From assembly GCA_965242525.1 (NCBI GenBank), contig OZ251459.1:3008001-3072000 (forward strand): a stretch of DNA of 64,000 nucleotides, in the 5' to 3' direction. This document shows, piece after piece, positions 1 through 64,000 of the stretch (positions are counted from its first letter, which is position 1; each line of letters opens with the position of its first letter). Position numbers and translations under genes: made by a program. The DNA is from an uncultured Candidatus Binatia bacterium (GTDB taxonomy: Bacteria; Desulfobacterota; Binatia; UBA9968; JAJDTQ01). The notes below the pieces were generated by a model, which had not been told where the DNA came from, did no database searches, and saw only the letters and a program-made list of their open reading frames with translations.

Positions 1-390
1 GATGAGGTCGAGGGCCTTTCTCTGTATGGGGGTGGGTACGGTGAGCAACTCGAAGGTGTCATTGGAGCCGTGCATCCGTACCGTGTTCTGTGTGAGGGTG
101 GCAAGGTGATCGAGCAAGCCCCGGAAGTGATGCACCGGGAACTCGTGGTCAGTGGTGCGCCGGGTGCTGGTCTTGTGTTGGGCGCTCCGGGAGCATTCCG
201 GGGGCTGTACGGGTGAGGGGCGTAGCGTTGCGGAGGCGTGGGGGTCGTCGTCGGCGAACAACAGGGGAGCAAGCCAACGGCGCATGTGCCACTCCACGTG
301 ATAAGCGAGCATGCACAGGAAGACATGGGCGCGCACGCGGTGGCCGAGTCGGTGGTAGATGGGACGCACGTGCAAGTCCAAAGTTGTTCC
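1..390 (-). pseudogene. IS1634-family transposase, C-terminal fragment (5'-truncated, runs off the window edge)
   Basis: Manual minus-strand translation gives LDLHVRPIYHRLGHRVRAHVFLCMLAYHVEWHMRRWLAPLLFADDD...PVHHFRGLLDHLATLTQNTV...TPIQRKALDLI, typical of the IS1634 transposase C-terminus; similarity ends near 390. Confidence 0.8.
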
Positions 391-463
391 AGGGTTGTTC
401 CCAGTGCTCTTGACAAAAGGATGCCTTCGGACTATACTTCCGACGGAACAACACAGGAACAAC
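383..463 (+). promoter_or_regulatory. Sigma70-type promoter flanked by inverted tandem 8-mer boxes
   Basis: TTGACA (410-415), 17 bp spacer, TATACT (433-438); GTTGTTCC at 383-390 and 394-401; its reverse complement GGAACAAC at 445-452 and 456-463. Confidence 0.8.
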
Positions 464-478
464 CGGGGGGGGTCTTTT

Positions 479-2764
479 ATGGCAACACAACGATACACGG
501 CCAGCCTGAGCCAGTCTCAGGGACGGTCGGGATACTCGATTATCTTCCGACATCCGGTAAGGAGGGACGAGACGGGGAAACCGGGAATCAGGGTCCGACG
601 AGGTTTGGGGACCCGCGACAAGGCGGAAGCCGAGCGACTCCGAGACGAGTTGAACCGGCTTCTCGCAGATCCGAAATACCACGACCCAGCGGCCCGAGCC
701 GAGGCCGAGAGGCGGTTCGACCTCTGGGTCGTTGACATCTTCTTCGACAAGATGGTCCCGGAGAGGGTCAACTACTCCGACCTACGCGAAAAGGCTATTC
801 ATCTCCCCCCCAGTGGCGAACCCGATGGCTACCGACACGTACTGTTCCTCGGCACGACCGGTGCGGGAAAGACGACCCTCGTTCGGCAACTCATCGGGAC
901 AGACCCCAAGACGGAGCGCTTCCCGGCAACCTCCACGTCCAGGACCACCATCCACGACACGGAAATCATCATGGACGACGGTCCTTGGCGCGCTGTTGTA
1001 ACCTTCGTTTCGAGTGACGAAACTCGCGAATACCTGAAAGAGTGTATCTCTAGCGCCATTCTCGAAGCTTACCGAGACCGGGATGCTGATGACACGAGTG
1101 TGCTCCGGCGTCTTCTAAACCACGTCGATCAGCGCTTCCGTTTCAACTACGTCCTAGGTAACGGCCCAAGGACCGAGCCTGATATTTCTGACTTCGATGA
1201 GGAAAGTGAGTCCGAGGACGACGTCGAGTCGTTCCTGAACGATGAACCTGAGGCAATCGACCTCGCTGCCACCAATAAGTTGCTTGCGCACACCGTGGAG
1301 CAATTGCGGGAGTTGGCGACGCGACACGGAGACCGGTTACGCGAGGAACTGGATGCGGAAAACCAAGACGATGAACGCACTATCAATGAGCTGTTCGAAG
1401 AGGAGTTGGACAATCTGTTGAGGGAAGATGAGGACTTCCACAGAATTACCGATAACTTGATGGATGAGATCGAGAAACGCTTCGAACTGCTCAGTACGGA
1501 GAACGTGAACAGGAACCAGCAAGACTGGCCTCAGACATGGACAAGAGAATGGCCAGCGGAACAACGCGCCGAGTGCCTGAAGGAGATCGGCAGGTTTTCG
1601 AGCAACCATGCGTCCAGGTACGGCTATCTCCTGACCCCGCTCGTGACCGGAGTGCGTGTCGCCGGCCCTTTCTCTCCCACGTGGACAGACGGGCAAGCCA
1701 AGCTCGTGCTCTTGGATGGGGAAGGGCTGGGACACACCCCCAAGTCGTCCTCCTCGGTATCAACGGCGGTGAGTCGGGGCATCAAGGCTGCCGACGCGGT
1801 AGTCCTCGTAGACAACGCGACACAACCGATGCAAGCTGCCCCGATGGCCGCCATGCGTGAAGTCGTTGCAACCGGTAATGGATCCAAGTTGATCTTGGCT
1901 TTCACGCACTTCGATGAAGTGACGGGAGACAACCTTCCCGGCGTCCGTGACAAGGAGCAACACGTGCTGGACTCGGCAAAGAGTGTCTTGGCTGCTTTCG
2001 GTAAGGATCTTGGTCCATCTGCTGAGCGTGTTCTTCGGAAGCGAATCGAAGGAGCCCGCTTCTTCCTCGCCAACATCCACGAGCCGCTATCGGACAATGC
2101 CAAGGCTGGCCGACGTACCATGGATCAACTCCGAAGACTTCTCGGGGTCATTGACCAAGTCATCGAGAGGCCGCAACCTGTCGAAGGACGCCCGGTTTAC
2201 GACCGTACGAGACTGGTACTTGCTGTGCATGCGGCGGCCAAAGCCTTTCAGGAGGAGTGGCGAACTCGGCTCGGCCTTGAATACACCCCAGGCTTCGAGA
2301 AGGAACATTGGGCACGCATCAAAGCTCTAAGTCGTCGTATGGCTACAATGGGAGAAGACGAATACAGATGGCTACGTCCAGTTGCTGACCTCAGGCGGGA
2401 ACTGACGAACAGACTCTATCCGTTTATCCAGAATCCATTAAGATGGCATGGCCCTGATCCCTCGGAAGAGGAAAAACAGAACAAGTATGACGATCTGGCA
2501 AACAACTTGAGCGAGAGACTTCTCGATCTGGCGACACGTCGCGTGTGGAAGATGCGGGTCAATGAGTGGCAGGACGCCTACGATCAGTCCGGCCGAGGCT
2601 CGACCTTCGATCGTGCGCGCATCATCGACAGCGACATCTATGAACCAGCCTCACTGATTCCGGATCCGGACGTCACGCCTTCGCCAGATCGCAATGAGTT
2701 CATGCGGGAGGTAGTGGCCGAAGTGGAAGCTGCTACTAGGGAAATTGGCGCAGAGCTTCGATAA
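479..2764 (+). CDS. Large P-loop GTPase (dynamin-like) with basic N-terminal domain, about 761 aa
   Basis: G1 GTTGAGKTT, G2-like TTIHDTE, G3 LLDGEGLG, G4-like FTHFD, helical C-terminus. ATG 479 chosen because it lies downstream of the promoter. Confidence 0.75.
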   Translation: MATQRYTASLSQSQGRSGYSIIFRHPVRRDETGKPGIRVRRGLGTRDKAEAERLRDELNRLLADPKYHDPAARAEAERRFDLWVVDIFFDKMVPERVNYSDLREKAIHLPPSGEPDGYRHVLFLGTTGAGKTTLVRQLIGTDPKTERFPATSTSRTTIHDTEIIMDDGPWRAVVTFVSSDETREYLKECISSAILEAYRDRDADDTSVLRRLLNHVDQRFRFNYVLGNGPRTEPDISDFDEESESEDDVESFLNDEPEAIDLAATNKLLAHTVEQLRELATRHGDRLREELDAENQDDERTINELFEEELDNLLREDEDFHRITDNLMDEIEKRFELLSTENVNRNQQDWPQTWTREWPAEQRAECLKEIGRFSSNHASRYGYLLTPLVTGVRVAGPFSPTWTDGQAKLVLLDGEGLGHTPKSSSSVSTAVSRGIKAADAVVLVDNATQPMQAAPMAAMREVVATGNGSKLILAFTHFDEVTGDNLPGVRDKEQHVLDSAKSVLAAFGKDLGPSAERVLRKRIEGARFFLANIHEPLSDNAKAGRRTMDQLRRLLGVIDQVIERPQPVEGRPVYDRTRLVLAVHAAAKAFQEEWRTRLGLEYTPGFEKEHWARIKALSRRMATMGEDEYRWLRPVADLRRELTNRLYPFIQNPLRWHGPDPSEEEKQNKYDDLANNLSERLLDLATRRVWKMRVNEWQDAYDQSGRGSTFDRARIIDSDIYEPASLIPDPDVTPSPDRNEFMREVVAEVEAATREIGAELR

Positions 2765-2883
2765 TTTTCGACACTTGCTTCCCATGGAGCGGTGGAGTTC
2801 AAACCTTGCTGCCTTTTGTGCGTTCAGGGGTAGTGTAGGAGCAGAGTGTTAGAGACATCATAATGTGTTGCAGTTAGTGATAG

Positions 2884-4000
2884 TAGTAACCTGTAACGCT
2901 GACTCAGTTAGTTTTGATACGGTGTGAGACATCGGTGTAGCGCCACTTGATGGGTTTCGCGGTGCGATTGGAAAGTCGGATGTAGCGCATGATCTTTCGT
3001 TTCAAGTCGGTCAAGGAAGTAAAGACGCCGCGGGCAATGACATCGCGTTGGATTCGGGAGAACCAGAGTTCCACCTGGTTGAGCCAGGAGGAGTAGGTCG
3101 GCGTGAAGTGCAGGTAGAGACGAGAGTGGCGAGCCAGGAACTCCTGCACCTGTTTGCTCTTGTGGGCAGCGAAGTTGTCCAGGATGATATGAATGGGACG
3201 TTGGGGTGGTTGTCGTGCCACGATGTCCGAGAGAAACGCAATGAACTCCTGCGCGTCATGTCTGGATGCGGTCTTGCCCAGGACCTCGCCGGTCCGAGTA
3301 TTCAGGGCGGCGTACAAGGAGAGGGTTCCGTGCCGGCGATACTCGAAACCGTGGCGTTCGGCCCGCCCAGGCGACAACGGCAATACCGGGTCCTTGCGGT
3401 CCAGGGCCTGGATCGCCGTCTTCTCGTCCACACAGAAGACCGCAGCATGCTGTGGCGGATTGACATACAAGCCAATGACATCCGCCGCCTTCTTCTCGAA
3501 GTCCGGGTCGCTGGAAGCCATGTACCGTTTCATGCGGTGGGGTCGCAGACCCGCGCGTTTCCACACCCGCGCCACCATCATGTGGTTGATACCCAGATGC
3601 TGCGCCAGCCTGCGAGTGCTCCAATGAGTCGAACCATCCGGCGGCGCTTTCCGGGTCCACTCCAGAATCCGCGCCTCCAGGGCCGGCGTACGTTTCTCTA
3701 CTGCCCGTCCCCGATGCCGGCCATGCAATCCCCCCAGTCCCCCTTCCACGAAACGCTTCTTCCAACGACTGATGAACCCTGCATCACATCCCACCTGCTC
3801 CTGAATCCTGGCGTAGGTCTCCCCCTCTCCCAGCATCAGAATGACTTGTGCCCGGCGAACATCATCCCACCTCAATCTCTGGGATCGCGCTCGCCGTTGC
3901 AGCTCCCTTCTCTCCCCACTGCTCAACTCGATAGCTATGGTAGTTCTCATTCATACATGCTATCATAGACAACTAATGCTGTCAATGTTACAGTGTAGTA
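2884..4000 (-). mobile_element. IS630-family insertion sequence
   Basis: Imperfect ~30 bp terminal inverted repeats (left TAGTAACCTGTAACGCTGACTCAGTTAGTT; reverse complement of right end TACTACACTGTAACATTGACAGCATTAGTT), TA at both ends, enclosing a transposase. Confidence 0.85.
2904..3950 (-). CDS. IS630-family transposase
   Basis: HTH region THWSTRRLA; DDE motifs VDEKTAIQAL, IILDNFAAHK, PTYSSWLNQVE. Confidence 0.95.
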   Translation of the reverse strand: MRTTIAIELSSGERRELQRRARSQRLRWDDVRRAQVILMLGEGETYARIQEQVGCDAGFISRWKKRFVEGGLGGLHGRHRGRAVEKRTPALEARILEWTRKAPPDGSTHWSTRRLAQHLGINHMMVARVWKRAGLRPHRMKRYMASSDPDFEKKAADVIGLYVNPPQHAAVFCVDEKTAIQALDRKDPVLPLSPGRAERHGFEYRRHGTLSLYAALNTRTGEVLGKTASRHDAQEFIAFLSDIVARQPPQRPIHIILDNFAAHKSKQVQEFLARHSRLYLHFTPTYSSWLNQVELWFSRIQRDVIARGVFTSLTDLKRKIMRYIRLSNRTAKPIKWRYTDVSHRIKTN

Positions 4001-4030
4001 GTAGGATTATAGCTTAAAGGAGGAATGCAA

Positions 4031-4886
4031 ATGGCGTTGCGGATTTTGCATACAGCAGTGGCGCAGGTGCCTTCACAGTGGGACGATACCTGTGGTGTAT
4101 TCAGGACGAGTGACACCGGCGCAGTGCCGCAGGTGAGTTTACCGCTGGACGACACCGGGTTCACACAAGACGCTCAAGAACTCGATGTTGCCCAACGTAG
4201 CTAAGATGAAGGGTGGGTTACTTGCCGGGATTCACAGCATGAGCAGGACCGGAACAGCAAAGACGAACGGCAAGGCGACCCTGGCTTTTGACGCCACGGA
4301 TGTTGATGAGGCTATCCTTCCTGTCGGTTGGATCATCAACGATGCCGGGACTTACCGATACTCCAATCTACCGGGAATCGCTTCTCGCAAGGTAGTGGTG
4401 CTTCCTCTTGCTCCAGACACCTTGATTGAGACCGACATGATGAAGGAAGGCGTGGGCACCGGAGCGGTTACGGCCGTCAGCGACGGACAGTTGACTGCGG
4501 ACTTGTCCATTACCGCCGACAAGCTGCTCAAGGTCGTGCTTTCCGGTGGCGGAGGGAGTGGAGCGGTGATTATGGCCAAGGTGGAGACCAGCGACAAGGA
4601 CAGGGTGGTGTTCACTGTGGTCAATGGAGGCGTCGGCTACACCACATCACCTACGATCGACCTTTACGACGATGACACCAAACTGGCGTACACGAACGCA
4701 CGCGAACCCAAGGCCACGGGGCTTTTCCCTGGCGTAAGCGTGTACTTGGGCGCGACTGGAGACGCAGGGAAACCTACCATCAGTCAATTGAACGGTGGTA
4801 AGGTCGGTGTGATCGGGTACTTGGTTGGGGATGATAAGCTATGGGGCACGATTCCGCCCGGATTCGCCCGGATTCGGATGCTCTAG
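4031..4886 (+). pseudogene. Phage virion-structural-like protein (head decoration / fibre-repeat), frameshifted near 4170
   Basis: Strong RBS AAGGAGG before ATG 4031 (MALRILHT...DDTGFTQ); that frame stops after 57 codons and the +1 frame continues as the 4185-4886 ORF with PVGWIINDAG...NLPGIAS and a GGGGSGA...VVNGGVGYTTSPTI repeat typical of phage fibre/baseplate proteins. Confidence 0.5.
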
Positions 4887-4889
4887 CTG

Positions 4890-5318
4890 GCCTGCCTTGG
4901 CGGGACTTCCCGGCCTGACCGCAGCCACGGTCCAGAGTCGCTTTGCCGCAGACGCGCCTCTAGTCAAGTCCGGTCTCGTGTCCTTCGACAGCGATGACGA
5001 GGGATGGTGCTCGAACGGCCGAACCCGTTGGTTTTCGTACCCGGCCCCGCGGACGGCAACGTGAGAGACCTTCTCTTCAAGGCCGCGCCGCCCGGTGACT
5101 TCGACTGGTCGGACTTCGACCACGTGGGAAGACTGCTGCAAGGGACATTGGGAACCGGCGCCACCGGCGTGAACGTCTTCGTGTACGGCTCTCCGGGCGT
5201 CGGCAAGACCAAGTTCTGCAAAACCCTGGGGCCTCCCTGGAAGGCGCGGATGAGCTTGCGAAGATGCTGCGCAGGAGCCGCTGCCAAGCCGGACGGACAG
5301 CGGAAGGTGGGCTTCTGA
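4890..5318 (+). pseudogene. AAA+ ATPase fragment
   Basis: DWSDFDHV...GVNVFVYGSPGVGKTKFCKTLG (Walker A) with no Walker B; upstream part in another frame (APLVKSGLV). Confidence 0.6.
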
Positions 5319-5396
5319 CGCCGCGGCTCGGCGATGGCGCCATCCACGTCAAATTGCAATATCCCGCAAGAGTGGATAGCAAGAAACGAGGCGGGC

Positions 5397-7439
5397 ATGA
5401 GCGGCAACCCACAAATACTGCGGATCCAGGAACGCTTGGAGAACGACCTTGCTCTCGGTGAGAGCCACTTCCGGGAGTTCAAGAGCGCCCACGAAGGACC
5501 CGTCCATCGGAAGCGGCGGCGAAAGGTGAGCCAGGTCGCCAGGGACGTGGGGGAAACCCTGGTGGCGTTTGCCAATGCCGATGGGGGGACGCTGATCGTC
5601 GGGGTAGAGGACGATGGCGCGATTTCGGGAGTTCCCTACGCTGACGACGGGATCGAGGTGCTCCGAAACGCGCCTGCGACCCATGTTCACGAGGACACGC
5701 CTCTGGCCGGTGTCAGACATCACCTGGTTCAGACGGGAGAACGGACGGTGCTGGTGTTCGAGGTCCAGAAGGGGACTCAATACATCCATCTCACCAGCGA
5801 TGGGCGCTGTTTCCAACGCAGGGACACGCGCACTGTACCGGTAGCTTCGGAGCAGATCCGGTTCGAACGCCACGAGCAGGTGTCGAGGGAGTACGATCGC
5901 CAGTGGATCGATGGCGCCGCCGTAGCCGACCTTCGCCTCGACCTTCTGGAATCCGTCAAGGAAACGGTCTCGCCGGGCATGTCTGTGGAGAAGTGCCTGC
6001 AGACCCTCGGACTGGCCGAGTTCGTTGCCGGGAGGTTGCGCCTGAGAAAGGCTGCCCTGTTGCTGTTCGCGCAGGACATCGGACGGTGGCATCCAAGGTC
6101 GGAGGTCCGCATCCAGCAGGTTGCAGGCCCGGAATTGCGGACGGGCGCCGATTACAACGTCATCAAGGATGAAACGTATCCGGGGAACGTGCTCGAACTG
6201 CTGAGTGAGGGATGGGAACAGTTCAGGCAGTTCCTCGTCCAGCGGCGCTTGGCGGGCGGGACCTTCCAGCTTCGAACCTCCTATCCCGAAGACGCCTGCC
6301 GTGAAGCGTTCGTCAACGCCATCGCCCACCGGGACTACAGCATCGAAGGGCGCTCCATCGAAATCCTGGTGTTCAGCGACCGGCTGGAGATACGGAATCC
6401 CGGCAGACTGCTCTCGACGATCGACCTCTCGGAACTGAAACGAGGAGCCGGGGTTCACGATTCACGAAACACCTATGTTGCCCGCGTCCTGAGGGAACTC
6501 GGTTACATGCAGGAAATGGGCGAGGGCATCCGCAGGATCAGCGACCTGATGAACGGCCACGAGCTCGCCCCTCCGGACATCGGCTCCGGCGACCATAGCT
6601 TCCTGATGACCTTCTCCCACAGGAATATCTTCAATCCCGTGGAACAGAGATGGTTGGAAGCATTCGAGGGTTTCAACCTCGGCCGTGAGGAGAAACTGGT
6701 GGTCTTGATGGGGCGGGGAGGAAAACTGATTGCTCCGGCGCAGGTATCAGAGGCGCTGGACCCCGTCGATACCGAAGAATACAGACAGATCATAGAGCGG
6801 CTCCAGACCAAGGGGTTGCTGTCCGCGCCGGTGTCACGAAACGCCGCGAGCGCCACTGCCCGCCGGAAGGGGATCTCGGCCCGACAGGTGCCGAGGTTTG
6901 CCATACGGACACCGGACGTCTCCCAGAGAGACCATCGGGAAGTCGTCGAGGTCCTCGTTTCGCTCGGTCCCCTGAACCAGGTAACGGGCTCGAACCTCGA
7001 ACGGATACGCGACCGGCTGAGCGGCCGGAACATCTACCGCGGCACGGCAACGATCCGGCGGCTCCTGCGGTGGCTGGAACTGATCGACGACGACAGCATA
7101 CCGACCCAACGGCTGCGGGACTTCTGGTCGGACGACAGGGACGCTCCGTCCGGTCGGAAGCCCGACACCGCGGAAACACAGCCGTCCCTTGCCCCGGTCA
7201 AGGACATTTACGTTGGCAACCTCGACTACGGAGTCACGGAGGAAGAGCTCACGGGGATGTTCGAACGAGTCGGCAAGGTGACGAGCGTGACCATACCGAA
7301 GGACTACCTGACCGGCCACAACCGGGGTTACGCGTTCGTGCGAATGGCCGACTCGGCAGCGAGCCTCCAAGCCATTGCGGAGATCAACGGACGGTCCCTG
7401 GGGAATCGGGCGCTGAAGCTCGGCTGGTCTTACCGATAG
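5397..7439 (+). CDS. Schlafen/AlbA_2 + HATPase_c_4 protein with C-terminal RRM domain
   Basis: GESHFREFKS and LVAFANADGGTLIVGVEDDG (AlbA_2); REAFVNAIAHRDY, EIRNPG, SRN, MGEGI (HATPase_c_4); RNP2 IYVGNL and RNP1 RGYAFVRM (RRM). Confidence 0.85.
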   Translation: MSGNPQILRIQERLENDLALGESHFREFKSAHEGPVHRKRRRKVSQVARDVGETLVAFANADGGTLIVGVEDDGAISGVPYADDGIEVLRNAPATHVHEDTPLAGVRHHLVQTGERTVLVFEVQKGTQYIHLTSDGRCFQRRDTRTVPVASEQIRFERHEQVSREYDRQWIDGAAVADLRLDLLESVKETVSPGMSVEKCLQTLGLAEFVAGRLRLRKAALLLFAQDIGRWHPRSEVRIQQVAGPELRTGADYNVIKDETYPGNVLELLSEGWEQFRQFLVQRRLAGGTFQLRTSYPEDACREAFVNAIAHRDYSIEGRSIEILVFSDRLEIRNPGRLLSTIDLSELKRGAGVHDSRNTYVARVLRELGYMQEMGEGIRRISDLMNGHELAPPDIGSGDHSFLMTFSHRNIFNPVEQRWLEAFEGFNLGREEKLVVLMGRGGKLIAPAQVSEALDPVDTEEYRQIIERLQTKGLLSAPVSRNAASATARRKGISARQVPRFAIRTPDVSQRDHREVVEVLVSLGPLNQVTGSNLERIRDRLSGRNIYRGTATIRRLLRWLELIDDDSIPTQRLRDFWSDDRDAPSGRKPDTAETQPSLAPVKDIYVGNLDYGVTEEELTGMFERVGKVTSVTIPKDYLTGHNRGYAFVRMADSAASLQAIAEINGRSLGNRALKLGWSYR

Positions 7440-7475
7440 GCGGACGACCCGGGTCCGCAGTGGCGAGCAGGGAGG

Positions 7476-7590
7476 GCGCGTCCTTCGACTTCGCTTCGCT
7501 ACGCTCAGGATGAATGGGGGACTTCGCTTCGCTACGCTCGGGACGAACGGAGGACTCCGCTTCGCTACGCTCGGGACGAACGGGGATAGG
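7476..7590 (+). repeat. REP-like cluster, three tandem ACTTCGCTTCGCTACGCTC(A/G)GGA(C/T)GAA units
   Basis: Direct inspection; same core as the dispersed 110-bp element. Confidence 0.85.
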
Positions 7591-7693
7591 AGGGTCAGGG
7601 CGAGGGAATCCATCCTGGATGTCTCGATTGGTCAGAGGTTCCAATAATCTCATCCGTGGCTCGACTGTTCAGAGTTTTCGCAAGGAGGGATTC

Positions 7694-8686
7694 ATGTCAC
7701 GCGTCGTCCGTGCGGTCACGTTGGTTCTCATCGCGTGTGTCGTTCCGGGGGTCGGACACGGCGCCAAGGCCGAGGCGTCCGCACGGGAGGAAATCCGGAC
7801 CGCGGCGGCCGCGGCCCAACGATTCCTGAAGACCCTCGACGAGGGCCAAACCGGAAAGGCGGTCCTGCCGCCGGGGAGTCCGCTCATCACCAACTGGACG
7901 AACCTGCCGTGGTTCGACCGCAACGGCGTGCGCGTCGGCGACTTGAACGCCGGGCAGCGAGCGGCGCTGTCCGACTTTCTCTCCAAGGCGTTGAGCCCCG
8001 CGGGCCACAGGTTGGTCCGGGGGGTGGTCGAGGCCGAGAGGGTCCTGGCCGGTTCCTGGGGAGCGTCCTGGTGGGGCTTGAGCCCCGACAACTACTACCT
8101 GGCCTTCTTCGGCGCGCCCGCGTCAGACCGGGACTGGAACTGGCAGTTCGGCGGACACCACCTTGCCGTCAACGTTGCAGTGAGAGACGGCGTCATGAGC
8201 ATGTCCCCCTCGTTCATCGGCATCGAACCGGCGACCTTCCAGGTGGACGGAACTAGGTGGACGCCCCTCGCCGACCACGTGGCCCGCGGCGCGGCCCTCG
8301 TGAAGGCGTTGCCCGACCGCCAGCGGCAAGCCGCCGCGGTGGGCAACCGCCCCCGGGAACTGTACGCGGGGGCCGGCCGGGACGGCGACATCCCGCCTTT
8401 GGAAGGGAGCCTTGTCGGCGACTGGCCCGCGGCCCGGCAACGGCAACTCATGGACCTGATCGGCCTGTGGGTACGGGTCATGCCCCAGGCCGCGGCGGAG
8501 CGGAGGCTGGCGGAGATCGAAAGGGAACGGTCCCGACTCCGCTTCGCCTGGAACGGTCCGACGGACGGGTCCGGTCCCATCTACTACCGGATACAGGGGC
8601 CGACGCTGGTCATCGAGTTCTCCATCCTGTCCGAAGGCCATTACCACTCCATCTACCGGAACCCCGCCAACGAATACGGCGGCTGA
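7694..8686 (+). CDS. DUF3500-family secreted protein
   Basis: RBS AAGGAGG, N-terminal signal peptide, WNWQFGGHHLAVN, YYRIQGPTLVIEF, HYHSIYRNPANEYG. Confidence 0.85.
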   Translation: MSRVVRAVTLVLIACVVPGVGHGAKAEASAREEIRTAAAAAQRFLKTLDEGQTGKAVLPPGSPLITNWTNLPWFDRNGVRVGDLNAGQRAALSDFLSKALSPAGHRLVRGVVEAERVLAGSWGASWWGLSPDNYYLAFFGAPASDRDWNWQFGGHHLAVNVAVRDGVMSMSPSFIGIEPATFQVDGTRWTPLADHVARGAALVKALPDRQRQAAAVGNRPRELYAGAGRDGDIPPLEGSLVGDWPAARQRQLMDLIGLWVRVMPQAAAERRLAEIERERSRLRFAWNGPTDGSGPIYYRIQGPTLVIEFSILSEGHYHSIYRNPANEYGG

Positions 8687-8734
8687 GGGCGGCGCCGGAG
8701 CGCCCGCTGGCGGTCCCGGCCAGGACCTTCAGGT

Positions 8735-8854
8735 GGAAACCCTGAACGATTATCCCCGTTCGTCCTGAGCGTAGCGAAGCGAAGTCGAAGGACGCGCTTT
8801 TCCACAGAGAGAGGGAGGGAGTCCAAGCCGGAATCGGAATCGATTGGACATTCC
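8735..8854 (-). repeat. Copy of ~110-bp REP-carrying MITE-like element
   Basis: GGAAACCCTGAAC end plus CCCCGTTCGTCCTGAGCGTAGCGAAGCGAAGTCGAAGGACGCGC core. Confidence 0.75.
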
Positions 8855-8931
8855 TCGTCCCAACCGTTGTGACGGGAGCGCCGGGCAGGAGAGACCTAGT
8901 TTCAGGAAAGAGCGTAGGCGGGAGGTCTGCT

Positions 8932-9324
8932 TCATGCTGCCCCGGCGCTGTCGAAGGGCGCCAGGTTTCGTCCCGGGGCGCGCGGCTCTATCTCCCGCTC
9001 GATCTCGATACGCAAGGTGCGCTCCGCAACATCGAGGTCGTAGCGGATCTGAAGATGGATCCAGAACTCCGGCGTGGTGCCGAAGTAGCGACCAAGACGC
9101 AACGCGGTATCGGTCGTCACGCCGCGGCGACCGAGCACGAGGTCGTTCAGCCGCGGCCTCGAAACCTTGATCTCCCGAGCAAGCCGGTACACGCTGAGCG
9201 CCAGCGGTTTCAAGTACTCATCGCGGAGGACTTGGCCGGGATGCACCGGCGGCAGCCGTCTCCCGGAGGTCACGTCCGAGAAATCGACTGCCCGCCGGTC
9301 CACGTCTTCACGCTTGATGGTCAT
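8932..9324 (-). CDS. higA: HigA-family antitoxin (XRE HTH)
   Basis: LPPVHPGQVLRDEYLKPL...VTTDTALRLGRYFGTTPEFWIHLQ. Confidence 0.9.
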   Translation of the reverse strand: MTIKREDVDRRAVDFSDVTSGRRLPPVHPGQVLRDEYLKPLALSVYRLAREIKVSRPRLNDLVLGRRGVTTDTALRLGRYFGTTPEFWIHLQIRYDLDVAERTLRIEIEREIEPRAPGRNLAPFDSAGAA

Positions 9325-9354
9325 GGTGGCCTTGTCCACAAAGCTCCGGATCAT
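9325..9354 (-). pseudogene. higB: Remnant (first 10 codons) of higB toxin
   Basis: MIRSFVDKAT matches the HigB N-terminal pattern MI(K/R)SFxDKxT and abuts the higA ATG in frame. Confidence 0.6.
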
Positions 9355-9544
9355 TCACTAACGTAACGAGAAACGGAACGCGAGCTCAAACCCCACCGGC
9401 CTGTGGGTACGGGTCATGCCGCAGGCCGCGGCGGAGCGGCGGCTGAGGGGGGTGCCGGAGCGCCCGCCCGCGCAATCCGACCAAAATACGATATATCGTC
9501 GAATAGTCTTGACTAAAATACGATGCCGTAGATAATGGTCGGGC

Positions 9545-10753
9545 ATGGAAGCTCAGGCTCGCATCTACGACGCCCTGCTGGCGGAACACCTTGCCCAGAA
9601 CCGGCAGATGGCGTTCGTGAGCGGTCCGCGGCAGGTGGGCAAGACCACCACCTGCCGGCGGCACGCGGACGCCTACCGCAACTGGGACAACCTCGACCAC
9701 CGGGAGTCCGTTCTGGCCGGTCCGGCTCGACTCGCCGCAGATCTCGGGGTGGACCGGCTGTCCGGGACGATTCCCGTGGCGCTCTTCGACGAGCTTCACA
9801 AGTTCCCGCGATGGCGTCCGTTCCTGAAGGGGATGTACGACACCTGCGGCGACCGGCTCCGCATCGTCGTCACCGGGAGCAGCCGCATGGACATCTACCG
9901 CCGCGGCGGCGACAGCCTGATGGGGCGGTATTTCTCCTATCGGATGCATCCTTTCTCCGTGGCCGAGACGGTGAACCGGGACCTGCCTGACCCGGACCGC
10001 ATCATCCGTGAACCCGCGGCCATGGAGACCGACGACTTCGAGGCGCTGTGGCATCACGGCGGCTATCCCGAACCGTTCCTCAAGCGCGACGTCCGGTTCA
10101 GCCGGCGGTGGCGTTCGTTGCGCCTCAAGCAACTGGTCAGGGAAGACCTCCGCGACCTGGCCCGTATCCAACAGGTGGACCAGATGGAAGTGCTGGTCCG
10201 TCTGCTCGCTCAGGGATCAGGACGCCAACTGGTGTACGGCAACCTCGCGCGGGAGGTGCGCGTGTCGGTGGACACGGTCCGGCGCTGGGTCGCGGCCCTG
10301 TGCGACTTCCACTTGGGCTTCCTGGTCCGACCCTGGTTCAGGAACCTCTCCCGCTCCCTGCGCAAGGAGCCGAAGTGGTACTTGCGGGATTGGGCGGACA
10401 TCAAGGACCCGGGGGCCAAGGCCGAGACCTTCGTGGCGTGCCACTTGCTCAAGGCCGTGGACGGCTGGAACGACATGGGCCTCGGCCGGTTCGACCTGGG
10501 CTACCTGCGCGACAAGGAAAAGCGCGAAGTCGATTTCGTGGTGGCCCGCGACGGAAAGCCGTGGTTCCTCGTCGAAGTGAAGCTCCGCGAGGGGTCCATG
10601 AGCCCGGCGCTAAGGTCCTACCAGGAGCGGCTCAACGCCCCGTTCGCGTTTCAGGTGGCGGTGGACGCCGATTACGTGCACGCGGACTGCTTCGCCGCGC
10701 CGGGACGTCCCCTGATGGCGCCGGCGCGGACGTTGCTGTCGCAACTGTTGTGA
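9545..10753 (+). CDS. AAA_14 ATPase with DUF4143 domain
   Basis: GPRQVGKTT, FDELHK, VTGSS, GGYPEP, KEPKWYLRD, EVDFVV...EVK. Confidence 0.9.
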   Translation: MEAQARIYDALLAEHLAQNRQMAFVSGPRQVGKTTTCRRHADAYRNWDNLDHRESVLAGPARLAADLGVDRLSGTIPVALFDELHKFPRWRPFLKGMYDTCGDRLRIVVTGSSRMDIYRRGGDSLMGRYFSYRMHPFSVAETVNRDLPDPDRIIREPAAMETDDFEALWHHGGYPEPFLKRDVRFSRRWRSLRLKQLVREDLRDLARIQQVDQMEVLVRLLAQGSGRQLVYGNLAREVRVSVDTVRRWVAALCDFHLGFLVRPWFRNLSRSLRKEPKWYLRDWADIKDPGAKAETFVACHLLKAVDGWNDMGLGRFDLGYLRDKEKREVDFVVARDGKPWFLVEVKLREGSMSPALRSYQERLNAPFAFQVAVDADYVHADCFAAPGRPLMAPARTLLSQLL

Positions 10754-10799
10754 ACGGGAACGCCGGACTATCGGAAGCCTCGGCTGCGAACACAGCATG

Positions 10800-11525
10800 T
10801 CACCGGCGGGCCGTCATGGCTTGTCGGTTCGCTGCTGCACGTATGGCTTCCTCAAGCTCTCTCGCCTTCACTTCGTAACCGGCAAAATCCTGGATGTTGT
10901 CGTGCCGGACGTGAAGTTGGCCTTCGCCGACGTTGCCGCGGTGCTGGCCGTGGGAATAGTACTGATTGGTCTCTACTTCGCGTGAGGAAAGGACCCAATA
11001 CCGAATGACGTCACGCCACACTGCAATCCACACGAACACGTCACAGCAACTCGGCTTGACTTGCTGGAAGTTCATCCAGAATTCCTTCCGTGAATCGGAA
11101 GCAAGCGCCTTGACGTATAGCGGAGCGTCCATGTTCGCGTCCACGGCTCGAGACGCCTTTACTTCGATTCGGACGCCGTCAAGGTAAAAATCGTATTGAC
11201 CAGAGTAGTCCGGGTCCACCTTCCTGGACGGTTTGACCAGGTCAGGGACGAGTTCCTTCAGGTGGCCTTGTGCCCACGCTTCTCCGAATGAACGCGGCGC
11301 GCTAATCTCGAAGATGTAGAGGAAGAGGTTTCTGTGGATATAATTATCCCGGAGTTCATGATAGCCATCCAGGGTAAGCAGGTCCTTGGCCAACAGGGTT
11401 GCGATGATGTACTCGTACTCGTTGAAAGGATAAACGGACACCAGGGTATCGAGCCTGTCGCGGATCTCAGGTTCTTCCGGCAGTTGCGCCAACAACGAAT
11501 CGAGTTCTTCCTGAAGACGTTCCAT
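10800..11525 (-). CDS. Putative type II restriction endonuclease (PD-(D/E)xK)
   Basis: YDFYLDGVRIEVKASR motif; lies 4 bp downstream of a DNA MTase gene. Confidence 0.65.
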   Translation of the reverse strand: MERLQEELDSLLAQLPEEPEIRDRLDTLVSVYPFNEYEYIIATLLAKDLLTLDGYHELRDNYIHRNLFLYIFEISAPRSFGEAWAQGHLKELVPDLVKPSRKVDPDYSGQYDFYLDGVRIEVKASRAVDANMDAPLYVKALASDSRKEFWMNFQQVKPSCCDVFVWIAVWRDVIRYWVLSSREVETNQYYSHGQHRGNVGEGQLHVRHDNIQDFAGYEVKARELEEAIRAAANRQAMTARR

Positions 11526-11529
11526 GAGC

Positions 11530-12516
11530 CTAGAGCAATGTCTTCTGTGCCGCAGATTCAGATTCGGGACCGCGGTCAAGCGGCACGTCGGCAACCTCGG
11601 CTTCAAACGAGTGGCCATTCTGCCAGCCGGTTCGACCTGTCGTACGGAACCGTTCCAGGCGTCGAATGGAAATTTCGGCATAGATCGGATCCACGTCCAT
11701 TGTGAAACACCTCCGGCCGAGTGTTTCCGAAACCAGCAGCGTCGTCCCGGAATGAGCAAAGAAATCAATCACCAGGTCGTCAGGGTCCGAGCTTGCCCGG
11801 ACGATGCGCTCAATGCACTTCATGGGCTTTTGCGCATAACAGCCCGAGACGTTTTCTTCCATGCGGTAGAATACCTGCTGGATGTCCACCCAGACGTTCC
11901 CCGCCCGGATAGTGTCGGAGCGGCTTCTTTCCAGGTTCTCCGTTTTCTTCCCGTTTACGTCCTTGTAGTACCCACGCAGGATCTTCGGTATGTCGGTGTA
12001 TTCGGCATCCACGTTGAACCGCGGTTTTCCCTTGGCATAGTAGAGCAGCTCCTGCCGGACAGCCATCCAATTCCCTTGAGTGCCGTATCCGCGTTGGTTC
12101 CTCATGGTGATGAAGCTGCGTGGACGAAACGGCTGGTCCCGCATCATCAAGATGAAGTCCGCCAGCGGCTGGAACCCATCGGTCTGATCCGCCCCAACCC
12201 AGACGTAAAAGGAAGAATCGGGCGCCAGCGCCGTCTGCGTATGGGAGACCCATCTTCGGCACCAATCAACGAATTCTCCTATCGAACGTCGCTCGAACGC
12301 AGCCAGGTTATATGGTGGGTCGTGGATCGCCAGCGTCGCCTGTTCTCCGTTCATGAGGCCATCGACCGCCTGCCGGTCGGCGGCGTCAAGACACCCGACA
12401 CGGTGGCCCCGGAGGGAATCGGTCCAGACTTCGCCAACTCGAAGACGACAATGCGGCATCAACTTTCGCCGCAGGCGAGGCGCCGTGTCGAGCCTCGGAA
12501 GAGGGTGATTGTTCAT
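11530..12516 (-). CDS. N4/N6 DNA methyltransferase, beta class
   Basis: Motif IV DPPY precedes QKP...IERIV and motif I DFFAHSGTT; start approximate. Confidence 0.9.
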   Translation of the reverse strand: MNNHPLPRLDTAPRLRRKLMPHCRLRVGEVWTDSLRGHRVGCLDAADRQAVDGLMNGEQATLAIHDPPYNLAAFERRSIGEFVDWCRRWVSHTQTALAPDSSFYVWVGADQTDGFQPLADFILMMRDQPFRPRSFITMRNQRGYGTQGNWMAVRQELLYYAKGKPRFNVDAEYTDIPKILRGYYKDVNGKKTENLERSRSDTIRAGNVWVDIQQVFYRMEENVSGCYAQKPMKCIERIVRASSDPDDLVIDFFAHSGTTLLVSETLGRRCFTMDVDPIYAEISIRRLERFRTTGRTGWQNGHSFEAEVADVPLDRGPESESAAQKTLL

Positions 12517-12684
12517 CACTGTGATCGCCGTATGAAACTTGTCGTGGACCCCGAACCGTCCTTCTCCAAGCCAGACCTGGCAGGCCACGCGCGATGGCTG
12601 CCAAGACACACACTCAGCCTATCATGGCGCACGTTCGGCGGCAACGCAGGGTGTCGTATCCCGCCTATGGACGCAATACGCTGC

Positions 12685-12948
12685 TCATTTTCCCCAGGTC
12701 GAAGCCGGCATATTGGCGCACACGCTTGAGTTGCGGTCCATCGTGAACCCGCCTCCCGGCGCTCTGAAGTAGATGGCCATATCCACCGGGAAGCGTTCGG
12801 AGCGCTTCGTGAACCTTTCGCATCCTCCGGGTTCCGGAGCCGCAGGCTCGAACCATACGGAGTCTTCCACCTGACGGGGTTCCGTAGGAAGACTACAGGC
12901 GGCGCCCGTCAACAGTGCGACAGCGAACACGATGCTTCGGCTCACCAT
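12685..12948 (-). CDS. Small putative lipoprotein
   Basis: Signal peptide with lipobox-like LTGAAC; two further Cys; start overlaps the S8 stop codon. Confidence 0.5.
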   Translation of the reverse strand: MVSRSIVFAVALLTGAACSLPTEPRQVEDSVWFEPAAPEPGGCERFTKRSERFPVDMAIYFRAPGGGFTMDRNSSVCANMPASTWGK

Positions 12949-15257
12949 GTCAACCTGTAACCGAGGCCTATGGACGTTCTCTTGCGGCCACTGACGTGCC
13001 CTGCATTGACCGCGTGCGCTACCTCTACTGCGACGTGGCCGACTCCTACGTCACGGTCATGGCGAAGCGACAACCGGACTTCCCGCGCGTCCGGCGACAG
13101 CGCGAAGTTCCGCGACGTGTAGAGCCATTCTCCATCCCGGGTACGTCCAACCGGATAGGTGACGGTCCCGGCGCCGGTCTCGGCCCTGAGCGGTTGCGAG
13201 AGCGAAAGCCTGGTAATGGCTTCTTCCATCCCATAGGCGATTCCTGCTTCGGCCGCGGTGTAGAGCGCCGGGGTCGTCTGCAACATCGCGCCCTTGGCGT
13301 GGTCGGTGTCGCCCGCGGCGACCGTCCACGTCCCTTCGAAGCGAAGCGGGCCGGCGTCGTGTGCGTACCTTCGGCTCATGAAGACGATGGAACTACCCGC
13401 ACCCAGGCCGAACGCCCCACCCTGGCTGGCGCCTTGATTCGTGTCAGGCTCATGAACAAGGCCGAACCGTAGAGTGGTCCCCGGAAAGTTGGCCGAAATG
13501 CCTGCTGTACGAACCGCATGGTCACCCTTGGACACGTCCGCGGCAAAGCGAAGTTTCCAAGTCTCGCCTGTCCGTCCCTCCATCCACGACAAGGCAGGCA
13601 TGAGATGCCTTTCCTCGTTGGCGTCCACCGCGCCAGGGCGGGGCGGAACGTATGAGGCGGCAACCGACCTGAAGCGCCCGGCCAGCGGACTCCAAAACGG
13701 CGCGTTCCATTCATCGAAGGCGGCAAACTCGGCGCCGAGCAACCGCCCGCCAACGTCTCCCCATGAAGACGGAACCGCTGCGAAAGTCGCATCGACCGAT
13801 GCCCTTCGGCTCCCCGTTCCGGTTGTCAGGACCCCGATGGGTCTGGTCGCCGTATCCAGGTCCATCACGCCAGCACCGTAGATCGTGGAATCGGCGTAGA
13901 TTCCCCGGTTGTTCGCCGTGTTCACCATGCGGAGCCCGATTTCCCGCGGATGCAGTTGCCCCCGGAACGCCTCCATCATCAACGCGAGCCCACCGGAGAT
14001 CATGGGCGCGGCAAAGGATGTTCCATTTACCCGAATCGGCGTGTTGCTGCCGGGTTCAGCCACATTGATGTTCCACCCAGGCGCAGCAAGGCAGTAGTGG
14101 CGTCCGTGCCGTGCCAGGTTCCAATTGCTCGGGAGTGGCCCGCATCGGTTCGAGTTCTCCGCGATCACCGCCCCGCCACCGCCGGATTCCAGTCCCGCGG
14201 CAGCAAAATGTAGTCCCCGCAGCTCTGGAATGAATCCGGCCGCCGCGGCGCCGGGGGCCGGGAAGCGGAGACCATCATTGCCAGCCGCGGTCACGTAAAG
14301 CGTCTTGTCCCCTTCCGCAATATCTTGTTGTGTATAGGCTCGCCAAAACCTCGGCAGGTTATTCCGTATCCATGTGAATATCCGCCCTTCTCCTCGGTAT
14401 TGTCGAAATAGCTGAATATCGTTGTCAGCCCCGATTCCGTACGATTCGTTGACGATGTCCACATGACCGGCTCCCTCACGGAAGCCGTCTGCGATGAGTT
14501 CGTCGATTTCTCTTGTTTCTTGCGGTGTGGCAAACCCTCGGTCGATCGCCACCAGGATGGCGTTTACAGCATCGTTTTGCGCTCGTTGTGTCGCCGGATC
14601 GTTGTCTAGCGGTATCCCTCTGGGAACGATTGTGGCGTCCGGGGCGACTCCCAGACGATCTCCAGCCGCTACGGACGCCACCGCGGTGCCGTGATTTCGA
14701 AGCACCCGGCCATCGTTCCCGCGCTCAGCGAGAGCCGGTATCTCGTGGTACCTGCCAAGCGGATTTGCACTCAAAACTCGGATATAGACATAATCATCGT
14801 ATTGGGGCCACCCGTTCTCTCGAACCCAATTGATGGCTACCCGATCAACGTCTTCAGGGGAGTCGGCATCGACGTAGATACACCTGACACGGGGACACGG
14901 TGTACCGGTTACCACAGGATGCGTGATGGTGATTCCGGCGTTCCTGGTGTCGATACGTCCGGCGAATTCCCTATGGAGGAAGTCGAGCGTCTCGTCTTCG
15001 ATGCCGATCCTTACACCTCGCCCGGTAAGACCGCGTTCGTATGCGTTACGCGCCGAGACGGGGCGCAAGGCCGTCTGTCTCTGTTCACGTGCGTCGATTT
15101 CGAATGCCGACAGACCTCGGGACGGAGCCGGTTGAGGCGCAGGTCCCGAAGCCGAAGGAGCGTTCGACCCTCCCCCGCTACAAGCTGCAAGCACCAATAC
15201 CAGACCTCCGACTGCAACCTGCCTACACGTCGAAAAGATGCCTTTCCTTGATCTCAT
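12942..15257 (-). CDS. S8 subtilisin-like serine protease, lipoprotein with C-terminal beta-barrel-like region
   Basis: Lipobox LAAC; catalytic GIED, NHGTAVASVAAG, AAGN, GTSFAAP; C-terminal amphipathic strands ending LGYRLTW. Confidence 0.9.
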   Translation of the reverse strand: MRSRKGIFSTCRQVAVGGLVLVLAACSGGGSNAPSASGPAPQPAPSRGLSAFEIDAREQRQTALRPVSARNAYERGLTGRGVRIGIEDETLDFLHREFAGRIDTRNAGITITHPVVTGTPCPRVRCIYVDADSPEDVDRVAINWVRENGWPQYDDYVYIRVLSANPLGRYHEIPALAERGNDGRVLRNHGTAVASVAAGDRLGVAPDATIVPRGIPLDNDPATQRAQNDAVNAILVAIDRGFATPQETREIDELIADGFREGAGHVDIVNESYGIGADNDIQLFRQYRGEGRIFTWIRNNLPRFWRAYTQQDIAEGDKTLYVTAAGNDGLRFPAPGAAAAGFIPELRGLHFAAAGLESGGGGAVIAENSNRCGPLPSNWNLARHGRHYCLAAPGWNINVAEPGSNTPIRVNGTSFAAPMISGGLALMMEAFRGQLHPREIGLRMVNTANNRGIYADSTIYGAGVMDLDTATRPIGVLTTGTGSRRASVDATFAAVPSSWGDVGGRLLGAEFAAFDEWNAPFWSPLAGRFRSVAASYVPPRPGAVDANEERHLMPALSWMEGRTGETWKLRFAADVSKGDHAVRTAGISANFPGTTLRFGLVHEPDTNQGASQGGAFGLGAGSSIVFMSRRYAHDAGPLRFEGTWTVAAGDTDHAKGAMLQTTPALYTAAEAGIAYGMEEAITRLSLSQPLRAETGAGTVTYPVGRTRDGEWLYTSRNFALSPDAREVRLSLRHDRDVGVGHVAVEVAHAVNAGHVSGRKRTSIGLGYRLTW

Positions 15258-15562
15258 CTCACATTCTCCTCATGGCCCCGTGAAGAAACCCCGGCCACGG
15301 AACCGATGACACGTTCGACCAGACCGCGGCAAGATTGCCGGGCCAGTGAACACATCCCACAGAAGGTGTTGATGTTTCCGCTCATGGCTATTCCGGTTTT
15401 TGTGTGGGCAGGATTTCACGGGTTAGCGTTTCTTTTCTCCTTGAGGATGAGGGAATCGGAGTTCTTCGCGTGGGTGGGGAGTGTCACAATCCACACGAAA
15501 GCCGGAAGAGCCTGAAAACCCGGCCCCTTCCCTGACCGGCTACCGGCCCGTTGCATATGCCG

Positions 15563-16387
15563 TCAACAGAGCCACTTCTCCAGAACCCCCCTCCGGTGCG
15601 ACAATGCCGGCAGCCTGCGCCTCACTTCCTCCAGGTAGTCCAGGTCGATAGGCGCCAGGATGACGCCCGGTTCCGTGCCCGCCTTGGCGATCACCTTGCC
15701 CCAGGGATCCACTATCATGGAGTGGCCGTAGGCCGACATGCTGGCGGGGTGGTTGCCGGTCTGGTCGGGGGCGATGACATAGACTTGGTTCTCGATGGCG
15801 CGGGCGCGGAGCAGCGGCTCCCAGTGGGCGGGGCCGGTGGCGGTGGAGAAGACGGACGGCACGAAGACGATCCGGGCGCCGCGTTGGGTGAGGCGGCGGT
15901 ACAGTTCCGGGAAGCGCAGGTCGTAGCACACGGAAAGCCCCATGGGGCACAGGGGGGTGTCCGCCACTGCCACGGCGTCGCCCGGCTGCCGGAACCGGGA
16001 CTCGCGGATGGGATCTTCGCCCTCGATGTCCACGTCGAACAGGTGGATTTTTCGGTACTTGGCGAGGATTCCGGTTCCGGGGCCGAGGAGCACGCTGGTG
16101 TTGAAGGCCCGGTCCCCGCCGTCCGTGCGCTCCAGGATGGAGCCTGCCAGCAGGTACAGGCCAAGCTCCGCGGCCAGGGCGCTCATGCGCTCGGTCGAGG
16201 GACCCGGCACCGGCTCTGCGTTGGCCCCGGTGTCCGCGCCGCGGCCCCGCCAGTTGAACACCTCCGGCAGCACCACCAATTGCGCCCCTTGCGCGTGGGA
16301 TTGGCGGATCCAACACTCGGCTTCCCGGAGGTTCGCTTCCTTGTCGGACGTGGCCAGCATCTGGACCGCTGCGGCGAGGAATTTCAT
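15563..16387 (-). CDS. Carbon-nitrogen hydrolase (Nit1-like nitrilase family)
   Basis: LPEVF, YRKIHLFDV, VCYDLRFPE (E-K-C triad), RARAIENQ, YGHSMIVDPWG. Confidence 0.92.
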   Translation of the reverse strand: MKFLAAAVQMLATSDKEANLREAECWIRQSHAQGAQLVVLPEVFNWRGRGADTGANAEPVPGPSTERMSALAAELGLYLLAGSILERTDGGDRAFNTSVLLGPGTGILAKYRKIHLFDVDIEGEDPIRESRFRQPGDAVAVADTPLCPMGLSVCYDLRFPELYRRLTQRGARIVFVPSVFSTATGPAHWEPLLRARAIENQVYVIAPDQTGNHPASMSAYGHSMIVDPWGKVIAKAGTEPGVILAPIDLDYLEEVRRRLPALSHRRGVLEKWLC

Positions 16388-16400
16388 TGGAACACCTTTC

Positions 16401-16510
16401 GGAACGTCTGATCCATTCCGGCTTGAACTCCCTCTCCCTGCGGGAAAGCGCGTCCTTCGACTTCGCTTCGCTACGCTCAGGACGAACGGGGATAATGGTT
16501 CAGGGTTTCC
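16401..16510 (+). repeat. 110-bp REP-carrying MITE-like element
   Basis: Ends GGAACGTCTGATCC / GGTTCAGGGTTTCC (imperfect inverted repeat) around the REP core. Confidence 0.8.
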
Positions 16511-16652
16511 TATACCAACGTACAACGCCGCTGCGGTTCTGCCTAGCCGCGCCGCTGTCCCGGTGGAACGCTGCGCGGACGGAACTCCCGTGAGAACGGA
16601 AATCCGCGCCCGGACCCTTGGGGGGCTCCGGGAAGAATGATAACATGAACCC

Positions 16653-16937
16653 ATGTCCGGAGAGACATCCAGGAAGGGACCCCGGCAGGAGAGCCTGTTC
16701 CGTGAGCTTCGGAGTTTTGCGGAACGGTGCGGCGTCGAGGTCCGCTGCGAGAAGCTGCCCCGGGACTTCGGCTACCGCGTGCGCAGCGGCGGCTGTCTGG
16801 TGAAGGGACGGAAGTGGGTGATCGTGGACCGGACGCTCTCGGTCCGCGACCGGCTGGACTTTCTGGCCGACGAGCTCAAGCAGTCTCTGGACCGGGAGTT
16901 GGAGATACCCGCCAACCTGCGCGCGCTGCTCGACTGA
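16653..16937 (+). CDS. Hypothetical protein (94 aa)
   Basis: Protein-like composition (GVEVRCEKL, SGGCLVKGRKWVIVD, LDFLADEL) in an otherwise empty intergenic gap. Confidence 0.7.
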   Translation: MSGETSRKGPRQESLFRELRSFAERCGVEVRCEKLPRDFGYRVRSGGCLVKGRKWVIVDRTLSVRDRLDFLADELKQSLDRELEIPANLRALLD

Positions 16938-16975
16938 TCCCGCCCGTTCCGCGGTCGCCGCGACGACCACGACCA

Positions 16976-17085
16976 GGAGCCTCTGTTCAATCCTGGCTTG
17001 AGGCGCTTCTCCCTATGAGAAAGCGCGTCCTTCGACTTCGCTTCGCTACGCTCAGGACGAACGGGGACAATGGTCCAGGGTTTCC
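16976..17085 (+). repeat. 110-bp REP-carrying MITE-like element
   Basis: Same length and core as 16401-16510; ends GGAGCCTCTG / CCAGGGTTTCC. Confidence 0.8.
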
Positions 17086-17086
17086 C

Positions 17087-18571
17087 CTACTGCATGAAGA
17101 AATCGAGCGAGGCCGTGGTGTAGTCGAGCAGCGGTCCCCAATAGATCCCGAGCGCCAGGGTCAGCGCCGCCAGGACGCCCAGCAGCGGGGTCGCGCTTGC
17201 GGTGGCGGCCACGGGTCCGTCATCGGGGCCCGGCTCTTCGAGGAACATGGTCCTGACCACGCGGACATAGTAGTAGAGCGAGACGACGGTGTTGAGGAGC
17301 GCCGCCACCGCCAGCACGTAGAACTGGCCCTCGATGATGGCGGCGAACAGCAGCAGCTTGCCGATGAACCCCGCTAGCGGCGGCAGCCCGGTGAGGGAGA
17401 AGAGGAAGACCGCCATGCACACGGCCGGGAACGCCGCGCCCCGTTGGGCTAGGCCCCGGTAGGCGTCCATGTCCTCCCGGCCCGTGGCGTTGGCCACCAC
17501 CATGACCACCAGGAAGGCCCCCAGGTTCATGATGAGATAGACCACCACGTAGAAGAGCATGGCGGTGAGCCCGTCGTTGTTGAGCACCACGAGACCCATC
17601 ATCACGTAACCCGCATGGGCGATGCCGGAGTAGGCCAGCAGGCGCTTGACGTTCCTCTGGTTCAGGGCGGAGAGGTTGCCCCAGGTCATGGTGACGATGC
17701 TGAGGGCCACCAGCAGGTCGGTCCACTGCACCGCGGGGAACGCCTGGAAGGTCCAGACTCCTTCCTGTCCGAGGGTGGAGACCGCGGGATAGAAGAACCG
17801 GATCAGGATGGCTGCTCCTGCGGCGTTGGAGGCCACCGAGAGGAACCCGGTGAAGGGCGTGGGCGCGCCCTGGTATACGTCCGGCGACCACATGTGGAAC
17901 GGCGCGAAGGCCATCTTGTAGCCGAAGCCGGCCAGGATGAAGACGAACGCGATGAACAGGCCCGTCTGGTTGCCGTCCGCCCCGGACATGGCCGCGTTGA
18001 TGGCGGCGTAGTCCAGGCTCCCGGCCATGCCGAACACCCAGCTCATGCCGTAGATCATGGCGCCGGAGGCCACGCCGCCGTAGATGAGGTATTTCAACGC
18101 CGCCTCGGCCGAGCGCCGGTTGTGGGGCAACATGCCGGTGAGGATGTACGAGGTCAGGCTCACCAGCTCCAGGCCGAGGTAGGCCATCAGCAGGTTGTTG
18201 GCCGAGGCCATGAAGAACATGCCCAGGCCGCAGGTGAGCAGCACGATGTAGTACTCGCCCAGGTGGACCTGGCGCACCTCGCCCGACCCGATGGACATCC
18301 ACACCGCGGCCACCAGCGCAGCCAGGGTCAGCACCTTGAAGAACAGGCTGAAGTTGTCCAGGGCCACCATGCGGTGGAACAGCAGCGTGGGCGGCGTGCC
18401 GTACAACTCCACCGCGGCGCCCGCGGCGGCCAGGCATCCGGCCAGGCCCACGTAGGCCAGGAGCCGCTTGTTGGCCACCGCCAGGTCCAGGATCGTCAAC
18501 AGGATGATGGTCCCCGCGAGGACGATCTCCGGATGGAACAGCTTGAGGCTTGCGAGGTTACCGAGGTCCAT
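17087..18571 (-). CDS. nuoN: NADH-quinone oxidoreductase subunit N
   Basis: LELVSL, EAALKY, GFGYKMAFAPFHMWSPDVYQGAP, KRLLAYSGIAHAGY. Confidence 0.95.
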   Translation of the reverse strand: MDLGNLASLKLFHPEIVLAGTIILLTILDLAVANKRLLAYVGLAGCLAAAGAAVELYGTPPTLLFHRMVALDNFSLFFKVLTLAALVAAVWMSIGSGEVRQVHLGEYYIVLLTCGLGMFFMASANNLLMAYLGLELVSLTSYILTGMLPHNRRSAEAALKYLIYGGVASGAMIYGMSWVFGMAGSLDYAAINAAMSGADGNQTGLFIAFVFILAGFGYKMAFAPFHMWSPDVYQGAPTPFTGFLSVASNAAGAAILIRFFYPAVSTLGQEGVWTFQAFPAVQWTDLLVALSIVTMTWGNLSALNQRNVKRLLAYSGIAHAGYVMMGLVVLNNDGLTAMLFYVVVYLIMNLGAFLVVMVVANATGREDMDAYRGLAQRGAAFPAVCMAVFLFSLTGLPPLAGFIGKLLLFAAIIEGQFYVLAVAALLNTVVSLYYYVRVVRTMFLEEPGPDDGPVAATASATPLLGVLAALTLALGIYWGPLLDYTTASLDFFMQ

Positions 18572-18577
18572 CTCGTG

Positions 18578-20098
18578 CTACGACAGGTGCGTGACCACCA
18601 TCAGGTTGATGTTGTCGAGCGAAGCCTGGAGCAGGTCGAGCACCACCCGGGGATACACGCCCACCACCACCACGATGACCCCCAACGGGAACAGCGTGAA
18701 GATCTCGCGGCCGTTGATCTCCGGCAGCGACCGGTACTTCTCGTTGGGCGGGCCCAGATAGACACGCTGCATCATCCACAGCATGTAGCCCGCGGTGATG
18801 ACGATGCCCAGGGCCGCGACGATGGTCAGGATGTGGTACTTGGGCCACGCGCCCAGCAGGATCAGCACCTCGGAGACGAACCCCGACAGGCCCGGAAGGC
18901 CCATGGAGGCGAAGAACGCCAGCGCGGTGAACCCGGCGTAAACCGGCATGATGCCGGCCAGCCCGCCGAAGCCGTTGATCTCCCGGTGGTGGGCGCGGTC
19001 GTAGATCACCCCCACCAGCAGGAAGAGCATGGCGGTGATGGTGCCGTGGTTGAACATCTGGAGCACCGCGCCGTTGATGCCCTGGCTGTTGAACGCGGCC
19101 ATCCCCAGCATCACGTACCCCATGTGGCTGACGCTGGAGTAGGCCACCAGCTTCTTCATGTCCGTCTGCGCCATGGCGCAAAGTCCGCCATAGACGATGT
19201 TCCAGGCCCCCAGGGCCGCGAGGAAGTAGAAGGCCAGGTCCGCGGTGGCCACCGGGAGCATGGGGTAGTTGATGCGCAGGATGCCGTAGGTGCCCATCTT
19301 GAGGAGGATCCCCGCCAGGATCACGGAGATGGCGGTGGGCGCCTCCACGTGGGCGTCGGGCAGCCAGGTGTGGAACGGGAAGGCCGGGATCTTGATGGCG
19401 AAGCCGATGAACAGGGCCATCCACACCACGTGCTGGAAGCCCCAGCCCCACAGGTGGAAGGGCCACATGGCCAGGGGCTCGGCGCTGTAGAGGCTGCTCC
19501 GGTCCATGAGTTTCGTCATGTCGAAGGTGTTGGGCTCGGAATAGAAATACAGCGCCAGGATCGCCACCAGCATCAGCACGCTGCCGAGCAGCGTGTAGAG
19601 GAAGAACTTGATGGCGGCGTACTCCTTGCGCGGGCCGCCCCAGATGCCGATGAGGAAGTACATGGGAAGCAGCATGACCTCCCAGAAGACGTAGAAGAGC
19701 ACGAAGTCCAGGGCCACGAACACGCCGGTCATGCCCGTGTCCAGCAGCAGGAAGAGCGCGAAGTACCCCTTGACCCCCTTGTCGATGCCCCAGGAAGCGA
19801 AGATGCACAGGAAGGACAGGAGCGCCGTCAGCAGCACCATGGAGACGCTGAGGCCGTCCACTCCCACGAAGTACTCGATATTGAAGGCGGGGATCCAGGC
19901 GGCCCGCTCGACGAACTGCATGGCGGTGGTGGTGGTGTCGAAGTTGGCGTAGAGCCAGACCCCCAGGATGAGCGGCGGCACGGTGGCCAAGGCCGAGACC
20001 CAGCGAATGAGATCATGCCGTTCCCTGGGCAGGACGAGCACGACGAACATGCCTACCAGGGGGCAGAAGACCATGTAGCTGAGCACGTGATCGGTCAT
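18578..20098 (-). CDS. nuoM: NADH-quinone oxidoreductase subunit M
   Basis: FYVFWEVMLLP, IKIPAFPFHTWLPDAHVEAPT, LLKMGTYG. Confidence 0.95.
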   Translation of the reverse strand: MTDHVLSYMVFCPLVGMFVVLVLPRERHDLIRWVSALATVPPLILGVWLYANFDTTTTAMQFVERAAWIPAFNIEYFVGVDGLSVSMVLLTALLSFLCIFASWGIDKGVKGYFALFLLLDTGMTGVFVALDFVLFYVFWEVMLLPMYFLIGIWGGPRKEYAAIKFFLYTLLGSVLMLVAILALYFYSEPNTFDMTKLMDRSSLYSAEPLAMWPFHLWGWGFQHVVWMALFIGFAIKIPAFPFHTWLPDAHVEAPTAISVILAGILLKMGTYGILRINYPMLPVATADLAFYFLAALGAWNIVYGGLCAMAQTDMKKLVAYSSVSHMGYVMLGMAAFNSQGINGAVLQMFNHGTITAMLFLLVGVIYDRAHHREINGFGGLAGIMPVYAGFTALAFFASMGLPGLSGFVSEVLILLGAWPKYHILTIVAALGIVITAGYMLWMMQRVYLGPPNEKYRSLPEINGREIFTLFPLGVIVVVVGVYPRVVLDLLQASLDNINLMVVTHLS

Positions 20099-20120
20099 TT
20101 TCGCGTCTCTCCTATGCTGC

Positions 20121-22151
20121 TCAGCTCCAGTAGCGCAGCTTGATGATCAGTACGGCAACCACCGCTCCCACCACCACGTAGAGGTAACTGTTGATGTTCC
20201 CGGTCTGGACCCTTCGGAAGTTGTTGCCGACGGCGAAGGTGACGTTGGCCACCGCGTTCACCAGCATGTCGATGACGTACTTGTCGAACAGGCCGTTGAA
20301 CCACGAGACCACGGTGGTGACCCTGGCCGACCCGTCCACGATGGTGTCGATGACGTAGCGGTCGAAGGCCGCCCCCACCCGCGCCAGCAGCAGCGTGCCG
20401 CCCACGAACACGAACTGGTAGATCTCGTCCACGTAGTACTTGTTGTCGAGCAGGCGGTAGGCGAAGCCCCCGGGGGCCTCCAGCCGCTCCCGCGCCGGCG
20501 CGCGCACGTAGTACAGGCGCCAAGCCGCCACCGCCCCCACCGCGGCCGCGGCGATGGAAGCGCCCATGACCAGCAACTCCTCCACCACCGGGTGGTGCTC
20601 GTGGTGGCCGTGGATGACCGGGTCGAGCCAGTGGTCGAGCTCGCTCCCGCCCAGGAACGCCGGCAGCCCGAGGTAGCCCACGACCACGGAGCCCGCCGCG
20701 AGGATCCACAACGGGTACGTCATGATCTTCGGGGACTCGTGCAGGTGCTCCCGCACGTGGCGGTCGGCCCGGCATTCGCCGAAGAACACCAGGAAGAACT
20801 GGCGGAACATGTAGAACGCGGTCAGGCCCGCCACGAACACGCCCACCGCCCACAGGCCCGGGTTGTGGCTGGCCCAGGTCTGCCACAGGATGGCGTCCTT
20901 GGAGAAGAACCCGGCCAGGAACGGCGTCCCCGCGATGGCCAGGACGCCGACGGCGAAGGTCCAGAAGGTCGCCGGCATGGCCGTTCGCAAGCCGCCCATT
21001 TGCCGCATGTCCTGCTCCCCCTGCATGGCGTGGATGATGCTGCCGGAGCCGAGGAACAGGCACGCCTTGAAGAAGGCGTGGGTGAGCAGGTGGAAGACCC
21101 CCGCGGCGTAGGCCGCCACGCCCATGGCCAGGAACATGTAGCCCAACTGGCTGATCGTGGAGTAGGCCAGCACCCGCTTGATGTCGGTCTGGGTCACGGC
21201 GATGGTGGCGGCGAAGAAGGCGGTGGCCGCGCCCACCACGGCGATGACCCCCAGGGTGGCCGGGGCCGCGGAGAAGAGCTCGTTGAGCCGCGCGATCATA
21301 TAGACACCGGCCGTCACCATGGTGGCCGCGTGGATCAGCGCGCTCACCGGGGTCGGCCCCTGCATGGCGTCCGGCAGCCAGACGTAGAGCGGGAGCTGCG
21401 CGGACTTGCCGGTGGCGCCCACGAACAACAGGAGGGTCACCAGCGTGGCCACGCTCACGCCCCACAGGTCCATGCCCGCCAGCAGCGGCGCGTGCTCCCC
21501 GATCTCCCGGAAGGCCAGGGTGCCGTGGCCGTGCTCGGTCAGGCTCCAGAAGAGCAGGAAGACCCCCAGCACGAAGCCGAAGTCGCCCACCCGGTTGACG
21601 ATGAACGCCTTGTTGCCGGCCCGGGTGTTGGTGTGGTCGCCGAACCAGAACCCGATGAGCGCCCACGAGCACAGCCCCACGCCCTCCCAGCCCACGAACA
21701 TGAGCAGCAGGTTGTCAGCGGTCACCAGCAGCAGCATGGAGAAGGTGAACAGGTTCAGGTAGGCGAAGTAGCGCCACAGGGACCGGTCCTCGTGCATGTA
21801 GCCGATGGAGTAGAAGTGGATCAGTCCGCCGATGCCGCTCACCACCAGGATCATGATGGCCGAAAGCGGGTCCACCCAGAAGGCCACGTCCACGTTGAAC
21901 GAGCCCATGGGGATCCAGCTATAGAACCGGTCGATGAGGAACCGCTCCTTGGCGTCCAGGGAGAGCAGTTGCGCGAAAGCCCACAGGGAGAGCAGGAACG
22001 ACAGGGTCACCGGGGCGCAGGCGATGGCCGCCACCGCGGTCTTGCCCGCGCGCTCCTGTATCCGGGCGCCCAACAGCCCGTTCACCGCCGCGCCCAGCAG
22101 CGGGAGCAGCACGATCCAGCGCAGAAAGTCGGTTTGAACGGGGTGGTCCAT
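20121..22151 (-). CDS. nuoL: NADH-quinone oxidoreductase subunit L
   Basis: GWEGVGLCS, NRVGD, GKSAQLPLYVWLPDAMQGPTPVSALIHAATMV, HAFFKA. Confidence 0.96.
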   Translation of the reverse strand: MDHPVQTDFLRWIVLLPLLGAAVNGLLGARIQERAGKTAVAAIACAPVTLSFLLSLWAFAQLLSLDAKERFLIDRFYSWIPMGSFNVDVAFWVDPLSAIMILVVSGIGGLIHFYSIGYMHEDRSLWRYFAYLNLFTFSMLLLVTADNLLLMFVGWEGVGLCSWALIGFWFGDHTNTRAGNKAFIVNRVGDFGFVLGVFLLFWSLTEHGHGTLAFREIGEHAPLLAGMDLWGVSVATLVTLLLFVGATGKSAQLPLYVWLPDAMQGPTPVSALIHAATMVTAGVYMIARLNELFSAAPATLGVIAVVGAATAFFAATIAVTQTDIKRVLAYSTISQLGYMFLAMGVAAYAAGVFHLLTHAFFKACLFLGSGSIIHAMQGEQDMRQMGGLRTAMPATFWTFAVGVLAIAGTPFLAGFFSKDAILWQTWASHNPGLWAVGVFVAGLTAFYMFRQFFLVFFGECRADRHVREHLHESPKIMTYPLWILAAGSVVVGYLGLPAFLGGSELDHWLDPVIHGHHEHHPVVEELLVMGASIAAAAVGAVAAWRLYYVRAPARERLEAPGGFAYRLLDNKYYVDEIYQFVFVGGTLLLARVGAAFDRYVIDTIVDGSARVTTVVSWFNGLFDKYVIDMLVNAVANVTFAVGNNFRRVQTGNINSYLYVVVGAVVAVLIIKLRYWS

Positions 22152-22172
22152 GGCGCGGCAACTCGTGAAGGG

Positions 22173-22505
22173 CTAGTCCTTGAGGGTCTCGGTGGCCTCG
22201 ACGTCGATGGTGCTGAAGAGCTGGTAGATGGCGAGGACGATGGCCAAGCCGATGGCGGCTTCGGACGCGGCCAGCATGATGATGAAGACGGTGTAGATCT
22301 GCCCGTCCACGTACCCGGTGCTGAAGTGCGAGAACGCCACGTAGTTCAGCCCCGCGGAGTTGAGTATGAGCTCGACCCCCAGCAGGATGCTGATGGCGTT
22401 GCGCCGGGTGAGCACGATGTAGATGCCCAGGGAGAACAGGACGCCCGCCACCACCAGGTAGTGCTCCAGTCCCACGTCCGCCAGCAGTCCAACGAAATCA
22501 GCCAT
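22173..22505 (-). CDS. nuoK: NADH-quinone oxidoreductase subunit K
   Basis: RRNAISILLGVELILN, AASEAAIGLAI. Confidence 0.95.
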   Translation of the reverse strand: MADFVGLLADVGLEHYLVVAGVLFSLGIYIVLTRRNAISILLGVELILNSAGLNYVAFSHFSTGYVDGQIYTVFIIMLAASEAAIGLAIVLAIYQLFSTIDVEATETLKD

Positions 22506-22520
22506 CTTCCGGAACTCTCG

Positions 22521-23027
22521 CTATTCCTTGATTTCCTTGCGCGACAGCGTGATGGCGCCGATGAGGGCCACCAGCAGCACCACCGCGGCGATCTGGAACG
22601 GCAGCAGGTAGTCGCCGAGGAAGAGGTTGCCGATGACCGCGGTGGTGGGCTCGTAAGCCACCTCCGGGGCCTTGACCCAACGGGTCTCGCCGATGGCGTA
22701 AACCAGGATGCCCAGGAAGACCGCCACCGCCGCCAGCGCGGGGATGCGGCCCACCGTGCGGTTGGTGATCCGGATGTCGCTGATCCGGTGGGTCAGCATG
22801 ACCGCGAACAGGATCAGGACCAGGATGCCGCCCACGTAGATCAGCACCTGCACCGCGGCCACGAAGTCCGCCCCGAGGAACACGTACAGCCCGGCCACGC
22901 CCCCGAACGTGCCGAGCAGGGAGAACGCCGAGTGCACGATGTTGCGCGAGAACGCCACGATGCACGCGGACCCCACCACCACGAGGGAAACCAGGTAGAA
23001 GACAAGGACCTCTATGGAAATCTCCAT
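22521..23027 (-). CDS. nuoJ: NADH-quinone oxidoreductase subunit J
   Basis: VQVLIYVGGILVLILFAVML, YLLPF. Confidence 0.95.
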   Translation of the reverse strand: MEISIEVLVFYLVSLVVVGSACIVAFSRNIVHSAFSLLGTFGGVAGLYVFLGADFVAAVQVLIYVGGILVLILFAVMLTHRISDIRITNRTVGRIPALAAVAVFLGILVYAIGETRWVKAPEVAYEPTTAVIGNLFLGDYLLPFQIAAVVLLVALIGAITLSRKEIKE

Positions 23028-23142
23028 GATCTAAACCACCCTTTTGCCGGGAGGAACGGGAGGGTTGCGCCGTGGTTGCGGCAGGGGCAGGAGCCTGTCC
23101 CGCGAAAAGGTCCTGCGAGTTCTCGACGCGGCCATGGGGCCG

Positions 23143-23685
23143 TCAGCTCGGGTCCGGGTCGGCCACCTCGTCCATGTACCTCTTGCCAATGTCAACCTTC
23201 TGGATCATTCGGGGTTCCGTCTCGCCGCCCTTCTTCGGCTTGTAGAGGGGCGTTTTCTCCGTCACGAAATGCCGCACCAGGCCCGCGGGGTTGTTGCAGG
23301 CGCCCTCGAACTCCTGCGTGTGGCGGATGGAGCCCGTGGGACAGGCCTCCATGCACAGGCCGCAATACATGCACTTGCAGATGTCGATGTCGAACTGGGT
23401 GAAGTCCCGCTGCTTGGTCTCCTTGTTCATCTCGATGCCGATGGCGATGCAGTTGATGGGGCACACCCGCTCGCACGCGAGGCAGCCGGTGCAGATGTCC
23501 ATGTCCACCTCCAGTATGCCCCGGTAGCGCAGCGGCAGTGTAGCCTGCACCTGCTGGGCGATGCGGTCCGGGTACTGGACGGTGGAGGGCTTGCGGACGA
23601 AGTGCGAGAAGGTGATGGTCATGCCCTCGAAGATGCTCTGCACGGTGTCCTTGACGTTCCGACAGTATTCGATGACTCCGTTCAT
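23143..23685 (-). CDS. nuoI: NADH-quinone oxidoreductase subunit I
   Basis: TVQYPD and two CxxCxxCxxxCP motifs; the real start is the ATG at 23685 inside the longer track ORF. Confidence 0.93.
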   Translation of the reverse strand: MNGVIEYCRNVKDTVQSIFEGMTITFSHFVRKPSTVQYPDRIAQQVQATLPLRYRGILEVDMDICTGCLACERVCPINCIAIGIEMNKETKQRDFTQFDIDICKCMYCGLCMEACPTGSIRHTQEFEGACNNPAGLVRHFVTEKTPLYKPKKGGETEPRMIQKVDIGKRYMDEVADPDPS

Positions 23686-23714
23686 GGCGTTTCCCAACCG
23701 TGCGTCAGCGGCCC

Positions 23715-24920
23715 CTATACGTAGGGCTTGAGGTACAGGGCGGGGCGCGAGTGCATGATCTGGTAGATCACCCGCCAGACGAAGTAGAGCGCGACGAGCG
23801 CGGACAGGCCCAGGGTGGCCAGGGTCAGCGCGGGGTTCCCGTCGGGCCAGGCCACCAGCAGCGCAATGGTGCCGAACAGGCAGACGAACGAGATGGGCAC
23901 CATGTACTTCCAGCACATGGCCATGAGCTGGTCCACCCGCACCCGGGGCAGGGTGCCGCGCACCCACATGGCCACGAAGGCCCACAGGTACGCCTTGACG
24001 AAGAAGACCGCGAACTCCAGCACCCCCTTGACCACGGGGTGGTCGGCCATCACCACCCCGAAGATCGTGGCCGGTATCTGCCAGCCCCCCAGGAACAGGG
24101 TCGCGGCGATGGCGCCGATGACGTACAGGTTGCCCCACTCCGCGAAGAAGAAGAACAGGAAGCGCATGCCGCTGTACTCTGTGACGTATCCGGCCACCAG
24201 CTCGGACTCGGCTTCCGGGATGTCGAAGGGGGTCCGGTTGCCCTCGGCCAGCGCCGAGGTGAAGAAGAGGAAGAAGGCCACCAGGGTGAAAGGATGGTAG
24301 AAGATGAACCAGTCCCAGGGCGCCCACCCTTGGGCCTCGATGATCCCCTGCATGCTGAGGGTGCCCGCCAGGAAGATCACCGTCAGCACCGACAGGCCCG
24401 CGGGGATCTCGTAGCTGACGATCTGCGCGGCCGAGCGCATGCCCCCCAGCAGCGACCACTTGTTGTTGGACGACCAGCCCGCCATGAGGATGCCCACCAC
24501 CGCCAGGGAAGTGATGGCCAGCAGGTACAGGATGCCGATGTTCAGGTCCGCGGCGATGAGCCAACTGCCGAAGGGTATGACCACGAAAGCGCCGATGAAC
24601 CCGGCGAAGACCACGTAGGGCGCCAGCAGGAAGAGCTTCCGGTCCGCGGCGGCCGGGATGATGTCCTCCTTCTGGATGTTCTTGACCCCGTCGGCGAGCC
24701 ACTGGAGCACCCCCTGGGGACCCACCCGGTTGGGGCCAACCCGGGACTGCATGCGCGCCCACACCCGCCGCTCCAGCCAACTGGTCACCCCCGCGAGGGG
24801 CGCCACGAAGAAGGACAGCACCGCGAAGGCCACCGCCACGGCCGCGAGCGCATAGCCCAACTCCACCGGCACGGCCCCCGGCAACAACCCCTGCAGAAAG
24901 TCCTGGATGCTCGCGTCCAT
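23715..24920 (-). CDS. nuoH: NADH-quinone oxidoreductase subunit H
   Basis: ERRVWARMQSRVGPNRVGP, RSAAQIVSYE, AEGNRTPFDIPEAESELVAG. Confidence 0.96.
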   Translation of the reverse strand: MDASIQDFLQGLLPGAVPVELGYALAAVAVAFAVLSFFVAPLAGVTSWLERRVWARMQSRVGPNRVGPQGVLQWLADGVKNIQKEDIIPAAADRKLFLLAPYVVFAGFIGAFVVIPFGSWLIAADLNIGILYLLAITSLAVVGILMAGWSSNNKWSLLGGMRSAAQIVSYEIPAGLSVLTVIFLAGTLSMQGIIEAQGWAPWDWFIFYHPFTLVAFFLFFTSALAEGNRTPFDIPEAESELVAGYVTEYSGMRFLFFFFAEWGNLYVIGAIAATLFLGGWQIPATIFGVVMADHPVVKGVLEFAVFFVKAYLWAFVAMWVRGTLPRVRVDQLMAMCWKYMVPISFVCLFGTIALLVAWPDGNPALTLATLGLSALVALYFVWRVIYQIMHSRPALYLKPYV

Positions 24921-25060
24921 GGAAACCCGCCCCGTCACTCGAAGCCCGCCCCCGTCATTCCGAAACCCACTCCGTCACTCGAAACCCACCCTGTCACCCG
25001 AAACCCGCCCGTCATTCCCACAGAAACCCACTCCGTCATTCCCGCGAAAGCGGGAATCCA
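24921..25060 (+). repeat. REP cluster: about six tandem GAAACCCRCYCCGTCAYTC units ending in GTCATTCCCGCGAAAGCGGGAATCC
   Basis: Direct inspection; ATTCCC-N8-GGGAAT palindrome, also present inverted at about 51170-51195. Confidence 0.85.
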
Positions 25061-25103
25061 CTTGCCAGCAGAAAGTCCCGATGCCAGCGTCCATGGAAAC
25101 GGC

Positions 25104-26240
25104 CTACCGGTCGATCTCCGGCGCGTCCACGTCGAGACTGGCGATCAACGCGATCAGGTCGGCCACCATGATCCCCGGACTGATCTTGTCGATGATGCTC
25201 ATGGCGGTGAAGGAGCCGGTGCGGATGCGCACCCGGTAGGGGTACTCGCTGCCGTCGCTGACCACGTAATAGCCCATGTCCCCGCGGGGGGCCTCCACGC
25301 GCACGTAGGTCTCGCCCTGGGGGGGCTTGAACTTGCGCGCCACCTTGGCGATGGCCGGCCCCTCGGGCAACCGCTCGATGCACTGGCGGAGGATCTTGCA
25401 GCTCTCCATCAACTCCCGGATGCGCACGGAGTAGCGGTCGTAGGAGTCCCCCAGGGTCCCCCGCTCGCCCCGGCCCACCGGCACCTCGAAGTCGAGCTCG
25501 GGATAGACCGAATAGGGGATGTCCCGGCGGATGTCCCACCGGACCCCGGAGGCCCGCAGGTTCGGACCCACCAGGTTGTACTGGAGCGCGTCCTCCCGGG
25601 AGATCACCGCGACGTGGGCCAGCCGCTCGATGAAGATCTTGTTGTAGGACAGCAGCCGGTTGTACTCATCGACGATAGGCTCGAAGTGGTTCAGGAACGC
25701 GGTGATCCGGTCGCAGGTGTCGGGCTTGATGTCGTAGCCCACGCCGCCGATGCGGAGGTAGTTGTAGGTGAGGCGGGCGCCGCAGATCTCCTCCATGAGG
25801 TCGTTGATGGTCTCCCGCTCCCGGAGCGCGTGCAGGAAGGGGGTGATGGCGCCGATGTCCTGCCCGAAGGTGCCCACCGCGATGAGGTGGCTGGCGATGC
25901 GGTTGAGCTCGCACGCGATGACGCGGCAGTACTCGCCCCGGGGCGGCACCTCGATGCCCGCCAGCCGCTCCGCGGCCATGCAGAAGCCCTGGTTGGCGAA
26001 CATGGCGGCCAGGTAGTCGGCCCGGTCGGTGTAGGGGACGTAGCCGTGCCAAGTCACCTTCTCGCCGATCTTCTCGATGGAGCGGTGCAGGTAGCCCACG
26101 TCGGGGATGGCTTCGCTGATGACCTCGCCGTCGGTCTTGACCACGAACCGGAGCACCCCGTGGGTGCTCGGATGCTGCGGCCCCACGTTGAGGGTCATGT
26201 CTTCCGTGTGCAAGCGGCTGGCCGCGGCAACTTCGCTCAT
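25104..26240 (-). CDS. nuoD: NADH-quinone oxidoreductase subunit D
   Basis: [30 protein letters not shown]-terminal EIDR. Confidence 0.95.
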
Positions 26241-26289
26241 GGGTATCGATCCTTCCCGGAGTCCTGGGTCGCGTGAACGGTCCCGGCGG

Positions 26290-26796
26290 TCAGCGCATGT
26301 TCTCCGGCACCAGCGGCTCCCGCTCGGTGCTGATGCCGTCGTACTCTTCCTGCTCCACGAAGTCCTTGCGCAGCGGATAACCCACCCAGTCCTCGGGCAA
26401 CAGGATCCGGCGCAGGTCCGAATGGCCCTCGAAGACCACCCCGAAGAGGTCGAAGACCTCCCGCTCGAACCAGTTGGCGACCTTCCAGACGTCCTCTACG
26501 GTCGCCACCCGGGGCGCCTCCCGGTCGAGGGCGGCCTTCAGCACGACCTGTTGGCGCGTCTCGTAGGAGTAGAGGTGATAGACCACTTGGATCGCGTCCT
26601 CCTTGGGGAGGTCCACGGCCGTCAGGTCCGAGAGCACCTCGAACTTGAGGGCGTCGTCGTCCCGCAACGCGAGGCAGACCGCCTTGAGGCTGGCCGGCCG
26701 GACCTCGAAGAAAGGGTCCAGGCCCTGCTCGTCCAGGTCTCCCACCCCGTCGGGGCAAAGCTCCCTGGCGCGCTCGTGTATCTCCTTTGCGGTCAT
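26290..26796 (-). CDS. nuoC: NADH-quinone oxidoreductase subunit C
   Basis: [39 protein letters not shown]. Confidence 0.95.
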
Positions 26797-26818
26797 GCCT
26801 GCCCGGAAGCCCCCGCCG

Positions 26819-27196
26819 TCAGTTCTTCACCCACTCCAGGTCACCCTTGCACCAGTCGTAGATGAGGCCCAGGAACACGATGAGGGTGAAGACCGCGATG
26901 GCGCCGAAGGCGAACAGGCCCGCGTCGTTCTGGAGCCAGTCCCGGAAGACCACCGCCACCGGGAAGATGAAGGCGATCTCCACCTCGAAGATGATGAAGA
27001 TGAGCGCGATGAAGTAGAACCGGACGTTGAAGTTGACCCACGCGCTTCCGGACGCGGGCTCGCCGCACTCGTAGGTGGAGAGCTTCCTCAGTTGCGGGTT
27101 GGAAGGCCGCAACAGCCGCCCGATCAGCAGGTTCACCCAGACGAAACCCACCCCCAGCAAAGTGAAAGCCAGCACACTGGCGAAATCGAAGAGCAT
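26819..27196 (-). CDS. nuoA: NADH-quinone oxidoreductase subunit A
   Basis: KLSTYECG, FNVRFY, FEVEIAFIFP, KGDLEW. Confidence 0.95.
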   Translation of the reverse strand: MLFDFASVLAFTLLGVGFVWVNLLIGRLLRPSNPQLRKLSTYECGEPASGSAWVNFNVRFYFIALIFIIFEVEIAFIFPVAVVFRDWLQNDAGLFAFGAIAVFTLIVFLGLIYDWCKGDLEWVKN

Positions 27197-27336
27197 TCTT
27201 TCCCTTGGCAAGCCGAAGAAATCGGCAATCTTTTCAGGGGCCTACTATATGCACAAAAGCCGGTCCCGGTCAACAAAGGCGACATGGGGGGCCTGCGGCG
27301 CCCTCCATCGACTCCCGGCGAGACCGGGGGGGGCTC

Positions 27337-27399
27337 GACAAGGATTGGGGTGGTCTCCACCTCGCCGTCTCCTTCGATGGCGGCGACAATCGTCGGCAT
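27337..27399 (-). pseudogene. N-terminal remnant of a DUF4276 (TOPRIM-like) gene
   Basis: MPTIVAAIEGDGEVETTPILV resembles the DUF4276 start (IVEGxGEVxAVPIL) and lies directly after its usual ABC-ATPase partner; similarity is then lost. Confidence 0.55.
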
Positions 27400-27409
27400 G
27401 GCTCAGGGA

Positions 27410-28621
27410 TCAACGTACGGAGAAGAAATCGCTTTGACCGGGGGACGCCAAGGCGGGGTCCGGTCGGAGTTGGTCCGTGCGGAGGAGCTCGCCGGCCGTG
27501 AACAGCCGGTCGCGCAAGACCGAGCGACCGGCTTGGTCAAGGGAACCGATCTTCGTCTCGCCGTGCTCGGCTACGACGGCCAGGATCGACTCGTCGGGAA
27601 TATCGTGGTTGTCGAGCAGATCCGGGCTGTGGCTCGTTACGAGGACCTGCACGTGCTCCGTCGCATCCCGAAGGGCGTCCACGAGGACCCCGGCGGCCGC
27701 GGGATGAAGCGCGATCTCCGGCTCTTCGATACCCACCAGTCGAGGAGCGGAGTCACCGTTTCCTGCTCCCTGGAAGAGCGCCAGGAGGACAGCGAAGGCG
27801 CGCAGGGTCCCATCCGACATGTTGCTCGCAAGGAAACGCCAAGGGTGCTTCGACCCACGGACTTCCTGCCGGAATTCGAGGGTTTCCCTGGGGCCGATCA
27901 ACCGCGGAGAGACTTCGGTGATTCCGGGGACGACTTTCCCGAGATACTCCTCGACCCGCGTCTTGAAATCGGGCGAGTGCGCCTCGAGGTTGGACAACAC
28001 GCTCGCCACGTTGCTTCCGTCCCGCAGCAAGAGGTCCCCCGGGTCGGGGGGTTGGAGGTCTCGGATGGCGTCGGGGTTCAGGTTGTAGAACCCCGTATCC
28101 GACAGGGCGTCATAGACGGGACGAAAAGCATCGACGCCCGAAACGTTGACCAGATACAGGCGGTCGGCCGCGGCCACCGGCGGTGACGACAGGGTACTCT
28201 TGACGACGCGCCCTCGCTCCACCCTGTAGTAGTCATTCCCCTTCTCTCGAATCACAACGCATTCTTCGCGCTGGATATCGTATCCGCCCTGCTTCCTGGC
28301 CCCGACCGTAAACGCATATTGTCCCTTTGAACCTGCGAGGTTGAACCCCACATGGATGCCGAAATTGGTCGGATGACCGCTGGAACGCCTGCGCACCTCG
28401 TTGATCCCGCCCCGGTCCCGCAAGGCGTGATCCATCGAGGACCAGAGCGAATCCGCCACGAAACGCAGTGCATCGAGAAAATTGCTTTTCCCCGAGCCGT
28501 TCGGACCCACGAGAAACGAAAGCTGCGCCGGCGAAACGCTGCACGCAGCGATGCTCTTGTAGTTGCGCAGCATGACCCGGGTCAGCAGCCGCTTATCCTG
28601 CTTGTCCGTCATCTGGTCCAT
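27410..28621 (-). CDS. AAA_21/ABC-type ATPase
   Basis: LRNYKSI, Walker A GPNGSGKSN, signature MSDGT, Walker B IEEPE, H-loop TSHSP. Confidence 0.9.
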   Translation of the reverse strand: MDQMTDKQDKRLLTRVMLRNYKSIAACSVSPAQLSFLVGPNGSGKSNFLDALRFVADSLWSSMDHALRDRGGINEVRRRSSGHPTNFGIHVGFNLAGSKGQYAFTVGARKQGGYDIQREECVVIREKGNDYYRVERGRVVKSTLSSPPVAAADRLYLVNVSGVDAFRPVYDALSDTGFYNLNPDAIRDLQPPDPGDLLLRDGSNVASVLSNLEAHSPDFKTRVEEYLGKVVPGITEVSPRLIGPRETLEFRQEVRGSKHPWRFLASNMSDGTLRAFAVLLALFQGAGNGDSAPRLVGIEEPEIALHPAAAGVLVDALRDATEHVQVLVTSHSPDLLDNHDIPDESILAVVAEHGETKIGSLDQAGRSVLRDRLFTAGELLRTDQLRPDPALASPGQSDFFSVR

Positions 28622-28689
28622 GGTTCTCGTGCGGCCCGAAATCCGTGCATGGCGGTCCCGGTTGCCGGTTCATCGAACGGGATCTCTTG

Positions 28690-28808
28690 CGAAACGTCCG
28701 GTCCATGATTCCCTCACCCTGACGCCCCTATCCCCATTCGTCCTGAGCGCAGCGAAGCGGAGTCGAAGGACGCGCTCATGCTCTCTGTCCCGATCGTTCG
28801 GAGGTTCC
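28690..28808 (-). repeat. REP/MITE-like copy overlapping the 3' end of drmB
   Basis: CCCCATTCGTCCTGAGCGCAGCGAAGCGGAGTCGAAGGACGCGC core; GAGGTTCC end. Confidence 0.7.
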
Positions 28809-30614
28809 CGAAGTCCATCCCGGGGCGGGGAAGAAGGCCGCGTCTTCCAGTCCGAGCACCGGCGCCGCCAGGGCGCGGTCCAGGTACTCGTTGTGCACCT
28901 CGCACGAGGTCTCGGCGAGCAGGGCGCAGCCGTGGCACGCGGCGCCGTGCAGCCAGCGCCGTTCCATGGAGTCGCTGGGTTGGTGCTGGGCGCAGATGGG
29001 GTCGTTGGAGCAGAGGGCGCCCGTCCGCAGCGCGTCCGCGAGATGGTCCTCCACGCGGCGGGCCTGTTGGACCAGGCCGCCCAGAGTTCCCTCGGAGTCC
29101 GGGGTCCCGGTGTAGAGGAGGATGCCGAAACGCTCGCCGTCCGGCCCGGGCTCCGCGTAGATGCGCTCGCGGATGGAGCTTGCCGGATAACCGCAGCGCA
29201 TGGCCATGGACTGGATCAGCAGGTGCGAAAGGGTGTGGAGCAGCACGTACGGCCCGCCGGGGAACGGCCGTTGGGTCTTGCGCCCCTGGAGCCAGGCCGC
29301 GTGGCCTTCGGCGAGCCGGTGGAGCCGCTCCCTGACCGGGGGACGCCGCAACCACGCCTCCACCGCGTCCGTGCGCAGTTGGAGGAACACCCCTTCGCCG
29401 CGGTTCTCGACCGCGGGGAACCACTGCGGCTCCAGGGCGATGTCCGCCCGTTCCACGTCGGTCTCGTACTCACCGTGGATGTCCGGCGTCACCGCGTCGA
29501 TGCGGGTGAACCCGATGAGGGCCAGCACCTCGCGCAGGCGGTGGAGCTGGACCACCGACGCGACCCCCTCGCCGTGCTCCGACCGCCGCTAGGCGTCATC
29601 GGGCAGCCGGCGGGCGTGGAAGTCGGCGTCCACCGGCGCAGGGTCGCCGGACCCTTCGGGCGCGCCCAGCAGCGCGTCCATCTCCACCTGCTTCACGGGC
29701 CGGTCACTGCCCTTGCCGTGCTTCAGTTCGGCGATGGCGTGCAGGACTTCCGTATCGTCGAAGGCCGCGAGCGCCTGTGCGACCTTGGGCTTCTTCTTCA
29801 AGGTCGCAAGGTCCCCGGCGTCGTCCACGATCTGGAGGGCCTCCCACGAGTCACGGACCGCGGTCTCCACCGCCTTGCCCCGGTCCGGCAGCGACAGCAC
29901 GCTGACCACCTGCGGGAAGTACGCGTTGGACGCGGTGCGGATGAGCAGGCGGCTCGGGTGGGCGCAAGACTCCTCGGCGCCGCGGCCCAGCCAGGGCCGG
30001 GCGCCCCGACACGGGCCCAGGGGCCTGTTTTCGATCTCCGCGGCTTCGTAGAGGAACCTCGATTTCCCGCACTCGCAGCGCACGATGAGCTCGGCCAGGT
30101 CTCCCGTGGTGCCGCGCTCGCCGAGCCACAGTTGCCGCCGGCAGTCGTCACCGCCTCGGTGCACGAACCTTGTCCAGTCGAGGTCGTCCACGTGGCCCTT
30201 CGGGCAGGCGCGAACGAAGCGGGTGGGCACCACCGACTGGCCCTCGAAGCGGCCGTTCCGGTCCAACGCCTTTCTGTGCGCCAAGCGGCGCGAACGGCCG
30301 CCCTCGGTTCCCCCGCCGTCTTCCTGGACCACGAACCATTCCGGGAAACGCCACGCGGTGACGCCCCTGGCCTTCTCCCAGGGTTGGTCGGGCGCAGGGG
30401 GCGGCGCGTAGAGCCTGGGCGCGGGGACGCCGGTCATGTTCCGGAGCTTGTTCGTGAGCCTCGGCTCCACCACCTCGTCCAGTTCGCCGGGGGTCGGCCA
30501 CGTGTCCAGCCCGCCCACGATGGCCGAATGGTTCGGCAGGTCGATGAGCGCGCCGGGGCCGTAGGTGGTGACGGCCTGGCTCTGGCGAACCTGTCCGTGG
30601 GCGCGGTCGCTCAT
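28776..30614 (-). pseudogene. drmB: DISARM DrmB (DUF1998) with in-frame amber stop at 29589-29591
   Basis: N-terminal VRQSQAVTTYGPGALIDLP; C-terminal LLHTLSHLLI, CGYPASSIRERIY, CSNDPIC, AACHGC. The two track ORFs are in one frame separated by a single TAG (DDA*RRS). Confidence 0.88.
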
Positions 30615-33600
30615 GGGTTCCCGTCCCCTCCGGCCGGTTCCCGGATGTAGATGTCAACTTCCGGCTCCACGTCGCGCAGGGATCGGTTGGCGCGGAACTT
30701 GCGGTGGCGTGGAGACTCGAAATCCCTGTCGAGCATCTCGCGCAGCAAGGGCTGGCCTCCTCCCCGCTCGTATTTCTGGTACTGCATCCCGACGTTCCCG
30801 GCGCGGTAGTCCTCCACGATGGCGCACCAGGAGTCCAGCAGGTCCGTCACCCGTCCGCACACGTCGCCCAGCCGTTCCGCCTGCTCCGCGTCGTCGGCGA
30901 AGGGCTGCCGCGCCGCACGCTCGTCGAACCATTCGAGCAGCCGGCGCTCCAGGCCGGCGCGCACCTCCCCAATCTCCTGAACGCCCCTGGGCGGCGTCAG
31001 CTTCGCCTCGGCGTGGCGGGCGAGTCCCACCAGCGCGCCGGCGAAGCCGCGGTCCAGGGCGCGGGCGGAGAACGGCGTCACGCTCGATACCTCCACCGAC
31101 CGGTAGAAGGTCTCGTGGTAGTGGCGGAACCGTTCGTAGTGCGAGCGGTCGCGCGGCTTGTGGGCGTTCAGCAGGGTGACCACCAACCCCGGACGCCGGT
31201 CGTCGCGCCCCACGCGGCTCGTGGCCTGGATGTACTCCGCGTGCGTCTTGGGCTGGCCCAGCACCGCCATGAGGCCCAGCCGGGGGATGTCGAGACCCAC
31301 CGAGATCATGTTGGTGGCGATGGCGCAGTCCACGCGGTGCTTCTCGTGGAAGACGCATTCCAGACGCCTGCGCGCCTCCGCCACCTTGTCCGTGGAGACG
31401 CGCGAGGTCAGCTCCACCACCTCCGAGAACGTGGCGCGGTCCCGGAACAGGCCGCGCTTTTCGCCCATCCGCCGGCGCTCTCCGTACTGCCGGACGGTGT
31501 TCCGTACCTCCTCTTCGAGGATGCGCCGCGCGCCCCCCAGCTCCCGCAGGCTGTTGAAGTAGCCGAGCACGGTCATGTAGGGGTCCGCGGGGTTGTCCCG
31601 GTTCCTGTGTCCGCCGGCGTCCCGGTACGCCCGCTCCGCGGCGCCCATGAGCGCGAGCCAGACCTTGCGCATGACGACCTTGGGGTTGCGGCCCGGGGAA
31701 CTGACGCCGAGGTAGCGGCGTCCCGGCGCCTGCTCCACCGGCGCGGCGCGGGCGAAGAAGGAATCGCGCCGATCCGGTCCCGGGGGCGGGAAGACGTGCG
31801 TGACGGGCCGTGCGAACAGGGCCTGGATCTGGTCCTGGGCCTGCCTTACGGTGGCGGTGGACGCGACGACCTTGGGACGCGCCGCGGGCCGGTCGCCGTC
31901 GCCGCCGACCCCGCGCATGCAGAGCGCTTCGATGGCGGCCTCGTACAGCCCCACCATGGTGCCCAACGGCCCGGAGATGAGATGCAACTCGTCCTGGATC
32001 ACGAGGTCGGGGGGAGGCAGCGGACGTTCGAGACGCCGGCCCCTGCTCCCGTCGGCGGCGCCGTAGAAGCCCGCCTCGTCGCATCGGTCGGCGCCCCCCA
32101 GCAGCTTGCCGGTCGCCGCGGTCCAAGGGAGCGCCGCGAACTTGTCCACGGTGGCGACCACGAAGGCCGGAAGGCGGCGGTAGATGGGCTCGTCCACCGC
32201 CACCACCGGGAGCGGCCGGTCGCCGTTGAAGTCGCAATCGAGGTTCGCGCAGACGATGCGCAACTCGGCGGGCCGGTCGTCGTCGGGCAGCAGGGTGAAG
32301 GAAGCGGGTTCGAAAGGGGTCTCGCACCAGGGGCAGTTCTCCAGGGGGATGGGGGAGGGCTTGCCGCCGGGGTCTGCCTTGAACTGCCGGGTCCTGGAGC
32401 GCGCCGAATCCGAGCGCCGGTCGCCCTTCCGGCCCATGAGGTTGGGGGTCGCGGCCTTGCCCACCCACAGGCCGATCTCGAACGGCCATTGGCCGTAGCG
32501 GGCCGCGTCCGCCTGGCGCTCCAACTCCAGCGCGCAGACCAGGCCGGAGACCCGGGCGAGCTGGTCCAGGGTGAGCAGGCGCAGCGTATAGCGCATGACG
32601 ACGCTCACGCCCGCGCCTTGCAGCCCGTTCCGGCCCGGGTTGCGCAGTCTTCGCAGCACCATGGCGAAGGCGGCGAGGCCCAGGTACGCCTCGGTCTTGC
32701 CGCCGCCGGTGGGGAAGAAGAGCAGGTCCACCACTTCGCGGTCCGGGTCCCCCGGGTCGGCCACCCCGGGGACGTTCAACAGGAGGAACGCAAGCTGGAA
32801 GGCGCGCCAGCAGGGCAGCTCATGCCCGAGTTGACTCGCCAGCCGCCGCCGGAGGGCGCGCGCCACCGCACGGTTGGCCACCCGGAACGCATCGAGGGCG
32901 TCCGCGTCCGAGGCCAACACCGCAAGACCGCGCCCCATCCGGTCCGCGGCGACCGCGGCCCGGCGCAACAGTTCCTCCGCGGTGGCGCGCCGCGCACCCG
33001 CCAGCGTCGAGAGGTCCTCGCGCCGGGAGGCGATCCAGCCGCGGTAACGCTCCACGAGAGGCCGCAGCGCCGCCTCCGCGGCCGGTCCGTCGGGAAGCGA
33101 TCCCAAGGCGTCCATGGAAAGCTCGGCGCCCGGCACGTCCACGGTCTCGGTCTTCTCCACGTCGGCGCGGGGGATCCACGCGGTGCGCAGCGTGCGGCAG
33201 GCGCCGTCCACGATCTCCCAGTCCGCGGCCACGCCGTGGCCGGTGGCGTACTCGGGCGTGTCCGCATAATGCAGGTCCGCCACCTTCTCGTCCCAGTCCG
33301 CGGCGCGGACGCCGCGCAGGTCGGGCCGCGGCGCGAAAGCGTGCCCGCCGCGCACCTCGACCTCGGCCTGGAAGGCGTAGGCAAGGTCGGGTTTGTCGTC
33401 GTCCGGTCTGCGCCGGTTGACCAGGAACACGGACGCCGCCCGCGTCCCCGCGGGAAGCTCCGCCAGCCCCTCGGTGTCGATGGACCGCTGGACCACGTGA
33501 AGCCAGAGGCCGCCGGACTCCGGGACCTCCCGTTCGCCGGGTTGCGACAACTCTACCCGCATGGTCCGTTGGTTGGGCCGCCGTTGCCAGACGGCGTCGG

Positions 33601-34030
33601 ACTTTCCGTCGGCGTCCCGGACCTCCGCGAGCTCGTAATCGCCCCACCGCACGGTCACGGTCAGGACTTCCTCCTCCCCGGCCACCAGGAAGCTCAACCC
33701 CAGTGACGACGGAAAGAACCCCTTCCTGGCCGCCCGGCGCTCCTCCACCGACTCCTCGGCGAGGCCGCCCGCCCCGGGAACCTCGTCGATGTCGTCGTCT
33801 TCGTCCGCGTCCGCGCTCCGCTCCGGGTCCGTGCCCGACGGGATCAGGAAGCCGGTGAGATACCAGTTGGACGGCCGCACCCACCCGGGCAACCGCTCGC
33901 TTGCGTGTTCATGCCCCGCCCACGGCCCGATGAGGTCCAGGTTCAGGGCCTCCACCAGGCGTTCGCGGACGGCCGCGGAGTCGGCCAACGGGGCGTCCGC
34001 GGTTCCCGCGGCGGTTTCGGGCGGGGTCAT
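30611..34030 (-). CDS. drmA: DISARM helicase DrmA
   Basis: FPTGGGKTEAY, RYTLRLLT, ATVDKFA, IQDELHLI, ATNMISVGLDI, YIQATSRVGR; stop overlaps the drmB start (ATGA). Confidence 0.9.
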   Translation of the reverse strand: MTPPETAAGTADAPLADSAAVRERLVEALNLDLIGPWAGHEHASERLPGWVRPSNWYLTGFLIPSGTDPERSADADEDDDIDEVPGAGGLAEESVEERRAARKGFFPSSLGLSFLVAGEEEVLTVTVRWGDYELAEVRDADGKSDAVWQRRPNQRTMRVELSQPGEREVPESGGLWLHVVQRSIDTEGLAELPAGTRAASVFLVNRRRPDDDKPDLAYAFQAEVEVRGGHAFAPRPDLRGVRAADWDEKVADLHYADTPEYATGHGVAADWEIVDGACRTLRTAWIPRADVEKTETVDVPGAELSMDALGSLPDGPAAEAALRPLVERYRGWIASRREDLSTLAGARRATAEELLRRAAVAADRMGRGLAVLASDADALDAFRVANRAVARALRRRLASQLGHELPCWRAFQLAFLLLNVPGVADPGDPDREVVDLLFFPTGGGKTEAYLGLAAFAMVLRRLRNPGRNGLQGAGVSVVMRYTLRLLTLDQLARVSGLVCALELERQADAARYGQWPFEIGLWVGKAATPNLMGRKGDRRSDSARSRTRQFKADPGGKPSPIPLENCPWCETPFEPASFTLLPDDDRPAELRIVCANLDCDFNGDRPLPVVAVDEPIYRRLPAFVVATVDKFAALPWTAATGKLLGGADRCDEAGFYGAADGSRGRRLERPLPPPDLVIQDELHLISGPLGTMVGLYEAAIEALCMRGVGGDGDRPAARPKVVASTATVRQAQDQIQALFARPVTHVFPPPGPDRRDSFFARAAPVEQAPGRRYLGVSSPGRNPKVVMRKVWLALMGAAERAYRDAGGHRNRDNPADPYMTVLGYFNSLRELGGARRILEEEVRNTVRQYGERRRMGEKRGLFRDRATFSEVVELTSRVSTDKVAEARRRLECVFHEKHRVDCAIATNMISVGLDIPRLGLMAVLGQPKTHAEYIQATSRVGRDDRRPGLVVTLLNAHKPRDRSHYERFRHYHETFYRSVEVSSVTPFSARALDRGFAGALVGLARHAEAKLTPPRGVQEIGEVRAGLERRLLEWFDERAARQPFADDAEQAERLGDVCGRVTDLLDSWCAIVEDYRAGNVGMQYQKYERGGGQPLLREMLDRDFESPRHRKFRANRSLRDVEPEVDIYIREPAGGDGNP

Positions 34031-34117
34031 GCGGGAGTCCCCGGTTTCGACTTGACGGCGCGGTTGGCCTCCATGCCTGCGATGCCTGCCCTTCCCGCCC
34101 TCAGCGGCTCCACCCGT

Positions 34118-35341
34118 TCAACCCTGGACGGACGCCGCAGCCCTGCGCCTGACGTAGGCCATGAGGCTGGGGATGCCCGCGGCGATGGACCCGTCCGCAT
34201 CGCCTTCGGCGACGTATCCCAACAGTCGAAGGTTCTCCAGCGCGTCGTCGGCGCTCATTGGTGCCGAGTCCGAAGCCAGTCCCTCGGTCAAGCGGTCGAT
34301 GGCTGCGTCCCTGGCGATGGACCGGGCGCCGTCGGAACAGGCGCCGGCCAGGGCAGCCGCGGCCTGGGGGATCCGTAGTTCGACGATCTCTCGCCACCGC
34401 TCTGCATAGTAGCGGTTGCGAAGCTGCCGGACCGCGGGCCGCGCCCGTTGGACGTGCGCCAGGGTCAACCGCGTCTCGTGGTCACCCAAGGTCCGCAGCG
34501 CGTGTCTGCCCCACATCTGCAGGAAGTAGGGATAGCAGCCGGCGTCGTCCACCATGTGGTCCAACGCATCCCGGTCCACCTGCACGCCGCCGGTGTGGAG
34601 CGGCTTGCGGATGGCGTCTCTGGCAGCGGGTCGATTCAGCAACCCGACCGGCATGTCGCCTTCGTCCAGCCTGCTCCAGAAGCTGGAGTCCATGCGACCC
34701 AAGTGCGGCGCCAGGAGGGGCGTCCCCGCCAAGACGAGCATGAACGGCGCCTCGTCCCGAACCGCCTGGGATGCGTTCAACAGCGCCGTCCCTACTTCCG
34801 GGTCGAGGGTGTGCGCCTCATCCACCAGCAGCATCGAGGACTTGTCCCGGCAGGATCGGACCAGCGCTTCGACCCATTCCGCCTCGTCCATGCCATCATA
34901 AGTGTCGGTGGTGACGCGCTTCCCGCCCATGCGGGTCGCTCCGAGTCCCAAGCCGCCCCCGGTTTCCACCGCCCGGGTGCTCCCGGTCACGACGCTCGTG
35001 CCCAACGTTGCCCGAAAGAGCTTCGGAAGCGTCTTCAAGGCAAAGGCCGGCAGCAGGACGACGCGGATGTTCCTCGCCCCCCGCACGGCGGGCTTCGCTC
35101 CCTCCCGTTTGGCCCAGTTGAGCAGCGCCGTCTTCCCTACGCCGCGGGGACCCTGGACGGCGGCGTCATGGGCGGGGGCCTTGCCCCGGCGCAGCTCGCC
35201 CATCATCCGGTCCAGGACTCCCTGCTCATGCTCCCGCCCGGCCAGGAAGAAGGGCATGCCCCCGGCGCCGGGCCGAAACAGGTCGGTTCGGTCCACCGTC
35301 CGTGGGGTTCGTCTGCCGGGTTCGCGGGTCATCGTGTCCAT
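34118..35341 (-). CDS. AAA_16-like P-loop ATPase
   Basis: LAGREHE, GPRGVGKT, LLVDEAH, GCYPYFLQ. Confidence 0.8.
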   Translation of the reverse strand: MDTMTREPGRRTPRTVDRTDLFRPGAGGMPFFLAGREHEQGVLDRMMGELRRGKAPAHDAAVQGPRGVGKTALLNWAKREGAKPAVRGARNIRVVLLPAFALKTLPKLFRATLGTSVVTGSTRAVETGGGLGLGATRMGGKRVTTDTYDGMDEAEWVEALVRSCRDKSSMLLVDEAHTLDPEVGTALLNASQAVRDEAPFMLVLAGTPLLAPHLGRMDSSFWSRLDEGDMPVGLLNRPAARDAIRKPLHTGGVQVDRDALDHMVDDAGCYPYFLQMWGRHALRTLGDHETRLTLAHVQRARPAVRQLRNRYYAERWREIVELRIPQAAAALAGACSDGARSIARDAAIDRLTEGLASDSAPMSADDALENLRLLGYVAEGDADGSIAAGIPSLMAYVRRRAAASVQG

Positions 35342-35546
35342 GGCGCGGGTCTCGATGCCGAGCCTCGTTCCTCAACGTTTATCTCCGATGCACGAGGAAA
35401 GCCACCCAACGCCCGGCAAAGCCGGGACAGGAGCATCCGGTCTCCACGAACTTCTTTCCGAGCCCCCCTGAGCCGCCTTGACCTTCTTCGTGCCCGATGG
35501 CCGTATTGACACGGCGCGAAACCGTTAGCGGTCTCGAACGAGATGT

Positions 35547-35575
35547 TTGACTTTCGGACGCCTCGGTGCTAAGGT
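35547..35575 (+). promoter_or_regulatory. Putative sigma70 promoter of the nested + strand cassette
   Basis: TTGACT, 17 bp, TAAGGT with an extended -10 TG. Confidence 0.5.
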
Positions 35576-35665
35576 GTTTCACTATCTAACCGAGGGTACA
35601 GAATCCCTCAGATGATGGGCTTTCTCAACTATCGGAACACAACCGACGAGCATACAGGACCGCAC

Positions 35666-36019
35666 ATGATGACCGACGAGGAGACCGTCCGCAAAGCTCT
35701 CAGCACACGGCTCAAGGAGGCGAGGGAGTACCGGGGGTTCTCTCAAGAGGAAGTGGCCCGTTATCTCCGGGTGCCTCGAACGGCAATTTCCCTAATGGAG
35801 AGCGGAGCGCGGCGCGTGAGCGCTCTGGAGCTCAGCCGCCTCGCCAAGCTCTATCAGACCAGCATGGAAAGCCTCACGGGACAGGAACCGGAAGAAGCGG
35901 AACCGGAGTCTATCCGTCTGGTAGCGCGCGCTGCCGCCAAGCTATCGCCGAAAGACCGCGATGAGGTCCTGCGTTTCGCACAGTTCTTGCGTACGAGGGT
36001 GTCGGATGAACCGGCATAA
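35666..36019 (+). CDS. XRE-family HTH regulator
   Basis: RLKEAREYRGFSQEEVA...AISLMESGARRVSALEL. Confidence 0.9.
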   Translation: MMTDEETVRKALSTRLKEAREYRGFSQEEVARYLRVPRTAISLMESGARRVSALELSRLAKLYQTSMESLTGQEPEEAEPESIRLVARAAAKLSPKDRDEVLRFAQFLRTRVSDEPA

Positions 36020-36033
36020 ATTGTGAGGATACG

Positions 36034-36519
36034 ATGAACCTGTCATCATTGTTCGAACGATTTCGCCTGAAGAACGTGCACCTGGGGCCGCGGTGGGCCA
36101 ACGTTGAATTCGAGTTCAAGGACGAAGACCGGAGCGCCGCATGGGAATTGTACGTCGAGATGCTGACTCGGATCGTCACGCAACCACTACCGGCGAGTGC
36201 GGGGGATGAACGAACTGCCCTGGAAAGCGTCCATTCGCTGTTTCCGACCACCCGTGAAATTCTGCGCCGACACGGAAGCGGCGCCGTGCAGTTCAGCAAG
36301 GTGGCGATTCCCATCCTGAACCAGGTGGTGCGCCCCTTTACCGCGAAGTGGCACAGAGAATCCCTGTCGGGCGCTTTCGACGACGCGAAAAGGCGCAAGG
36401 AGTTTCGGGGAGAGATGGAACATCTGCGGACGAACCTGCGTCACTACAACCGCATGCTGGCGGAGATCGCCGACGTGGAAGACTTGACCGACCTGGAGCA
36501 CTTGGACGAAGGAAAATGA
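36034..36519 (+). CDS. Hypothetical all-helical protein
   Basis: Well-formed ORF with RBS; motifs AAWELYVEMLTRI and LNQVVRPFTAKWH; no function recognised. Confidence 0.8.
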   Translation: MNLSSLFERFRLKNVHLGPRWANVEFEFKDEDRSAAWELYVEMLTRIVTQPLPASAGDERTALESVHSLFPTTREILRRHGSGAVQFSKVAIPILNQVVRPFTAKWHRESLSGAFDDAKRRKEFRGEMEHLRTNLRHYNRMLAEIADVEDLTDLEHLDEGK

Positions 36520-36523
36520 ACCG

Positions 36524-37000
36524 ATGGCGGAAGAAATCCGGAACGTATTCATCAGCCACCGGCACGAGGACGACGCCGGCCTGGCGGAACTCAAGCGGCT
36601 GGTCGGGCAGCATGGCTTGACTTGCCGTGACTACTCCATAACCGCGGACAATCCGAACAATGCCCACAATGGGCAATACATAAAGTCCGAGATCCTCGCT
36701 CCGCGCATACGCCAAGCCGGCTGTCTGGTGGTGTACGTATCGAAAAGGACGAAACAGAGCGAGTGGGTGGAATGGGAGATCGACTACGCCCAGAAACAAG
36801 GCAAGCGGATCGTGGGCGTCTGGGCGCGCGGAGACCTGGATTGCGACCTGCCGGCCGCCCTGGATCGTCACGCCGACGCCATGGTCGGCTGGAGCGGCGA
36901 GAACATCATCGACGCCATCAACGGCGGGTCCGACACATGGTACAACCCGGACGGGTCCATGTACGGTTACCGCGCCATTCCACGAGTTGTCTGCCAATGA
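36524..37000 (+). CDS. TIR domain protein (ThsB/DUF1863-like)
   Basis: RNVFISHRHED, LVVYVS, SEWVEWEIDYA (catalytic Glu position), GKRIVGV. Confidence 0.85.
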   Translation: MAEEIRNVFISHRHEDDAGLAELKRLVGQHGLTCRDYSITADNPNNAHNGQYIKSEILAPRIRQAGCLVVYVSKRTKQSEWVEWEIDYAQKQGKRIVGVWARGDLDCDLPAALDRHADAMVGWSGENIIDAINGGSDTWYNPDGSMYGYRAIPRVVCQ

Positions 37001-37010
37001 GGATAACCCG

Positions 37011-37775
37011 ATGCCGAAACTCTATTCATATGTCGTGGCAAGGGATTACGGGTTCGCTCCGAACCCCTTCTGCGGTTTCTGCACGCTGGCGACATGCAAA
37101 CCGGAGATACGCCGGAAAGCCGCTGTCGGCGATTGGATCATGGGGACCGGATCGAAACGGACGGAGCGAGAGTCGCACGTGGTTTACGCCATGTGCGTGA
37201 GTGAAGTGATGACGTTCAACGAATACTGGCAGGATACCCGTTTCCGAAACAAGCACCCTGACCTGCACGCCAGCATTCGCAAGGCGTTCGGCGACAACAT
37301 CTACCACCGCAACGACGCCACCGGCAGGTGGCGACAGGCCGACTCTCATCACAGTTGCGAAGACGGGACCCCGAATCGCCAGAACGTCGATCACGATACC
37401 CGCGTGGACCGGGTTCTTGTCAGTGACGATTTCATCTACTGGGGTGGTCATGGTCCGAAGATTCCTGCGTCTTTCAGAAAAGATGTCTGTAAGAGCGGAT
37501 CTGGCCACAAATGCAATTTCCCGGCCAAGATCGTGGACGAATGCATCGCGTGGTTGCGTGGTCTTGACGGAAGAGGCTACCGCGGCGATCCGCTGGAGTG
37601 GGACAGGAAGAGCATGGGGCTGCCGTGGCACAAGCGACGAAGGATGCCGCCTTTCCAGCCACGCTCCGCTGTCGCGGCCCGGGCGGCGATTGTCGGCTTG
37701 AAGGCTTTTCAACGGACACACCGCCTGCGCGGGTTGTCGGTTCGGCAGATGGTGGAAGAGGGACGACGGTATTGA
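37011..37775 (+). CDS. Nmad2 (nucleotide-modification-associated domain 2) protein with antitoxin-like C-terminal tail
   Basis: LYSYVVARDYGFAPNPF.GFCTLATCKP.IR, GDNIY, VLVSDDFIYWG; the domain appears to end at GDPLEW (about 37600), followed by about 57 extra residues ending LSVRQMVEEGRRY. Confidence 0.8.
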   Translation: MPKLYSYVVARDYGFAPNPFCGFCTLATCKPEIRRKAAVGDWIMGTGSKRTERESHVVYAMCVSEVMTFNEYWQDTRFRNKHPDLHASIRKAFGDNIYHRNDATGRWRQADSHHSCEDGTPNRQNVDHDTRVDRVLVSDDFIYWGGHGPKIPASFRKDVCKSGSGHKCNFPAKIVDECIAWLRGLDGRGYRGDPLEWDRKSMGLPWHKRRRMPPFQPRSAVAARAAIVGLKAFQRTHRLRGLSVRQMVEEGRRY

Positions 37776-38191
37776 CGGCGTTCGTTCTCGATTGCTCGGT
37801 CACCATGGCCTGGATGTTTCGCGACGAAGCGACCGATGCCACCGATCGGCTGCGGGACATGCTGAACGATGATCGTGCCCTGGTTCCCGCCCTCTGGCCC
37901 ACAGAAACCGCCAACGCGCTTCTCGTTGCGACCCGGCGGGGACGTATCGCCTTGGACGAACTGCCGCGACTTCGCATGCAACTCAATGCGCTGCCGATCG
38001 ACATCGACCCGATCTCAACCGCCCATACCTGGGGGCCGGTGCTCGATCTCGCACACGCGCACCGGCTCACCGTCTATGATGCGACGTATCTCGAACTTGC
38101 CATGCGGAGACGGCTTCCTCTGGCCACCCTGGATCGTGCCCTCCACAACGCCGCGCGGACGGAAGGGTGCGAGATGCCGGGGTCCGCGTAA
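37772..38191 (+). CDS. vapC: VapC PIN-domain toxin
   Basis: TTG start overlapping the upstream stop; FVLDCS, ETANAL, LTVYDATYLELA, LATLD. Confidence 0.88.
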   Translation: MTAFVLDCSVTMAWMFRDEATDATDRLRDMLNDDRALVPALWPTETANALLVATRRGRIALDELPRLRMQLNALPIDIDPISTAHTWGPVLDLAHAHRLTVYDATYLELAMRRRLPLATLDRALHNAARTEGCEMPGSA

Positions 38192-38205
38192 GACAGAGTG
38201 GGAAC

Positions 38206-39285
38206 ATGGACAACGTGTCGTGGTTTGCGCAGTACTGCGAGAACGCCGAACGCACGGACCAGCTCGTCGGTCACCGGAGGCACGTCGAACTGCTGGCGGC
38301 GGGTCTTGTCGGTGAAACCGGCAGCATTCTCGCGGAGTTGAAGAAGAAGGACAGGGAGAAGACGGCCTATCCTTTCGACCGGGAACGTCTCGAAGAAGAG
38401 ATTGGCGACGTTTTGTGGTACCTCGCTCGTCTGGTTGGAGTCCTGGCGCCATCCGAAGTAACGAAGCTGGACGACTCGGCTGCCCGTGCGGAGCAGCAGA
38501 ACGGCGATGACCTCGCGAATGCAATCGCCCTCGGCAGTGCCGTCGGCGCCATGCTCGACACGTTGCGGGAAGACTCCGGCAACGATGCCTCGCAGCGGCT
38601 CGGAGCGGTTTGGCGAGCCCTTGGTCAAGTCGCTGCCGGTTTGAAGATCGAGCTTCGCGATGCGGCTTGCAGGAACCGTCAGAAGACACGAAGCCGATGG
38701 CCAAGCGAGCGAAAGCCCGTAACGCTGTTCGACGACCGATTTCCCGAGGAGGAGCAGATTCCGCACAAACTGAACGTCGAGTTTCGGGAGATCGAGCATG
38801 GCGACAAGCCCGTCGTCATCCTGCGTTGCAACGGCATCAACGTTGGAGATCCCCTGACCGACAACATCGGGGCGGCCGATGGCTACCGATTCCACGACGT
38901 TTTCCATTTCGCGCATGCCGTGTACCTCGGATGGTCGCCGGTCTCGCGCGGCCTCCTGAAATGCAAGCGGAAAAGCAGCCCAGCCATCGACGAGAACGAG
39001 GACGGAGCACGCGCGGGGATCATCGAGGAGGCGGTGTCGGCGATCGTCTTCAGCCAAGCGAAGGAAACACGCTTCTACAAAGGCATCGATCACGTCGATT
39101 ACGATCTGCTCAAGACCATCAAGGGGTTCGTGAAGGGCTTCGAGGTTGACCGTGCGCCGTTGTGGCAGTGGGAAGAAGCCATTCTCAACGGCTACCGCGT
39201 ATTCCGGGAGCTTCAGGATCACGGAGGCGGGAAATTGACCCTGGACTTGCTCAATAGGGATCTCCGCTACGAGGCGCCGTCGTGA
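38206..39285 (+). CDS. MazG-like NTP pyrophosphohydrolase with MazG-C domain
   Basis: GLVGETGS...EEEIGDVLWY (MazG); GDPLTDN, DGYRFHDVFH, GWSPV, KRKS, EDGARA..IEE (MazG-C). Confidence 0.85.
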   Translation: MDNVSWFAQYCENAERTDQLVGHRRHVELLAAGLVGETGSILAELKKKDREKTAYPFDRERLEEEIGDVLWYLARLVGVLAPSEVTKLDDSAARAEQQNGDDLANAIALGSAVGAMLDTLREDSGNDASQRLGAVWRALGQVAAGLKIELRDAACRNRQKTRSRWPSERKPVTLFDDRFPEEEQIPHKLNVEFREIEHGDKPVVILRCNGINVGDPLTDNIGAADGYRFHDVFHFAHAVYLGWSPVSRGLLKCKRKSSPAIDENEDGARAGIIEEAVSAIVFSQAKETRFYKGIDHVDYDLLKTIKGFVKGFEVDRAPLWQWEEAILNGYRVFRELQDHGGGKLTLDLLNRDLRYEAPS

Positions 39286-40456
39286 AAAGCGGGAGCTCCG
39301 GTTGGAGCGGTTGCGGGCTTCCTGCACGGGCACTGCTGTTTTCGGCAATCCACTTTTCGATCCGCTCGTTCAATTCCCACTTCGGCGGGAAGAACGGTTT
39401 GGGCACCGGCCCTGCCGCCGCGAATTTCTGCTTGATGCGTCCGCGCCCGGCACGTCCCTTGACCTCGGGATGAGTGGCCCGGGTGTACTTCGAGATCTCG
39501 CACAACAGGTTCTGGACGTCGATGGGCCGCAGCGATCGACCCCATAGACCGTCAAAACGCAGGTCGTTACGGCGGAACTCTTCTTCCTGGAGATCGGACA
39601 GCCACAGGATCGTATCTTCCGGTGAATAGTCCCCGAGTGATTCGAAGCATTTCGACAACCCGTCCAGCGCGCCCGGTCCGGCCACCACGAAACTCCATTC
39701 GGAGTGGGACGTCAGCGTCGTGTAATTGAGATCGATTGCATACTGGAAGGCGAGAAACGGCCCCAAGGTCGGATACGACAGGAGGAGGGCGTATGCGTCC
39801 TTCAGGGATCGGGAGCGTCTGAGCTTCGCCGGAAGCCGGTCGTCGAGCATGCGGCGCAGCAGTTGGAGATGCATTCGATGCTTCGGCACGCCGGAAATTC
39901 CTCCAGACGGCATGATGTAGGCCGCCGAGTAGATCGCTGCACCAAGCCCGCGGCGTCTGGCGAGCAATTCGTCGCATGCGAGGTAATCGAACCGGTCCGC
40001 CGCGGGACACCCCATATCGCGCACGATGCTTTCCCATGTGTCGATCTTGTTGAAGATCTTGAACAGCATGGTCCGGAGAAACAGCGTGTCGTCATTCGCG
40101 TCGTGGTCCGAATACGCCATGTGGATCAAGTACTGGCTCACTCGGTCCGCGGCGCGGAAGACGTTCGTGAATCGATAGTTCGACAGCACCGGATCGCTGG
40201 TCCACGGGCCCGGCTGCCCGGAAACGCGCCGCAGGTAAACGCGATGACGTTCGGCAGCGAAACGCCAGAGGGTCGAATAGAGGATGGACGGCTTGGGAAG
40301 AGCGCGTTTCGCGAAGGACGCCGTTGTTGACCTTCCAGCGGTTTCATCGGCCGGTTGCGTCGAGGAACTCTGCGGCTCAGCCTTCGGCGACCCGGCGCCG
40401 CCGACCGGGACCTCGGAGCCGATGGCGGGCGGGGCATCCATCGCGGCGTCACGCAT
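39251..40456 (-). CDS. 5-hmdU DNA kinase helical-domain (aGPT-Pplase1-like) protein
   Basis: FAAERHRVYLRR...PWTSDPVL..YRFTNVFRAADRVSQYLI, FKIFNK, YSAAYIM, GPFLAFQYAIDLNY, GPGA.DG, QNLLCEISKY; start overlaps the drmMI stop. Confidence 0.8.
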   Translation of the reverse strand: MRDAAMDAPPAIGSEVPVGGAGSPKAEPQSSSTQPADETAGRSTTASFAKRALPKPSILYSTLWRFAAERHRVYLRRVSGQPGPWTSDPVLSNYRFTNVFRAADRVSQYLIHMAYSDHDANDDTLFLRTMLFKIFNKIDTWESIVRDMGCPAADRFDYLACDELLARRRGLGAAIYSAAYIMPSGGISGVPKHRMHLQLLRRMLDDRLPAKLRRSRSLKDAYALLLSYPTLGPFLAFQYAIDLNYTTLTSHSEWSFVVAGPGALDGLSKCFESLGDYSPEDTILWLSDLQEEEFRRNDLRFDGLWGRSLRPIDVQNLLCEISKYTRATHPEVKGRAGRGRIKQKFAAAGPVPKPFFPPKWELNERIEKWIAENSSARAGSPQPLQPELPLFTTAPRSGDPY

Positions 40457-43400
40457 CAGTTCTGTCCCATGGGAAAAGCGGCTCCGCCACCCATGCCGCG
40501 CCACCGCGCGTCGCCTCCGTCCGCCCCGCCCCCCGGCCGCGTTTCTCTCCCGCCCTTGTCACCGTCCTTCCGGCGCGGGCTTCCTCCGCGGCGCGGGCGG
40601 CGTTCAGTTCCAGGAGGCGGGCGAGGACTTCGTCGCGGGTTTCGTCGGGCCAGCGGTAGCGGTAGGGCTTCTTTCGGTTGCCCTGTCCTTCTTCGTCGAT
40701 GTCGTAGTCGAGGAGGAAGTCGCAGTGGGTGGCGATGTCCTGCCAGCCGTAGGCGTCGAGGACGGCGCGGTCCATGTGGGCGTGGAAGCCGCGGAGCTTG
40801 GCGATGTCGGGATCGTCCTCGTTGGGGTCGTGGAAACGGTTGTAGGTCTTGGTGAGCCCCTCGTCGTTCCTGACCATGAGGGCGGCGCGGAAGTCGTAGT
40901 ACGCCTCACCGGCGGCTTCGAGGTCGGGGCGGGTCTCCCACTGTTCGGGGAAGGGGAAGGTCTCGAAGCAGTCGGACGGCGAGTAGTTGATGTCGTCCTT
41001 CATTGTAGAGCTGAAGAACCTGGACCATATTCCATGAACATTCGATTGCAGGATACTAAATGCTGAGTAACGTCCGAGGGGAAATACAACCAACTTGTGT
41101 GAGAAAACCAAGCCCGTCGGAAGGAATACAAAGTAACTCGTGTTGCTCACAATTGGACAGACCAGAACTCGATTCAAGCGAACGACGCCCGAGTAAAGAC
41201 CGGGGCGTTTCTCAGCATAGTGCCACCAGCGTTCACGAAGCGCCTTTCGATTCTGGCCGTCGCGTTTCGGCTTCACCCGCTCCTCCACGATCGCCACCAA
41301 CTCCGGCCAGTCCTCTGCCACCGGATCCGGGTAGTCGTGCGGCACGACCGGCTGCCGCCGCAACTCCCGCCTCCGTTCTCCGTCCGTATCTGCCCATGAC
41401 GCCCCAACGCCCTCCCGTTCCCGGCGGAGCGGGTAGTCGTGAAAGTTGATGACATAGCGGTGGTAGGCATGCGTCGGGCTCGTGTTCACTTCCTCGCCTC
41501 CGATATAAGGGAAGATCGCCTCGCGGTTTCGCGGGTTCACTTCGATGAGCCGCTGCATCTCGGCCAGTGGCGAGGCGATCCCATCCGTGTCAGTGTCGTC
41601 GAAGGTGAAGCCTATACCGAGGACGAAACTTCCGATGAAGCCCTTTCCGGCATTCGCTGCCAGCCGCGCCGGGTCGCCGTGGCCGCCCCTGTGGAACAGA
41701 AACGCAGTAATCGTCTCGGCCGCCCCATCGTCCAAACGCTTCACCCCCGGAAACCGCCCCTTGAAGACGTGCAGCACGCTCACCACCACGGCCGCCAAGC
41801 CGGGCCACTTGACCCGGCGGCGCGCCCGGTAGATCTCGCCGCCGTGCTCGCAGATCCATCGCAACCCGGTCGAGCGCGTGTCGCCCTGGGCGATGGTGTT
41901 GGTGGCGATGAGGCCGAAGGCGCCGTCTTTGCGGACCAGGTCGAACGCTCGGCGGAAGAAATGGGCTACCAGGTCGGAGTTGCCGTGGCTTTCCGGGTGG
42001 ACCTGTTTGAGCCAGTCCGGGTAGCCGGGAACGTTGGCCGCCACGACCGTGTTCTTGCCCGCGAACGGCGGGTTCCCCACCATCGCGTCGAACCCCGGGT
42101 TCTCCCGCTCGAAGACCTCCGGGAACTCGACCTCCCAGTGGAACGGAGCGAGGGGCGGCTCGCCGTCCCGCAACTCTTCGAGCCAGCTTCGGTAGCGGTG
42201 CGCCTCGCCGCGCTCGACCGCATCGGCGACCTGCGTGCGCAGGGCCTCGCGCTCCTTCGGTTTCGCCTTTTCGAAGAACGCGGCTAGGACCAGGGCGCCG
42301 AAGACGCCCGCTTCGTCCAGTTCGTCCCGGGCGTCCTGCCACAACAGGCGCCGCTCCCGGTCGGAGACCTCTTCGCCGGCGTCCCGGATGCGTTCGCGGA
42401 GCGCCGCAATTTTCGCCAGGCGCTCCCGTATCCGCATGACCTCGAACCCGGCCTGGAACTGCGGAGCGTCCCCTTTCCAGTGGAACGCCTCGATCTGCGT
42501 GCGGGTGAGGCCCACCAGCGAGTCGCCGTGCCGCAGGGCGTGGTCCAGGAAGGTCAGGGGGTGGTCCCTGGCCAGAGTGATGAGCCAGAGCGACAGTTTG
42601 GCGAGGTCCACGGCCACGGGGTTGCGATCCACTCCGTAGAGGCAGCGTTGGGCGACCAGGCGGCGGGCGAACACCACTTCGTTCTCGTCGGGCGGAATCT
42701 CGGGTACGACGTCGTGGGCGCGCCATGAATCCACCAGGAGGTCGGCGAGTTGGCGGCAGGCTTCGACCAGGAAGGCGCCGGAGCCCATCGCGGGGTCGCA
42801 CACCTTGAGGTCGAGTATCCGTTCGGGCCGGGGCGCCTTGCCCCCTTCCGCGCGCAAGCGCTCCAGGATCGGTTCCAGGGTGCGGCGCACGATGGGTTCG
42901 GTCAACTCGCGGGGCGTGTAGTGCGAGCCGGAACTCCGCCGTTCCTTGCTCGGTTGCAGGATCATGGCGTGCGGAGGCGCCAAGTCCGGGGTCGCGTCCC
43001 CGTCGATGACGGGACCGAGGGCGGCGTGCAGGGCCTCCACGGTGTCGGCTTCGTGGACGGCCCGCTTCACCCGGTCGGTGAGCTTGCGGTCGGTGCGGTC
43101 CTGGACCCATTTGGCGCGTCCGGCCGGTGCTTCTCGCAGCAACGCCTCCACGTCCACGGTGGCGGGCGCGCCCCCTTTCTTCGCCGCCTTGATGGCCGCG
43201 GAGCGGCCGGACGCGGTCTCCAGCCGGAACCCCATCATGGTCTCATAGACGGAGCCGATGTGCTCCACGTCCAGGGCGCGGTAGGAGATGCGCTCGCCGT
43301 CCAGGACCATGAGCTTCTCCAGCACCCGGTAGATGGCGCCATCGGGCACCAGGGGCGGTTCGATCCCTTCGTGGACCTGCCGGGCGCCGCCCTGGCCTCG

Positions 43401-44644
43401 GCCCTCCAGGAAACGGTACCGGTCGGGGTCGAACAGGGCGCCGCGGCGCGGCGGCAGCGACATGCCGCCCGAGCGGGCGCCGTCGTGGACCATGCGGAAC
43501 AGGACCAGGAGTTGCGCGTACGCGCCGTAGCGCTGGTCCATGGTGTCCGGGTGCAGGGCCCCGCGTCTTCCCGCAGCCGCTGGTGCAGGCCGGCCAGCGA
43601 GTAGGCGCCCAGGAAGGTCTCGTCCTGGGGCAGCACGTCCCGTTCCTCCGCGTACAGCAGGAAGACCAGACGCAGCACGAGGGTGAGCAGGCCGCGGTAA
43701 ACCTCGTCTCGGTCCCTGTCCAGGGGCTCGCGGAGGAGTGCGCCCTTGGACGCGCCGTGGGCCGCCTGGAAACCGCGCAGCAACTCGTAGAGCGCGTGCA
43801 GCACCTGTTCGGCCAGGCGCTCGCTCACCTCGTTCTGGAACTTGCGGCTGCTTTCCAGCAACGCGGCCAGGCGCCGCGGGCGCGGCTGGGTCAACAGCCG
43901 CGTCTGGCCCAGCAGCAGACGCATGGCGGTGCAGATGGGCCGACCCGCGGTCTGCACCATCTCCGACACCCGGAAGTCGAGCCAGCCGGAACTTTCGCCG
44001 CGCGGCGCGGAGATCAGCCGGAGCGAGACGCCGTTGAAGAGCAGGCCCGCGGGCGCGCCGGTGTGCCGCAACAGGCGCTCCATGCGCCCGTGGGGCGAGA
44101 CTTCGAGGCCGCCCGTGCGAACCGCGCGGTCGAAGTCCTCGCCCGGCTCGCAGACCCGAACGAGGAGCTGCCAGAGGGAAGGCATATCGGAAGGCGCATC
44201 GGATACGGGGGTCGGATCTGGCCGGTACGCCGGCGCGCCCTCCCGCACTTCGAACCCGGCTCCTGCCGCGGGGACGTCCTGCAACGGCTCCGCGCGGACC
44301 GCGAAATCGGGGCGCTGGACCTCGCCGGAATCCCCCAGCGCCGCTTCGAGTTCCGGCGGGACCGGCGCCCCGTCCGTACCGGCGTAACCCCTGGGAGAGA
44401 AGCTCCAGCCGAGCACGGACCCGGCAAAGGCGCGGAAGTCCGGCAACCACGGCCGAGGCTCGTCCCCGGAGCGAAAGCTGCGCTCCTCCGTGCACTCCCG
44501 CAACAACCGCTGCCCCTCGGCGTCCCGCCGGTCCAGTATCGCCCCGGCCCTGACCAGCGCCGGCGCCGAGACCACCAGCCCCGTGGGCCGGACGAAGCCC
44601 AGCCATTCGAGATGGGCGGCAATGTGCGGGTCGGGATTGGCCAC
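40449..44644 (-). pseudogene. drmMI: DISARM class I adenine methyltransferase DrmMI, frameshifted near 43560
   Basis: N-part HLEWLGFVRPTGLVVS...LRLVFLLYAEER; C-part GSHYTP, DPAMGSGAFL, GNPPF and an MmeI-like TRD; frames switch at the GGGCCCC run (43556-43562). Confidence 0.85.
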
Positions 44645-44660
44645 GAACCATCAGCCGGCG

Positions 44661-44762
44661 GTTGACATGAGGCAAGAAAAGGACGACAAAAGGAACATGC
44701 TTGCGCAAGCAACCCAATAGGCACTTGTTGACATGCGGCAAGAAAAGAACGACAAAAGGAAC
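44661..44762. repeat. Two 36-bp direct repeats separated by 30 bp (possible orphan CRISPR mini-array)
   Basis: GTTGACATGAGGCAAGAAAAGGACGACAAAAGGAAC (44661-44696) and GTTGACATGCGGCAAGAAAAGAACGACAAAAGGAAC (44727-44762), 2 mismatches. Confidence 0.85.
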
Positions 44763-44923
44763 CGAAGGGGTTTCATAAAGCAACTGGGGATGGATTTCAA
44801 ACGGAGAGACGGCAAGCAGAGGAAGGCTAGGCACGCTTATTGCTTCCCAAGTATGGAGAGAAGTGTTCCTCAACGATCCTTTCAGGGACACTCTTGCAGA
44901 GTCTAAGCAACAAAGGAAACGGT

Positions 44924-45163
44924 ATGAGCAATTTCAGGATTTATGGCGGCCGGCAAGAGTTGAAGGGCATGAACCTTTGGGACGCTTTCGCCGATGTGTT
45001 CACGCCACCGGAGAGCTTGAAGATGGCGCGCCTGGATTATGGGTACATGGCGCGACTCCGGGACCTCCGTCGCATCGGCGAAGACTTCCGCAAGGCCGAG
45101 GCGCGCCTTGGCCTTGAACGCTCATCCACAGAGTCCGTGAACCACCATGACCACGGAACGTGA
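44924..45163 (+). CDS. Small hypothetical protein upstream of DUF2335
   Basis: 79-aa ORF with RBS-like AAGGA, DLRRIGEDFRKA helix, overlaps the start of the next gene. Confidence 0.55.
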   Translation: MSNFRIYGGRQELKGMNLWDAFADVFTPPESLKMARLDYGYMARLRDLRRIGEDFRKAEARLGLERSSTESVNHHDHGT

Positions 45164-45671
45164 CCCCCATCCCCCCAAGGATGCTCAATCCGAGATCCAA
45201 CGGATATCCGATACCGACTCCGATACCGACCAAGACCTTGCCCGGCTTGTAGCGTCGTTATCGGACGACAAGAAAATCGAGCAGATCCTCAATTTACTGG
45301 AAGTCCGCATCGAAACTAAATTCTCGGCTTTCTCGGGACCTCTGCCGCGTCCGGAGGATTTCGAGAAATACAACGAGATCCTGCCAAACGCGGCTGACCG
45401 CATCCTGACCATGGCGGAGAAGGAACAGCAGATCCGCGAGGATGGTCAAGCCGGGACACTGGCCAATAACCGGTTGCTAGTCAACCGAGCGACGTTGTTG
45501 GGAGTTGGCCTCATCGTCGTAGCCGGCATTGCCACATGGTTGGGTCACACGGAAATAGCCTTGCCGTTGGGGCTTGTGGGGACAGTCGCCGCTCTTCTTC
45601 GTCAAATCATGGACTGGCTCGACCAACGCCAATCGAGGCGCCCTCCTTCTCCACCTGAAGAAACCGGATGA
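45147..45671 (+). CDS. DUF2335 membrane protein
   Basis: FSGPLPRPEDFEKYNEILPNAADRILTMAEKEQ followed by two hydrophobic helices. Confidence 0.85.
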   Translation: MTTERDPHPPKDAQSEIQRISDTDSDTDQDLARLVASLSDDKKIEQILNLLEVRIETKFSAFSGPLPRPEDFEKYNEILPNAADRILTMAEKEQQIREDGQAGTLANNRLLVNRATLLGVGLIVVAGIATWLGHTEIALPLGLVGTVAALLRQIMDWLDQRQSRRPPSPPEETG

Positions 45672-45691
45672 CCGCCTCCCGTTCGGGGCAG

Positions 45692-48600
45692 TCAGTTCGT
45701 CTCCGGCCACAGATAGACCAGTCCTACCGGCTCCACCCGTTGGGCGCGGACCTCGTAGAACTCCCGGATGCGGGCCGGCTCGCGTTCCAGGTCCCGGTCG
45801 AACCGGGCGAGGCGGCGGCGCCAGTGGCGCATGTCGGCTTCCAGTTGCCGGGTCTCCTCCGGGTCGAACTTCAGGGTGAGCTGCTCATAATCCGCTTCAT
45901 GCCGGGCCAGTTCCTCCACCACGCGCTGGCGCTGGCGTTGCAGCGTGCCGCGCAAGGTTTGGGCCTCGCCCCGGCCGCGCTCGGCCAACCGGCGGACGGC
46001 GTCCGCGGCCAACGCTTGGGCGCGCCGTTCGAGTTGCGGGCGGAGCCCTTCGATGTCGTCCGGGGCCGCGTCCAGCAGCCGGCCGCGGACGACCTCGTTG
46101 GGCATGGACGCATCGCCGGCCAGCGACTCTTCCAAGAGGCTCAGGGTGCGCGTCTCGGCCTCCCGGGCATAGGCCCGCAACGGTTCGGCGCGGCGGCCGG
46201 GCTCGGTCCAGCGGGCGGCCACCGGGACCACCTCTTCGTGCAGGCGCTCCGCCTGCCGGCCGTACAGGGACAGGCGGCCCAGCAGCACCACGCGGGGAAT
46301 GGAATCGCGGGTCTGCGCCAGGCAGGCCCGGGAAAGGTCGTGGTAAACGAACCCCTGGGCGCGGAACCGCGCCAGCAGCCGTTGGGCCACCCGCTGCTCC
46401 AGGTGCAGGTGCACCGTGTCCTCGTCCAGCAGGCCCGCGTCCTCGAAGACCACCGGACGAATCGGCGCGTCCCGGCGCCAGTCGGCGAGGTGTTCGCCGA
46501 GCTTGCGCGGGGCGCGGAGGGAATCCAGGGTGGCGGTCCAGCTCGGGTCCGCGGCCGCGCGCCGGTCCAGCCGCGGGAAGCTCCAGACCGCGCGGCCCCG
46601 GCCGTCCCGCGCTTCGGCCAGCCCCGGGGCGCCCAGCATCTCCAACGAGCAGGAGAGGGCCTCTCGAAACGGCTCCGGCTCGAACCCCACCCACGTGCGG
46701 GAGCGGTCCAGCAGGCTCCGGCAACGCTCAATCTGTTGCGCTAGGTCGTTCCGCCGCTCCCGGGCCTCCTCCAACTCCTCCGCGGTGGCCTGCTTCCGGT
46801 CCGCCTCCAGGTCCGCTGCCTCGATTTCCCGGCGCAGGGCGTCCGCGTCCCGGTGGCGGATGCCGTGGCGCAACCGCCGTTCCACGTCGTCGTCGATGAC
46901 CCTGGAGAGGCTGCCCAACTCCCTCTCGATGGTCTCCGTCTTGTTCACCAGCACTTCCAGCACCCGGTCTTCCGTCCGTTGCGGCAGCACGAAGTAGCGG
47001 CAGTTCACTTCCCTGGCCGGTTGCAGCTTGCGGTCGATGCGCCCGTTGCGTTGCTCGATGCGGCCCGGGTTCCAGGGCAGGTCGAAGTGGAAGAGGTCGG
47101 CGCAGTGGGCCTGGAAGTTCAACCCCTCCCGGGCCGCGTCCGTGGCGATGAGTATGCGCAACGGGTCTTTCGCGGGGTCGGCGTTGAAGCGGCGCTGGAT
47201 CTCCTGGCGCCGGGCGCCGCGGGTCAGGCCGTCGATGACCTCGATGCGCTCCTCGGCGCGGTCCGTGTGTTCGACGGCCCGTTCGAGCATCTCCCTCAGG
47301 TAGCGCTTGGTGCCTTCGCGGTTCTCCGTGAAGACCAGCACGCGGCGGCGGTTCCAGGCGGGCGCGGGACCCGCGGGACGGCGTCCGAACTGCGGCAGCC
47401 CCGGGCACTGGTTGTCGCGAATCCAGTCCACGAGGCGACGGGTCTTGGCGTCGGGCAAGTGGCGGGACTCCTCGGCGACCTCCTGCATCCGGTCGAGCAA
47501 CCGCTGCTCGCGCTCCCACAACGCCCGTTCCGCGCCCGCCGGTTCCGTCTCCGCGGCCAGGGTCACGGCTTCGACCTGCGCCCGTTCCTCGGCTTCGGCT
47601 TCCTCGGCTTCCCATCCCGCGCGTTCGTCGTCCGCGTCCGGAGGCTTCAGGAAGAGGCCCTCGTCCACAGGGGTCCGGGGCGGGGCGGCCGCGGGGTCAT
47701 GCTCCCTGGCCCAATGCCGCTCCACCGTGGCCCGATGCACCTTCAGGCTGCGGGCGAACGCCTCGGTGGAGGACAACAGGCGCTGCTGCAGGCCCACCGC
47801 CAGGAGGCCCGCCGCGGCCCGCACCTTGCCGGACGCGCCCGCATGCCGTTCCTCGCGAGCGGTGCGGTAGTCGTCGAGCAGGCGCGAAAGCTCGATCTCC
47901 GGCGCGTCCGGCGGCAGGCCGTCGACCACCAACCGCTCCACGTTGCGCTTGGGAAACTCGCCGCGGATTTCCCGGATGTCCTCCTTCAGCCGCCGCACCA
48001 TCACCTCTTCGAGGTCCCGCTTGCCGTGCACCTTCACGCCGCGGGTGAAGCGGTACGGGTCCAGCAGCTCCAGCAGCGTGGAAAAGCTGTTGGAGTGGCC
48101 GTTGTGGGGCGTGGCGGACAGGAACAGGCGGTGCTCGAACCGTCCCGAGAGGTCGCGGACCGCTCGCGTGAACCTGGTTTCGATGCCGTAGCGCCCGCCC
48201 GACGAAGGCGCCGCGTGGTGCGCTTCGTCGAGGATCAGCAGGCTGCCGGGCAGCATGGACCCCAGCCGCTCGCGCAGGGGGTCGGCGTACGCGGGGTCGA
48301 TGAGCAGGTTGTGGGAAACGAGGAAACGGCTGTGGGTGCGCCACGGGTTGACGCCGAAGCCCCGCTCCCGGCGCATCCGGGAGACGTAGGCGCGGTCCAG
48401 GACCTCGAACAACAGGCCGAAGCGGTCTTCGAGCTCGCTCTTCCACTGTTCGAGCACGGACGGCGGCGCCGCCACCACGATGGTCTTGACCTTGCGGCGC
48501 AGGAGCAGCTCCCGGGCCACGAGTCCCGCCTCGATGGTCTTGCCGAGCCCGGTGTCGTCCGCGATGAACAGGTTGGCGCGGGGGAGCCGCAGGGCCTTGC

Positions 48601-48979
48601 GGAGCGGCTCCATCTGGTAGGCGTCGATGCGGATGCCGGCCCGGAACGGCGCCTGGAACAGGTTCGGCTCGGTGGCGGTGGTGCAGTTCCAGCGCAGGGT
48701 GTGGAAGAACGCGGCGAAGGCCCGCGGCGAATCGAAACCCCTGGCGGCCAAGTCCGTCCAACCTTCGTCCGCCAGGATGCGCCGGTCGAGCTCGCAATCC
48801 CAGAAGACGGTGAGCGACTGCCCCTGGGCGTCGTCGTCCGCGCAGGCCAGCGCCACACGGGGCGAGCCGCCCTCGGCAGGCCGGACCACGTCCTCCACCA
48901 GCCATTGCCGGGAGCGCACCCGCACGAGGTCGCCCACCTCCGGGGCGCGTTCGGGCAGCGGTATCGTAGCGTGTTCCAC
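45692..48979 (-). CDS. drmD: DISARM SNF2-like helicase DrmD
   Basis: PEVGDLVRVRSRQWLV, FQAPFRAGIRIDAYQMEPL, IADDTGLGKTIE, LDEAHH, LSATPHNG, ATDAAREGLN, PWNPGRIEQRNGRIDR. Confidence 0.9.
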   Translation of the reverse strand: MEHATIPLPERAPEVGDLVRVRSRQWLVEDVVRPAEGGSPRVALACADDDAQGQSLTVFWDCELDRRILADEGWTDLAARGFDSPRAFAAFFHTLRWNCTTATEPNLFQAPFRAGIRIDAYQMEPLRKALRLPRANLFIADDTGLGKTIEAGLVARELLLRRKVKTIVVAAPPSVLEQWKSELEDRFGLLFEVLDRAYVSRMRRERGFGVNPWRTHSRFLVSHNLLIDPAYADPLRERLGSMLPGSLLILDEAHHAAPSSGGRYGIETRFTRAVRDLSGRFEHRLFLSATPHNGHSNSFSTLLELLDPYRFTRGVKVHGKRDLEEVMVRRLKEDIREIRGEFPKRNVERLVVDGLPPDAPEIELSRLLDDYRTAREERHAGASGKVRAAAGLLAVGLQQRLLSSTEAFARSLKVHRATVERHWAREHDPAAAPPRTPVDEGLFLKPPDADDERAGWEAEEAEAEERAQVEAVTLAAETEPAGAERALWEREQRLLDRMQEVAEESRHLPDAKTRRLVDWIRDNQCPGLPQFGRRPAGPAPAWNRRRVLVFTENREGTKRYLREMLERAVEHTDRAEERIEVIDGLTRGARRQEIQRRFNADPAKDPLRILIATDAAREGLNFQAHCADLFHFDLPWNPGRIEQRNGRIDRKLQPAREVNCRYFVLPQRTEDRVLEVLVNKTETIERELGSLSRVIDDDVERRLRHGIRHRDADALRREIEAADLEADRKQATAEELEEARERRNDLAQQIERCRSLLDRSRTWVGFEPEPFREALSCSLEMLGAPGLAEARDGRGRAVWSFPRLDRRAAADPSWTATLDSLRAPRKLGEHLADWRRDAPIRPVVFEDAGLLDEDTVHLHLEQRVAQRLLARFRAQGFVYHDLSRACLAQTRDSIPRVVLLGRLSLYGRQAERLHEEVVPVAARWTEPGRRAEPLRAYAREAETRTLSLLEESLAGDASMPNEVVRGRLLDAAPDDIEGLRPQLERRAQALAADAVRRLAERGRGEAQTLRGTLQRQRQRVVEELARHEADYEQLTLKFDPEETRQLEADMRHWRRRLARFDRDLEREPARIREFYEVRAQRVEPVGLVYLWPETN

Positions 48980-49178
48980 GGCGAGGCCTCTCCAGGGGCG
49001 GGAGTATAGACGGACGGAGCGGCGATTTCATCCCCGCCATGGAACGGCGTCCGCCGGGGCCGCCCTTACACTGCCGCCCCGTTCTTGTTACATTTCCGTG
49101 GACTCGCGTGGATTCGCGGCGGCTTCGGAGGAGTCATCGGGGGAATCGCTGCGGCGCCGGGGACACCGGGGAGACGAC

Positions 49179-50171
49179 ATGGCAAAGGTGAACATCACGG
49201 TGGCCTGTTGGGACTATGACCGGACGCGCCCGCTGCAGGAGGGGCGCGTGCCCGTGGAGGGGGTCGAGCTGACCTACCTGCCGCTTCGGGTGGAGGAGAC
49301 CTTCTGGCGCATGCTGCGGTACCAGGACTTCGACGCCGCGGAGATGTCCATGGGGTCGTACCTCATGTCCCGGGACAAGGGGACGCCGCGGTTCGTGGCC
49401 ATCCCGGTCTTTCCGTCGCGGGCCTTCCGCCACTCCGGCATCTACGTGCACACCGGGGCCGGCATCCGGGAACCCGCGGACTTGGCGGGCAAGCGGGTGG
49501 GGGTGCCGGAATACCAGATGACCGCGGCCATCTGGATACGGGGCATCCTGGAGCACGAATACGGCGTCAAGCCGGAGGCGGTGACCTGGTTCACCGGCGG
49601 GGAGGAGCAGCCGGGCCGGGAGGAGAAGATCGCCCCGGACCTGCCCGGGAGCATCGTCGTCCGTCCCATCGGCCCGGAGCAGACCCTGTCCTCCATGCTG
49701 GAGAACGGCGACATCGACGCCCTGGTCTCGGCCCACATGCCGTCGCCCTTCGTGCGCCGCTCGCCCAGGGTGGTGCGCCTGTTCCCCGACTTCCCCGCGG
49801 TGGAGGAAGCCTACTTCCGCAAGACGCGGATCTTCCCCATCATGCACACGGTGGTCTTTCGGGAAGACGTGTTCGAGCGCCATCCCTGGGTGGCCCAGAA
49901 CCTGTACAAGGCGTTCTGCGAGTCCAAACGGATGTGCGCGGAGTCCGTGTACGAGTTCTCCGCCCTCAAGTACATGCTGGCCTGGTCCATCGCGGAGATG
50001 GAGCGGGAGCGGGAGCTCATGGGGGACGACCCCTGGCCCTATGGCCTGGAGGCCAACCGCCACGTGCTCGAAACCCTGGTGGACTACGCCCACGAGCAGG
50101 GCCTCATCAAGAACCGGCTGGAAGTCGATAGCCTGTTCGCGCCCAGCACGCTGAACGAGTTCAAGGTCTAG
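49179..50171 (+). CDS. 4,5-dihydroxyphthalate decarboxylase-like / periplasmic-binding-fold protein
   Basis: ACWDYDRTRPL, FDAAEMS, PVFPSRAFRH, VGVPEYQMTA, IFPIMH, DPWPYG. Confidence 0.85.
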   Translation: MAKVNITVACWDYDRTRPLQEGRVPVEGVELTYLPLRVEETFWRMLRYQDFDAAEMSMGSYLMSRDKGTPRFVAIPVFPSRAFRHSGIYVHTGAGIREPADLAGKRVGVPEYQMTAAIWIRGILEHEYGVKPEAVTWFTGGEEQPGREEKIAPDLPGSIVVRPIGPEQTLSSMLENGDIDALVSAHMPSPFVRRSPRVVRLFPDFPAVEEAYFRKTRIFPIMHTVVFREDVFERHPWVAQNLYKAFCESKRMCAESVYEFSALKYMLAWSIAEMERERELMGDDPWPYGLEANRHVLETLVDYAHEQGLIKNRLEVDSLFAPSTLNEFKV

Positions 50172-50275
50172 TACCCTGTAACAGTCATTCTGTCAGCAGG
50201 GATACAGCGCGAGACATGTTTCCCGTGCATGACGAGATGTTCCACGCCAGTGACTTGGTCACTGTTACAGGGTAC
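50171..50275. mobile_element. 105-bp MITE with perfect 15-bp terminal inverted repeats
   Basis: GTACCCTGTAACAGT (50171-50185) and ACTGTTACAGGGTAC (50261-50275); no internal ORF. Confidence 0.7.
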
Positions 50276-50277
50276 CA

Positions 50278-50387
50278 GGAAACTCTGAACGATTGGCTCC
50301 GTTCGTCCTGAGCGTAGCGAAGCGAAGTCGAAGGACGCGCTTTCCCATGGGGAGAGGCGCCTCGATCCGGAATCGATCAGAGGTCCC
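50278..50387 (-). repeat. 110-bp REP-carrying MITE-like element
   Basis: GGAAACTCTGAAC...core...GATCAGAGGTCCC; same length as the copies at 16401 and 16976. Confidence 0.8.
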
Positions 50388-50436
50388 TATAGCAACCCGC
50401 GTCCCGTGAAGTGGCGCGGGACCCTCCGAGGACGCC

Positions 50437-51120
50437 GTGTCGGACCCCGACAGACCGGACACCGAAGCCCTTGCCGCGGAGACTGCCGGCGGCCGTAGCG
50501 CCGCAGGGGAGGAAAGCGGGCAGGACGCCCGCGCTCCCGGGAGCCTTGCCGCGGGCCGGACCGATACCGGCGGCGGCCCCAACGCCGCGGTCCAGGAAGC
50601 GAAATGGTGGATCGACACCGGCGCCAAGCAGCTACCCGAAGCCCGTGAGCGAGTCCACCAGGGGGTGGTCGAGCGCTGGGCCTTCGAGCTGCTGAAGGAC
50701 TACCGGCAGGAGCAGGCGCTCCACAACATCGTCGATATCAACGGCCAAGTCCTGCGCGAACTCGGCGCCCGGGAGGAGAAGTGGGTGGATATCTCCCTGG
50801 GCGTGGGCCGGTTCCCCCTCAAGCGCCTCAACTACATCAAGGACTCCCTGCGGATCCCCCGCTACGCGCGCGCCCTGGCCATCGACGCCGGCTACTCGGT
50901 GCGCGTCCTCGTCACCGGCAACCCTCCGGGCCAGAAGGTGCTCGACCTGAACTTCACCGAGGCGCCGTCACTGGACTACTGGGTCGAAGGCGAGCTGGTC
51001 GAGGAGCAGTTGTTCCGTTCGGTCGAAGACGCCCTCAAACGCCTCCGCCACTCGGTCCACCGCTACCTGCGCCGGAACCCCGTGGAGGAAACCCCGAACA
51101 GCTATCCTCGTTCGTCCTGA
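50437..51120 (+). CDS. Hypothetical protein
   Basis: Strong GC3-rich coding pattern from about 50600 (WWIDTG...ERWAFELL...); start uncertain. Confidence 0.7.
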   Translation: MSDPDRPDTEALAAETAGGRSAAGEESGQDARAPGSLAAGRTDTGGGPNAAVQEAKWWIDTGAKQLPEARERVHQGVVERWAFELLKDYRQEQALHNIVDINGQVLRELGAREEKWVDISLGVGRFPLKRLNYIKDSLRIPRYARALAIDAGYSVRVLVTGNPPGQKVLDLNFTEAPSLDYWVEGELVEEQLFRSVEDALKRLRHSVHRYLRRNPVEETPNSYPRSS

Positions 51121-51365
51121 GGCGTATGTGCAAGCCGAAGTTTGTACAACGAGAGCGAGGAAACCGGATGGATTCCCGCTTTCGCGGGAATGACGGGATG
51201 GGGCGTGTCGCAACCCACTCGAATTCCTGAAGCGCCTTCCTGAAGAGCCTCGAAATCCTCCCGTTCCCCCTGAGCGAAGCAAAATCCTCCGTTCCCCCTG
51301 AGCGAAGCGAAGTCGAAGGACGCGCTTTCCCGCAGGGAGACGGAGTTCGGGCCGGAATCGGGCAG
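51087..51365 (-). repeat. Composite REP/MITE region
   Basis: MITE end GGAAACCCCGAAC, GGATTCCCGCTTTCGCGGGAATGAC palindrome and partial REP cores. Confidence 0.7.
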
Positions 51366-51380
51366 GCGGAGGCCTGCCCG

Positions 51381-52487
51381 TCAGCCCGTGGCGGGACGCC
51401 GGATGGTGCCGGGGGGTTCGTCGAAGGGCACCGACCTGGTGATCTCCAGCCCGTAAGCCGACAGGCCCACGAGGTTCCTGGGGTTGTTGGTGACGAGCCT
51501 GAGCTTGCGAACGCCCAGGTCGCGCAGGATCTGGGCGCCGATGCCGAAGTCCCGGAAGCTCCTCTGGACTCTCGCTTCCTCGGTGCGCAGGCCCTTCCCC
51601 TCCGGCTGGAGGTAGAGCACGACGCCCGCGCCTTCCCTGGCGATCAGCTCCATGGACTGCTTGATGACCGACCCGGTGTCGAAGAACTCGAAGCCGAACA
51701 CGTCGCCGGGGAGGAACTTGGCGCAGACCCGCACCAGGGTCTCGCTGTCCTCGGAGATCTCCCCCTTGATGAGCGCCAAGTGCTCGGAGGAGTCCACATG
51801 GGTGTTATAGACCACCGCGCGGAACTCGCCGCCGTAGCGCGTGGGTAGCCGGGTGGACGCCACCCGGTGGATCAGCGAGTCGTGCTCCAGCCGGTACTGG
51901 ATGAGATCCGCGATGGTGACGATCTTGAGGTCGTACTTCTCGCCGAACTCCTCCAGGTCCGGGAGCCGCGCCATGGTCCCGTCGTCCTTCATGATCTCGC
52001 AGATGACCCCCGCGGGCTTGAGCCCCGCCAGCCTGCAAAGGTCCACGGACCCCTCGGTCTGGCCCGTGCGCACCAGCACGCCCCCGTTCCTGGCCCGCAG
52101 CGGGAAGATGTGCCCCGGGGTGCAGAGGTCCTTGGGACCGGCGTCGTCCGCGATGGCCGCCAGAATGGTTTCGGCCCGGTCGGAAGCCGATATGCCGGTG
52201 GTGACGTTGGCCACCCCGTCGATGGAAACGGTGAACGCGGTGCCGAAAGGAGCGGTGTTGTCCCGGACCATCATGCTGAGGCCGAGTTGGGCGACCTTCT
52301 CCTCTGTGAGCGGCAGGCAGATCAACCCGCGCCCCCACGTGGCCATGAAGTTGATTGCCTCGGGAGTGACCTTTTCCGCGGCCATGGTCAGGTCGCCCTC
52401 GTTCTCCCGGTTCTGGTCGTCCATCAGGATGACCATCCGGCCCTGCCGGATCTCTTCGAGGGCTTCTTCGATGCTGGCTACGGGCAT
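51381..52487 (-). CDS. ribB: 3,4-dihydroxy-2-butanone 4-phosphate synthase fused to a degenerate GTP cyclohydrolase II domain (RibBX-like)
   Basis: DDQNRENEGDL, PGHIFPL, RTGQTEGSVDL, VICEIM; the GCH II part has LVRVCAKFLPGDVFG instead of LVRVHSECLTGD...CDC. Confidence 0.9.
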   Translation of the reverse strand: MPVASIEEALEEIRQGRMVILMDDQNRENEGDLTMAAEKVTPEAINFMATWGRGLICLPLTEEKVAQLGLSMMVRDNTAPFGTAFTVSIDGVANVTTGISASDRAETILAAIADDAGPKDLCTPGHIFPLRARNGGVLVRTGQTEGSVDLCRLAGLKPAGVICEIMKDDGTMARLPDLEEFGEKYDLKIVTIADLIQYRLEHDSLIHRVASTRLPTRYGGEFRAVVYNTHVDSSEHLALIKGEISEDSETLVRVCAKFLPGDVFGFEFFDTGSVIKQSMELIAREGAGVVLYLQPEGKGLRTEEARVQRSFRDFGIGAQILRDLGVRKLRLVTNNPRNLVGLSAYGLEITRSVPFDEPPGTIRRPATG

Positions 52488-52505
52488 GGGGTCCTGTTCG
52501 GACGC

Positions 52506-53333
52506 TCAGGTGGAGGTTGGCGCCGCGGGATGGGCGCCCGGAGCGCCCAGCCTGTGCGCTTGGCGGGAACCGCCTTCGGTTCCCCGGTCTTCCAGGGCCC
52601 GGTCGATCTCGTCGATGATCCGTTGCGCAGCGTCCCTGGGGTCGGAGGCTTTGGTAACGGGACGACCCACCACGAGGTAATCCGCTCCGAGACGGATCGC
52701 CTCCCGCGGGGTCGTGAGCCTCTTGTGGTCGTCCGCGCCGGCGCCCGCCGGTCTTATGCCGGGACTCACGATGTCGATGGCCGGAAACTCGTCCCGACAA
52801 CTCCCGATGGCCTGTCCGGAGACGATGAGCCCATCGCATCCATGATCCAGCAGCCTCCCGCCGTTGCGGATGATGAAGGCGTCCGGGTCGTCCCGGATGC
52901 CCAGCTCGCGCAGATCGTCGTCGTCGAGGCTCGACAGCAACGGCACCATGAGCAGGCGCGGGTCGCCGCGGTCGCCGCGGGCGGCCCGGGCCGCCTCGAT
53001 GGTCCTGACGGTGATCGACTCGGGGTCCGATTTGACCAAGGTGAGGAACCGGACGTTGAGCTCCATGCAAGATTTCACGAGTTCGGTGATGGTGTTCCCG
53101 ATGTCCCCGGACAACTTCAGGTCCACGAACACCCCGCTGTTGCGGCGCTGCCGGAGCTTGCCCAGGAAACCGAGGATGTCGCCGGACAGGAAGAGCTGGA
53201 GGCCGACCTTGAAGAAAGAGACGTTGGGCAGGTCATCCACCAACCGGAAGGCTTCGTCATGGGTTGACACGTCGAGGGCTACAATGAGGCGATCTTGCCC
53301 CCTCAAGTGCGGGAGACGAGGACTTTCTTGCAT
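52506..53333 (-). CDS. pyrF: Orotidine-5'-phosphate decarboxylase (divergent)
   Basis: LIVALDV, FFKVGL, DLKLSGDIGNT, VSPGIRP, DHKR, GADYLVVGRP. Confidence 0.88.
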   Translation of the reverse strand: MQESPRLPHLRGQDRLIVALDVSTHDEAFRLVDDLPNVSFFKVGLQLFLSGDILGFLGKLRQRRNSGVFVDLKLSGDIGNTITELVKSCMELNVRFLTLVKSDPESITVRTIEAARAARGDRGDPRLLMVPLLSSLDDDDLRELGIRDDPDAFIIRNGGRLLDHGCDGLIVSGQAIGSCRDEFPAIDIVSPGIRPAGAGADDHKRLTTPREAIRLGADYLVVGRPVTKASDPRDAAQRIIDEIDRALEDRGTEGGSRQAHRLGAPGAHPAAPTST

Positions 53334-53441
53334 AGGGAACCCCCGGAAACGGTTGCACGAACGGTCGGAAAGGATTTTGCGCAAGGTATCGGACTGGGAC
53401 CGGCCTGTCAAACGGAGACGCTGCGGAACCGGACTCCTCGG

Positions 53442-55172
53442 TCATGCGGCGCCCTCCGTTTCCCCGATGGCTGCGGCGATGCGCTCCACCGCCTCCTCCA
53501 CCGGGACTTCCACGGTGGTCCCGTCGCTGCGCCGCCGCAGCTCCACGCAACCCCTGGCCAGCCCCTTGGCGCCGACGGTCACCCGCAGCGGGATGCCCAC
53601 CAGGTCGGCGTCCTTGAACTTGACCCCCGGCCGTTCGTCGCGGTCGTCCAGCAGCACCTCGCAGCCGGCTCGGCGCAAGCCGTCGTAGATGCCCTCGGCG
53701 ACCTCCCGCACGGCGTCGTCCTTGTCGCCCAGGGGCAGCAGCAGCACCGGGAACGGCGCGATGGAACCGGGCCAGACGATGCCGTTGGCGTCGTGGTTCT
53801 GCTCGATGGCGGCCGCCATGAGCCGCGTGACCCCGATGCCGTAACAGCCCATCTCCACCACCTGCTCGCGGCCCTGGGAGTCGAGCACCGCGGCGCCCAT
53901 GGCCTGGCTGTACTTGCGCCCCAGGTAGAACACGTGCCCCACCTCGATGCCGCGGTGCTCCTCCATGACGCCGTCCTCGCAACGCGGACACGGGTCCCCG
54001 GCCTCGACCAGGCGCAGGTCGGCGAAGCGGTCCGGGGCGAAGTCCCGGGGCTGGCACACATGGACGGCATGGGCGTCGCGCCGGTTGGCCCCGGTGACCG
54101 CGTCCGACATGCCCCGGACCGCGTGGTCCGCCCACACTTCCAGAGGCAGGCCCATGGGACCCAGGAAGCCGGACGGCGCGCCCGCGGCCTGCTGCACCTC
54201 GTCCTCGTCCGCCAACTCCACCTCGATTGCATCCAGCAGGTTCGCCAGCTTGGTCTCGTTGACCTCGTGGTCGCCGCGCACCAGCACCGCCAGCGGCCGC
54301 CCCGACGGCCTCCGGTAGATCATGGTCTTGATGAACCGCTCCGGCGGAAGCCCGAGGAACTCCGCCACCTGCGGCACGGTCTTGAGGCCCGGGGTGGCGA
54401 CCGTCTCCGCGGGCGGCGCGTCCGCTCCGCCGCCGCTCCCGGCCGCGGCGGGCGCGCGCGACTCCGCCTTCTGCGCGTTGGCCGCGTAGTCGCAGGCGTT
54501 GCACGCGACGAGGGCGTCCTCCCCGGACTCGGCCAGCACCTGGAACTCGTGCGACAGGCTGCCGCCGATGGCCCCGGAGTCGGCTTCCACCGCCCGGAAG
54601 CGGAGGCCGCAGCGCGTGAAGATCCGCCGGTAGGTCTCGTACATGTTCCGGTACTCGCGCTCGCAGTCGGCCCTGTCCAGGTGGAAGCTGTAGGCGTCCT
54701 TCATGATGAACTCGCGCCCCCGCATCAGGCCGAAGCGCGGGCGCACCTCGTCCCGGAACTTGGTCTGGATCTGGTAGAGGTTCATGGGGAGTTCCCGGTA
54801 GGAGCGGACCTCGCGCCGCACCAGGTCGGTGACCACCTCCTCGTGGGTGGGAGCGAGGCAGAAGTCCCGGTCGTGGCGGTCCCGGAAACGCAGCAGCTCC
54901 TTGCCATAGACGCTCCAGCGGCCGCTGTCCCGCCACAGCTCGGCCGGCGACGTGACCGGCATCAGCAACTCCTGCGCCCCCGCCCGGTCCATCTCCTCCC
55001 GCACGATGGCCTCGATCTTCCGCAGGGTGCGGAGCGCCAGCGGCAGGAAGTCATAGACCCCCCGGCTCACCTGCCGGATCATGCCGGCGCGGACCAGGAG
55101 CCGATGGCTCGCCACCTCCGCGTCCGACGGCACTTCCTTGAGTGTAGGTATGAACGTGGTTCGCCAACGCAT
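53442..55172 (-). CDS. proS: Proline--tRNA ligase
   Basis: MRWRTTFIPTLKE, LAPTHEE, KFRDEVRPRFGLMRGREFIMKDAYSF, MGCYGIG. Confidence 0.97.
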   Translation of the reverse strand: MRWRTTFIPTLKEVPSDAEVASHRLLVRAGMIRQVSRGVYDFLPLALRTLRKIEAIVREEMDRAGAQELLMPVTSPAELWRDSGRWSVYGKELLRFRDRHDRDFCLAPTHEEVVTDLVRREVRSYRELPMNLYQIQTKFRDEVRPRFGLMRGREFIMKDAYSFHLDRADCEREYRNMYETYRRIFTRCGLRFRAVEADSGAIGGSLSHEFQVLAESGEDALVACNACDYAANAQKAESRAPAAAGSGGGADAPPAETVATPGLKTVPQVAEFLGLPPERFIKTMIYRRPSGRPLAVLVRGDHEVNETKLANLLDAIEVELADEDEVQQAAGAPSGFLGPMGLPLEVWADHAVRGMSDAVTGANRRDAHAVHVCQPRDFAPDRFADLRLVEAGDPCPRCEDGVMEEHRGIEVGHVFYLGRKYSQAMGAAVLDSQGREQVVEMGCYGIGVTRLMAAAIEQNHDANGIVWPGSIAPFPVLLLPLGDKDDAVREVAEGIYDGLRRAGCEVLLDDRDERPGVKFKDADLVGIPLRVTVGAKGLARGCVELRRRSDGTTVEVPVEEAVERIAAAIGETEGAA

Positions 55173-55228
55173 TCGATCACTTCTCCGCGCGGACCTCCGG
55201 GCTGCTCCCGGGACCGGCCGTCCGTCTC

Positions 55229-58200
55229 TCAGGGATGCCCCGGCGCGACTCCTTCCGGCGCCGTTGCCCCAAAGCCGAGCACCTTTCTTGCAAGCCCCTT
55301 CAAGTCGTCCAGTATGGCGTACAGGCACGGGGTGAGGACCAGCGTGAGGATGGTGGCGAAGGACAGCCCCCAGACCACGGAGATGGCCATGGGCGAGAGG
55401 AACTTCGCCTGGCCCGTGGAGAAGAAGGCCAGCGGGACCAGGCCGCCCACGGTGGTGATGGTGGTGAGCATCACCGGCCTCAGGCGCAGCACCCCGGCCT
55501 CGATGATGGACTCGTACCGGGACATGCCCTGCTTGCGGCTCCGGTTGATGAAGTCCACCACGATGAGGGAGTCGTTGACCACGACTCCGGCCAGGGTGAT
55601 GAACCCCATGACGGAGAGGAAGCTCATGTTCTCGCCCATGAGGAAATGGCCGATGACCACGCCGTCCATGGCGAACGGGATGGCGGCCATGACGATGAAG
55701 GGCTGTACGAAGGAGCGGAACAGGGATCCCAGCAGGAAGTAGATCACGAACAGGGCGATCAGCGAGATCTGCGGCAAGGCGGCCAGGGACTCCTCCATCT
55801 CCTGCCGTTCGCCCTTGACCACGACCCGCTGGCCGGGATAGCGGTCGCCGACGTTGCCGAACCGCCGCTGCAAGGCGTTGGTGGCCTCCACCACCGTGGT
55901 CTTCCCGGTCTCCACTTCGGCGAAGATGCTCAGGGTCCTCTTGCGGTCGTCGCGGTTCACCTGGCTCGCGCCGATGCCGGTGCGGATGTCCGCCACGTCG
56001 CGCAGGAAGACGCGCTCGCCCGAAGGCAGCGTGAGCTTCATCCGCGACACGGTGTCCACGTCGTTGCGCTTCTCCCCCGGGAACCGGATGACGATGGGCA
56101 CGTCCTCGTCCCCCCGCTGGATGCTCGAAGCCTCCACCCCCTGGAACCCCTGCTGGACCTGGCGCGCGATGGTCCTCAGGTCGAGGCCCAGGGTATGGCT
56201 TTCCGGCTCGAGGCTGATGCGCAGTTCCTCCTTGCCCGCGATGAGGTCGTCGCGGATGTCCCGCACCCCGGGCAGGGTGGCCAGGAACGCCTTTACCTCG
56301 TCCGCCAGCCGCCGCAACTGCGCGGGGTCGTCGCCGGTGACCCGGGCCTCGATGGCCGGTCCGCCCGGCCCCGCCTGGAGGTTCAGGAACTGGAGCTTGG
56401 TAATGCCCGGTATCCGCTCCATGTCCTCGCGCAGGTCGCGGATGATCTCCGCGGACGTCCGGCTGCGGCCCTCCTCGAGCTCCAGCGTCAACTGGGCCAC
56501 GTTGGGGCCCCTCACGCTCTGGTCCACGTCCAGGAAGACCGCGCCCACCGTGGTGGTGAGGGACTTGACCTCTCCCGGAGGGAGGGCCAGGGCGATGTCC
56601 TCGGCCTGCATGGCCACCGCGGCGGTGTCCTCCAGCTTGGCGTTGGCGGATGTCTCGAAATTGACGAAGAACTGGCCCGACTCGAACTCGCGGAAGAGCA
56701 CGAAGGGCAGCCGGTAATGGGCCGCGGCCGCCAGCAGCACGCTCGCCGCCACGATGGCCGTCACCGCCACGTAACGCCAACGGACCGAGACCCCGAGGAA
56801 ACCTTCGTAGCCCCGGCGCAGCCGCGTGAGCCACCGGAACTCGCCGCTCCGCACCCTCTGCGCATAGGCGGGGGTGATGACCTCGGAGAGATGCGAGGGG
56901 AGGATGAACAGGACCTCCAGGAGCGACAGGAGCAGGGCGAAGGAGACCACGAAGGGGAGGGGCCTCAGGAAGACCCCCATGGTCCCCGGCAGCAGCAGGA
57001 ACGGCGCGAAGGCGGCTATGGTGGTGAGCACGGTGGTGACCACCGGCCAGGCCACTTCGCAGGTGCCCTTGACCGCGGCGCTCTTGGCGTCCATGCCCTC
57101 CTGCACGTAGCGATAGACGTTCTCGGTGACGATCACCGCGTCGTCCACGAGCAGGCCCAGCACCAGGATGAGGCCGAAGACGGAGATCATGTTCAGGCTG
57201 ATGCCGTAGAAGGACATGAAGACTAGGCAGCCCAGCATGGAGAAGGGGATGCCCAGGGAGGTGAGCAGGGCGATCCTGCCCCGGACGAAGACGCACAGGG
57301 TCGCGAGCACGAGGCTGAGGCCGATGAGTCCGCTCTGGGCCAGGGTGTTCAGCCGGTTCCGGATGAACACCGAGAAGTCGTTGAACAGGCCGACCACCAC
57401 GGTCTCCGGCAGGGTCGTGCGGATTTCCGCCACCGCCTCCCGGACGCGCCGGGCCACGCTGATGACGTCGCCGTCCCGCTCCTTGATGACCACCAGGTTG
57501 ACCGAGGGCTTGCCGGCGAAGCGGCCCAGGATCGTGGCGTCCTCGAAGGACTCGCGCACGCGGGCGACGTCGCCCACGGTGAGGGCGTGTCCGGTGCCGG
57601 TGGCGCGGAGGATCATGCGCTCCACGTCGGCGACGCCCCGGGCCGCCCCCAGGGTCCGCAGCAGGATCTCGCCCCGGGCGGTCTTGAGCGCGCCCCCGGG
57701 CACGTTCCGGTTCTGGTTGTCGATGGCCGCGCGGACGTCGTCGAGGCTCAGCCGGTACTGGTCGAGCCTTTCCGGGTCGATCTCCACCAGGATCTGTTCC
57801 TGGCGGATCCCCAGGACGTGCACCGCGGCCACCTCGTCGATGCGCCGAAGCCGGTCCCGCAGGTCCTTGGCGATCTCCCGCAGCTCGTGCTCCGGTATGT
57901 CGCCGCTCAGCGAGACGGTGATGACCGGGAACGTGGATTGGACCTCGGTCACGTAGGGGTCTTCGGCTTCGTCGGGCAGGCCGGCCACCCGGTCCAGGGC
58001 GGCGCGCACGTCGCTCAGGGCGCGGCCCATGTCCGTGCCGGACCCCATCCGCAGGCGGATCTCGGACTGGCCCTCGCGGGAAGTGGAAAGCATCTCGGAG
58101 ACGCCGTCCACGCCGTGGACCTCTTCCTCGATCCTGGCGGTGACCAGCTCCTCCACCTCCTCCGGCGAGGCGCCCGGGTAGGCGGTCGCGATCTGTATGG

Positions 58201-58333
58201 CCCGCCGGGAGAAGTCGGGGAACAGTTCCCGGTGGAGGCCGAAGTAGCAGACCGTGCCGGCCACCACCAGGAGCAGCACCAGCAGGTTCACGATGACGGG
58301 GTTCTCGATGGAGAACTCGACCAGCTTCTTCAT
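55229..58333 (-). CDS. RND efflux permease (AcrB/AcrD/AcrF family)
   Basis: YPGASPEEVE, GLLVDDAVIVTEN, GVVVNDSLI, RLRPVMLTTITT; 1034 aa. Confidence 0.95.
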   Translation of the reverse strand: MKKLVEFSIENPVIVNLLVLLLVVAGTVCYFGLHRELFPDFSRRAIQIATAYPGASPEEVEELVTARIEEEVHGVDGVSEMLSTSREGQSEIRLRMGSGTDMGRALSDVRAALDRVAGLPDEAEDPYVTEVQSTFPVITVSLSGDIPEHELREIAKDLRDRLRRIDEVAAVHVLGIRQEQILVEIDPERLDQYRLSLDDVRAAIDNQNRNVPGGALKTARGEILLRTLGAARGVADVERMILRATGTGHALTVGDVARVRESFEDATILGRFAGKPSVNLVVIKERDGDVISVARRVREAVAEIRTTLPETVVVGLFNDFSVFIRNRLNTLAQSGLIGLSLVLATLCVFVRGRIALLTSLGIPFSMLGCLVFMSFYGISLNMISVFGLILVLGLLVDDAVIVTENVYRYVQEGMDAKSAAVKGTCEVAWPVVTTVLTTIAAFAPFLLLPGTMGVFLRPLPFVVSFALLLSLLEVLFILPSHLSEVITPAYAQRVRSGEFRWLTRLRRGYEGFLGVSVRWRYVAVTAIVAASVLLAAAAHYRLPFVLFREFESGQFFVNFETSANAKLEDTAAVAMQAEDIALALPPGEVKSLTTTVGAVFLDVDQSVRGPNVAQLTLELEEGRSRTSAEIIRDLREDMERIPGITKLQFLNLQAGPGGPAIEARVTGDDPAQLRRLADEVKAFLATLPGVRDIRDDLIAGKEELRISLEPESHTLGLDLRTIARQVQQGFQGVEASSIQRGDEDVPIVIRFPGEKRNDVDTVSRMKLTLPSGERVFLRDVADIRTGIGASQVNRDDRKRTLSIFAEVETGKTTVVEATNALQRRFGNVGDRYPGQRVVVKGERQEMEESLAALPQISLIALFVIYFLLGSLFRSFVQPFIVMAAIPFAMDGVVIGHFLMGENMSFLSVMGFITLAGVVVNDSLIVVDFINRSRKQGMSRYESIIEAGVLRLRPVMLTTITTVGGLVPLAFFSTGQAKFLSPMAISVVWGLSFATILTLVLTPCLYAILDDLKGLARKVLGFGATAPEGVAPGHP

Positions 58334-59583
58334 GTGGACAATCTACGGCGGGTGACGATGCGGATGCGGGCGCCGTCCACCAGCAGGCGCTGTCCCGCGG
58401 TCACGAGGAGTTCCCCGGGCCGAAGCCCCGCCTCGATCATGTAGCGCGGCCCGAACCTCCGGGAGATGGTCACCTCCCGGCGCGCGGCCAGGTTGCGCCG
58501 GGGGTCGGCCACGAAGACGGTGGGCTTGCCGTCCTCGAACAGGACGCTCTCCCGCGGGACCAGGACGGCGTCGGGGTACTCGCCCACCGGGATGGCCGCG
58601 CTTGCGAACATCCCCGGAAGCAGCTTGCGGCCGGGAGGGTTCGCCACGAAGATCTCCACCGGGAACGAGCGGGTCTCCAGGTCGGCCCGGGGACCGATGT
58701 TGGTCACCCGGCCGGCAAACTCCTCCCCCAGCCCGCGCACCCGGACCCTGGCCGCGGCGCGGGCGTCGAGCCGGTGGATGTCCTCTGCGGGGATGCGCAC
58801 TTCGAGCTTCACCGTCTCGATGTCCGCCAGTCGAAAGAGCACCTGCCCCGGGGTGACCCGTTCCCCCAGGGTCACGCTCTTGCGCGTGATGACGCCCGCG
58901 AAGGGGGCGCGGATCCCGGTGTCCTTCAAGGTCGCCTGCGCCTGTTCCCGCTGCACCCGGGCCAGGGCGAGGTCCGCCCTGGCGATGGCGTGGAGGGCTT
59001 TCGTCTCCCGCCGTCCGCTGCGGGCGAACTCCAGCTCTTCCTCGATCCGCCGCCACGCCAACTCCTGCCGCTCGGCTTCCTGGCTGGAGACCAGCCCCTT
59101 CTCCAGGAGTTTCGAGAGCCTCCGGTGTTCCGAGCGCGCCAGCCGCAACTGTTCCCGGTTGAGATGCACCAGCTTGCGCTGTCTTTCGATGTCCACCGCG
59201 GCCTTGGCCACCCTGGCCTCGGCGCTGGCCACCTGGGCCTCGGCCTTCCTCACCGAGATCTCGAAGTCCCTGGCATCGACTTGCGCGAGCAGGTCTCCCG
59301 CCCGGACCACGCTGCCGATGTCACTGTTGGGGTAGATGCGGGCGATGCGGCCGCTGATCTCCGGACTGACCGGGCCTTCCCGCGCCGCGGAGATGGTGCC
59401 CAGGGCTTCGATCCGGTGCACGAAGTCCGCGGCCACCACGGCCGCGGCCTCCACCGGCACCGGCACGGGTTCGGGTTGGGCCGGAGGCGTCTCCTCAACG
59501 TCCTTGGCGACCCAGACGCCGACCGCGGTAACCGCGCTCAGCAGCAGGATGAGCAGTACGGACACGGCGATACGGATCTTCAT
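58330..59583 (-). CDS. RND membrane fusion protein
   Basis: N-terminal TM, lipoyl/coiled-coil region, IRAPFAGVI, LLPGM, GLRPGE. Confidence 0.93.
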   Translation of the reverse strand: MKIRIAVSVLLILLLSAVTAVGVWVAKDVEETPPAQPEPVPVPVEAAAVVAADFVHRIEALGTISAAREGPVSPEISGRIARIYPNSDIGSVVRAGDLLAQVDARDFEISVRKAEAQVASAEARVAKAAVDIERQRKLVHLNREQLRLARSEHRRLSKLLEKGLVSSQEAERQELAWRRIEEELEFARSGRRETKALHAIARADLALARVQREQAQATLKDTGIRAPFAGVITRKSVTLGERVTPGQVLFRLADIETVKLEVRIPAEDIHRLDARAAARVRVRGLGEEFAGRVTNIGPRADLETRSFPVEIFVANPPGRKLLPGMFASAAIPVGEYPDAVLVPRESVLFEDGKPTVFVADPRRNLAARREVTISRRFGPRYMIEAGLRPGELLVTAGQRLLVDGARIRIVTRRRLST

Positions 59584-59779
59584 GCCATGCTCCTCCCGAC
59601 CGTTCGCGCAAGGACTCGCCGCCTTTCCCGGTATCGGGGCCTGCCGCGGACAGGCCCCGGACCCCCGCCGGGACGCGGCCGGACGGAAGCCGGCGCGCGT
59701 CGCCGCGGCCGCCCGGGACGGGCCAACCGCTCCCTGTGAGGCTATAACCGGAACCGGGGCAAGTCAACGGGGAAAAACG

Positions 59780-60619
59780 TCATCCGCGGTGGTCCGCGGG
59801 TTCGGTCCCCGGCGCCTTGCGGTCTCCGTCGGGGACGATCAACAGCCGGCGCAAGGGACCCTGGCCGAGGCTCCGGGTGGTGAGCCAGGGGTCGTCCTTC
59901 AGGGCCATGTGGACGATGCGCCTGTCCGCGGCGTTGAGGGCCTCCATCTCCTGGGTCGTGCGGCTGCGCTTGGCCTTCTCGCCCAGGCGCAGCGCCATGT
60001 CCTCCAGGGTCCTCACGCGCCTCCTGCGGTAGCCTTCCACGTCCACCACCGGCTGGGGCGGGTCCGGCCCCACCCGGTCGGCCACGATGCGGCCCACCAT
60101 GTGCTGGAGGGCCTCCAGGGTCTGGCCCCGCCGGCCGATCAGCAGGGCGCTGCTCTCGCCGCGGATGTCCAGCCGCAACTCCGAGGGGTCGCCGCCCGGC
60201 TCCACCGCCACCTCCGCGCTCATTCCCATGAGGTCGAGTATCCGCGTGAGCGCCTCGACGCTGGTCTTCCGCACCTCGCCGACGCGCTCGGCGGTGGCCG
60301 CGGGCTCCGCTGCCAGGGGCTCCGCCGGGGCGGTCCGCGGTTTCGCCGGCTCTGCCGGCTCCGCTTCGGGCGGCTCATCCGCCATCGTCGCCGCGGGCGC
60401 GGGCGGATCCGCCTCGGCGTCCTGGTCCGCCGGGACGCCGGTGACGGCCTGACGCACCGTGGCGCGGACCCGCGCGTTCTGGCGCCCGAAGCCGAGCAGT
60501 CCCACCTTCTCTTCGGCCAGGACGTCCAGCGACACCTTGTCGCGCTCGACGCCCAGCAGGCTCAGGGCCTTGTGGATGGCTGCATCCAGGGTCTCTCCTT
60601 CCGTCTCCACTTGCTTCAT
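59780..60619 (-). CDS. jag: Jag/KhpB (EloR) RNA-binding protein
   Basis: Jag_N domain, KH LIGRRGQTLEALQ, R3H DRRIVH. Confidence 0.93.
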   Translation of the reverse strand: MKQVETEGETLDAAIHKALSLLGVERDKVSLDVLAEEKVGLLGFGRQNARVRATVRQAVTGVPADQDAEADPPAPAATMADEPPEAEPAEPAKPRTAPAEPLAAEPAATAERVGEVRKTSVEALTRILDLMGMSAEVAVEPGGDPSELRLDIRGESSALLIGRRGQTLEALQHMVGRIVADRVGPDPPQPVVDVEGYRRRRVRTLEDMALRLGEKAKRSRTTQEMEALNAADRRIVHMALKDDPWLTTRSLGQGPLRRLLIVPDGDRKAPGTEPADHRG

Positions 60620-60668
60620 CACGAGCCGCTCCTCTCGGAGGTGGACAGCCTCGGGGACTGCCGCGCCG

Positions 60669-62288
60669 TCAACGCTCCTTGCGGTTGATCATGTATTGCT
60701 GGACGATGCTCAGGATGTTGTTGACGAACCAGTAGATCGTGAGTCCCGCGGGAAAGCTTACGAATATGACGGTAAACACGAGGGGCATGAGCATCATCAT
60801 GCGCCGCTGGTTCGGGTCGCCGATGGCCGGGGACATCCACTGCTGGATGAACATGCTCGCTCCCATGAGCAGCACGAGCACCGGGATGCCGACTTCGTAG
60901 CCGAACAGGCTGACGGGGAGCGATTCCCAGTCCGGACGGGAAAGGTCGGTGATCCACAGGAAGCTCGCATGGCGCAGCTCGATGGGCGTCAGCAGGGCGT
61001 TGTAGAAGCCGATGAAGAAGGGGAACTGGAGGAGCATGGGCAGGCAGCCCCCAAGCGGGTTCACGTGGTTCCGCTTGTAGAGGTCCATCATCTCCTTGTT
61101 GAGGCGCGTCTTGTCGTCGCCGAACTTTTCCTTGAGGCGCTGCATCTGCGGTTGCAGTTTCTGCATGCGCTTCATGGAGACGAAGCTCTTCTGGGTCAGC
61201 GGCCACAACAGCAGCTTGATGAGGAGCGTGAGCAGGATGATGTCCAGGCCGTAGTTGCGCGTGTAGGTGTGGAAGAAGTTCAACGCGTGCAGCATGGGCA
61301 CGGCGATGAAGGCGAAATAGCCGAAGTCGATGGACTGCTCGAGGCCCCGGTCGAAGGATTCCAGCAGGTTGAGGACCTTCGGCCCCATGAAGAGGCGGTA
61401 ACGGACGGCGCCGTCCCCGGGGGAGAGGGACCGGCCCCGGGCCTCCATGACGAACCCACCGTCCTGGCGCGTCACCGTCGCTTCGGCCTCGACTCCGTCC
61501 CCGGGGATGAGCGCGGCGACGAAATAGGTGTAGCCGAAACCGGCCCAGGACAGCGGGTCGTCGATCTTCACCCGGCCTTCGATGTCGTCCGGCCATTCCC
61601 GGACGATGTCTCCGTCCCGGAGCGCGATGAGCCCCTCGAAGAGGGCGTCGCCCTTGACGCCCTTGTTCTCGCCGCGGGTGGGGAACAGCAGCCCCGCCCC
61701 TTGCGGCGCCCCGTCGATGGACACGGCCACTTCCACCGCGTAGCTGGAGCCGCTGAAGGTGAACTGCTTGACGATGCGCCGCCCCGACGGCGCGGCTCCG
61801 ACGAAGGAGATGCTCCCGTCGCCGCCGGCCTCCAGGTTCAGGTCCACGCCGCGCACTTCATAGACGATCCCCCGGTCGTCGCCAGTGGGCGTCTCCTGCA
61901 GGCGCAGCCCGAGGGGAAGCTCCACGCCGGCGCCCGCGGAGACCATGTCCATCAACGGGCTGTCGGCCTCCACCCCGGCCCGGTAGCGCTTCAGGCGGAA
62001 GCTCGCGAGCCGCCCCCCTTGGCTGGTGAAGCGCGCGATGTAGTCGGGGGTCTCCACCGTCACTTCCCGGACCGGCGCGTTGCGGACGGCCTCGGCGGGC
62101 GCGGATGGCGCCGTCAGCGGCCGCGGGGACGGCGCTGCCTGCGGCGCGGGACCCTCCTCCCTGACCCCCTGCCCCGCGGTCTCTTGCGCCGGAGGCGGCG
62201 CGGCCGGATAGAACCGCCTCATGTACTCCTGGTAGAGGATGATGATCAGGATCGAGACGACGACCGCTATGAAGGCTCGCTTTTCCAT
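60669..62288 (-). CDS. yidC: Membrane protein insertase YidC
   Basis: NYGLDIILLT, SMKRMQKLQP, VNPLGGCLPMLLQ, GLTIYW. Confidence 0.96.
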   Translation of the reverse strand: MEKRAFIAVVVSILIIILYQEYMRRFYPAAPPPAQETAGQGVREEGPAPQAAPSPRPLTAPSAPAEAVRNAPVREVTVETPDYIARFTSQGGRLASFRLKRYRAGVEADSPLMDMVSAGAGVELPLGLRLQETPTGDDRGIVYEVRGVDLNLEAGGDGSISFVGAAPSGRRIVKQFTFSGSSYAVEVAVSIDGAPQGAGLLFPTRGENKGVKGDALFEGLIALRDGDIVREWPDDIEGRVKIDDPLSWAGFGYTYFVAALIPGDGVEAEATVTRQDGGFVMEARGRSLSPGDGAVRYRLFMGPKVLNLLESFDRGLEQSIDFGYFAFIAVPMLHALNFFHTYTRNYGLDIILLTLLIKLLLWPLTQKSFVSMKRMQKLQPQMQRLKEKFGDDKTRLNKEMMDLYKRNHVNPLGGCLPMLLQFPFFIGFYNALLTPIELRHASFLWITDLSRPDWESLPVSLFGYEVGIPVLVLLMGASMFIQQWMSPAIGDPNQRRMMMLMPLVFTVIFVSFPAGLTIYWFVNNILSIVQQYMINRKER

Positions 62289-62294
62289 GGGGTT

Positions 62295-62516
62295 TCACGG
62301 AACCGGGTCATACCCTCCGTCGTGGAACGGGTGGCAGCGCAGGATCCTCGACGCCCCCAGCAGGATTCCCCTGGCCGCGCCGTGGCGCTCCACCGCCTGC
62401 AGCGCATAGGCGGAGCAGGTGGGGAAGAACCGGCAGGAACGAGGCAACAGCGGCGAGAGGAAGCATTGGTAGCCCCTGATGCAGGTCCTCACGACGATGC
62501 GGGCGAGGGCGCTCAT
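62295..62516 (-). CDS. yidD: Membrane protein insertion efficiency factor YidD
   Basis: [25 protein letters not shown]. Confidence 0.95.
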
Positions 62517-62520
62517 GGGG

Positions 62521-62877
62521 TCACCGGGGCTTCGGGTCCGGCCCGGTCGCCTTGCGGAGCTCCGCGGCCATGGCGGCGTAACTCAACTCTCCCGCTCCCC
62601 TTCGCGCGATGACCACCGTGTCCTGGTCGGGGCGGAACCTCTCCCGCCCGCGGCGAAAGAACTCGCGCACCCTGCGCTTCACGCGGTTGCGGACCACCGC
62701 CTTCCCCACCTTGGCGCTGACCGTGATCCCCAGCCGCTTGCCCAGCCGGTCGTTGTCTCTACGGATGATGACGAAGTGCGGCGTGTAGGACTTCCTGCCC
62801 CTGCGGGACAGGAGCAGGAACTCGGAACGTCTGGTCAGGCGGGCTTCCTTGGGGAAACTCTCGCGGACACAGGACAA
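62521..62877 (-). CDS. rnpA: Ribonuclease P protein component
   Basis: [25 protein letters not shown]; start approximate. Confidence 0.93.
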
Positions 62878-62886
62878 CGGCTCGTC

Positions 62887-63048
62887 CTAGGAACGAGGTC
62901 CCTTCGGCGGGATGACGACGGTCAGCCGCTTCCTTCCCTTGGCCCTCCGGCGCTTGAGCACGTTGCGTCCGCCGGGGGTCTCCATTCGCGCAAAGAAGCC
63001 GTGGGTCCTCTTCCGCTTCAGGTTGCTCGGTTGATACGTCCGCTTCAT
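62887..63048 (-). CDS. rpmH: 50S ribosomal protein L34
   Basis: [22 protein letters not shown]...RRAKGRKRL. Confidence 0.97.
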
Positions 63049-63374
63049 TTGCGACCCCCGTCCTTCCGTACATCCTTCAGGGTTCCCTTTCAAGCATACG
63101 GGCAAGGGCTTGTCAATTCGCGGTGCGCCCCGGCGCCGCCCCCTCCCGCCCGCGCCCGAACCCGACCCCTGGACCCGGACCGCCCCTTGACCCTCCCCGC
63201 CCCTCCTGCCATGCTCCCCCGTGACCCAGGCCGGGCCACGGTTGCCCCCGATGCGGGGACCCCGGAGCCAACCGGACCGCTCCCGCGAGGACCCTGCGAG
63301 GACATGGCGGCCGATCAGGCAGCCAACCCTTCCCCGGGGAGAAGAAAATCGAGCCGGATGAAACGGGACAGTTC

Positions 63375-64000
63375 ATGAGCAAGCTCGGGAATACTGCACG
63401 AACGCCCCTGTTCCCGGAATCGCGGGGGCGCCCGAGATACCCTGATATTGGAGACAGGTTCGTCCGCGGCCAGGCGGAAATCCATTTCGACCGAGCCGAG
63501 AACCTGTATGCGTCGTGGCAAAGACCCACCTGCATCATTTCCGACGGACCCTACGGCATCAGCGGATACCCCGGCGACAACCACAAGGCCGAAACCCTCG
63601 CCGACTGGTACGAGCCCCACATCAAGTTGTGGAGCGAGTACTCGTCACCCGAAACAACCCTCTGGTTCTGGAACACCGAAGCAGGCTGGGCAACCGTACA
63701 CCCCGTGCTGTTGGCAAATGGTTGGGAGTATCGCTGCTGCAACATCTGGGACAAGGGGTTGGGGCACGTCGCGGGCAACGCGAATACGCAGACGCTGCGC
63801 AAGTTCCCGGTCGTCACCGAGGTCTGCGCCCATTACGTCAAGGCGGCAACGTTTCAGGCGGACGGCAAGTCACTGACCATGCAGGAATGGCTTCGTCATG
63901 AGTGGAAACGGACCGGATTGCCGTTTCGCTTCGCCAACGAAGCGTGCGGCGTACTCAACGCCGCGACCCGAAAATATCTCACCGCAGACCATCTCTGGTA
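63375..64000 (+). CDS. Amino-DNA methyltransferase, N-terminal part (truncated by the window end)
   Basis: Manual translation, absent from the ORF track because no stop falls in the window: ...PTCIISDGPYGISGYPGD...WYEPHI...TTLWFWNTE.GWATVHP...IWDKG; DGPY is read as a motif IV variant. Confidence 0.75.
   Translation, partial: MSKLGNTARTPLFPESRGRPRYPDIGDRFVRGQAEIHFDRAENLYASWQRPTCIISDGPYGISGYPGDNHKAETLADWYEPHIKLWSEYSSPETTLWFWNTEAGWATVHPVLLANGWEYRCCNIWDKGLGHVAGNANTQTLRKFPVVTEVCAHYVKAATFQADGKSLTMQEWLRHEWKRTGLPFRFANEACGVLNAATRKYLTADHLW

Follow-up and report, generated by a model that had tools for sequence, protein, structure and literature searches.

The aGPT-Pplase, MazG, MazG-C, dUTPase, and NMAD domains have been assigned to defence as predicted, unvalidated components, and a legend in the available part of the same article lists TS, dNMPk, 5hmdUk, and NMAD domains for one or more systems validated in E. 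coli (DeWeirdt, Mahoney, and Laub, Science 2026, PMC13092281). Nmad domains are named for nucleotide-modification contexts (Pfam description). In phage PaMx11, gp50 lies between gp49, a proven 5-hmdU DNA kinase, and the TS-like gp51, and 5-HMUDK activity is demonstrated, in the available part of that study, for P-loop kinases that are separate proteins (Lee et al. 2021, PMC8989533). Genes embedded in DISARM loci are frequently defence genes and are co-oriented in 96.7% of cases, according to the accessible portion of the preprint (Payne et al. 2024, bioRxiv 10.1101/2024.01.29.577857).

We present here a gene cassette from an uncultured Candidatus Binatia bacterium, analysed within a stretch of 64,000 nucleotides (the window). 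On balance, we read it as a variant, specific to its lineage, of a candidate anti-phage family that is conserved and widespread, carried as cargo between drmMI and drmA; that it is a defence system of the TIR-Nmad2 family is likely. The first-pass annotation knew of no characterised precedent. This holds in that systems with such domains are still predicted, but not for the E. coli system(s) with TS, dNMPk, 5hmdUk, and NMAD domains, which the available part of PMC13092281 describes as validated. The family has already been flagged and is therefore not unknown, and the cassette is a variant within it. PADLOC 2.0.0 lacks models for Nmad2, MazG_C, HMUDK_hel, and the 161-residue protein here called unk161.

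Genome context

As first proposed, the cassette is nested in a DISARM locus, which is of class 1, with drmA on one side and drmMI on the other. PADLOC matched the helicase gene drmA on the left flank (30611..34030, minus strand; DrmA PDLC02575, E value 2.2e-270; also Pfam Helicase_C), the N6-adenine methyltransferase gene drmMI on the right flank (40449..44891, minus strand; DrmMI PDLC02643, E value 0, 1041 bits), and drmD, encoding the SNF2 helicase of class 1 DISARM (45692..48979, minus strand; DrmD PDLC02621, E value 5.2e-303). The drmMI product also matches Pfam Eco57I, MmeI_Mtase, and N6_Mtase; its open reading frame is given as listed, and the matching portion begins at about residue 447. 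Because drmB is split, the DISARM locus may be decaying. The G+C content is 0.60 to 0.61 in the cassette versus 0.66 to 0.73 in the flanks.

Pfam matched seven cassette domains (XRE, ThsB-type TIR, Nmad2, PIN/VapC, MazG, MazG_C, and HMUDK_hel), reproducing the domains of the proposed gene set, which also includes the helical unk161. The main operon runs on the strand opposite to the DISARM genes, in contrast to the 96.7% co-orientation of embedded genes given in the accessible portion of Payne et al. It had been described as promoter-led. A consensus scan found no sigma-70-like promoter in 35300-40600, against 1.0 expected in shuffled sequences, and the TTGACT at 35547 is accompanied by a −10 box with only 3 of 6 matching positions, so this description is not supported.

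An additional embedded gene, absent from the first reading, separates drmA from the XRE gene (34118..35341, minus strand) and encodes a STAND-like P-loop ATPase (Pfam AAA_22, 4.2e-07; AAA_16, 2.3e-05; nSTAND1, 3.2e-05). It has the same orientation as the DISARM genes and no PADLOC match. An HMM from this protein matched the window alone when the window and 79 related loci (best 80 of 539 Nmad2 matches) were searched, and the gene is outside the conserved TIR-Nmad2 family.

Related loci

The 79 related loci are drawn from the best 80 of 539 confirmed Nmad2 matches and for that reason represent the window's Nmad2 subfamily only. Counts out of 80 are for these loci plus the window, within 7 kb, and all share the limit to the best 80 of 539 matches. 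The cassette genes co-occur elsewhere, as the first-pass annotation had proposed to check: 78 of the 79 loci, from many phyla, have the TIR gene immediately 5′ of Nmad2, and in the sole exception (L030) the locus is cut by a contig end, with Nmad2 located at base 67. MazG-MazG_C is present in 55/80 loci, mostly directly 3′ of Nmad2, and HMUDK_hel in 33/80; UDG-like, SLOG cluster2, and TS-like genes are found in 34/80, 20/80, and 12/80, respectively. At least one of MazG, UDG, HMUDK, and TS is found in 70/80. Within the same best 80 of 539, UDG always occurs with MazG (34/34) and almost never with HMUDK_hel (1 locus), and TS-like genes always occur with HMUDK_hel (12/12). In L043 and L053, HMUDK_hel directly follows MazG, in the position taken by UDG in other loci. 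Compact co-directional runs of TIR, Nmad2, MazG, and UDG or HMUDK recur across many phyla, and a Gloeothece plasmid carries a gene annotated "CBASS cGAMP-activated phospholipase" followed by co-directional HMUDK_hel, MazG, TIR, and Nmad2 genes. Since HMUDK_hel is rare in the background (4/401 genomes of the phylum), its presence near 33/80 Nmad2 genes is far above chance. These data support a recurrent association of the cassette genes rather than chance proximity.

In the window's Nmad2 subfamily, the family has an invariant core of two proteins, a ThsB-type TIR enzyme and a PUA-like Nmad2 protein. A pyrimidine-nucleotide/DNA module, MazG-MazG_C followed by a UDG-like or HMUDK_hel protein, usually accompanies this core, and a second pair of a partner and a TIR protein (unk161-TIR or SLOG-TIR) often does so as well. 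An alternative module, a trio of dNMP-kinase, HMUDK_hel, and TS-like genes, mirrors the kinase/gp50/TS genes of phage thymidine-hypermodification clusters; the window differs from both in having HMUDK_hel without the kinase or TS.

The expected defence context was found: DISARM embedding occurs in the window and also in L003, L004, and L033, and type I R-M gene clusters occur in 9 to 12 loci (best 80 of 539). This setting speaks against a non-immune pathway (nucleotide salvage, house-cleaning, or secondary metabolite) lodged in a variable region, as do the patchy spread (Nmad2 in 6/401 and HMUDK_hel in 4/401 genomes of the phylum), the occurrence on plasmids (17 Nmad2 and 23 HMUDK_hel records), the conserved catalytic-type Glu of the TIR protein, and the defence validated for system(s) with related domains in the available part of DeWeirdt et al. 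(PMC13092281). Housekeeping relatives exist for each of the MazG, UDG, dCTP-deaminase-like, TS-like, and dNMP-kinase families, but we consider a non-immune role very improbable.

The TIR-Nmad2 core

The TIR gene (36524..37000, plus strand) encodes a ThsB-type protein (Pfam ThsB_TIR, 3.3e-23) that PADLOC ThsB PDLC00418 matches over its full length (positions 2-155 of 155; 5.7e-62). The Glu of its WVEWE motif, E85, is invariant in 111/111 TIR sequences of the related loci, which agrees with its proposed standing as a putative catalytic residue. The protein bears a family-specific C-terminal extension.

The Nmad2 protein (37011..37775, plus strand; Pfam Nmad2, 4.5e-75) consists of a PUA-like fold (residues 1-200) and a C-terminal tail of about 50 residues (37611-37772). 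Its structure model has a moderate pLDDT of 70.3. The top 22 rows of the VIA-align search are all PUA-like domains, led by YTH (Z 8.1, rmsd 3.8, 134 aligned residues) and including ASCH (Z 6.8), EVE (Z 6.5), and McrB-N (Z 5.7), scores in the range of 5 to 8 that the tool flags as possibly common. Foldseek likewise placed ASCH and EVE on top (E value 0.01, probability 0.95). Nmad2 thus models as a YTH/ASCH/EVE-type PUA-like domain, the kind that reads modified bases, and base reading is predicted for it.

Nmad2 is also predicted to bind TIR. The modelled complex has an ipSAE of 0.83, compared with 0.00 for the best of three controls, a partner pLDDT of 91, and contacts that agree by at least 95% between runs. 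The ipSAE mark that it passes was reached by 58/80 solved complexes and 2/110 mismatched pairs, counts that apply here only roughly because our own alignments were used. The predicted interface comprises TIR residues 113-119, 137-139, and 146-158 and Nmad2 residues 84-93 and 113-117. This interface coincides with the strongly conserved face of Nmad2, so conservation of that face need not imply a ligand pocket.

Among 13 long Nmad2 proteins, fusions join TIR to Nmad2 (P0128), Nmad2 to Macro (P0123), and Nmad2 to MazG_C (P0130). A search of 50,697 phage records gave no Nmad2 match. Five more divergent Nmad2 loci were seen in the phylum sample; the upstream side is present in three, and TIR is found there in 0/3.

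The MazG and HMUDK_hel module

A MazG NTP pyrophosphohydrolase fused to MazG_C is encoded at 38206..39285 (plus strand; Pfam MazG_C, 1.9e-76; MazG, 8.6e-05). The acidic residues E37, E65, and D68 are kept in at least 54/58 sequences, consistent with the catalytic-type role suggested for them at first. VapC separates Nmad2 from MazG in the window, so tight coupling of the two is not required.

The HMUDK_hel gene (39251..40456, or to 40504 with the longer start, minus strand; Pfam HMUDK_hel, 1.1e-91) is convergent with MazG and, with Met17 at 40456 taken as the start, shares its first 8 nt with the end of drmMI. The aGPT-Pplase clade-1-like helical domain spans residues 75-350 of 417, and C335-E336 is invariant in 34/34 sequences. 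The gene had been called 5-hmdU-kinase-like: the family match stands, but for the helical part only, as Pfam detected no P-loop kinase domain in the protein. We reject it as a kinase, since it has the helical domain only and the window holds no P-loop kinase. Its phage homologue is PaMx11 gp50, which matches PF18723 at 5.6e-41, so the proposed link to modified pyrimidines is plausible by gp50 homology and not by kinase identity. Both a P-loop kinase and a TS-like gene, absent from the window, accompany HMUDK_hel in phages and in the presumably validated variant. HMUDK_hel has an N-terminal extension of about 240 residues, as a single open reading frame, in 10 loci, 8 of which (L006-L009, L014, L026, L030, and L032) give a dNMP-kinase HMM match just upstream of the domain; in L044 and L065, the fusion partner of HMUDK_hel is MazG-MazG_C.

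HMUDK_hel (with MazG/DCD, often with XRE-M78) occurred without nearby TIR-Nmad2 in 7/7 independently sampled loci (L086-L088 and L097-L100), and Nmad2 was found in 0/5 carrier genomes searched whole. Such independence is what would be expected of a mosaic of small defence modules (unk161-TIR-Nmad2, a VapC toxin-antitoxin, MazG-MazG_C with HMUDK_hel, and the STAND-like ATPase) that share an insertion hotspot and each work alone. It is also suggested by the 10/80 TIR-Nmad2 loci with none of MazG, UDG, HMUDK, or TS within 7 kb (best 80 of 539), the confinement of VapC to the closest relatives, the position of HMUDK_hel on the other strand overlapping drmMI, and a drmA-drmMI gap content that differs between the window and L003/L004. 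A mosaic is nonetheless unlikely, given the nucleotide module in 70/80 TIR-Nmad2 loci (best 80 of 539) versus about 1% of genomes with HMUDK_hel, the tight co-directional runs in many phyla, and the Nmad2+MazG_C fusion P0130. The operon first proposed stands as a recurrent association but is not a single, indivisible unit, with VapC and the TIR-less HMUDK_hel modules as exceptions.

For the preferred reading, a variant of the TIR-Nmad2 family, we tentatively suggest a wiring from MazG/HMUDK_hel through Nmad2 to TIR and VapC, which as a whole is rather doubtful. MazG-MazG_C and HMUDK_hel would process noncanonical pyrimidine nucleotides or DNA (dU/5-hmdU type) arising during infection. Nmad2, docked on the TIR C-terminal tail, would bind the resulting modified base or nucleotide and switch on TIR, which would consume NAD+ or make an ADPR-derived signal and so halt the infected cell. 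In the window's lineage, a VapC RNase would join the system, with the antitoxin-like tail of the Nmad2 protein as its tether. The mechanism put forward in the first-pass annotation, in which hydroxymethylated DNA would be marked or sensed, modified dNTPs would be depleted, and TIR would signal, is likewise a hypothesis.

Roles could also be reversed in a Thoeris-like manner, with TIR pairs (Nmad2, unk161, and SLOG partners) as sensors and MazG-MazG_C as effector: MazG_C would bind an NAD+-derived signal, MazG would hydrolyse (d)NTPs and starve phage replication, and UDG or HMUDK_hel would attack the ensuing uracil-rich or modified DNA. Loci with several TIR genes (at least two matches in 30/80, best 80 of 539) resemble Thoeris with multiple ThsB, and SLOG-type loci additionally carry a 415-residue TIR_2 protein. 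Of the 55 loci with MazG-MazG_C, most carry it directly 3′ of the core; its MazG catalytic residues are conserved, and no other conventional effector recurs in at least four of the related loci. Against this, 10/80 loci (best 80 of 539) lack MazG or another nucleotide gene nearby, MazG-MazG_C also accompanies HMUDK_hel in TIR-less loci, and MazG-C is termed "a predicted nucleotide kinase", not a sensor, in the available part of DeWeirdt et al. (PMC13092281). We regard reversed roles as improbable.

Still further from the evidence is a modification of self DNA, epigenetic or R-M-like, in which a 5-hmU-derived host mark would be read by TIR-Nmad2; its chance is slight. In its favour, phage hypermodification genes include homologues or analogues of the HMUDK_hel, TS-like, and kinase genes, and the Nmad name itself comes from nucleotide-modification contexts (Pfam description). 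The absence of 5-hmdU synthesis and amino acid:DNA transferase genes, first noted for the window, nevertheless extends to the whole genome, which is 98.96% complete: PF00303 (ThyA-type TS/hydroxymethylase) had 0 matches there versus matches in 10/14 control genomes, and PF18724 (ADDT) had 0 matches there and in the control genomes alike. The cassette also has no P-loop 5-HMUDK, and Nmad2 is unmatched in the phage records.

Accessory genes

VapC, a PIN toxin-like protein (37772..38191, plus strand; Pfam PIN, 3.9e-07), uses TTG as its start codon, in overlap with the stop codon of Nmad2 (TTGA, 37772-37775). No separate vapB gene was found in the cassette, and the Nmad2 tail occupies the place of the VapB antitoxin. 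By tblastn, VapC is present in 3/79 loci (best 80 of 539), at the same position in L003 and L004 and about 6.4 kb away in L044; the tail is retained in 14 further clusters of 253 to 255 residues. VapC is an insert specific to this lineage and is coupled to the tail fused onto Nmad2.

The first gene encodes a CapH-like XRE-family HTH regulator (35612..36019, plus strand; Pfam HTH_3, 1.4e-11; PADLOC capH, 7.3e-14). XRE genes occur in 10/80 loci and M78 peptidase genes in 11/80 (best 80 of 539); the window showed no M78 partner. It is followed by unk161 (36034..36519, plus strand), which had no Pfam, PADLOC, or NCBIfam match. The AF2 model is a helical bundle (pLDDT 89.4) with generic matches only in the fold search, and 12 residues are invariant among 28 aligned sequences. 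Present in 40/80 loci (best 80 of 539) and directly followed by a TIR gene in 27/42 copies, unk161 is a conserved accessory protein that partners TIR genes.

The cassette in the drmMI-drmA gap is a real member of a gene family that has already been flagged, and it probably represents a defence system of the TIR-Nmad2 type. The overall instinct of the first-pass annotation, which had proposed a TIR/Nmad2/MazG/5-hmdU-kinase cassette nested in DISARM, was sound. The host genome is 4.23 Mb long, high in G+C, and 98.96% complete. The nearest Nmad2-bearing relatives of the window, among the best 80 of 539 matches, are Vicinamibacterales MAGs.

The DISARM class 1 genes drmD (45692 to 48979; PADLOC DrmD, E value of 5.2e-303), drmMI (40449 to 44891; DrmMI, E value of 0), and drmA (30611 to 34030; DrmA, 2.2e-270) lie in that order, all on the minus strand. 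Two minus-strand ORFs follow for drmB, at 29589 to 30614 and 28776 to 29555, matching DrmB profile positions 4 to 253 (of 606) and 378 to 601, respectively. The split suggests either an assembly error or a frameshift or stop in the gene, and the window's DISARM may therefore not be intact. No DrmC match was found among the ORFs scanned, which covered part of the small ORFs. The HEC-01A ATPase gene directly downstream of drmB (27410 to 28621, minus strand; PADLOC HEC-01A, 3e-162) makes up a second piece of cargo, either within this DISARM locus or next to it. No TOPRIM partner for HEC-01A was located. HEC-01 is listed by Payne et al. (2024, bioRxiv 10.1101/2024.01.29.577857) as an Hma-embedded candidate system chosen for testing. 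On the strand opposite to DISARM, drmMI and drmD are separated by a gene for a DUF2335 predicted membrane protein (45147 to 45671, plus strand).

The drmMI-drmA gap is about 6.4 kb long and has a G+C content of 0.60 to 0.61, compared with 0.66 to 0.73 in the flanks. Gene identities in the gap were determined using Pfam, PADLOC, and NCBIfam. The plus strand encodes an XRE/CapH-like regulator (35612 to 36019; Pfam, PADLOC), the 161-amino-acid (aa) protein unk161 (36034 to 36519), which matches no Pfam, PADLOC, or NCBIfam family, a ThsB-type TIR (36524 to 37000; ThsB_TIR, 3.3e-23; PADLOC ThsB, 5.7e-62), Nmad2 (37011 to 37775; Pfam), a PIN/VapC protein (37772 to 38191; PIN, 3.9e-07), and MazG fused to MazG_C (38206 to 39285; Pfam). 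An HMUDK_hel protein gene (39251 to 40456, minus strand; PF18723, 1.1e-91) converges on the MazG gene and overlaps the drmMI stop by 8 nt if Met17 is taken as the start. Every cassette gene on the original list was re-identified in this way, with unk161 left without a family. The list had been described as a promoter-led operon; the −35 box is good, the −10 box matches at 3 of 6 positions, and a consensus scan found no sigma-70-type promoter for the cassette. In PADLOC v2.0.0, Nmad2, MazG_C, HMUDK_hel, and unk161 match no model, PDC and HEC models included. Between drmA and the XRE gene lies a gene for a 407-aa STAND-like P-loop ATPase (34118 to 35341, minus strand; AAA_22, AAA_16, nSTAND1) that shares the DISARM orientation, has no PADLOC match, and has no homologue among 79 related loci.

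DISARM often harbors embedded defence genes, as reported by Payne et al. (2024, bioRxiv 10.1101/2024.01.29.577857). Like the genes embedded in DISARM, BREX, Hma, and type I R-M systems in that report, the cassette is cargo between core genes of its host system. It differs in orientation: 96.7% of the embedded genes reported there are co-oriented with the host system, whereas the main operon of the cassette runs opposite to DISARM. Two Vicinamibacterales MAG loci, L003 and L004, also carry an unk161-TIR-Nmad2-VapC-MazG/HMUDK_hel block between drmA and drmMI. Where the window has the STAND-like ATPase, their gaps hold an XRE-M78 pair plus some 3 kb of further genes, and that of L003 includes one additional TIR gene. 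Because the gap content differs between the window and these loci, the gap is a variable cargo site.

To see whether the cassette genes co-occur elsewhere, an Nmad2 alignment of 26 homologues (1,865 homologues at an E value of ≤1e-5) was scanned against one genome per GTDB species. The scan gave 539 confirmed matches, the best 80 of which yielded 79 loci with 10-kb flanks; as the closest of the 539 matches, these describe the window's Nmad2 subfamily (about 55 to 65% identity across phyla). In 78 of the 79 loci, Nmad2 is immediately preceded by a TIR gene (tblastn with the window proteins). In the sole other locus, L030, Nmad2 starts at base 67 of its contig. Companion genes within 7 kb of Nmad2 were counted with family HMMs made from the loci (n = 80, including the window). 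The counts were 79 for TIR, 55 for MazG-MazG_C, 40 for unk161, 34 for UDG-like proteins (PF03167), 33 for HMUDK_hel, 20 for SLOG cluster2 (PF18163), 12 for TS-like proteins (PF00303), 11 for M78 peptidase, 10 for XRE, 8 for dCTP-deaminase-like proteins, and 4 for VapC. The co-occurrence of the cassette genes elsewhere is thereby confirmed.

The strict pairing of TIR and Nmad2 is matched by a predicted complex. TIR-Nmad2 reached an ipSAE of 0.83 (0.83, 0.81, and 0.83 in separate runs), versus 0.00 for the best control. The partner pLDDT was 91, and the runs had ≥95% of their contacts in common. Of 80 solved complexes, 58 attain this ipSAE mark, as do 2 of 110 mismatched pairs; these counts apply only roughly here, as our own alignments were used. 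The predicted interface joins residues 113 to 119, 137 to 139, and 146 to 158 of the TIR extension with Nmad2 residues 84 to 93 and the conserved residues 113 to 117. As a predictor's confidence rather than a measurement, this supports binding of TIR to Nmad2. Glu85 of TIR (in WVEWE) is invariant in all 111 TIR sequences from the loci, and Nmad2-linked TIRs have in common a C-terminal extension with a nearly invariant Cys at its end. By leaf order in a midpoint-rooted FastTree tree, the TIR sequences may fall into two clades, a weak division. Fusions among 13 longer Nmad2 proteins comprise TIR+Nmad2, Nmad2+Macro, Nmad2+MazG_C, and six of Nmad2+Nmad3. The Nmad2+Nmad3 (PF18754) fusions are homologues P0121, P0122, P0126, P0127, P0129, and P0131, with lengths of 432 to 468 aa.

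An AlphaFold2 model of Nmad2 made from the alignment has a pLDDT of 70.3. Foldseek matched it to ASCH and EVE domains (E values of 0.01 to 0.08), and VIA-align matched it to YTH (Z score of 8.1, root mean square deviation of 3.8, 134 aligned residues), ASCH (Z score of 6.8), and EVE (Z score of 6.5), with VcaM4I (5.8), McrB-N (5.7), and the DrmA N terminus (5.5) in lower rows. The Z scores are moderate, but the top 22 rows all belong to one superfamily, readers of modified bases, and Nmad2 is therefore predicted to have a PUA-like fold. Its invariant residues include C24, C29, H113, and H114 and the aromatic residues W42, Y72, W73, Y98, and W107. No Nmad2 match was found in 50,697 phage records. 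The model of unk161 is a helical bundle (pLDDT of 89.4), and the protein has 12 invariant residues, mostly polar. Structure searches with it returned generic helical bundles only (best Z score of 9.1, below the bar for helical proteins; Foldseek E values of ≥0.87), which gave no fold assignment. An ESM-Atlas lead to DUF6650 (score of 0.84) was rejected, as 0 of 28 unk161 family members match Pfam DUF6650 even at E values up to 1. DUF6650 is among the newly validated defence domains named by DeWeirdt et al. (2026, PMC13092281).

The genes around the TIR-Nmad2 pair vary, and the single fixed operon described at first gives way to a modular cassette. UDG-like genes occur with MazG in 34 of 34 loci and with HMUDK_hel in 1, and TS-like genes occur with HMUDK_hel in 12 of 12. 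HMUDK_hel plus MazG, the combination of the window, is found in 18 loci; in L043 and L053, HMUDK_hel directly follows MazG, in the place taken by UDG in other loci. Genes for unk161 and SLOG cluster2 are together in just 2 loci. In loci where SLOG cluster2 takes the place of unk161 (L016, 8158 to 9408, minus strand; L027, 8203 to 9441, minus strand; and similar loci), an approximately 415-aa TIR_2 protein (domain at residues ~183 to 266) is encoded beside the SLOG gene and is, with SLOG cluster2, a third kind of pair consisting of a TIR and a partner.

A nucleotide module (MazG-MazG_C with UDG-like or HMUDK_hel, or kinase-HMUDK_hel-TS) accompanies TIR-Nmad2 in 70 of the 80 loci; in the other 10, no MazG, UDG, HMUDK_hel, or TS gene lies within 7 kb. 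None of seven HMUDK_hel loci sampled independently of Nmad2 has TIR-Nmad2. These consist of XRE-M78-HMUDK_hel-MazG-DCD (L086), HMUDK_hel-MazG-DCD (L087), HMUDK_hel with convergent MazG and an M78 gene (L088), XRE-M78-HMUDK_hel (L097 and L098), and HMUDK_hel with no other profiled family (L099 and L100). Nmad2 was absent genome-wide from all five of these carrier genomes that were searched. When 401 genomes were sampled evenly from the window's phylum, 6 had Nmad2 and 4 had HMUDK_hel, and the window's own genome was the only one with both; the 5 further, more divergent Nmad2 loci have no TIR nearby (upstream side present in 3 and cut in 2). The module is thus present in most TIR-Nmad2 loci, and HMUDK_hel loci also occur without TIR-Nmad2, so the dependence is one-sided and the module can stand alone. 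This one-sided association fits TIR-Nmad2 as an add-on to older nucleotide-based modules. A reading of the cassette as a set of independent modules agrees with the loci that have one part only and has the 70 joint loci against it; we consider it unlikely. Less likely still is that MazG acts as a signal-activated effector. The window's MazG retains E37, E65, and D68.

HMUDK_hel connects the cassette to phage thymidine hypermodification. The window protein, a clade-1 aGPT-Pplase-like helical protein, matches 485 phage records, mostly ViI-like and M6/PaMx11-like; the best rows align most of the protein at 25 to 37% identity. In PaMx11, the match is gp50, whose neighbors are gp49, a proven 5-hmdU DNA kinase, on one side and the TS-like gp51 on the other. 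Pfam assigns gp50 to HMUDK_hel (PF18723, 5.6e-41), gp46 to ADDT (PF18724, 1.6e-27), and gp49 to P-loop kinase families only. As described by Lee et al. [quoted passage not shown] The window gene was rejected as a 5-hmdU DNA kinase, since it encodes the helical domain only (residues 75 to 350) and the proven kinases are separate P-loop proteins. The kinase label in the first-pass annotation was an over-reading, as the P-loop kinase part is missing.

Kinase genes do occur in related loci. A dNMP-kinase HMM made from them matches 16 loci and not the window, and in these 16, which include 11 of the 12 TS loci, a thymidylate-kinase-family P-loop kinase gene lies directly upstream of HMUDK_hel. In ten loci, HMUDK_hel is part of a single ORF of about 565 to 580 aa with an N-terminal extension, and in 8 of the 10 (L006 to L009, L014, L026, L030, and L032) the kinase HMM matches just upstream of the helical domain. 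The Pfam name HMUDK_hel therefore fits those bacterial ORFs. L044 and L065 encode HMUDK_hel as a fusion with MazG-MazG_C. The bacterial dNMP kinase was also considered as the counterpart of phage gp49 and rejected, as the P-loop alone aligns. The Cys-Glu pair C335-E336 of HMUDK_hel is invariant (34 of 34 sequences) and recalls the essential Cys and neighboring Glu described for clade 2 enzymes (PMC8989533). An hhalign comparison with one AADT (E value of 0.077, probability of 0.7%) placed the invariant Cys on the AADT Cys, an alignment to the active site that is suggestive only.

The absence of 5-hmdU synthesis and amino acid:DNA transferase genes noted at first extends to the whole genome. 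PF00303 (ThyA-type TS/dUMP hydroxymethylase) has 0 matches there, with 10 of 14 control genomes positive, and ADDT (PF18724) has 0 matches, with 0 control genomes positive; the match of PaMx11 gp46 shows that the ADDT model as such works. The bacterium presumably uses another thymidylate route. Given no ThyA-type TS, no ADDT match, and no kinase part, the host cannot use these genes for phage-type hypermodification of its own DNA. Related bacterial loci repeat the order dNMP kinase, HMUDK_hel, and TS-like of the M6, PaMx11, and ViI hypermodification clusters. The window differs from these clusters in lacking a P-loop kinase, a TS-like hydroxymethylase, and an amino acid:DNA transferase. The phage clusters differ from the cassette family in turn: Nmad2 and the TIR are missing from the phage records, as the search of those records showed for Nmad2.

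The cassette resembles Thoeris in its ThsB-type TIR, which has the catalytic-type Glu and matches the PADLOC ThsB model PDLC00418 end to end. TIR-Nmad2 loci, like Thoeris loci, often have several TIR genes, some with a SLOG-family protein. The cassette differs in that ThsA is absent, the TIR partner is Nmad2, and the usual companions are MazG-MazG_C with UDG-like or HMUDK_hel. No cassette protein matches the PADLOC ThsA models, STALD SLOG (PF18185) has 0 matches in the genome (0 control genomes positive), and the sole SIR2_2 gene of the genome is about 300 kb away. Canonical Thoeris was rejected because ThsA is missing.

The nucleotide-modification domains concerned were reportedly defined or discussed by Iyer et al. 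in 2013 and Burroughs et al. in 2015. Our literature search on Nmad2, HMUDK_hel, and MazG_C found one relevant work, by DeWeirdt, Mahoney, and Laub (Science 2026, PMC13092281), together with its preprint. In that paper, 42 E. coli transcription units are validated, and the newly validated domains include "a 5-hydroxymethyluracil kinase" and "a thymidylate synthase"; TS, dNMPk, 5hmdUk, and NMAD are named in the Fig. 3C legend. The predicted systems in Fig. 6F include aGPT-Pplase, MazG, MazG-C ("a predicted nucleotide kinase"), dUTPase, NMAD, and UDG, and several predicted systems are credited to earlier prediction by Burroughs et al. (2015). The authors state that the MazG/MazG-C/aGPT-Pplase/NMAD set has not been validated, and for the related system or systems that were validated they offer no mechanism in the parts cited here. 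The earlier statement that this combination lacked experimental characterization needs qualifying: the family had been flagged, and a sister variant has apparently been validated (PMC13092281). Judged by the legends and text rather than by architecture or TIR content, the domain sets of these DefensePredictor systems match those of the variants mapped here, and the VapC insertion, Nmad2 tail, and DISARM embedding are particular to the window's lineage. When an E. coli counterpart was sought by similarity to L023 DNA, none of 20,395 E. coli records matched. New here are the limits drawn around the family, the strict pairing of TIR with Nmad2 and its predicted interface, the assignment of Nmad2 as PUA-like, the pattern of accessory-gene substitution, and the antitoxin-like tail fused to Nmad2.

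On our preferred reading, the TIR-Nmad2 pair would combine sensor and enzyme, with the TIR NADase under the control of a reader-type domain, and the nucleotide module would supply or expose the cue or, alternatively, would be the effector. The cue may be a non-canonical pyrimidine, since UDG-like and HMUDK_hel genes are interchangeable and phage homologues work on 5-hmdU. This particular wiring of a reader-controlled TIR and a nucleotide module is put forward tentatively. A more specific and rather doubtful form has TIR and Nmad2 as a two-subunit sensor-synthase that would link recognition of a phage-specific modified pyrimidine (5-hydroxymethyl-dU type) to NAD+ depletion or to the joining of ADP-ribose to the bound nucleotide as a novel immune signal, with the hypermodification enzymes domesticated. 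If true, base modification would trigger a Thoeris-like pathway, with host HMUDK_hel, kinase, TS, and MazG as phage enzymes turned against phages, and the pathway would cover a DISARM-type, methylation-based system against phages with modified DNA. Many restriction systems are evaded by phages that carry uracil, 5-hmU, or hypermodified thymine. To our knowledge, little has been established about how bacteria detect such DNA, type IV nucleases apart. The family joins an immune TIR, a reader-type domain, and homologues of phage hypermodification machinery across many phyla and on plasmids, and the comparative map converts a vague "nucleotide-modification" annotation into testable hypotheses. Cultured carriers include Rhodococcus jostii RHA1 (pRHL1), Gloeothece PCC 7424 (pP742404), and Sinorhizobium chiapasense (plasmid).

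The TTG start of vapC overlaps the Nmad2 stop codon. Overlap of an antitoxin stop with a toxin start is the usual antitoxin-toxin junction. Upstream of VapC, however, is an approximately 50-aa tail fused in frame to Nmad2 and no separate antitoxin ORF; the cassette has the PIN-domain toxin of VapBC and lacks a separate upstream VapB gene with a DNA-binding domain. The tail is retained in 14 further protein clusters (253 to 255 aa), most members of the family are about 200 aa long, and homologue P0021 has a different C-terminal tail. Besides the window, only L003 and L004 among the related loci have VapC between Nmad2 and MazG, and VapC is read as a lineage-specific insertion. From its position, the tail may neutralize VapC. 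The tail was rejected as a recognizable VapB: it has no NCBIfam match and a single relative, an unnamed protein of 61 aa. Elsewhere in the genome, tblastn gave no significant match to it (best E value of 0.042). A paralogous vapC (37% identity; contig C1, 1938591 to 1939500) is preceded by a longer ORF, with no separate antitoxin gene, and the C-terminal motif of that ORF resembles the end of the Nmad2 tail at the motif level only. This hints that a short toxin-binding tail and VapC can be appended to other proteins.

Two plasmid loci have further genes. On Gloeothece citriformis PCC 7424 plasmid pP742404 (L091, 17977 to 22523), genes for a phospholipase, HMUDK_hel, MazG, TIR, and Nmad2 are all co-directional; the first is annotated "CBASS cGAMP-activated phospholipase" and overlaps HMUDK_hel by 11 nt. 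This locus is possibly a variant with a conventional membrane-attacking effector. The Sinorhizobium chiapasense plasmid locus (L090, 44494 to 52294) contains three TIR genes, Nmad2, a gene for a 532-aa thymidylate-synthase-like protein, and HMUDK_hel. It also encodes a TylF/MycF/NovP-type O-methyltransferase, which suggests further chemistry on the hydroxymethyl group.
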